Of a DNA stretch of 30,921 nucleotides, positions 1 through 30,921 are shown piece after piece. The DNA lies in the IMG/VR virus record IMGVR_UViG_3300032093_000572, positions 1-30,921 of that record. The stretch is one strand, 5' to 3'. Source of the DNA: a virus (Duplodnaviria > Caudoviricetes). Below the pieces are notes generated by a model. The model saw only the letters and a program-made list of their open reading frames with translations, was not told where the DNA came from and made no database searches. Numbering within the stretch: the stretch's first letter is position 1; each line of letters opens with the position of its first letter. The translations under genes were made by a program, and so were the position numbers.

Positions 1-112
1 CTCCCGTGGTTCCGCCTACGCCTCCCGTGGTTCCGCCTACGCCTCCCGTGGTTCCGCCTACGCCTCCCGTGGTTCCGCCTACGCCTCCCGTGGTTCCGCC
101 TACGCCTCCCGT
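1..112 (+). repeat. 21-bp perfect tandem repeat CCTCCCGTGGTTCCGCCTACG (encodes PPVVPPT), at least 5 copies, runs off the window edge
   Basis: Copies at 1-20 (partial), 21-41, 42-62, 63-83 and 84-104, plus a partial copy at 105-112. Confidence 0.95.
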
Positions 113-995
113 TGGTCCGGTTGGTCCAATTACTATTTCACCGTACCCAGTAGGTCCAGTAGGTCCAGTAGGTCCGGTTGGTCCGGTTGGTCCTATTGGT
201 ACTGGCCCCGTTGGTCCAGTAGGTCCGGGCGGTCCGGGCGGCGGGGGAAGTGGTGGTGGGAATGGTGGCGGGGACGGCACGGGTGATGGCACGGGGAATG
301 GGCCGGGGACCGGAGGTACGGTGCCGGATATTAAAATCCCGGCTGTCAGTGCGCCAAGACCTTCTGGAACCGCTGGTAAAAGCCCTGCGTTTACGGACTC
401 AGAGGTTACATACTTAGGACTGTCTAAACCGGGGGAATATAAGCCGGTAACATATCAAGGGATTTCATCCGTCATGCCCTCTAAAAATATGCCGTTCCCA
501 TTGATGGGTGCCCAACAACCTGCGGCTTCTGCGCCAGTAGATAATTCATGGATTAATATGCTTAACCCACAAATGCCAACAGACCCCAACGCCGCTGGGT
601 TTTTTGATTTCGCAAATTTTGGGTTTGCTGCGGGCGGCGACATCAACTCCCAAGATCCTATGAACCCAATGGGCGGTGCGCCTGCGTCGCAATATGGCCT
701 CGCAGGATTGATGCGTGGGGGGCCTGCAACAAACAAACCAGTTGAAGGCTACCTTGACGGCCCCGGCGATGGGATGAGTGATTCAATCAAAGCCACCATC
801 GACGGGCAGCAACCCGCTCGGCTTGCAGATGGAGAGTTTGTTATCCCTGCGGATGTCGTAAGCCACCTTGGTAATGGTTCCAGCAAAGCTGGTGCTAAGG
901 TACTGTATGCTATGATGGATCGCATCCGCCATGCCCGCACAGGCAATCCTAAGCAGGGCAAAGAAATTAACCCCAAAAAATTCTTGCCCGTGTAA
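3..995 (+). CDS. 5'-truncated Pro/Gly-rich phage protein, putative internal virion protein
   Basis: The frame is open from the window edge. It contains (PPVVPPT)n, GPV triplets and a Gly-rich linker. The C-terminal block GPGDGMSDSIKATIDGQQPARLADGEFVIPADVVS is a motif recurrent in phage structural-module proteins. Confidence 0.8.
   Translation, partial: PVVPPTPPVVPPTPPVVPPTPPVVPPTPPVVPPTPPVGPVGPITISPYPVGPVGPVGPVGPVGPIGTGPVGPVGPGGPGGGGSGGGNGGGDGTGDGTGNGPGTGGTVPDIKIPAVSAPRPSGTAGKSPAFTDSEVTYLGLSKPGEYKPVTYQGISSVMPSKNMPFPLMGAQQPAASAPVDNSWINMLNPQMPTDPNAAGFFDFANFGFAAGGDINSQDPMNPMGGAPASQYGLAGLMRGGPATNKPVEGYLDGPGDGMSDSIKATIDGQQPARLADGEFVIPADVVSHLGNGSSKAGAKVLYAMMDRIRHARTGNPKQGKEINPKKFLPV
111..240 (+). 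repeat. 9-bp degenerate repeat (GTW GGT CCR) encoding Gly-Pro-Val collagen-like triplets
   Basis: VGPVGP runs are visible in both the DNA and the translation. Confidence 0.85.
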
Positions 996-1014
996 CGGCG
1001 ATTAGGAGAATACG

Positions 1015-2127
1015 ATGCCGACTGCAAATCCAGTTGTTACCCCCACCCCACCTGCGGCTCCCCCTGCGGGGAAAGAAGCGGGGTTTTTTAACTCGGGGAT
1101 AAGTGGTAGCCCCACAAGTGCAAGAGTAGTTTCTAGTACGAAAACTACTTCTAATACGTTTGATCCTAACTATCAAACAAGTCTTGATTCGGCAAGGTCG
1201 GCGATAGACACCGCGTTTAGTAAACCGTGGGAAAAACTTGCTAACCCGTCGCAATACTTTGCGCCGACTACCGCCGCGCAAACAAAGTATTTTACTGACA
1301 CTAAAAACCTCACAGGTCCAGCGCAATACGACCAGTCTGGGAACCTCTACACGGGGGTGGGGGGTAGCACGTTCGATCAGGCGCAAGCCCAACAGTACAT
1401 GTCCCCGTACCAAGATGCTGTTACTCAGGCCACGATGGCTGAGATGCAGCGGCAACAAGATCGAGAATTAGCGCAGCTTGGGCTAAGAAGCGTAATGGGC
1501 GCGGGGTTAGGCTCCAGTGGGTTTTCTCTTGCACAAGCGTTGTCTAACCAAAATTATGGGCAAAACGCTGCTGCCATGTACGCTAAGTTGCAGCAGGCTG
1601 CGTATGAAAACGCGCAGAAGCAATACAACGACGAGCAGAATCGGCGAATCCAAGCCGCTCAAGGGTTAGCTACGCTTGGGACTAACGTGAGTGCTTCCGA
1701 TCTTGCTCGACTTGCAGCACAAGGGACCGCAGCAACCCAAGAGTACAACCTCGCCCAAAGGCTGAATGATCTTAGGTACAAAGAAGATAACGATTACCGG
1801 GAAGCCGCGATGAAGATGGCAGTTAATCGGGCTAATGCTATTGGTGCGATGCCGCATACTACGACCGAAACTTCCACGATCCCTAATGAAACAACTTCGA
1901 TTTACGGGATAGACCCATCCGTTATGCAAACCCTTATTGGTGGTGCGGGGGGTATCCTTGATCTAATTGGTAAGGGTGGGGATGTCGCTGCTGGGCTTAA
2001 AGGACTTAGAGACGGTTGGAATACTTTTACCGACTGGTTTGGCGGAAGTAATAGTGGTGGCGGTGGTTCTTCATACGTTCCTACCGTTGGCGGTCCAACC
2101 ACAACCTTGGATGATATTCAGCCATGA
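1015..2127 (+). CDS. Putative internal virion / DNA pilot (ejection) protein, 370 aa
   Basis: SD AGGAG upstream. Gln/Ala-rich helical protein with a YMSPYQ..V motif and Gly-rich hydrophobic segments. It lies before the giant virion protein. Confidence 0.7.
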   Translation: MPTANPVVTPTPPAAPPAGKEAGFFNSGISGSPTSARVVSSTKTTSNTFDPNYQTSLDSARSAIDTAFSKPWEKLANPSQYFAPTTAAQTKYFTDTKNLTGPAQYDQSGNLYTGVGGSTFDQAQAQQYMSPYQDAVTQATMAEMQRQQDRELAQLGLRSVMGAGLGSSGFSLAQALSNQNYGQNAAAMYAKLQQAAYENAQKQYNDEQNRRIQAAQGLATLGTNVSASDLARLAAQGTAATQEYNLAQRLNDLRYKEDNDYREAAMKMAVNRANAIGAMPHTTTETSTIPNETTSIYGIDPSVMQTLIGGAGGILDLIGKGGDVAAGLKGLRDGWNTFTDWFGGSNSGGGGSSYVPTVGGPTTTLDDIQP

Positions 2128-4196
2128 GCATACTTTCACCTGACACCATGCAATTTCAGTCGCTGGTTAAAAAACTCAGCGATGGGGCTTTGTCTCAAGC
2201 GTTGCAGATGCACGCCGATCCGTCCGATCCAAAAGGCTTTTGGCTTGCCCAAGAAGCTATGGGCCGCGCTGCTGCACGCAAAGATGCTCAGACGGGGAAT
2301 GCTAACCAACCAACGGTTGCCCAGCAGTTAGCCCAACAGATGAACCCGCAGCAGCCTCCTATGCCGCCCCAAGGTATGCCGCCGATGCCGCCTCAAGGTA
2401 TGCCGCCGATGCCCCCACAAGGTATGCCGCCTCAAGCACCGCCGGTTGCTATGGCTCAGGCAGGTGGGCATGTCCACGACTACGGTATCGCTGGCCTCCC
2501 TTACGAACCGCACTACGAGCACGGTGGGATTGTGTCGTTCGCCAAAGGCGGGGACGAAGGGTTATACGAAGGGCAAAGTTTTGAAGGGTACGACCCGGAT
2601 GATGTAAGCCAAATGCTTGCGGAATTAGACACAAAAGGAAAAAGCAAAGAAAACCAACAGCAGTTAGAGGCGGATAGAGACGCAGCAGTTATCGAATCGA
2701 TAATAAAAGCGGGGGCGTCAGGGCCGGTATTAGCTGGGGCTGGGTTAGCGGATTTAACAGCAGTTCCGTTTCGCCTTGCCGGATCTCTTGCGTGGGAACG
2801 TGGGGAAAACGGTGAACTTAAGCGGGGGTTTGATGATCCTAATTTCAAATTATTCCCAACATTAGAAAAAGCAAATAACTGGTGGCAAGCCCCTTCTGGG
2901 GATGATTTCGTTAGCACCCGCTATGACCCCAATTCAGACAACGCCCCGTTACCTAAAGAACAATATAAGCCAACTACCTCTAATGTGTTTTCCGCCCTCA
3001 ACCCAAAAGCGGCGGAGCCCGTTAAACCTTTTGAAGCTGCCCCTACTCCGCGTCGAGCTTCACCCACTGATCTCTATAATCCATCTATCCCAACTATCGC
3101 AGCGGAAGAACCCGCCGCTCCAATGCCGCCCAATATCCGGGAAGTTACCCCGACTGGGTTAGCGTCAGGGGCGGATAGATTTTTGATGCGCGGTGCGGGC
3201 CTCCCTGCCGCCGCATCGGCTGTTTCGGGTGGTAAGAGTTACGATATTTCTGACACTGCAAAACCCGCAGAACGTACTCCACAAGACGATATAAAAGACG
3301 CGGAACAATTAAAACGCCTCAACGAATTGTATGGGTACAATCCAGACCTAAAACAAAAACTCATTGAGGAGAACTCTGCGGCGTTGGCGGGGCTTAGTAA
3401 GAAAAGAGGGAAAGCCGCGCTTTCTGATTTGGCCGCTGCTATGGTTGCGTTTGGGCAGGGTACGGCGAAACAAGGACTCATGTCGTTTGGGCAAACTCTT
3501 AATGAAAGGTTTCGTCAAAGCGATAAAGAAATTGATGCCGAAGAAGCCGCGTATAAGAAACGTGATTCCGAATTACGCGAAGGTATGAATGATCTTAGAA
3601 AAAATAACGTAGAAAAAGGCATGGCTAAAATAGAAAAAGCCAACGCAGATTTCACAGCTTGGAAAGCTAACCAAGAAAAAGGCGAAACTGAACGCAATAA
3701 AACAGCGTTTGAAAAACAACAAGACGCACAGCAAAAAGCACTTGATCGTGAAGCAGACCTTAGAAAAGCCTATGCAGAAATTGCAAGTGCTGAATACCGC
3801 ACCCGGTATGCTTCCAATGCTACTGCTGGGGATAAAACCGACCCATTGTTAACAACGATGTTAAAAATTATCGAAAATCAGGGGGTTTCTCCCAATACCC
3901 TTATGCAGGAAGCGGGGGAAATAGACGCGAGTATTGATGACTCAGTGGTAGAAGCCGAGGTGGACCGCAGGACCGGCAAAACTCATGATTGGAGAAACGT
4001 AAAACCCGATTCTGAAGCTGCTAAACTGAAATCAGACATTCGGAAAGAAATGGTAAGTTCTATACTTTCCAATCGCGCCGCAGAGGCCGGTCAACTATCG
4101 GCAAAAGGCCCGGCTGCGGGACTACGGGCTTTGATGTCAGGCCAACCAACCAGCGGTACGTGGGGTCCTGATTTCTATTCCGTTCTCCCCCGTTAA
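2124..4196 (+). CDS. Putative internal virion/ejection protein, 690 aa
   Basis: ATGA overlap with the previous gene. Contains PPQGM repeats, GGIVSFAKGG-type motifs and a coiled-coil-like C-terminal half. Confidence 0.7.
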   Translation: MSILSPDTMQFQSLVKKLSDGALSQALQMHADPSDPKGFWLAQEAMGRAAARKDAQTGNANQPTVAQQLAQQMNPQQPPMPPQGMPPMPPQGMPPMPPQGMPPQAPPVAMAQAGGHVHDYGIAGLPYEPHYEHGGIVSFAKGGDEGLYEGQSFEGYDPDDVSQMLAELDTKGKSKENQQQLEADRDAAVIESIIKAGASGPVLAGAGLADLTAVPFRLAGSLAWERGENGELKRGFDDPNFKLFPTLEKANNWWQAPSGDDFVSTRYDPNSDNAPLPKEQYKPTTSNVFSALNPKAAEPVKPFEAAPTPRRASPTDLYNPSIPTIAAEEPAAPMPPNIREVTPTGLASGADRFLMRGAGLPAAASAVSGGKSYDISDTAKPAERTPQDDIKDAEQLKRLNELYGYNPDLKQKLIEENSAALAGLSKKRGKAALSDLAAAMVAFGQGTAKQGLMSFGQTLNERFRQSDKEIDAEEAAYKKRDSELREGMNDLRKNNVEKGMAKIEKANADFTAWKANQEKGETERNKTAFEKQQDAQQKALDREADLRKAYAEIASAEYRTRYASNATAGDKTDPLLTTMLKIIENQGVSPNTLMQEAGEIDASIDDSVVEAEVDRRTGKTHDWRNVKPDSEAAKLKSDIRKEMVSSILSNRAAEAGQLSAKGPAAGLRALMSGQPTSGTWGPDFYSVLPR
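2361..2435 (+). repeat. 24-bp imperfect tandem repeat encoding MPPQGMPP
   Basis: ATGCCGCCNCAAGGTATGCCGCCG, about 3 copies. Confidence 0.85.
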
Positions 4197-4219
4197 ACAA
4201 GATTTTGGAGTGTAGTTGA

Positions 4220-7200
4220 ATGCCTACTTTTTTGGTTAGTACCCCTACTGGGCGTCAATTTGAAGTAGATGGGGCTGATGAGAACGAAGCAATCAGCTCA
4301 CTCCAAAATTACTTAAGTGGGGAAGCTGCGCCGCAACGGCGCACTAGACTTACCCCCGAGATGATCGATGCGTACCAGCAATCGCTGGGCGCACCCGCGC
4401 TTAACCAAAGTTCTATTTCTGACGAAGACTTAAAAAGTAAGTTAGCCGAGTACGAACACAAGCCGGGGTTCTTGGAAAGCCTTGGCAGTGGGGCGGAACG
4501 TAGTTTCTCTCAAGCCGCCGTACTCAAAGACCAGCTACTCTCCTTGGGCGCGAAGGGTCTCGGTTACGACGACTACGCCAAGCAAAAGCTGGACGAGGCT
4601 GCTGCTAAACAAGAAGAAATCCAGCAGACCAACCCCGCGCAGTTTGAGTCTTATAAAGACGTTAACTGGAGCAATTTGCCCGCTTACGCTGGAGAAAGCA
4701 TCGGCGAGCAAGCATTCAACGCGCTCACAATGTTGGGGTTTGGCGGGGTAGGCGGCGCTATCGGGAAGCGCGTTGTCACTTCAGCGGCGGAAAAAGCTGT
4801 GGCCGAGATGGCTGCACAGCGTGCGGCGGCAGGAGCGGCGGAAGCCGCAGTCCCTGCGGTAGAGCGACTCGTTGCCCGTGAAGCGGCCAAGGGTGCGGGG
4901 GTGGGCGGTAATATCGGGATGTACCTTGGGTCTTTTGGACTTAACGCCGGGGATACTTACCAAGGCATCTACGACAAGACGGGGGAAATGGCCCCCGGTG
5001 CGTCAGTAATCGGCGCTTCGATCAACGGCTTCCTCGACTCCATCGTCCCGGCGCGGTTCGTCAAAGCCCTGCGTGAGACCCCAACGCTCCGTGCAGAAGT
5101 TGCCGCTCGCATCGCTGCGGGCAAAGGCGTTGCAGAGGGTCTGCTCCCTGCGGTGAAAGCCGGGGCAATGGGTGCGCTCAAGGGCGGCGCGTTAGAACCT
5201 ATCACGGAAGTGGGGCAGGAAATTGTCAATAAGCTCGCCGAGGACATTGTCGGCGAGTCGCAAGAGAAGTGGGGTTCCGAAGACTTCGACCGCTTTATCA
5301 ACTCGGCTGCTAAATCCATCGCCCCCGGTATGCTCTTTGGTTTTGGCGAAGGGGTAGGGAAGCAGTCAAACAGACGCGCCATTGCAGATCGACTAGAGCA
5401 GCAACAACAGGCTCGGCAGTTCGACGCCGACCAGCTTGCCTCCGAGGAAGAACGCAAGCAGCAGTTGTACGAGGGGATCCCAGAGCTTGAGCAACAGGTC
5501 CAGATGCTGACTGAGGCGCTCAACCTACCAGAGAACCGCGCCCGTGCGGGGGAACTCAACTTCAACTTGCGGGAAACCCAGCAGCAACTGAACGACCTGT
5601 CGCAAGAACTTACCATCCTTGAGATGCCCCGCAATCAGCGGGCGCAGTTCTACGCTCAACAGCAGCAAGAAGAAGAAATCGCCCCGGAAGAGGAGGAAGC
5701 GCCGCCGACTGCGCCTGCGCCCGTTACGGCTAGAAGCGTGCTTGAGCCGCTGGGTGTTTCTGCGGAAGATATTAAGGGGCTGAACGTAAACCCCAACGCT
5801 CCGCTCCGTGGGAACGCCGCGCAACGAGTCGCAGACTTTATCGACCAGTGGCGGGTGAATCCCAATCTATCTCTTGAGCAAGCCCAAGCGGCGGATGCGG
5901 CACTTGCAGAACTCCCGGAACTCCAGTCGGACGCCATCAGCGTAGGTCAAAGGGAAGACCGGGAAGCACACCTTGCTGCGGCTCCCGACCTTGTGCCTAA
6001 AAAGATGGAGAACTGGTACAAAGCCGCGCAACAGCACGGGTTAACGCCCGAATCCCCAGACGCATGGCAGCAACTGTCTGATGCCCGCTATGCCGCTAGG
6101 AGCCCCTCAGTCCGTGCGGCGTTGACCGAGAAACTGAAGGCCGACTTCCCGGAACAGGAACAAGGGGAGGCCGACCGCGTTGCCGCGTTGACCGAACAGC
6201 AGCGGATGGCGGAGGAGCAAGCTAGAGCCGAGGCGGTGTTCAAGAAGGCGCAGGATGCGACGTACCGCAAACAGGTTAAGGACACCATCGCTAACTTCTT
6301 GGCAATAGCTAAGGAGCAACAGCGGAAACTGGAGGCGGCGCGGAAGCAAGCGGCGCAAGAAGGTAAGCTTAAGGCCGAGCAGGACGCGCAAGCGGGGACG
6401 CTGATCTCGGAGTTAGACAGGCACCTCAACTCCGACCTACCGGCGCTCACGCAGGCTCAGTTGGACGCCCCGGACAGCACCGCCGCTGCGGTCGCTTTGC
6501 GGCAGATGCGAGACACCATCGCCAAGAAACAGGAGGCGCTGAACAACTTAGCGCCCGTTGGGACCCGCCCGACCCCCCGCCCCGCGACTATTGCGCCGCC
6601 CAACATCACCGCTATGCAGACGGTCAGCGATGTGCTGCGTCATGCTGGGTTCCCCGGCGCGGCCAAGCCTAACGGGATGCAGCCCAACGCACCGCTCCGT
6701 GGTGCCACGGCGGAGAAGTTAGCTAACTTCCTACAGCGTATTAAGCCCGAGTCGGTTAAGGATGTCGCTCAAGGTGAGCGCATTGACGCGCTCAAAGAAC
6801 ACCCAGCGTTCGCCTTGGAGGAGATTGAGCGGACCAAAGCGGAAGATCACCAAGCGCATATTGAGTCGGCAGCGGGGCTTAGAAGAAGCCGGGAAGCGTT
6901 CCAAGCATGGCAGACGCAACTGCGAGGCGACTACAAGTTAGGGACCGATGCGGAAAAAGACCAAGCGGTCTACCGGGACCTGCGTACCGCACAGGGGGTC
7001 GCCCAAGACCATACGAAGAACCAGATTGAGAAATACATCTACAGCAGCCCCCCGCTGAAAAAGATTGCTGCGGAAGAGCAACAATCTGCGGGTCCGTTGG
7101 CGGAAGTCCGTGAGTCCCGTGCGGAGTCAAGGTCGGGAGCGGGGGCATTTTCAGAAGATGCGTTTCGTAAGGCAATGGGGGACGCGGTTAATTGGTCGGG

Positions 7201-10200
7201 GGATTACAAAACGCCCGGATATAAAAGCAAAGACAAATTAATTGAAATGCCAATTGCTGATTTTTTAACAATAGCGGACGATGGTTTTCAGCAAAAAAAC
7301 TATGATGATGTTTTAGCTCTTTTTAGAAAAGGAATTAAATTTAATGCTATACCACAATTATCACTTTTTCGTGACAAAGATGGTAATATTAGAGGACAAG
7401 GGCATGAAGGAAGACACCGCGCTCGTGTTTTGAGAGATAACGGATACGATACGATTCCCGTCAAATTATTAACGGATATTCGTTGGTCTGAACAATCAGA
7501 CCCTAAAAGTTTTGATTATTTGAAGAAGTGGCCGTCTAAAATCATATCTCAAGACGGCACCAAATCTATCCCTATGCTTGTTCCTCGCGAGCAGTCCATG
7601 ACTCCGTGGAGTCCTTCAACGAAAATCCGTGAGTCCCGTGCGGGGAAAGTAACAAAAAATCGCACGCCGGAACTTCAAGCTGCTGCCGAAAAATTAAAGG
7701 CGGGGGAAATCACCCGTGAGGATTACGCCCGACTTGTGAATAAATACAAGCCGGTAGTGCCGTATGAGCAAGTTCCGGCTCCAGCGTCCAACGCCGATAT
7801 GGAACAAGCGTTAGACAAACCCAAAGTTCCAAAAATTAATGCCCCGCGTGGTATGGCTAATGGAACGCCGGTTAAACTCCGATTAGATATTCCTGCGTAT
7901 GATAAACACAACACATGGATAGTAACTGTCCATGAAGGGAATAAACCGGGGTTCAAAGCAGAAGCGGTTATTGGATACACCAGCACTGCGGCAGCTACTG
8001 ATGTTACGTTTGGGTTAGAAACGGCGCAGGCTGGGTTAAATATCGCTGGGGGTAAACCGAAAGGCACTATTGCGACCATGAAGGGTAAGTGGCGCGACAT
8101 GACTCCCGAGAAAGCAAAAGCTCGCGCTGATGCTGCCATGAAAGACCCAGCTTGGCGTCAGATTGGTATGGATCCAGAACGTCATGGGTACTTCTATGAC
8201 CGCGAAACAATGCAGCCGATTACCCGCGCTGATGAAGTAATCCAGATTGGTCCGTTGGTTCTTGGGAAAAACGTCACCTACGGCAAACCGGACAATTTCC
8301 TATACTCCCGCGCTGCCGAAGGCTCCTCCACCAAGCCGACACCGGAGCAGGTGCGTAAGGTTATCGAAGACCGGATGGGGGCCAGTGCGGCTAATGTCAC
8401 CATCGCCCGCACGCCGAAAGAAGCTGGGGTAGATAACGTCAAGGGCATCCACCCGCTGACCAAGGGCGCGATCATCAACGGCAAGGCGTACCTGTTCACC
8501 GACAACATGCGTGTCGGTAAGGAATTTGGCGTGTTCCTGCATGAGGTCGGCGACCACCTCGGGATGAAGAAGCTAGTCGGCGAAGGGAACTACAACTTCC
8601 TTGTCTCGCAAGTTCAGAAGTGGGCCGACAAGAACGACGGATCGCTGGAGTCCAAGATTGCCCGTGCGGCTATGGAGCGCATCCCGCAGGGGACCAAGAA
8701 AGAAAGCGAATTGCTCGCCTACTTCATCGAAGAGGCGGTGGACAACTACGGGGTAAACCCGTCTGAGGTCCGAGACACTGCAACTCCGCTGGGGGCGTTC
8801 TTCCGCAAGATCATGGCGGGCATCAAGAACATCCTCAACAAGTTGGGGCTGTCACCGAAAGATCTTACGTCGCAAGACATTATCGACCTTGCGTATGGCG
8901 CGGCGCAGTTGGAGTTGTCGGGGCAAGTTAAGGGTAAGGGCACCTCGCTCTCCCTATCAAGCGATAAGAACATCAGCCCGTTGGGGTTCTACAGCGCGTT
9001 GGAATACAACCTCTCACGCCTGCCGACCAAGTCGGCCACGGCGGCTGGCTGGAAGGACGCGATCAAGGGCCTGCTCAACAAGGGGCTAGTCAAAGCCGAA
9101 GAGGTCGAGTGGTCTGGCATCAACGACTGGCTCGATCTCACGGAAGGCAAGATCACCCGTGAGCAAGTGCAGGACTACCTAGCCCAAGGCGGCGTGCAGG
9201 TAGAAGAGACGGTACTGGGTAGAGCAAAAAAGAAAGATGATAAACCGTTAACTTGGGGAGAATGGTCGGAACCTGACGAAAATGGGCATAAAGAAATGAA
9301 AGCCTCTTCGGGGTCAAAAATTATTTACAAACCAAAAAATTCAAACAGCGGACCGGGGACGCCGCTAAGAGACGACTATGTAGTTATAGACTCGAATGGT
9401 CGGCATCAAGGTACAGTAAATGATCTAGAACACGCTAAACAAATTACTTCAGCGTTTGAATCTAGCGCAGGGATGGGTGTAACTCCTACTAGATATAACC
9501 GTAATAATCTCGTTCTCCCCAACGGTAAAAATTACCGAGAAGTATTGTTGACATTACCAAGTAAAAAAGTAAAAGGACGCAACTACGGACATTGGGAACA
9601 AAGTAATGTTTTAGCCCATACCCGCCTTAATGACCGCGTCGATACAGACGGTAAGCGCGTGTTGTTTGTCGAAGAAGTTCAATCGGATTGGGGGCAAAAA
9701 GGTAAAAAAGAAGGTTTTGTTGTTTCACTTCCGCCGCTTAAAGAACTACCAAATGATGTAGTAGTTACAAAAAAATACAATGCTACAATAGACGAAGTTG
9801 AATATATTAAAGCCGAATTTACACGAATTAATAGAATAATAACAAATTTATTTGATGCTGCGGATTTTAATCCCGAAAAACGTAAAAAATATAACGCTAT
9901 TGTAGACGGAGAAAAAGGCGATAGATTCCTTGATCTTTCGCATAAATTTACAGATTTTAATTCCTATAACAGGATCGACCGAGTTCTAAATACGGTTCCT
10001 CATTCTGAGTTTTTAGAATGGCGTGAATTAATTAGAGAAATAGTTCCTACTGCGTTTGAAACAGACCCTTATGAATCGAGACAGATATGGGTTGCAATCC
10101 AAAGTAATGCACGAATTGGTACAGGCGAAACTAAAGAAGAAGCTAAAAAAGAGGCGCTTGACGTAATTAATGAAAATAGGAAATTTCCTGATGGGATTGC

Positions 10201-13200
10201 GTCCGCACCTTTTGTCACCAAGACCGAAGGCTGGGTGAACCTCGCACTTAAGCGCATAATGATCATGGCTGCGGAAGAAGGCTATGACAGCGTAGCTTTT
10301 TCTAACGGAAAGCAGAACGCAGATAGATACAATTTAGCTAATCACGTTGAATCGATACAAGTACTTAAGGAAGGGGAAGGATATTACGTCACCCCCACCG
10401 ATAAAGATGGGTATGAATTTCCTCCACAAGAAGCTAAAAACGCCGCAGAACTTGAGCGTATGGTCGGTGTAGAATTAGCAAAAAAAATTGTAAAAGATTT
10501 TAGTGGAAAACCCAATGATAGTTTTACCGCTATGCAAAACGAAGATTTTGAAACTTATGCTGTTTATAATCAAAATTTAGAACAAATTGGCCCCAAATTT
10601 GATGATTACGATCAAGCCGCAGATTATGCAAAAGATCTTCTCGCTGGTAGAGTAGTTCCTCCTAGAGTGTACAGTGGTTTAGATTTGGACATTGGTGGTG
10701 AAGGCATGAAAACCTTCTATGACCAAATCATTCCTTCTGCGTTGAAGAAGCTACTGCCAAAAGTTGATGGTGGAAAACTTCGTAATGTTAATATTGATTT
10801 TTCTGGGGATGCGTCTAATAACGAAGAATTGCCTTGGAACATTGCGGCTGTTCGCCGGATAATTCAAAGCGGTGGGGAAGTATACGCAGTTACGCATTAT
10901 GGGTCTGAAGAACAAATTAGATCGGAACAAGATTTAGAAGATATATTAGAATACGGAGAACCAAGAGGGTTTATATACGGCGATAAAGGAGAAACCCTTC
11001 CCCAACTCGGTTTCGACATTACCCCGGAGATGGTGTCCAAGATCGAAGGGGGCTTGCCGCAGTTCTCCCGCGCCCCGGAAGTCCGTGAGTCCCGCGCTCC
11101 CGGCGTTGTAGTCAACCCGCGTGCGCCATCGCCCAGCGTCATAGGCAACGGCACCGCACAGGGTCGGCAGCAGCTTGCCGACTACGCCTACGGTCGTATG
11201 GATACCGTGATGCGGAACACCCCGCAGTGGGGTAAGGCGACGATGGGCAAGGCGCTGGGCGAGTTGAGCAACATGCCCACCAGCGCGAGAAAGTTTGTCT
11301 ACTACGCGGCACAGCTTCCGCAGTTGGCCGACATGATCGACAAGACCAGCCCCAGTGCAGCGGCCCGCATCCGGGATCTGGGGGAAGTCCTTGCTGCGCG
11401 GAAGACCCGTGCGGATAAACGGAAAGCGTTCATCGAGAAAATCCTGCTTGACGGCAAAGCGGCAGTGGAGAAGTACACGCCCGCGCAGTTGGCTAAGTTT
11501 GAAGAAGTGACGCACAACCTGAGCCGGGAGCAGATTGATCCGTGGGATGCCGCTAACAAGACCCACCCGCTATCTCGACAATTCTATGCGTTGCCGAAAC
11601 CGTTGCAGGACATTTTTAGCTCGGTGGTCGCGGCGTACCGGCAGTTTGGGGATGAGTACCTCGACCACATGGAGAAGATCGCGGGGCCTGCGTTCTCTCC
11701 TGCGATGAAGATGCAGTACAAGATGCGGATGAAGCGGATCATGCCGTACCTCCCGTTGTTCCGCGAAGGCGACTTCTGGGTGGCGTACACCGACAGAACT
11801 GGTGAGGCTGTGGTCCGGGCGTGTGATACCGACCTTGAACGCAGTCAGGTGATGCGTGCAGCACAGGCGGCAGGGGCGACCGACATCCAGCCGTTCAAGC
11901 AATTGGCTGACATCAACCCCAACAACGTGAAGCCGACTCGGGAGTTCGCCCAGATTTTCAACCTGATGAAGGAAAAGGGAGTCGATGAGGCGGTGCAGGC
12001 TAAGGTCTACCAGACGCTCCTCCAGATGTTCCCGGCGAAGTCCATCATGCAGCAATTCCGCCCCCGTAAGGGGACGCTGGGTTACCGTGAGGACATCCTA
12101 CGGAACTTCGCCATCGTGGGTTCCCGCATGGCCGACAACCTCACGCAGTTTGAGTTCACCAAAGACATCGACAACGTCTACAGCGACTTGGGCAAGGAAC
12201 TGCTAAAGAGCGAGCGGTCCGGGGATGACGTTGCCGTTGACATGCTGAACGAACTGAAACAGCGGGAGAACTTCCTGCGGTATCCGGTGAACAGCAAGTA
12301 CGCCAACCTCGCCGCGTCTGCCAGCTACAACCAATTTTTGCTGGGTAATATTTCCTCGTCGGTGATGAACAGCACCAGCTTGGTGATGAGTACGTTGCCT
12401 GTTCTCGGCGGCGAGTACGGCTACGGTAGGACCGCCGCTGCGATGTCGAGAGCGTTGAGCATGTACGCCAAGGGTGGCCGGGACGACAACACCTCACTCA
12501 CTATCTTCGGTCGGCGGCTGTCCGACAAGACCTTCATGGGCGACTCGGCTCGGGGCAAGGCGTTAGAGAAATCCCGTCCTGACCTCAAGAAGCTCTACGA
12601 CACCGCAATATCCCGGCAGGCTATCCACCGTTCCGTGGGGCTTGAACTCCACGATATGAGGAAGATGGCGCTGTCGGAATACACCGGCTCGTGGATGAAA
12701 ATCAAAACGCTCTTAAGCTGGTTGTTCCAAAACTCGGAGCGGATGAACCGCGAAATTACTTTGCTTGCTGCGTATCAGTTAGAAATGGATGCGTTAGCGA
12801 AGCGCGGGATTCGCGGGGATGCGGCGACCAATCAGGCGATTGATAAAGCCATCAAGGCGATCACGTTCACCCAAGGCGTTGCCACCCCGGAGCTTGGTTC
12901 TCGGGCGCTTCAAGGCAATATAGGCAAAGTCATTGGTACGTTTAAGAAGTACCCCATGACCCAGCTTTACATGGTAGGCACGCTCTTCAACGATGCTATC
13001 CGGGGCGCAAGCGCCAAAGAAAAGCAGATCGCACAGAAACAGCTTCTGGGCATCATGGGTATGGGTTGGGCGTTTGCCGGGGTTAAGGGCCTGCCGCTCG
13101 TTGGCGGTATCTCATTTTTGGCCGAGATGATTATCGGCGACGATGATGAGCCATTCGACATAGACCAGTGGGCGCTGGAGTCAATGGGCAATCTGGGGTG

Positions 13201-13879
13201 GAACGGTCTGGTCAGTGATATGACCGGCCTCCGCATCAGCGACCGTGCGGCTATCGGCTCGTTCTTCCGTGAGGATAAAAAGCGGCTGCAAGAGCTTGGG
13301 TGGCAGTGGTATCTCGCGGAGCAGACCATTGGTGCGCCTGCCAGTCTGGTGAAGAATTGGATCGACGCGAGCGAACTATTCCAGCAAGGCTACACTTTGA
13401 AAGCGGCGGAACGCGCCTTGCCCCTGTTCATGAGCAACGCCATTAAAGCGGTTGATCAAGGCATCAACGGTATCGTCACCAAGGACGGCGTGCGTATTGC
13501 GGACGACCCGAGTACCAAGGACCTCATCATGCAGGGTATTGGGTTCCGAAAGGAATCGACTGCACGGGCGCAGGATGTCAACACTATCGAGAACCAAATC
13601 ACCACAGCGGTTAACGCCCGCAGGACTCAGGTCCTCAATAACCTCTGGCGGTTCCGTAACGATCCTGAGCGGCTGGCAGAAGCCCGTGAAGCTAGGGACG
13701 ACTTCAATCGCAGTCGGTACGGGCAGCTACCGAAAAACCGTATCACTGCCGAGACTATTGAGAAGTCCAAGAAGCAACACAAGGTGGTGGACAAAGCGGC
13801 GGCAGCGCACGCTGGTATGGCCCCGGACCAAAGGTACAAAGCCGCGTTCCGAGAGTTGGAAGAATCGGTGGACAGATAA
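4220..13879 (+). CDS. Giant polyvalent (ejection-type) protein, 3219 aa, with ParB-like, zincin-like metallopeptidase, EEVQSD-motif and PLxRFG-like domains
   Basis: Uninterrupted ORF with a GGAG SD. Motifs: GHEGRHRARVL (ParB-like, ~7400), LRLDIPAY (~7880), FLHEVGDHLG...ELLAY (HExxxH-E, 8540), VLFVEEVQSDW (~9670) and YLPLFREGDFWV (PLxRFG-like, ~11750). Confidence 0.85.
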   Translation: MPTFLVSTPTGRQFEVDGADENEAISSLQNYLSGEAAPQRRTRLTPEMIDAYQQSLGAPALNQSSISDEDLKSKLAEYEHKPGFLESLGSGAERSFSQAAVLKDQLLSLGAKGLGYDDYAKQKLDEAAAKQEEIQQTNPAQFESYKDVNWSNLPAYAGESIGEQAFNALTMLGFGGVGGAIGKRVVTSAAEKAVAEMAAQRAAAGAAEAAVPAVERLVAREAAKGAGVGGNIGMYLGSFGLNAGDTYQGIYDKTGEMAPGASVIGASINGFLDSIVPARFVKALRETPTLRAEVAARIAAGKGVAEGLLPAVKAGAMGALKGGALEPITEVGQEIVNKLAEDIVGESQEKWGSEDFDRFINSAAKSIAPGMLFGFGEGVGKQSNRRAIADRLEQQQQARQFDADQLASEEERKQQLYEGIPELEQQVQMLTEALNLPENRARAGELNFNLRETQQQLNDLSQELTILEMPRNQRAQFYAQQQQEEEIAPEEEEAPPTAPAPVTARSVLEPLGVSAEDIKGLNVNPNAPLRGNAAQRVADFIDQWRVNPNLSLEQAQAADAALAELPELQSDAISVGQREDREAHLAAAPDLVPKKMENWYKAAQQHGLTPESPDAWQQLSDARYAARSPSVRAALTEKLKADFPEQEQGEADRVAALTEQQRMAEEQARAEAVFKKAQDATYRKQVKDTIANFLAIAKEQQRKLEAARKQAAQEGKLKAEQDAQAGTLISELDRHLNSDLPALTQAQLDAPDSTAAAVALRQMRDTIAKKQEALNNLAPVGTRPTPRPATIAPPNITAMQTVSDVLRHAGFPGAAKPNGMQPNAPLRGATAEKLANFLQRIKPESVKDVAQGERIDALKEHPAFALEEIERTKAEDHQAHIESAAGLRRSREAFQAWQTQLRGDYKLGTDAEKDQAVYRDLRTAQGVAQDHTKNQIEKYIYSSPPLKKIAAEEQQSAGPLAEVRESRAESRSGAGAFSEDAFRKAMGDAVNWSGDYKTPGYKSKDKLIEMPIADFLTIADDGFQQKNYDDVLALFRKGIKFNAIPQLSLFRDKDGNIRGQGHEGRHRARVLRDNGYDTIPVKLLTDIRWSEQSDPKSFDYLKKWPSKIISQDGTKSIPMLVPREQSMTPWSPSTKIRESRAGKVTKNRTPELQAAAEKLKAGEITREDYARLVNKYKPVVPYEQVPAPASNADMEQALDKPKVPKINAPRGMANGTPVKLRLDIPAYDKHNTWIVTVHEGNKPGFKAEAVIGYTSTAAATDVTFGLETAQAGLNIAGGKPKGTIATMKGKWRDMTPEKAKARADAAMKDPAWRQIGMDPERHGYFYDRETMQPITRADEVIQIGPLVLGKNVTYGKPDNFLYSRAAEGSSTKPTPEQVRKVIEDRMGASAANVTIARTPKEAGVDNVKGIHPLTKGAIINGKAYLFTDNMRVGKEFGVFLHEVGDHLGMKKLVGEGNYNFLVSQVQKWADKNDGSLESKIARAAMERIPQGTKKESELLAYFIEEAVDNYGVNPSEVRDTATPLGAFFRKIMAGIKNILNKLGLSPKDLTSQDIIDLAYGAAQLELSGQVKGKGTSLSLSSDKNISPLGFYSALEYNLSRLPTKSATAAGWKDAIKGLLNKGLVKAEEVEWSGINDWLDLTEGKITREQVQDYLAQGGVQVEETVLGRAKKKDDKPLTWGEWSEPDENGHKEMKASSGSKIIYKPKNSNSGPGTPLRDDYVVIDSNGRHQGTVNDLEHAKQITSAFESSAGMGVTPTRYNRNNLVLPNGKNYREVLLTLPSKKVKGRNYGHWEQSNVLAHTRLNDRVDTDGKRVLFVEEVQSDWGQKGKKEGFVVSLPPLKELPNDVVVTKKYNATIDEVEYIKAEFTRINRIITNLFDAADFNPEKRKKYNAIVDGEKGDRFLDLSHKFTDFNSYNRIDRVLNTVPHSEFLEWRELIREIVPTAFETDPYESRQIWVAIQSNARIGTGETKEEAKKEALDVINENRKFPDGIASAPFVTKTEGWVNLALKRIMIMAAEEGYDSVAFSNGKQNADRYNLANHVESIQVLKEGEGYYVTPTDKDGYEFPPQEAKNAAELERMVGVELAKKIVKDFSGKPNDSFTAMQNEDFETYAVYNQNLEQIGPKFDDYDQAADYAKDLLAGRVVPPRVYSGLDLDIGGEGMKTFYDQIIPSALKKLLPKVDGGKLRNVNIDFSGDASNNEELPWNIAAVRRIIQSGGEVYAVTHYGSEEQIRSEQDLEDILEYGEPRGFIYGDKGETLPQLGFDITPEMVSKIEGGLPQFSRAPEVRESRAPGVVVNPRAPSPSVIGNGTAQGRQQLADYAYGRMDTVMRNTPQWGKATMGKALGELSNMPTSARKFVYYAAQLPQLADMIDKTSPSAAARIRDLGEVLAARKTRADKRKAFIEKILLDGKAAVEKYTPAQLAKFEEVTHNLSREQIDPWDAANKTHPLSRQFYALPKPLQDIFSSVVAAYRQFGDEYLDHMEKIAGPAFSPAMKMQYKMRMKRIMPYLPLFREGDFWVAYTDRTGEAVVRACDTDLERSQVMRAAQAAGATDIQPFKQLADINPNNVKPTREFAQIFNLMKEKGVDEAVQAKVYQTLLQMFPAKSIMQQFRPRKGTLGYREDILRNFAIVGSRMADNLTQFEFTKDIDNVYSDLGKELLKSERSGDDVAVDMLNELKQRENFLRYPVNSKYANLAASASYNQFLLGNISSSVMNSTSLVMSTLPVLGGEYGYGRTAAAMSRALSMYAKGGRDDNTSLTIFGRRLSDKTFMGDSARGKALEKSRPDLKKLYDTAISRQAIHRSVGLELHDMRKMALSEYTGSWMKIKTLLSWLFQNSERMNREITLLAAYQLEMDALAKRGIRGDAATNQAIDKAIKAITFTQGVATPELGSRALQGNIGKVIGTFKKYPMTQLYMVGTLFNDAIRGASAKEKQIAQKQLLGIMGMGWAFAGVKGLPLVGGISFLAEMIIGDDDEPFDIDQWALESMGNLGWNGLVSDMTGLRISDRAAIGSFFREDKKRLQELGWQWYLAEQTIGAPASLVKNWIDASELFQQGYTLKAAERALPLFMSNAIKAVDQGINGIVTKDGVRIADDPSTKDLIMQGIGFRKESTARAQDVNTIENQITTAVNARRTQVLNNLWRFRNDPERLAEAREARDDFNRSRYGQLPKNRITAETIEKSKKQHKVVDKAAAAHAGMAPDQRYKAAFRELEESVDR
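7101..7124 (+). repeat. Junction repeat copy 1 (CGGAAGTCCGTGAGTCCCGTGCGG; EVRESRA)
   Basis: 18 bp identical to 7626-7643 and 19 bp identical to 11076-11094. Confidence 0.9.
7626..7643 (+). repeat. Junction repeat copy 2 (TCCGTGAGTCCCGTGCGG; IRESRA)
   Basis: Exact match to 7107-7124, offset 519 bp (in frame). Confidence 0.9.
11076..11097 (+). repeat. Junction repeat copy 3 (CGGAAGTCCGTGAGTCCCGCGC; EVRESRA)
   Basis: 19 bp identical to 7101-7119, offset 3975 bp (in frame). Confidence 0.9.
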
Positions 13880-13914
13880 AAGAAAACCCCGCTAAGAACG
13901 GTCCTAGCGGGGTT
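13878..13914 (-). terminator. Intrinsic terminator between the convergent arms, with the U-tract on the - strand
   Basis: Stem AACCCCGCTA (13885-13894) / TAGCGGGGTT (13905-13914), followed on the - strand by TTTTCTTTT. Confidence 0.85.
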
Positions 13915-13946
13915 AAAACACAACGAACACAAAAAACAACAGAGGT
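13878..13946 (-). ncRNA. Candidate ~69-nt small RNA with a 5' anti-SD (ACCUC) and a GU-rich seed
   Basis: Bracketed by TTGCCT-N17-TATATT and an intrinsic terminator. No ORF. The 5' part is complementary to phage mRNA leaders at 18328-18347, 29254-29270 and 30224-30237. Confidence 0.5.
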
Positions 13947-13952
13947 GCGCGA

Positions 13953-13981
13953 AATATACAGGGCTATCCCAAGTTAGGCAA
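13953..13981 (-). promoter_or_regulatory. Putative sigma70 promoter at the 3' end of the primase gene
   Basis: TTGCCT (13981-13976), 17-nt spacer, TATATT (13958-13953). An A at 13946 sits at the expected +1 distance. Confidence 0.55.
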
Positions 13982-16753
13982 CAACCCCTCGATCCCAAAG
14001 AAGTCTTCTTTCTCAAACGTAAACTCGTGGACCCGCACCGCCGGGGAGTCTGAGTTGGTCCCCTTGCCCATCCGCTTCTTGGTTTCACCGATATAAGTCC
14101 CCCGGTCCCGGAAGTCCTTCAGCAAATCCTTGGCGCTCACCTGCCGCTCCATGCAAAAATCTTTGAATGGTTTGGTGCCAATAAATATCCGCTTGGTATC
14201 CGGCTCGACCCGGACAAGTAGTTGTCGGCGCGGGGTTAGAATCGCCATTGGGGATAGGACCGACCGTCTGTCCATCACGGCGTTGATGACCAAGATGCTG
14301 TCTTGGTTAGCGTTCAAAAACTCACCAAGGATGTCGGCGGAGTCTGGTACTGCCTCGTTCATGTCCCGGCGCAACGATGGAATCAAGCCATCTATCACCC
14401 AGTCCAGCACAGGCTTAGGCGCAATCCCGTGAAGGTCTAAACTATGGGACACCGTGCCGCCGACTAGGTTGGCTGCAATGGTCGCCGCCCAGTACCGCTC
14501 CTTGCTCACCAGCCGTGCCCGCTTGTCGATGTACTCCTGCATGGCGATCTGTTGGCGCTTGATGTCGTCTCGGGACTTCACCACATAGTCCATGTACAGC
14601 GGGCCAGCAACGCCGAAGTTATTGGCGAGCGTTACTTCAAACAACTGATACGCATCCGACTTGCTCATATTGTTGAGTGAGTCAATTTTGTACTCAATAA
14701 GTCGCATTAGTTCGCCGTTCGCTGTGGCTTTACCAGAAGAGATTTTATCCGCGATAGAGGAGTTGGAAGTTGCCAGCGCGATGGTCGCCCATGTCGTGGT
14801 GTTCTTCCGCTCCATGTTCGACTGCGACTGCATCCGCCCCGGACCCTGCCCCTGAGACACCGCGTAGGCCAGCTTAGACGCCACCTCGGGCTGGATGTTG
14901 GTTAGCTCATCCATTGTATAGGGCAGGTTGTTGAGTACGCCGAGGCGGTGGATCTTGTGGGCGTAGGTGTCGCCCTCGGTGGACAGGAGCTTGCTCGGGT
15001 GCCCGTAGACGCTGTTGACCATCCGCATGATGGTCGTCTTCCCCGTGCCTGACTGCGCGTTGACCAGCGAGATCAAAGCGCCGTTGTACCCACTGAACTT
15101 CATCAGGGGCGCACCGAATGCGGTGAAGAACGCAAAGGCAAACGCTTCCGCGCCGGGGCGGCTGTACGGCTCCACGACCCGCTTCCAATTGTCCAAGGTG
15201 CCACTGCTGTACAGCAAGGAGGATACCGATTCGGTTATTTCGGATGGCGGGCTGTACCGCGTCTCCGACACGCCGATCTCGTTGGTGCCTAAAATAAACT
15301 TGGTGTCGCCCTCGGCCCAGCCCATCTGGTTGTGTAGCACCTCGGTGTCGAGCATCACTTGCTGCTGCTTGGCGCACGAGATGAGATACCACATCAGCCT
15401 GCTCAGGGCGTCGCCCGCGCTCAAGACACCATTGGCCGACAGCACCTTGCGTAGCTCGTCCTTGGAGGTCATAGCGGATAGCGGGATAACGAACTCCCGT
15501 GCCTTCTCCCTTGGTAGGTGCAGCCGTGCCAACGCTAGGTCGCCCCGGATGGAGTCGGTCATGCGCTTGACGAGGTAGAGGGAATGCTCGTAGACCATTT
15601 CCGACTCGTCGTTGTTCTGGATGTAAATAGCGCCAGATTTGGCTCTGAAATATGGGCTAGGCAGCACCGGGATGTCGTACTCGACAGGACTGCCGCCCTC
15701 CTCGATCTCAACGATAACTTCCTCATCGCTCCCTTGAACCTCAATGCCGAGAACGATGGGACTCTTAATTTTCCCCTTGTGTGGGCACCGCTTGCACCCG
15801 CCGGGGTTGTGAAACTCTATGGTCTCGCACTTGTATGGCTTGTCCACCAAGTCTTCTGACTTCCGCACCGTCGCCTCAAAGCTATAGCCCGAGTGCTTGT
15901 CAGAGATAGCGTGGATGCCGATTTCAAAATCAACGCAGTTCCGGGCGATGGATAGCCCAGCCCGCCACAGGTTGTAGTCCAGCCCTTCCTGATTGGTCGC
16001 GATGTGTACCAACTGCTGGCACCCGTCGCCACGGGACGAGCGATCCAGAATCAACGCGAACCGCTTTTGCTTGTCGTCAGACAGCGACTGCATCAATGGG
16101 CTCGGTCCCGCCTTCAGATAATCAGGCGGCTCAGACAGCAGCACCGTCACCCCGACACACTGCCGGATCTCATCTATCCCGGACGCCTCACCCTCAAACA
16201 GCACCCCCACAGGAACCGCAGGGTCGCGCTTGTAGTTGGACGTACCGGGGACCCGCAGGATGCGAGCGGCGTCGGCGGTGACTGAAGCGTCAGCGTGCAG
16301 CGCGTGTTCCTTGCACAGGGTCTTCAACCGCTCCGCGACCGGCTTCCACTCGGCCAAACGGATGGGGGCTTTTAACGCCCAATAAACATGGACCCCGTAC
16401 CCGGAGGATACGATGGTCGGACTGGGTAATCCCGTCTTATCCAAGAAAGCCGCAAACGCTTCCAGCCCCGCAGTCTGGTCGGGGTAGTCCTTGGTCGGAC
16501 CACAGTCGATGTCGAGGTAAAACGATTTGAGTACTTGGACGTTGATGGTCTTGCGACCAACCGCAGGATCTTCAAAGCTCGCACAAGCAAAATACGAGTT
16601 AAAATTCTCGGCGTCTAACTGAGATGATTTCTGAACAGCGTTGTCGATATTGTCGTAAAAATAGGTCTGGGGGTTATGGCCTGCTTTTAACCCCACTATG
16701 CAATACACCCCCTCCTCGGGGAGTACATGCGAGAGAAATTTCGTTGTGTCCAT
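13964..16753 (-). CDS. DNA primase-helicase fusion (RepB/AEP-like primase + DUF927 + P-loop ATPase)
   Basis: Primase motifs FYLDIDCG, SSGYGVHVYW and DAARILRVPGTSNYK. Cys cluster C..CPH. Walker A AQSGTGKTT and Walker B YTMDE. ATG at 16753 is preferred over the GTG at 16783, which overlaps the upstream gene. Confidence 0.85.
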   Translation of the reverse strand: MDTTKFLSHVLPEEGVYCIVGLKAGHNPQTYFYDNIDNAVQKSSQLDAENFNSYFACASFEDPAVGRKTINVQVLKSFYLDIDCGPTKDYPDQTAGLEAFAAFLDKTGLPSPTIVSSGYGVHVYWALKAPIRLAEWKPVAERLKTLCKEHALHADASVTADAARILRVPGTSNYKRDPAVPVGVLFEGEASGIDEIRQCVGVTVLLSEPPDYLKAGPSPLMQSLSDDKQKRFALILDRSSRGDGCQQLVHIATNQEGLDYNLWRAGLSIARNCVDFEIGIHAISDKHSGYSFEATVRKSEDLVDKPYKCETIEFHNPGGCKRCPHKGKIKSPIVLGIEVQGSDEEVIVEIEEGGSPVEYDIPVLPSPYFRAKSGAIYIQNNDESEMVYEHSLYLVKRMTDSIRGDLALARLHLPREKAREFVIPLSAMTSKDELRKVLSANGVLSAGDALSRLMWYLISCAKQQQVMLDTEVLHNQMGWAEGDTKFILGTNEIGVSETRYSPPSEITESVSSLLYSSGTLDNWKRVVEPYSRPGAEAFAFAFFTAFGAPLMKFSGYNGALISLVNAQSGTGKTTIMRMVNSVYGHPSKLLSTEGDTYAHKIHRLGVLNNLPYTMDELTNIQPEVASKLAYAVSQGQGPGRMQSQSNMERKNTTTWATIALATSNSSIADKISSGKATANGELMRLIEYKIDSLNNMSKSDAYQLFEVTLANNFGVAGPLYMDYVVKSRDDIKRQQIAMQEYIDKRARLVSKERYWAATIAANLVGGTVSHSLDLHGIAPKPVLDWVIDGLIPSLRRDMNEAVPDSADILGEFLNANQDSILVINAVMDRRSVLSPMAILTPRRQLLVRVEPDTKRIFIGTKPFKDFCMERQVSAKDLLKDFRDRGTYIGETKKRMGKGTNSDSPAVRVHEFTFEKEDFFGIEGLLPNLG

Positions 16754-16763
16754 GTAAATTCTC

Positions 16764-17003
16764 TTACTGCGTCCATCCCCCACTCACCAATAGCGCAGTT
16801 ATTTTTTCTCTGTAATGTTTTCTCGGTTCTACTTTGCCGGTGAACCACTTGTATATCGTCATTTTGGAGACCCCAAAATACTCCGCCATATCAATGGCGG
16901 AGATGTCTCGGCTAATACAATACCGGCCCAAGAGAACACCGAGGCTATCAGACGCGGAGCGGTTCACCTCCACGATTCGCTGACTGTAACCTCGGTTGTC
17001 CAT
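16764..17003 (-). CDS. Small Cro/XRE-like HTH protein
   Basis: ISAIDMAEYFGVSKMTIYKWFTG helix-turn-helix pattern. TAATG coupling with the upstream gene. Confidence 0.8.
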   Translation of the reverse strand: MDNRGYSQRIVEVNRSASDSLGVLLGRYCISRDISAIDMAEYFGVSKMTIYKWFTGKVEPRKHYREKITALLVSGGWTQ

Positions 17004-17908
17004 TACTCGTCGTCCACTTCCGTAGCGCGTTTCTTGTTGGCGAACTTCGCCAATACCGCGCTAACGTCAGGTTTCGCAGGCACCACATCGGCGGGCTTCT
17101 TCGCCTTGACCTTCGGCTCCTCATCCTCGTCCACCTCGCCGCCGTTGGCCTTGATGGCGTCCTTCAGCGACGGTAGTGCCTTCTGGCCCTTGTCGGCCTG
17201 ATACACCGTCAGCGTCACCGCCAGCTTGGCCTCCGGGGACTGCCCAAACTCAATCAACTTGGGCATCGCTTCCCGTGACGGGAACCCAATCGGCGAGAAG
17301 AACATCTTCGGGGTGTCCGCGTCATCGTCGAACGAGATGCGGGTGATCAAGCGGTCGATGCTGTGGTTCTGGCTCGCAACGTACTTGAAGTACTGCTGGT
17401 AAGGCATGTGGGCAATGTCGCCCTTGCCAAACAGCGAGGTCGCGGGCAGTTCCAGCATGTGAACGCCGGAGTCCAGATCGTCCGCCAAGACCACCGCGAT
17501 GCGCTGCTTGAACCGGCAGGCGCGGGTCGTGCCCTGACCACTGCCAGCGATGTTCATCGGGCAGTCGTTGCAGTTGCTGTGCTGCGGGTTCTCCACACTG
17601 GGGTGCGGGGCCTTGCTGTCAGCCGACCAGCAAGTCGGCGGCGCGGCATCCGCAGTCGGGTCGTAGGTCCCGGCGTAGTAGGTCCGGGAAACGTCCTTTG
17701 CCACGTTGACGATGACTACGTCAAGGGCGTCCTTCTTCTTCGCCACTTCCTCACCGTTGACGATCAGGCGGAACACCTTGCCCCGGATAGAGATGCGCTT
17801 GTTAGTGCCCCCCATCCTCTGCATCAGACCCTTGGTCAGTTCAGACTGGCCTTCACTACGGATGTAGTCGGGCACCATACCAGCATTAAACGGAATCATA
17901 TCGCTCAT
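17003..17908 (-). CDS. Putative ssDNA-binding/annealing protein
   Basis: RISIRGKVFR and PPTCWS.D...C..CP.NI.GSG...RACR motifs, acidic C-terminus, AGGAGA SD, and position in the replication module. The function is inferred. Confidence 0.65.
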   Translation of the reverse strand: MSDMIPFNAGMVPDYIRSEGQSELTKGLMQRMGGTNKRISIRGKVFRLIVNGEEVAKKKDALDVVIVNVAKDVSRTYYAGTYDPTADAAPPTCWSADSKAPHPSVENPQHSNCNDCPMNIAGSGQGTTRACRFKQRIAVVLADDLDSGVHMLELPATSLFGKGDIAHMPYQQYFKYVASQNHSIDRLITRISFDDDADTPKMFFSPIGFPSREAMPKLIEFGQSPEAKLAVTLTVYQADKGQKALPSLKDAIKANGGEVDEDEEPKVKAKKPADVVPAKPDVSAVLAKFANKKRATEVDDE

Positions 17909-17919
17909 CTTAAATCTCC

Positions 17920-18321
17920 TTAACTTTTCTTACGAATGGTAATTGCGTACTCTTTGTCCATATTCAGACCCTCGGGATGGAGATCGGGATTCTCCTCCAT
18001 AAAGGTCTTCATATTCGTCTGGTGGATACGCTTCTCCAGAAGTTCAAACGCATCGTTATCCTTCATAAACCGATGAAAGGCCGACCAGTCGTTGGTCCAA
18101 TACTTGGTCTTGACGGTGCGGATAACGGTGCCGTAGTTGGTGCGGATGCTGTCCGCGCCTAGTTCCTTACACAGGTCGTTCATCGCTGTGGTGAGCACCT
18201 GCATTTCTTTATCAAGTTGCTCAACTTTGAGCGCCACATTGCGCTCAAGCTCCCGCTTCTCATCGCGTAGAGCGACGTAAGCCTCTACGAGGGTGTCAAC
18301 CCCGTATTCATTAGATTCCAT
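17920..18321 (-). CDS. Conserved phage replication-module protein (N-terminal coiled coil), 133 aa
   Basis: GAGGT SD. SIRTNYGTV...DW..F..F motif, of a type commonly seen next to SSB-like genes. Confidence 0.75.
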   Translation of the reverse strand: MESNEYGVDTLVEAYVALRDEKRELERNVALKVEQLDKEMQVLTTAMNDLCKELGADSIRTNYGTVIRTVKTKYWTNDWSAFHRFMKDNDAFELLEKRIHQTNMKTFMEENPDLHPEGLNMDKEYAITIRKKS

Positions 18322-18355
18322 GTTTTTACCTCGTGTTTGTTGTCGTGCGAATCGA

Positions 18356-18384
18356 ATCTTAGGAAACTAAATTTACTCTGTCAA
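18356..18384 (-). promoter_or_regulatory. Sigma70 promoter for the 18321/SSB/primase genes
   Basis: TTGACA (18384-18379), 17-nt spacer, TAAGAT (18361-18356). Confidence 0.75.
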
Positions 18385-19932
18385 CTCCTGATTGTACAAA
18401 TCGATCAACTTTGTATGGTCGCCGAGTTTGTCTCTTAGCATGGCGTAGAGGCGGTTCTCCACTTGCGAGCCCGCAATGTGGATGACGGTCATCGGGTTCT
18501 TTTGTCCCTGCCGGTCGATACGCGCATTCGCCTGTAGGTAGGTCTCGATTGATGTACAGGGGGCGTACCAGATGATGGTGTCGGCGGCGGTCAGCGTGAC
18601 CCCGTGCGCCGCAGCGGCGGGCTGGATGACCAACACTTTCAAATCATCTTCCCCGTTGGTTTGGAACCGCTGGATGATGTCGTTGCGCTTGGTCGCGGAT
18701 ACATCCCCGGCAATCACTTCGCAGGGGATGTGTTTGCTGTCGAGATAGTTTCTTAAAAGGCTGATGGTGTGCGAGAACGGGACGAATACCAGCACCTTGT
18801 GCGACGCCTCATTGATCGCCTCCTCCACAACCTTCAACCGATTGGACACATCAAACTCGGCGGTTGCCCCGGAGTTGGTGTAGACCGCCCCGCCCGAAAT
18901 CTGCAAGAGCTTGTTGATGTTCACCGCGACGTTGGCCGAGGTAATCTCCTCTTCCCCGGCGGTCATCAAGAAATCCTTCTTGAGGATGTCGTAGTACTTC
19001 TTCTGCTGCGCCGTCAGCGGGGCTTCCCGGTCGATGTATGTGATCGGCGGCAGGTCTAGGCAATCTTTTTTGGCAAACCGAATGGCAGGCTGCAAAGCCG
19101 TGTGAACTTTCTGCGCCGCGTCCACCTTGGGTATCCACTTGAACCGACTGATCTGAGTCATCACCGCATCCTTCCACGCGCCAAAAAACTTAGGCACCGT
19201 GTCGGGCGTGCATAGTTTGGCAAGCCCATAAGCGTCGGCAGGGGACTGCGCCGCAGGGGTCCCGGTCATTAGCCACAGCCAGCGGTCTTCAGTCACTAAT
19301 TTTTTCATCACCCGCCACCGCTTGGTGGTCGTCGTCTTATAGGCGTTGGCCTCGTCAATGATGATGAGGTCGAACTTGTTCTTGGCAATGGCGTCGGCGA
19401 CAATTTCCACCCCATCAAAATTTATGATGACGTAGTCGTAGTTACCTTCGATAATTTTTTGGCGCTTATCTTTTGTGCCGTGCGCGATACCGACAGACCT
19501 GTGCGTAGCGAAGTTGAACAGGTCGCGCTGCCATGCCGCCTGCATGATCGACAGGGGGCACACGACCAGCACGCGCCGAATGTACTTCCACTTCATCAGG
19601 TAGTCGGACGCCCAGATAGCCGCCCCGGTCTTCCCCGTGCCTTGCTCGTTGAAGCAGTACGCCCTCGGATGCAGGGTCAGGAACTCCCCGGTATCACGCT
19701 GGTGTTGGAACGGTGTATACAGCCCCGGCCAGTCGTAGTCCCGGAGGATCGGACTGGGGACATTTTTAACTTCTAATCTAGTCAACTGCTGGGCACGTTT
19801 TAAGTCCCATTCAACGGCAACGGTGGAAATGTCGGCTTCTTGATCTACTACTTGGCTCTCCTCAATTACGTCTGTGATTTTGTTTGGGTTTCGTGTGCGT
19901 ACCGCTAAGTACTTGTTATCTATTATTTCCAT
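18373..19932 (-). CDS. SNF2-like SF2 DNA helicase
   Basis: EQGTGKT, IIIDEAN, MTGTP, HGVTLTAA and QANARIDRQGQ motifs. Confidence 0.92.
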   Translation of the reverse strand: MEIIDNKYLAVRTRNPNKITDVIEESQVVDQEADISTVAVEWDLKRAQQLTRLEVKNVPSPILRDYDWPGLYTPFQHQRDTGEFLTLHPRAYCFNEQGTGKTGAAIWASDYLMKWKYIRRVLVVCPLSIMQAAWQRDLFNFATHRSVGIAHGTKDKRQKIIEGNYDYVIINFDGVEIVADAIAKNKFDLIIIDEANAYKTTTTKRWRVMKKLVTEDRWLWLMTGTPAAQSPADAYGLAKLCTPDTVPKFFGAWKDAVMTQISRFKWIPKVDAAQKVHTALQPAIRFAKKDCLDLPPITYIDREAPLTAQQKKYYDILKKDFLMTAGEEEITSANVAVNINKLLQISGGAVYTNSGATAEFDVSNRLKVVEEAINEASHKVLVFVPFSHTISLLRNYLDSKHIPCEVIAGDVSATKRNDIIQRFQTNGEDDLKVLVIQPAAAAHGVTLTAADTIIWYAPCTSIETYLQANARIDRQGQKNPMTVIHIAGSQVENRLYAMLRDKLGDHTKLIDLYNQELTE

Positions 19933-19937
19933 TTATT

Positions 19938-20147
19938 TTATGTTTCGTATTTAAAGTATTTACTTAAGTGTTTTGCGTATTTAACAGAATTTCTCTTGTA
20001 CAGTTTGGCGTTAACACACGCTTTGCATGTTGCTTGGTGCCCATCTTTAGTTTTTGATTTATGTGAGTATGATTCAAGATTTTTATTTTCTTTACATACA
20101 GGGCATTGTTTTACACCGTATGAAACATATGGATACCCAAATGACAT
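19938..20147 (-). CDS. Small CxxC...CxxC zinc-binding protein, resembling the N-terminal domain of HNH homing endonucleases
   Basis: KQCPVCKENK...CKAC motif. Visibly AT-rich relative to its neighbours. TAATG coupling. Confidence 0.65.
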   Translation of the reverse strand: MSFGYPYVSYGVKQCPVCKENKNLESYSHKSKTKDGHQATCKACVNAKLYKRNSVKYAKHLSKYFKYET

Positions 20148-20566
20148 TATTTAAATACCACTATTGCGCTAGGGAACGGGGCGCTATTTTTTGCGCCTCC
20201 AAATTTAAGTCGGCCCCGGATGAACGTCACTTCTCCGTAGGGAAGCACATAGTCGTGCCACCATGCGGTGTCGGTCCGGGCTGGGAGCAGGCACACAACA
20301 AGAGCCCCGTTGTCTCGGGCGCTTTCGTAGGCTTTCTTCACCCAGTATTTAATGTCGCGCCCGTAAGGGGGGTTCATCCAACATCGGCCCATCCAATATT
20401 TGGTAAGGCCGTTGTCTTCCTTTGTATAGAAGTCTGCACACTTGGCGTTTTCTGCGGTCGCGCAAACATCCAAGGTGAATCGATAGGTCGCCATTAACTT
20501 GTCAAAGAAATCTTGTGGAGTCGCCCACTCATCCGTGGCGCTGCTGAAGTGTACGGTGGTGTCCAT
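20147..20566 (-). CDS. Phage DNA N6-adenine methyltransferase (phage Dam family)
   Basis: DEWATPQ, LDVCA, WMNPPYG, LLPARTDTAWW and RGRLKFG motifs. Confidence 0.92.
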   Translation of the reverse strand: MDTTVHFSSATDEWATPQDFFDKLMATYRFTLDVCATAENAKCADFYTKEDNGLTKYWMGRCWMNPPYGRDIKYWVKKAYESARDNGALVVCLLPARTDTAWWHDYVLPYGEVTFIRGRLKFGGAKNSAPFPSAIVVFK

Positions 20567-20862
20567 TACTTCTTCTTCCGCGAGACGTTCTTCTTAACCG
20601 TGTGGTCCGCGTTGCGGTAGAAGCTCCGGTTGTCGCTCGGAGACTCAAGGCGCAGATTAGACAAAGAGGAGTCGCCACCCTTGGACAGTGGCTTGATATG
20701 CTCAATGTCTTTCCCTTTGCGTTTAATAACCTTGCCGTCCTTGCCGGGGTTGTCCATCTCATACCGTGCCCTTGCTCGCGCTGCACGGGAAGGGTTCTCG
20801 TCTCTGGCCTTCTGCTGTTGATACTCTTTTTTATAAGGTCTTGGTTTGTTGGTGTAAGGCAT
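20566..20862 (-). CDS. Small HNH-fold protein
   Basis: KDIEHIKPLSKGG...SNLR...NRS. Confidence 0.75.
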   Translation of the reverse strand: MPYTNKPRPYKKEYQQQKARDENPSRAARARARYEMDNPGKDGKVIKRKGKDIEHIKPLSKGGDSSLSNLRLESPSDNRSFYRNADHTVKKNVSRKKK

Positions 20863-21525
20863 TTACCTTCTCCCGTTGTGTTCACAATCAGTTACAGGAC
20901 AAAATTTTCTACAGGTAAAATTAGGGCTCGGGTTCCAAGTGTCGTTCTCAAAGCACGCATCAAGCTGGTCAGTAACTTTGAGCCAAGGCTTCCAAAGATG
21001 TGCTTGGCTGTCGCGGATGATTTCCACCTCGATAAACTCTTTGCTGACAACGAACAGCAACCCAGCCCGCACTATCTGCACATCCGGGAAGTGGGCAAAG
21101 ATAGCCAGCGCCAGAAGCTCAAGCTGTGCGGTGTCGGCGTAGCGGGCGCTCTTGCCGGTCTTGTAGTCCACCAGCACCGCCTCTTTACCGTTGATGGCGA
21201 GGAAGTCGGCAATGCCGCGCCACCACACGCCCTTATCCATGAACCCGCAGGCGTCGAGGTCCTGCGTCAACCCCATCTTATGCTCGTAGTACTTATCCCC
21301 CGGCGACTCGATCAGTGTGTCCACATACTGTTTGATGTAGATAAACTTCTCCGGGATGGGCGTACCGTCCCGGCCATACTCTTCTGCCGCTTTGTGAACT
21401 TCATTGCCGTAGATAAGATGCTCTACATATTCATCTTCTTTGATGTCTTTACTTACCCGCAGTCGGTAGTATTTCCGGGGGCACTGCTTGAAAAGATTGA
21501 TAGAGGAATAAGACCACGTTGCCAT
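20863..21525 (-). CDS. PD-(D/E)XK (RecB/Cas4-like) exonuclease
   Basis: WSYSS..F.QCP, RGIADFL, LVDYKTGK, QL and a C-terminal C..CP...C cluster. Confidence 0.88.
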   Translation of the reverse strand: MATWSYSSINLFKQCPRKYYRLRVSKDIKEDEYVEHLIYGNEVHKAAEEYGRDGTPIPEKFIYIKQYVDTLIESPGDKYYEHKMGLTQDLDACGFMDKGVWWRGIADFLAINGKEAVLVDYKTGKSARYADTAQLELLALAIFAHFPDVQIVRAGLLFVVSKEFIEVEIIRDSQAHLWKPWLKVTDQLDACFENDTWNPSPNFTCRKFCPVTDCEHNGRR

Positions 21526-21537
21526 TTTTGTCCGCCT

Positions 21538-23355
21538 TTAGCATTCACCGTAGTTCCTTCCAATACCACTCTCGCAATTCAAAGGCAAGCCCTCTGCCCA
21601 GACGGGCGTTTCGCGGAAACACTCCTCGATGAACGCCTGCGCCCGCTCGGCTTCTGCTTCCGGGGCGACGATGGCAATAGCGTCGTGGACCGTCATGACG
21701 GGGCGGTACTCGTATGAGATGTTGACCATCTGCTCGGCTATGACGCACCGCGCTATAGCCTGCGTGACGTTCTCAATCACCTTGCCACCGTAGATCCGCG
21801 TCCTGCCGTTCCGGGTCTTGTAGCTGAACTGCCCCTCGGAGTCCTTCTGCAAGTCGTCATACCCCAGACTGTATCCGCTCGGCAGCACGAAGCCATCCGC
21901 CCCAAGATGCAACGCCTCCGGTCGCACGCCGATGGGGGCTGTTCTGCCCTCCAACATCGCCTCAAGGCACCGCTGGCCCTGCTTCCACAGCGCCGGGATC
22001 GCGGAGTATGTTTCACGGTAAACATTGATGATGTTCTGGCATTCCTCCAACTCCAACGTCACGCCAGAAGTTTTGAGGGACGATTGAAACTTCGCAGCAC
22101 CAAGGCCGTACCCACAACCAAGTACTACCGTTTTGCCTAGAAATCGTTCCTCCTTATTAATTTCATCAATAGGCTTGTTATAAATTTTAGACGCCATGAT
22201 TTTGTAAACGTCTTCCCGGTTGGCGAACGCCTGCACGAGGTCATCCTGTCCTGCCAACCACGCCAACACCCGCGCCTCGATCTGGCTGGAGTCGCAGTCG
22301 ATGATCACATGGCCCGCCGGGGGCAGGATGGCGCTCTTCAACGTACTGTCGCCCCGGCTTGGGAGGTTCTGGAGGTTGAGCTTGTCGGTGCCACCCCACC
22401 GGCCAGTGTGGGCCGCATAGTAGCGAAGGGGAACTGGTAAGGACCCGCGCTTGGCAATGCCGATGAACCGCTCGGTGCGCGTCTCCTCAAGCGTAGATCG
22501 GGTGCCCAACCGCGCCGCTACCACAGCTTGCACCCGCTCGTCAGGATGCTCCAGCAACTCCTTCAGCCCCTCGTCGGACTTAGCCAGCGCGTAGGTCTCC
22601 TTGCCCGTCGTCGGACTGATCTTCAGCGGCGGTTCTACGCCCAGCCCCCGCAGGAGGTCGGCAAACTTGGGGTTGGAGTTAAGTAGCTCAGGCGTACTCT
22701 CGCACGCTTGCAATAACTCGTACTTGCGCTCGCGCACTTCTTCAAGGTGCTGCTCCAGCAACGGGAGGTCTAACTCCAGCACCGGCTCGCTGAACATCTT
22801 GATCGTCAAGTTAATGACTTGAAGCTCCCCGGTGCGCGTTAACGCAGAAACCTTGTCGATGTAAACATCGAGTAGACTCCGGGTCAGGTCGCAGTCGTTG
22901 CGGCAGTACGCCCCATACCGCTGAAGCTCGTCCGGAGTGAAGTCCTGTCGGCGCTTGCCAAGCGCATTGATGACCTCATCCCCCTTGGCTCCCAGCCCGT
23001 GTCGCTCGGCAGCGGCCTTGAGGCTACCGCTAACCTCCAGCCCGTCTATCGCCCGCGCCAGACTGAGCGTATCGACCCACATGTGGGGTCGGATGTCGAA
23101 AATCCACGATAAAATTGCGGCGTCGAACATGGCGTTATGTGCAACGGCGGCGGCGTTGTGCCAGTCGTAGGTGTTGAGAAAGGTTTTGGTTTCTTCCCGC
23201 GTTCCGCTGAACCACTGCGCGTCTTCGTCGTTAACCTTGACCCCCACGCCAATGACTTCAAACCGTTCGTCGCGGATGTACTCCTCCGTTGTCACCTTTG
23301 ACAACGAATACTCCCGGTCGTAGTAGGTTTCAAAGTCGATTGTTAGGATCTTCAT
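21538..23355 (-). CDS. Family A DNA polymerase with 3'-5' exonuclease domain
   Basis: Exonuclease motifs IDFET, AHNAMFD and YCRND. Polymerase motifs HTGRWGG, NLQNLP, DSSQIEAR, RFLGKTVVLGCGYG and TVHD. Confidence 0.95.
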   Translation of the reverse strand: MKILTIDFETYYDREYSLSKVTTEEYIRDERFEVIGVGVKVNDEDAQWFSGTREETKTFLNTYDWHNAAAVAHNAMFDAAILSWIFDIRPHMWVDTLSLARAIDGLEVSGSLKAAAERHGLGAKGDEVINALGKRRQDFTPDELQRYGAYCRNDCDLTRSLLDVYIDKVSALTRTGELQVINLTIKMFSEPVLELDLPLLEQHLEEVRERKYELLQACESTPELLNSNPKFADLLRGLGVEPPLKISPTTGKETYALAKSDEGLKELLEHPDERVQAVVAARLGTRSTLEETRTERFIGIAKRGSLPVPLRYYAAHTGRWGGTDKLNLQNLPSRGDSTLKSAILPPAGHVIIDCDSSQIEARVLAWLAGQDDLVQAFANREDVYKIMASKIYNKPIDEINKEERFLGKTVVLGCGYGLGAAKFQSSLKTSGVTLELEECQNIINVYRETYSAIPALWKQGQRCLEAMLEGRTAPIGVRPEALHLGADGFVLPSGYSLGYDDLQKDSEGQFSYKTRNGRTRIYGGKVIENVTQAIARCVIAEQMVNISYEYRPVMTVHDAIAIVAPEAEAERAQAFIEECFRETPVWAEGLPLNCESGIGRNYGEC

Positions 23356-23950
23356 TGCTGTTGTACCTCTTACCCCGAATCCAAGACGTTGCTATCCACT
23401 TCTGCCCGCTGATGATAGGAAGTCCTGCATGTTGGGTTTTCATGTTTAAGTCGAAAATATATTTATAGTCAAAAAACAACGCCGCACCTTGCTTGGGCAC
23501 GATGCGAATGTCTAGCTTTGTGAAGTACGTTTCTCCCCCTTCAAAGTCGTCGTTGAGGTAAACAATCAATGTCGCAATGCGGTCGTTGGGGTCCTCATGG
23601 ATACCGGGGTGTGTGAAGAAATCCTCATGGGGTTTGAACTCCTGCCCAACGTCATACCGCTGGATCTGCGGCTCCTCTAAATTCTCTGTAGTGAACTCAT
23701 CGAGAAACCAGAAGAACGGTTTAACTACTTTGTAGTTCCTGTCAGTTAAACCAAACCGATTCTCCCTATCATAGTGAGTATGGCAAGTTCTCCACTCACT
23801 TTGAATAGATTTCTTAGTCGTCCCGTCATACCCCAACGCAGGCTCAAACGTAATCCCCGAATTTAAGATTGCATCGCATTCCTCCGGGGTGTACAAATTT
23901 TTAAAGATAAAAATCTTTGGCTCTGCTTTGATGATATCAACGTCAATCAT
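23330..23950 (-). CDS. 2OG-Fe(II) oxygenase, prolyl 4-hydroxylase-like
   Basis: QIQRY..GQEFKPHED, RIATLIVYLND..EGGETYF and HAGLPI..GQKWIATSWIR (HxD...H...K). ATG at 23950 has a GGAGG SD and an ATGA overlap. Confidence 0.9.
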   Translation of the reverse strand: MIDVDIIKAEPKIFIFKNLYTPEECDAILNSGITFEPALGYDGTTKKSIQSEWRTCHTHYDRENRFGLTDRNYKVVKPFFWFLDEFTTENLEEPQIQRYDVGQEFKPHEDFFTHPGIHEDPNDRIATLIVYLNDDFEGGETYFTKLDIRIVPKQGAALFFDYKYIFDLNMKTQHAGLPIISGQKWIATSWIRGKRYNSNEDPNNRL

Positions 23951-24150
23951 TCCTCCTCCCTCCACTTTTCTGCCAGCATTGCATCAGCAATCTCGTAAGC
24001 GTGCCTCGCAAGACTGGATGGATAATTGCCACCAGCAGAAAGCACTCCAGCTATCGCCTTGGCCGCGAAGTAATCGCGGAGCGTCATGCCTTCCTCCATC
24101 CAGTGCCCCGGTTTCGTCGGGAACGCTGGCCCACCTGTGGGTTTACTCAT
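23947..24150 (-). CDS. Conserved small phage protein (GGPAFP...GMTLRDYFAAKA family)
   Basis: Recognisable motif including AYEIADAMLAE. ATG at 24150 follows an AAGGGGGA SD. Confidence 0.85.
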   Translation of the reverse strand: MSKPTGGPAFPTKPGHWMEEGMTLRDYFAAKAIAGVLSAGGNYPSSLARHAYEIADAMLAEKWREEE

Positions 24151-24169
24151 GTGTTCCCCCTTGCGCGGA

Positions 24170-24448
24170 TTAAGTCTTTTGCCCACCGCATCGTATACCC
24201 CCCCACTTGAAGGCTACCCATCCCCTATCGTCGTCGGGCAATGGGGTGCTATCTGAATACTCAAACTCCCTCTCGTCGCCGTCCTGCCGCACGCAGAAGC
24301 CGCCCCTGTTTGTCTTCTGTATCTCTGCGTCATACGGATTGCCGAACTCGTCGATTGCCCAGAAGATGTCGTTCATCGTCGGCGCAACTGCCAGCCCGAC
24401 CCAGCCGCTACCGGGAAAGCGGAAGTAATAAGCCAGCACCCTACTCAT
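24170..24448 (-). CDS. Hypothetical protein, 92 aa
   Basis: GGAGG SD. Overlaps the stop of the upstream gene and fits the operon tiling. Confidence 0.7.
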   Translation of the reverse strand: MSRVLAYYFRFPGSGWVGLAVAPTMNDIFWAIDEFGNPYDAEIQKTNRGGFCVRQDGDEREFEYSDSTPLPDDDRGWVAFKWGGIRCGGQKT

Positions 24449-24917
24449 CGTGTTCCTCCAGCGGGGGCATCATTTGCGAGTAGTCAAAAAACTCGCCCAT
24501 GCAGTCGGAAATGCTTATGAGTGGGCCTTCAAAGCGGACGACCCGGTTGTTGTAGGTGAACGCTTTTTGATGGACTTGCGCCTTGCCTTTCACCCAGTCC
24601 AGCCCCAGTCGGGTTATCCGCCATCTACCGCTGGACCGCTTCTTTGTGTCGTCGTTTTGTTGGCCCTCGATCAACCCCCACCACCGCAGGATGGTTAGCT
24701 GGCTGCTACGAAGAAGCCAGCGCGGGGCCATTTCTGGGACATCCACCCATGAGCCATCGGCGGTATGACTCGCCAGCCAAGCGGCGGCGCGTGCCATCGT
24801 CTGGTTGATCGTGCGGCCATACACCTTGCCCCAGCGGTCGCAGCAGGGGCAATGCCCCCCGTTCGCCCCAATGGTCTCGGCCCAGTCCGTCCTAATTTCC
24901 TCTAAATAATTACTCAT
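24441..24917 (-). CDS. Hypothetical protein with HCPCC motif and a possible winged-helix segment
   Basis: GGAGGAG SD. WWGLIE...GRWRITRLG segment. Confidence 0.75.
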   Translation of the reverse strand: MSNYLEEIRTDWAETIGANGGHCPCCDRWGKVYGRTINQTMARAAAWLASHTADGSWVDVPEMAPRWLLRSSQLTILRWWGLIEGQQNDDTKKRSSGRWRITRLGLDWVKGKAQVHQKAFTYNNRVVRFEGPLISISDCMGEFFDYSQMMPPLEEHDE

Positions 24918-25272
24918 GATTATGCTCCTCCAGTTCTTCCGCTAATTTATCCGCCTTCAGCCGCAGTTCGTTCAGCCGTTTTTTCTTGCGGCGCAACTCC
25001 TTCTTCTCCTTCTCGGTCAACTCCGGCGGCGGCTCGGTATCAGGCCGCGCCGGGGCATACACCGGCTGCTCACCGTCGAGGTTGAGGCGCACGCGCCACG
25101 CCCTGCGGTACATCCCCTTCTTCTCAAGCTCCCGCGCTTTTTGCATGGCCTCTTGGAATGCCATCGGGGAGGTGAAGTAATACTCAAAGCTCCGGTCGCC
25201 GACCGTTGGGCCGGCGTGCGAGTCGAGCTTGAGCCCGACCCCCTTGGTGCTGGGCTTGTGGTGTGCTGGCAT
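24910..25272 (-). CDS. Hypothetical basic protein (starts MPAHHKP)
   Basis: TGATG coupling at 25272 with a GGAGG SD. C-terminal coiled coil. Confidence 0.7.
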   Translation of the reverse strand: MPAHHKPSTKGVGLKLDSHAGPTVGDRSFEYYFTSPMAFQEAMQKARELEKKGMYRRAWRVRLNLDGEQPVYAPARPDTEPPPELTEKEKKELRRKKKRLNELRLKADKLAEELEEHNHE

Positions 25273-25628
25273 CAGTAGCCCTCCCGAAATTCCTTGAACA
25301 AGCCGTCGGCCCAGCCCTCGTCCACCCACTCCTCACCAGCCTCGTCGGCTTTGCGGGCGACAACGTCGGCCACCGCCTTGCCCAGCGCCGCGTAAGCCGA
25401 CAACCTCTCCCGCTCATCCTTGGCACCAAAGACCAACTCCAAGCGGCGGGCCAACAGGTCGCTGGCGATGTAGGTAACGTCGTCCAGTACATCCGGGTAC
25501 TCCCGGCAGTACTCTGCCCGCCAGCCGTTGCGCTCGGCCTCGGTCAAGCGGTTGTAGCTGTTCGCGCCGGTCACGCTGAACTCGGAGTAAAGAAAGCCAC
25601 AGAACTTCTTAGCCAACTTATCCATCAT
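25272..25628 (-). CDS. Hypothetical protein, 118 aa
   Basis: GAGGT SD and operon tiling. Confidence 0.7.
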   Translation of the reverse strand: MMDKLAKKFCGFLYSEFSVTGANSYNRLTEAERNGWRAEYCREYPDVLDDVTYIASDLLARRLELVFGAKDERERLSAYAALGKAVADVVARKADEAGEEWVDEGWADGLFKEFREGY

Positions 25629-25639
25629 CTTTTTACCTC

Positions 25640-25993
25640 TTAATGTTTCTTGGCGTTGGGGTTGATTTCGGGCGTCAAGCCGATGAGATACCGCACCACG
25701 TTTTGCGGGTTGAATTTATCGCAGGCGTTGGTGTACAGGGCACCCAGCGCGGCGAAGTAGACACCCTCCAGAAAGTCGGGGTCGCCCTCGGTCATCCTGT
25801 CGTACATCTTGATCTCGGCCTCCAGCCCCGTCTGGCTTTCGTACTCAACGAACGCCACCGGAATCAGGATGAAGGCGTCGGAGCTACCGATCGCATCCCG
25901 GACCTCCTCCATCAGATCCGCAGAGGTGATGTCCCGGTCGCCCTTGGTAGTGGCGCTAGAAACCAACACAATTTTGGGGGTGTCATCTTTCAT
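25640..25993 (-). CDS. Hypothetical acidic protein, 117 aa
   Basis: ATGA overlap with the DUF3310 gene. Confidence 0.7.
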   Translation of the reverse strand: MKDDTPKIVLVSSATTKGDRDITSADLMEEVRDAIGSSDAFILIPVAFVEYESQTGLEAEIKMYDRMTEGDPDFLEGVYFAALGALYTNACDKFNPQNVVRYLIGLTPEINPNAKKH

Positions 25994-26238
25994 TTGTTCT
26001 TAATTTCCTTGGTTTTTTCTTTGATCAAATGTTCCAAATACCACTTGGCCTTTTGCAAGTCGGTAACGCCCGCCTTCATCTTCCACCGCCACAAATACTT
26101 TATGGCGTTGGCGGTGCAGACCGCCTCAAGCCCTTCCAACCCCACCGTCGCCGCTGCGATGGCGTCGATGCATTCAACGCCGCCCGCCGTGTAGTGGGCG
26201 GGATGATTAACCTCGTCTGATTCGTTTACTTTGTCCAC
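25990..26238 (-). CDS. DUF3310 protein (related to T7 gp1.7 nucleotide kinase / SaV-like)
   Basis: VNHPAHYT.GGVECIDAI...NAIKYLWRW..K.GV.DLQKAKWYL. AGGAGGT SD before the GTG start. Confidence 0.88.
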   Translation of the reverse strand: MDKVNESDEVNHPAHYTAGGVECIDAIAAATVGLEGLEAVCTANAIKYLWRWKMKAGVTDLQKAKWYLEHLIKEKTKEIKNK

Positions 26239-26249
26239 TTTTACCTCCT

Positions 26250-26276
26250 AAAAAAGCCGGGGTGATTAGCCCCGGC
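26250..26276 (-). terminator. Intrinsic terminator
   Basis: On the - strand: GCCGGGG-CTAATCA-CCCCGGC-TTTTTT, directly after the stop of 26282-26509. Confidence 0.85.
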
Positions 26277-26281
26277 CCTGA

Positions 26282-26509
26282 TTACTTGTCGGTCGCGTCG
26301 AGGATCTCGCCACCGCGAGAAATGAACGTCGTCACGCGGTCGAGGTCGCTCGCACCAAGCTGCACAACGCGCACGGTTTCACTAACCGCGAACTTCAACG
26401 CAGTCTGGGCGGACTTGGCGCGGATAAGGTACTCCTCATTGTTCATCGTGACGATGTAAATCTTCGGTTCCCGCTTGCGGGTTTTCTTTTCCAATTCTAC
26501 GTTGCTCAT
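26282..26509 (-). CDS. Hypothetical protein, 75 aa
   Basis: AGGAG SD. Bracketed by a candidate promoter and a terminator. Confidence 0.8.
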   Translation of the reverse strand: MSNVELEKKTRKREPKIYIVTMNNEEYLIRAKSAQTALKFAVSETVRVVQLGASDLDRVTTFISRGGEILDATDK

Positions 26510-26545
26510 TTTTGAGACTCCTGATTTTCAGTTAATGGGATTGGG

Positions 26546-26573
26546 ATTGTAGCCTGCCCGTTAGGCAATGCAA
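26546..26573 (-). promoter_or_regulatory. Possible sigma70 promoter
   Basis: TTGCAT (26573-26568), 16-nt spacer, TACAAT (26551-26546), in an intergenic gap. Confidence 0.5.
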
Positions 26574-26574
26574 G

Positions 26575-26760
26575 TTATTTAACGGGCCAGCCAGAATAGT
26601 TTCCTTTAGCCGGTGCGTTGCTAGGGTGCAGAAGCCAGCGGTTGCCAAGCAACATAATAGCCCGCAATCTTTTAGTCTCCATAACCTTGTCGGCCCAGAC
26701 TGGGGGGATTTCTTTGCGGATAAACTGCCGCAAGTCGGTAAGCTTGAGTTCTGGTTTCAC
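26575..26760 (-). CDS. Hypothetical protein, 61 aa
   Basis: GTGA overlap with the upstream stop. LG.RWLLHP.N motif. Confidence 0.65.
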   Translation of the reverse strand: MKPELKLTDLRQFIRKEIPPVWADKVMETKRLRAIMLLGNRWLLHPSNAPAKGNYSGWPVK

Positions 26761-26957
26761 TCGATGATCCTTCTGGTTGTTAACACTGCATATTCATCTA
26801 GCCCGCCCAACAGCTTGCGGACCGTCTCGCCGTTCACGGGGACCTCTACCTCCATAATTGCGGGGTACTCTAACCCCGCGCAGGCTTTCTTGGCACTTCT
26901 AAGGGACCGCAGACAGCCCAAGGTCACGCCCGATTCTTTTACGATGTAAAATTTCAC
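26757..26957 (-). CDS. Hypothetical protein, 66 aa (MKFYIVKESG...)
   Basis: GTGA overlap with the VRR-NUC stop and a purine-rich SD. This is the likely true start inside the longer listed ORF 26757-27281. Confidence 0.65.
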   Translation of the reverse strand: MKFYIVKESGVTLGCLRSLRSAKKACAGLEYPAIMEVEVPVNGETVRKLLGGLDEYAVLTTRRIIE

Positions 26958-27265
26958 TCCTTCCCCTCCAGTTTGTCCATCAACTTCAAGTCCGATATGG
27001 TCCCGTCGTACACGAAGGCTACGCCGCCCCCCCTGCGGATCATCTCCATCTCCCGGTTCTGTAGCGCCGTCGTGTTGCTGAGTTTCCCCGGCGCTTTGCA
27101 CTCGATGGCAAAGAACCGCCCCCGCCAGCAGCCGACAATGTCGGGGATACCTGAGCGGCCATAGCCGCCCGGAACTGGGAAGAATGCGTAGGGAACTGGC
27201 TCTAGAGAGTTGATGAAGCGCAGGAGCTTCTGCTTCACCTTCCCCTCCGGGGTGTTGGCGCTCAT
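26954..27265 (-). CDS. VRR-NUC family nuclease (Holliday junction resolvase-like)
   Basis: TPEGKVK, GYGRSGIPDIVGC..GRFFAIECKAPG and TALQ motifs. Confidence 0.9.
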   Translation of the reverse strand: MSANTPEGKVKQKLLRFINSLEPVPYAFFPVPGGYGRSGIPDIVGCWRGRFFAIECKAPGKLSNTTALQNREMEMIRRGGGVAFVYDGTISDLKLMDKLEGKE

Positions 27266-27507
27266 AGCTCGTCCCCCTCATCTTCCTCGTCCCTCTCCTT
27301 CGCCTCTTCCCACAGGAGGCGCTGGGCGGCGCGGATCATTGTCTTCACCGCCGCCTCTTCCGAAACCCGCTCGCTGCCGCACACCATCAGCCGTGCAGCG
27401 TCCAGCACATCCTCCCGAAGGAGTTGCAGCCGCCCTTCGCAGATGCCTCGCTTGTGCCCGAGGGCGTAGCCCTTCTCAAACTCGTCCGCCATCGCGTCCG
27501 TTCTCAT
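27262..27507 (-). CDS. Hypothetical protein with acidic tail, 81 aa
   Basis: AAGGAGG SD. TAATG and ATGA coupling. Confidence 0.7.
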   Translation of the reverse strand: MRTDAMADEFEKGYALGHKRGICEGRLQLLREDVLDAARLMVCGSERVSEEAAVKTMIRAAQRLLWEEAKERDEEDEGDEL

Positions 27508-27671
27508 TACTCCACCTCCTTAATTTGCTTCAAAAGAAACCGCACCTCACAGGCGAGCGCGTAGCACTCGATGGGTGCGCCCCGGTCCTCGACCAGCGCC
27601 TTGGCGATGTCTTGCAGGCGGGCCAGATGCTCGCCTGACAGAGTGTACTGTGTTCTCTTTTTAATCCGCAT
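27507..27671 (-). CDS. 54-aa hypothetical protein missing from the ORF track (MRIKKRTQYTLSGEHLARLQDIAKALVEDRGAPIECYALACEVRFLLKQIKEVE)
   Basis: The ATG directly follows the upstream TAA and has a GGAGGAG SD. Its TAA overlaps the next ATG, so it fills the gap exactly. Confidence 0.75.
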   Translation of the reverse strand: MRIKKRTQYTLSGEHLARLQDIAKALVEDRGAPIECYALACEVRFLLKQIKEVE

Positions 27672-28004
27672 TTAGGTCTCCTCCTCCACCAGCCAGAAGT
27701 CCGCGCCCACTTCACCGGGGCGTTGGGTGCGCTTCATGATGTCGATGTTCTCGATCATCCGCCCGATGGTCGATGCGAAGGCGCTGGACCGATACTCCAG
27801 CGCGTCATAGCGGTAGTCGCGGCAGTGGATGCGATACACCTTCTCTTCAGTCGGCTCCAGCCACACATCGGCCCGGAGCGTCGCCGCGTTCATTTTGAAG
27901 TGCGCCATCAGCTTGGTCGCGTCGGCGATCCCGTAGACGCCAAAGGATCGGGCGTCCGAGGCGTAGTTAGTGTAGTAGTCGCGGGTCATCAGTCGGTAGT
28001 TCAT
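27672..28004 (-). CDS. Hypothetical protein, 110 aa
   Basis: GAGGAGGT SD. Confidence 0.75.
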   Translation of the reverse strand: MNYRLMTRDYYTNYASDARSFGVYGIADATKLMAHFKMNAATLRADVWLEPTEEKVYRIHCRDYRYDALEYRSSAFASTIGRMIENIDIMKRTQRPGEVGADFWLVEEET

Positions 28005-28078
28005 CGCAGCACCTCCTCAAGGGCTATTCCGACAAGGAAAAACATTAGCCACAAAAATATCCACTCCTCTTTAGTCAT
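28001..28078 (-). CDS. 25-aa hydrophobic single-TM peptide (MTKEEWIFLWLMFFLVGIALEEVLR), missing from the ORF track
   Basis: GGGAG SD. ATGACTAA overlap with the upstream stop and ATGA overlap with the downstream start. Confidence 0.65.
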   Translation of the reverse strand: MTKEEWIFLWLMFFLVGIALEEVLR

Positions 28079-28289
28079 CGTCGTCGCTCCCGAAGATCTC
28101 CTGCCACTCGGCAGGGGTGGAGCCGGTCATCAGGAACTCGCGCTCGTCCGCGCTCAGATCGGGGAACGCCTCCTGTATCAGCTTGCCGCCTTCCCATTCC
28201 CGCAGGGCGGTTTCAAACGCTTGAGGGTCCATGTCGATGCTCATCTGATTGAGCTTGCCGGTGAAGCAACTCTTGCGCGTGACGATCAT
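28071..28289 (-). CDS. Conserved small phage protein (IQEAFPDLSADEREFLMTG motif), 72 aa
   Basis: AGGAGG SD and TAATG coupling. Confidence 0.8.
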   Translation of the reverse strand: MIVTRKSCFTGKLNQMSIDMDPQAFETALREWEGGKLIQEAFPDLSADEREFLMTGSTPAEWQEIFGSDDDD

Positions 28290-28666
28290 TAGTAGCCCTC
28301 CTGTACGTCGTCGAGGTCAAGGTCGAGGCCGTCTTCCGACAGCGTCACCAGCATCCAGCGGATTTCTGCCCCCTCGGGGAGGGTGGTCGTCCCCTCGGGG
28401 AGGCGCGGGCCAAAGTACTGGCCCACTAAAATGCGGTCGTCGTCCAACCCCGGCAGCAGTTCCGCATTGATGCGGTTCATCGGCACCGGGACCCCAAGGG
28501 CCTCGGTAAAGAGCGCGGCAACGTCCGCGTGACCCACCGCCGAGGTGTATTCAAACTCCTGTGCCAAGCCCCGTGCCTGCTCCAACGTCAGGCGTTGGAA
28601 CCGTAGGTTGCCGCCAAGCGCCCAGCTTGGCAGCATGTTCAATGAGAAAGCGTTTCCGATGTACAT
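28289..28666 (-). CDS. acrIII-1: AcrIII-1 / DUF1874 (STIV B116 / YddF-like) viral ring nuclease homologue
   Basis: MYIGNAFSLNML, SAVGH (catalytic His motif), VPMNR and GQY..PRLPEG are the family signature in the correct order and at the expected length. TAAGGAG SD. Confidence 0.85.
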   Translation of the reverse strand: MYIGNAFSLNMLPSWALGGNLRFQRLTLEQARGLAQEFEYTSAVGHADVAALFTEALGVPVPMNRINAELLPGLDDDRILVGQYFGPRLPEGTTTLPEGAEIRWMLVTLSEDGLDLDLDDVQEGY

Positions 28667-28686
28667 GTTTTTTACTCCTTAATGTT

Positions 28687-28950
28687 TCATTCTGCCCACT
28701 GGGGGAACGTCCCCATCCAGCTTCGGTGGTGCCGTCGCACCTCACCCGCCGTCGCCACCCCCAGCCACTCCTCGTAGGCTTGTTGCTTTTCCCGCCATTG
28801 TTTCACCCATCGCTGCGCTTGGGCTTCGCGGTCTGGGTACTCGCTCCGGGGGTATTCGACGACGCACCCCTTCAGTCGGGCGAGGGCTTTGGCTGCTCGC
28901 ATCGCCCGTGGCTGGGCGATGGCTTCGGTCAATTTGCGTGTTTTGTTCAT
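28687..28950 (-). CDS. Basic hypothetical protein, 87 aa (MNKTRKLTE...)
   Basis: The ATG overlaps the poly-Glu gene stop (ATGA). GAGG from the repeat serves as SD. Confidence 0.7.
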   Translation of the reverse strand: MNKTRKLTEAIAQPRAMRAAKALARLKGCVVEYPRSEYPDREAQAQRWVKQWREKQQAYEEWLGVATAGEVRRHHRSWMGTFPQWAE

Positions 28951-29246
28951 TCTTCCTCTTCCTCTTCCTCTTCCTCTTCCTCTTCCTCTTCCTCTTCCTC
29001 TTCCTCTTCCTCTTCCTCTTCCTCTTCCTCTTCCTCTTCCTCTTCCTCTTCCTCTTCCTCTTCCTCCGGGTCGAAGTCCATCAGCGCAGCGAACTTGGCT
29101 GCGCGCTGCGCGTTGATGCGGTCCTTCTCCGCCTGCGGGAGGGCGTCCCATGCCGCCTTCTCCGCCGCCATTTCCACCTTGGCTCGGGCCTCTCGCTCGG
29201 CCTCGTACTCATCCATCAGGTCGCCCATGTCTTTCATGTCTTTCAT
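28947..29246 (-). CDS. Highly acidic early protein with a 39-residue poly-Glu tail
   Basis: First gene after a consensus promoter. AGGAG SD. Confidence 0.8.
   Translation of the reverse strand: MKDMKDMGDLMDEYEAEREARAKVEMAAEKAAWDALPQAEKDRINAQRAAKFAALMDFDPEEEEEEEEEEEEEEEEEEEEEEEEEEEEEEEEEEEEEEE
28951..29066. repeat. Perfect hexanucleotide microsatellite (TCTTCC)19
   Basis: 114 bp (28951-29064) plus TC. Confidence 0.97.
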
Positions 29247-29281
29247 TCTCTGTCTCCTGTGTTGCGTTCGGTATGGGGTCG

Positions 29282-29309
29282 ATTATAGGGGCGGATAATA
29301 AGCTGTCAA
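29282..29309 (-). promoter_or_regulatory. Consensus sigma70 early promoter
   Basis: TTGACA (29309-29304), 16-nt spacer, TATAAT (29287-29282), with an A-rich tract upstream. Confidence 0.85.
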
Positions 29310-29358
29310 CGCTTTCTTAAATCTTTTTTCGCTTATTGCCCGCCCTTGTTCCTGGGCC

Positions 29359-29724
29359 TTAGTTTATCTGCCCGACAGTAGCGAGCAACTCTTTTCGGTA
29401 CTTCGCCGGGGGCAGTCCCCCAGCGTCGTCGTACTCGTCGAACTCGCCGTCGCTATTGACGTAGGCGTAGTCCATCCACAGCAAGTCGTCGTACTCGTCC
29501 GGGCCTTCGTAGACCTTTTTAGTCAGGGCGAGACGCAGGAAAAACTGAGTCTCTCGCTCAGGGTCGAGGCCCTCGTCGCCAAACCTCTCCCCGGTCATGG
29601 CACGGTGGAGATCCTGTGCGCTGTAGTGCTTCAGCGCCGTCGAGTGGTGGATGTTAAGAATGTCCTCATCGTCGTCCGCCGTCACAGTTTCCAGCGCCCA
29701 TTCATAAACCGTTTTAGTTCCCAT
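29359..29724 (-). CDS. Acidic hypothetical early protein, 121 aa
   Basis: TAAGGAGAG SD. Confidence 0.8.
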   Translation of the reverse strand: MGTKTVYEWALETVTADDDEDILNIHHSTALKHYSAQDLHRAMTGERFGDEGLDPERETQFFLRLALTKKVYEGPDEYDDLLWMDYAYVNSDGEFDEYDDAGGLPPAKYRKELLATVGQIN

Positions 29725-29742
29725 TATTTTTCTCTCCTTAAT

Positions 29743-30006
29743 TTAGCGGTACTTGTCCCAGTTCGGGACTGTTACGCCTTGGCGCTCCAGAGAGAGCAGC
29801 AGGGTGCGAGCCGCTTGGACAAGCCAGCGGTAGTCGCTGTCCACATTGCCGTGCGCGTAGAACAGTGCGTCGTCGATCAACTCGGGCAGGGCAGGGTCGT
29901 CCGCCCGGATGGTCACTGTGCGACGGGTGCGGCGCACCTCCTCGGGGGTTGGCAGTTCCCGGTCCCCGTGGTCGTCATAAAAGGTCACACCAATTTTCAG
30001 TTCCAT
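29743..30006 (-). CDS. Hypothetical early protein, 87 aa
   Basis: AAGGAGAG SD. Confidence 0.8.
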   Translation of the reverse strand: MELKIGVTFYDDHGDRELPTPEEVRRTRRTVTIRADDPALPELIDDALFYAHGNVDSDYRWLVQAARTLLLSLERQGVTVPNWDKYR

Positions 30007-30017
30007 TTTTCTCTCCT

Positions 30018-30215
30018 TTAGATGCCGTTGTGATTGGGCAGCAGGCTACCCATGTTTACCGGGGTCATCGTCCGCGCAGCAGCAGCGCGATCTTCGGGCC
30101 ACTGCAACGCGACGTAGAGCGCGTTGTACTCCTCTGAAGTCAGGGCACGGCGCTTGGACACCGGACGATCCCCCGAGTAGGTGGTAGATTCTAGGACTAA
30201 GGTTATTTCGCTCAT
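30018..30215 (-). CDS. Hypothetical early protein, 65 aa
   Basis: AGGAGGT SD. First gene after the promoter. Confidence 0.75.
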   Translation of the reverse strand: MSEITLVLESTTYSGDRPVSKRRALTSEEYNALYVALQWPEDRAAAARTMTPVNMGSLLPNHNGI

Positions 30216-30239
30216 TTATTTTTACCTCCTGTTTTTTCC

Positions 30240-30268
30240 GTTATAAGGGCTTATTTTAAGCCTGTCAA
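30240..30268 (-). promoter_or_regulatory. Sigma70 early promoter
   Basis: TTGACA (30268-30263), 17-nt spacer, TATAAC (30245-30240), with an A-tract upstream. Confidence 0.8.
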
Positions 30269-30431
30269 GTTTTTTGTGAGTTTAAGGCCCATTAGCACAG
30301 TCAAGGTTCCCTGTCAAGTGTTTTTTGGGGGGTGTATAAGGGGCAATTGGCGGGGGATTTAGGGGCTTAAACTAGCGAGGGGCGGGGGTATTGTGGCACT
30401 GTTCCAAGGATTGTTCCAAGTGTGGCGCGTG

Positions 30432-30444
30432 TAAGTTATTGATT
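30432..30444 (-). promoter_or_regulatory. IHF consensus site (AATCAATAACTTA)
   Basis: Exact match to WATCAANNNNTTR. Confidence 0.7.
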
Positions 30445-30655
30445 TTATTATTTGTTCCGTTTGTGGCAATGTTCCGGGAAAAAATTGCAACTGAGAGAAA
30501 AAACTTCTGTGCCAAAACGCAACGGAGCCTCTATTATTATATAATATTAATTTATAATATAGGGGGTTCTTGGAAAAAGTCACAGAGACACAGAGATTTT
30601 TTCTCTCACTCTCAAATTTTTGTTGGAACATTGGAACAGATGGAACAATCAATAA

Positions 30656-30668
30656 AATCAATGGGTTA
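30656..30668 (+). promoter_or_regulatory. IHF consensus site (AATCAATGGGTTA)
   Basis: Exact match to WATCAANNNNTTR, mirror-symmetric to 30432-30444. Confidence 0.7.
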
Positions 30669-30709
30669 GAAAAATAAAAACGGAACAATCGTTGGAACAA
30701 CGGAACAAA

Positions 30710-30892
30710 AGGGCGCGGACATTTACCCCAATGCCGCCGAGGGCGCTCACAAAGGGCTTGGACTGTCGGAGGAACTGGTCAGGCGCGGGACCGCACCCGA
30801 GGGCGCTCACTGCCCGCCCCGCCGAGGGCGCAGGCTCCCCGAAGGGCGCGGACTTCCATCGCCCAAGGGCGCGGACTGTCGGAGGAACTGGT
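30710..30892 (+). repeat. GC-rich direct repeat cluster (AGGGCGC x6; GGACTGTCGGAGGAACTGGT x2)
   Basis: AGGGCGC at 30710, 30740, 30800, 30825, 30843 and 30866. The 20-mer is at 30760-30779 and 30873-30892. Confidence 0.85.
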
Positions 30893-30921
30893 TAGGCGGG
30901 CGGCGGGCGGCGCAGCGCGGG

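Follow-up and report, generated by a model that had tools for sequence, protein, structure and literature searches.

The junction between the convergent replication and late arms of an uncultured caudoviricete phage raises the question of whether it encodes a regulatory RNA and, if so, which messages that RNA controls. The window analyzed here is the whole 30,921-nt IMG/VR record IMGVR_UViG_3300032093_000572, in which a DUF927 primase-helicase gene (13964..16753, minus strand) ends the replication arm and the gene of a 3219-aa virion/DarB-like protein (4220..13879, plus strand) ends the late arm. The original prediction placed a complete minus-strand unit between these arms, and promoter, 69-nt body, hairpin and U-tail were all found where it had put them. 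The -35 box TTGCCT (13976..13981) falls within the final codons of the primase-helicase gene, and a 17-nt spacer separates it from the -10 box TATATT (13953..13958); promoter spacing places the 5' end of the predicted 69-nt sRNA (13878..13946) at A13946, 7 nt past the -10 box. The RNA would begin with an anti-Shine-Dalgarno (SD) seed, ACCUCU (13941..13946), complementary to the GAGGU of the p133, p118, p65 and p82 start regions, and would end in an intrinsic terminator (13878..13914), of which the 13-pair hairpin spans 13914-13885 and the U-rich tail, present on the minus strand only, runs to 13878 and overlaps the stop codon of the virion gene. This hairpin is the sole predicted structure of the RNA (z -4.5; 0/200 shuffles), with the first 33 nt predicted to be unpaired. 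A G/U-rich stretch (13918..13927) lies between seed and hairpin; it matches the C/A-rich p133 leader imperfectly. Because the promoter matches the consensus at 9/12 positions and the window contains 13 promoter-like sites versus 9.1 +/- 3.0 in shuffles, the promoter is not significant alone, and it is sequence together with conservation that points to a unit with its own promoter and intrinsic terminator and without an ORF.

Comparison with relatives in IMG/VR revealed that the layout of promoter, short RNA and terminator is kept behind the DUF927 primase-helicase, as had been anticipated, in phages whose helicases share 35-100% identity. With a promoter filter, the layout was called in 85 of 133 loci (a redundant set with some miscalls) and the unit was not called in 45, and the predicted RNAs are 50-100 nt long across the family. 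In distant relatives, a small ORF is present behind the helicase gene. All 7 listed non-coding junctions of the window type start with the TTG of the -35 box. Within a related clade, the Leu codon at the -35 box is TTG in 15/15 cases versus 10/41 at three other Leu positions, and the next Arg codon is CGN in 15/15, whereas AGR accounts for 18/43 elsewhere; this codon usage indicates that the -35 box is kept against synonymous drift, that is, that the promoter is under selection. The relatives' promoters score 7.0 versus 4.5 in shuffled sequence and 4.2 on the opposite strand, with only 8/35 beating shuffles singly. An A-run before the terminator stem is absent in 35/35, and the terminator should therefore work on the minus strand only. 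A 5' hairpin appears in 29/35 single folds of the relatives' RNAs, its consensus shows two-sided changes in 3 of 4 pairs, and in some clades the seed is located in its loop. Contigs covering the locus were also present in three freshwater/lake DNA sequencing runs; one such contig differs at 14 positions over 890 nt, with a single change in the unit and the hairpin kept, which is too small a number to bear on conservation. No RNA run was listed as covering the locus.

These data bear on a different origin of the RNA: cleavage of the p133-SSB-HTH-helicase message could release most of it from the 3' end, the product would act back on the gene that opens the operon, and the promoter would be incidental. 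The unit does use the operon's own terminator, the first gene of that operon is the one it matches best, and CarZ on carAB is described with this geometry (PMC7398697). The synonymous constraint on the -35 box, a 5' hairpin that begins 5-7 nt past the -10 box in most relatives, and targets outside the operon all argue against processing as the main source, which we consider quite improbable, although promoter and cleavage could coexist as sources.

The replication operon runs in the order p133 (Gam-like), SSB-like, HTH and primase-helicase, all on the minus strand, from a promoter TTGACA-17-TAAGAT (18356..18384) with a near-palindrome, TTGACnnnGT(A/C)AA, over its -35 box. The product of its first gene, p133 (17920..18321), is a Mu Gam/Sipho_Gp157-like protein that passes the cut-off of Pfam PF22709 (E 4e-7); the PHROG label "minor head protein" was not adopted, because the Pfam families matched are Gam/Gp157-like and the gene stands in the replication operon. 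The second product, p301 (17003..17908), is predicted to be an OB-fold single-strand-binding-like protein from an AlphaFold model (pLDDT 77), which VIA-align superimposed on the phiC31 RDF chain (Z 8.3, rmsd 3.7, 147 aligned) and on T4 and RB69 gp32 (Z 5.4 and 4.9); Foldseek with p301 and p133 returned nothing at E<=0.001, and a PDB sequence search with p301 gave no credible match. A small HTH protein of 79 aa follows (16764..17003), and the primase-helicase likely starts at ATG 16753 rather than at GTG 16783.

The targets originally named were three minus-strand leaders, those of p133 (18328-18347, within a C/A-rich stretch plus SD GAGGT at 18322..18347), p65 (30224..30237) and p99 (29254..29270), and all three stretches exist at those coordinates. 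Their proposed resemblance to the RNA did not stand out within the window: of 500 dinucleotide shuffles, 58%, 13% and 27% paired as well with the individual leaders, and 21% of 1000 shuffles equaled the summed pairing, which is chance level for a G/U-rich RNA. The leaders at 30224 and 29254 ranked 6 and 2 of 33 window starts, and 10 and 1 of 34 in a second ranking, while the three promoter-first genes ranked better in pairing than 31 other window genes (p=0.019). The window's own p133 leader was only 11th of 52 leaders for the window RNA, and the best window target once accessibility was counted was the p118 start region (25629..25660, minus strand; 1.6% of shuffles). Homologs of p65 and p99 were absent among the loci searched. 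The target list was upheld in part: p133 is the conserved target, and p65 and p99 are candidate targets that rank fairly high yet fail against shuffles; as judged from these comparisons, the above-chance case comes from the relatives and not from the window.

Among 52 curated pairs of RNA and p133 leader, own pairs reached -22.9 kcal/mol versus about -16.3 kcal/mol for cross pairs, with z -9.5 when clustered at 85% (k=35) and -4.7 when clustered at 65% (k=11). Perfect runs of 9 nt or more occurred in 18/35 own pairs versus 13/934 cross pairs and centered on -14 to -5, the SD and spacer. The same contrast gave z values of -1.5 to +1.7 for the control genes hth79, helicase, p98, exo220, pol605 and p82, of -2.4 to -0.4 for p301, and of -4.3 to -2.6 for the SF2 helicase, the effect being missing from most of these neighboring controls. 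Left out of the 52 pairs were L159 and L070 (terminator miscalled in a small ORF), L119 (start miscalled) and L032 (5' hairpin taken as terminator; its non-matching clade enters the 13-record test described below as G014), and the start site was placed by hand in L042, L058, L068 and L078. Previously unused records also carry complements to the p133 leader, with runs of 10 nt in G011, 11 in G012, 10 in G015, 10 in G017 and 9 in G018, and additional ones of 12 nt in L292 and 10 nt in L322. The anticipated seed-target covariation was therefore found, and these comparisons indicate that short complementarity to distant mRNA starts is conserved by covariation.

A reading without any regulatory RNA would have the hairpin merely end the replication arm and the match be an inverted copy of a phage-specific leader motif that provides a protein-binding site or a decoy, either at the DNA level or on the late (plus) strand. 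It draws on the failed shuffle test in the window, on the asymmetry between G:U and C:A mismatches, a test of RNA-level pairing on this strand that was not significant (17 vs 10, p 0.15), and on the common motif shared by early leaders within one genome; moreover, the late arm may read across the unit, because it has no U-tract terminator here. Yet it leaves unexplained both a constrained promoter pointing into the unit and a covarying 5' hairpin together with clades that present the seed in its loop, and we regard it as very improbable.

Comparison of the two arms in 13 longer records (G007, a near twin of G014, was omitted) extended the matches beyond p133. Starts matching the phage's own RNA numbered 36/392 in the early arm versus 2/246 in the late arm (p 3e-6), cross pairs giving 76/4704 and 25/2952, and early-arm matches without p133 still amounted to 28/379 (p 7e-5). 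The early excess was positive in 13/13 records; four records supplied 25 of the 36 matches and three contributed none. As the RNA varies together with the ribosome-binding sites of early/replication genes but not with those of virion genes, it is likely an RNA off-switch of the early program. A general anti-SD RNA that mimics the 16S end, damps host translation as its main job and matches phage messages as a by-product would account for CCU in 31/35 and UCCU in 29/35 RNA bodies. Such a role is hardly to be expected, given full CCUCC in only 2/35, matches that reach into phage-specific flanks, and a preference for the phage's own early starts over those of other phages, with no excess at late starts.

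One match had been overlooked in the original prediction. Over 10 nt, the G/U-rich stretch is perfectly complementary to nt 5-14 of the primase-helicase CDS, covering codons 2-5 (16740..16749, minus strand), which 1.2% of 1000 shuffles equaled, and the match recurs in the window's clade of 6 with a permutation p of 0.0014. The primase-helicase start is therefore likely a second target in this clade, as judged from shuffles and clade permutation.

The match or the unit is missing in parts of the family. The clade of L032, L041, L044 and L057 has the unit without the p133 match; the junctions of the 44-48% clade and the L154 group contain no complement to their own p133 leader; and a simple pattern search found none in the 33-35% group L324-L343 plus L321 (54%). 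In the cultured distant relatives Rollin, RHph_TM3_14A, Xp15, Effie and KPP25, junction complement to a p133-like leader never exceeded 7 nt, blastn of the junction against cultured phages gave no match, and a scan with P0008 returned no locus. Rfam gave nothing at gathering score in the window or six related loci, and four sub-threshold matches to the unit (E<=10), c4 not among them, were rejected. A literature search found no paper describing this RNA. In four supplementary files of Fremin et al. (2023), the loci's contig numbers and two motifs are absent, and the remaining files may list the RNA as an unnamed candidate; in 2 of 3 DUF927 rows there, the RNA lies upstream of the gene.

We propose that the unit is a predicted RNA off-switch for early/replication genes, blocking their translation in trans, and assign this reading a probability of roughly 0.7. 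The proposal of a trans-acting RNA against the phage's own early ribosome-binding sites thereby gains strong support at the family level from layout, covariation and arm-specific matches. A real transcribed RNA pairing with these sites is highly probable, and its action as a timer or copy-number brake is reasonably likely. The RNA would be made by host sigma70 RNA polymerase, starting from the modest promoter where the primase-helicase gene ends, and would accumulate with time and genome copy number. Its pairing would cover SD plus spacer, positions of about -14 to -5, both in the p133-SSB-HTH-primase-helicase message and in other early messages having the phage's own extended SD motif. In the window's clade, the first primase-helicase codons are likely bound as well, by a G/U-rich 3' part. 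Ribosomes would be kept off, early/replication protein synthesis would drop, and late genes, lacking the extended motif, would escape.

The same pairing could serve another purpose, immunity or exclusion by a resident genome, in a carrier state or as the first phage in. The RNA would then be made continuously and silence the early ribosome-binding motif of itself or an incoming twin, with the seed defining immunity groups, as c4 of P1/P7 does in setting heteroimmunity by pairing around a ribosome-binding site (PMC12197685). Seed and target do vary between related phages while remaining matched, 26 of the 43 leaders that contain a TTGAC box have an operator-like near-palindrome at the p133 promoter, and the p133 operon includes an HTH gene. 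Neutral co-drift would likewise yield changing seeds, however, one scan of GTDB genomes (600 candidate stretches) found no relative, and the 37 window ORFs scanned, in a window of about half a genome, include no integrase; we judge this purpose unlikely. More tentatively, the off-switch reading may be extended to a private extended SD "dialect" on early/replication genes, read by one sRNA that shuts the whole early program and spares virion genes; as the dialect differs between relatives, it might also define immunity/exclusion groups without a repressor protein.

The predicted sRNA gene is carried by a large family of uncultured aquatic phages, whose natural RNA-target pairs, available in dozens and already differing by compensatory changes, make turn-off of early/replication genes in a phage without its own RNA polymerase testable by reporters, even without a host; such pairs may also find use as natural sRNA-RBS parts that are nearly orthogonal. 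GcvB uses a G/U-rich stretch against C/A-rich leaders, at an upstream enhancer. This resembles the window's clade only, since family-wide pairing is centered on SD and spacer, and GcvB (RF00022) was rejected as an identity, its 10.7 bits falling short of the gathering score, which is 42. The c4 RNA, like the predicted one, is a short phage RNA directed at sequence around a ribosome-binding site in a message of the phage itself, with a specificity that varies between relatives, and the seed is loop-presented in one clade here; however, c4 targets the ant (antirepressor) message in a temperate immunity region (PMC12197685), whereas the predicted RNA lies at least 4 kb from its targets, at a convergent junction, and matches several early/replication starts. 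Membership in the c4 family was rejected, with no Rfam match at gathering level and with p133 and early/replication starts, not an antirepressor, as targets. CarZ and OppZ of Vibrio cholerae are sRNAs at operon 3' ends that share the operon's terminator, CarZ pairing with the leader of the gene that opens its operon (PMC7398697), and the predicted sRNA similarly lies at an operon 3' end and pairs with start regions of that operon. Those RNAs are RNase E cleavage products of bacterial metabolic operons, and Hfq is required by CarZ (PMC7398697); here selection acts on a separate promoter, some targets lie outside the operon, and phage replication is the context. Lambda OOP, which has its own promoter, P22 sar, VpdS and PreS are also short phage RNAs acting on phage development, but OOP and sar are each antisense to a single phage gene, the target of PreS is host dnaN, and VpdS alters mRNA levels of both phage and host by way of Hfq (PMC12197685). 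Phage sRNAs with known targets are few, those reviewed in PMC12197685 coming mostly from temperate model phages, and the ncRNA candidates of virulent phages in PMC10914365 have no assigned functions. The job proposed here, phage-encoded inactivation of early messages at the SD, is that of the T4 endoribonuclease RegB, a protein that cuts GGAG/U (PMC3014915), in place of which we predict a base-pairing RNA recognizing a phage-specific extended SD; if true, one sRNA reading an SD dialect would be the RNA counterpart of RegB.

Sequence comparison among related phages indicates that the unit at 13878..13981 (minus strand), comprising a predicted promoter, a short RNA and a terminator at the junction of two convergent gene arms, probably belongs to a genuine family of phage sRNAs, in which seed and target coevolve with unusual clarity and the targets are arm-specific. 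In the window, the promoter (a 9/12 consensus match), the 69-nt span (13878..13946), the hairpin, the U-tail and the three leader stretches were all found where they had been predicted. The original prediction also held that the leaders of p133, p65 and p99 (ORFs named by residue count) would pair best; they tended to rank high among window starts, but equal pairing was reached by 58% (p133), 13% (p65) and 27% (p99) of shuffled RNAs, and 21% did as well on the summed pairing of all three. Accessibility-aware ranking of 33 starts placed p133 second and p65 fifth (p99 is not among the genes ranked). The other 31 window genes paired less strongly than the three promoter-first ones (p=0.019). Pairing energies were computed with ViennaRNA duplexfold and purpose-written scripts. 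The motif GAGGTAAA occurs in four minus-strand copies, each 9-13 nt upstream of an ORF start (p65, p82, p118 and p133), and the RNA 5' end is the complement of its GAGGT core. In addition, the RNA matches primase-helicase codons 2-5 perfectly over 10 nt (reached by 1.2% of shuffles); this start is also matched in L005, L113 and L012, three related loci (8, 7 and 9 nt), with a permutation p of 0.0014 for six clade members in a post hoc test made after looking. The sequence of the window by itself makes a weak case for an sRNA.

The window record is a 30.9-kb virus record of about half a genome, complete relatives having 59-67 kb, with direct terminal repeats in three. Its plus-strand arm terminates with the gene for a 3219-aa DarB-like virion protein, and its minus-strand arm starts with small early genes, continues with family A DNA polymerase, exonuclease and SNF2 helicase, and closes with the p133/p301/HTH/DUF927 primase-helicase operon. 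p133 matches Mu Gam and Sipho_Gp157-like families; p301 has a predicted OB fold, nearest to a phiC31 RDF chain (Z 8.3) and then to gp32 proteins (Z 5.4 and 4.9), from which we infer an SSB function. A scan of 37 window ORFs turned up no RNA polymerase gene. Even the nearest cultured phages are remote (helicase identity 30% or less), and the sequencing runs matching the window are DNA metagenomes, the three with contigs over the stretch being freshwater or lake samples. A 2OG-Fe(II) oxygenase gene and a DNA methyltransferase-like gene near the polymerase (23330-23965 and 20147-20566, minus strand), rare among the fetched loci, possibly serve DNA modification. An early 99-aa ORF carries a long purine repeat (28950-29065, minus strand) encoding a poly-Glu tail of >35 residues. 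At the early-arm end, a non-coding AT-rich stretch (30300-30700) with repeated TGTTCC/GGAACA words and several promoter-like sites is a possible origin or genome-end signal.

Loci were collected around helicase relatives, and 133 extend to the helicase stop. The promoter-RNA-terminator layout, which was expected to recur in related phages, does so: it was called in 85/133 loci, with none in 45 and three too short, although the loci are redundant and both called and uncalled groups contain miscalls. Close relatives (68% helicase protein identity) retain the unit within an 85-97-nt gap. In distant relatives (35-47%), a small ORF intervenes and the promoter overlaps its end; in most of them, as in L125 (~12800-13000), this is a conserved ORF of ~65-75 aa whose final codons carry the promoter, and it is missing from the window and the 68% clade. 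Predicted RNAs measure 46-98 nt. A short 5' hairpin appears in 29/35 folds, with two-sided changes at 3/4 consensus pairs; the window RNA lacks it. No matching unit was found at the junction in the 44-48% clade, the L154 group, L321, the 33-35% group or five cultured distant relatives. The convergent junction of Pseudomonas phage KPP25 (14466-14627) has two same-strand terminator-like hairpins ~50 nt apart, and its spacer holds a 9-nt complement to the gp71 start that may be chance; those of Xp15 (17524-17985) and Effie (16605-16906) have several CAGAGCGC-like repeats.

Promoter scores averaged 7.0 against 4.5 for shuffled sequences, singly significant in only 8/35, in units pre-filtered for promoter presence. 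All 15 representatives of the largest clade have TTG as the -35 Leu codon and CGN as the following Arg codon, compared with TTG in only 10/41 codons at other Leu positions and AGR in 18/43 at other Arg positions, a codon constancy that reflects DNA-level rather than protein-level selection. That the RNA is instead processed from the operon 3' end appears improbable. The unit stem ends 4-11 nt from the late-gene stop in all 32 units having that gene, and no A-run precedes the stem in any of 35, so the predicted termination is on the minus strand only. As the late arm lacks a U-tract terminator at 13885-13914 (plus strand), and likewise in 35 relatives, late transcripts may cross the unit and could titrate the sRNA as an antisense sink. 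Slightly less probable than processing is a plain terminator accompanied by a motif that acts as DNA or on the plus strand.

RNA bodies diverge widely among relatives, and each tends toward complementarity with its own p133 RBS region, over 17 nt in L029, 13-14 nt in the L046/L058/L083 clade, and 12 nt in L019 and L118. For 52 curated pairs (four rows dropped, four corrected by hand), own pairs averaged -22.9 kcal/mol versus about -16.3 when permuted (z -9.5 for 35 clusters at 85%; z -4.7 for 11 clusters at 65%); the window pairing is among the weaker ones, at rank 11 of the 52 leaders. The anticipated seed-target covariation is present for p133: runs of at least 9 perfect pairs, centred on -14 to -5, occur in 18/35 own and 13/934 cross pairs, and seven later-fetched records reproduce the match (9-12 nt). 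Six control genes show no family-wide energy effect; p301 shows a weak and the SNF2 helicase a moderate effect. Genome composition is therefore not the cause. G:U versus C:A asymmetry in RNA-target pairs was not significant. The L032/L041/L044/L057 clade has the unit without the p133 match; these junctions and those of G007 and G014 show a promoter, a 5' hairpin and a C-rich loop, and match neither p133 nor any other early start. Largest-clade p133 leaders (such as those of L125, L118 and L142) show, by eye, a small stem-loop-like inverted repeat directly behind the transcription start and ahead of the SD, whose changes look compensatory. A near-palindrome, TTGACnnnGT(A/C)AA, covers the -35 box at 18384-18372 (minus strand) and occurs in 26/43 TTGAC-box p133 leaders; absent from the sRNA promoter, it may be an operator bound by the operon's HTH protein. 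The 87-kb record G009, possibly chimeric, has two p133 homologues.

Thirteen longer records, with starts assigned by a simple script, were compared at a threshold of 9+ perfect pairs: own-RNA matches fell on 36/392 early/replication-arm and 2/246 late-arm starts ('late' meaning opposite strand, not measured timing), and cross-pair matches on 76/4704 and 25/2952. Excluding p133, early-arm own matches were 28/379 (p 7e-5). The early excess is positive in 13/13 records and uneven, with G011, G012, G017 and G018 giving 25/36 matches and G005, G008 and G014 none. General silencing of the host seems very improbable. Most likely, the host sigma70 polymerase would transcribe the RNA from its modest promoter, and the RNA would build up as infection and genome copy number rise, masking the SD and spacer of the replication-operon message and of other early messages with the shared SD motif, while late genes would escape. 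An immunity or exclusion role is unlikely, if the least so of the alternatives.

The literature compared comprised parts of PMC12197685, PMC7398697, PMC10690425, PMC10914365 and PMC3014915, and the listing of bioRxiv 10.1101/2024.10.31.621285. A text search, thin on subscription journals, returned neither a description of this RNA, which the PMC10690425 supplements may list unnamed, nor an anti-RBS RNA with multiple targets among the early genes of its own phage, and the unit RNA fails the Rfam tests for c4 and GcvB. Like c4, it is predicted to pair at phage RBSs with a specificity that varies among relatives (PMC12197685). CarZ lies at an operon 3' end and targets the first gene of that operon (PMC7398697), the same geometry as in the unit, and the job proposed for the unit RNA is the task that RegB has in T4 (PMC3014915).
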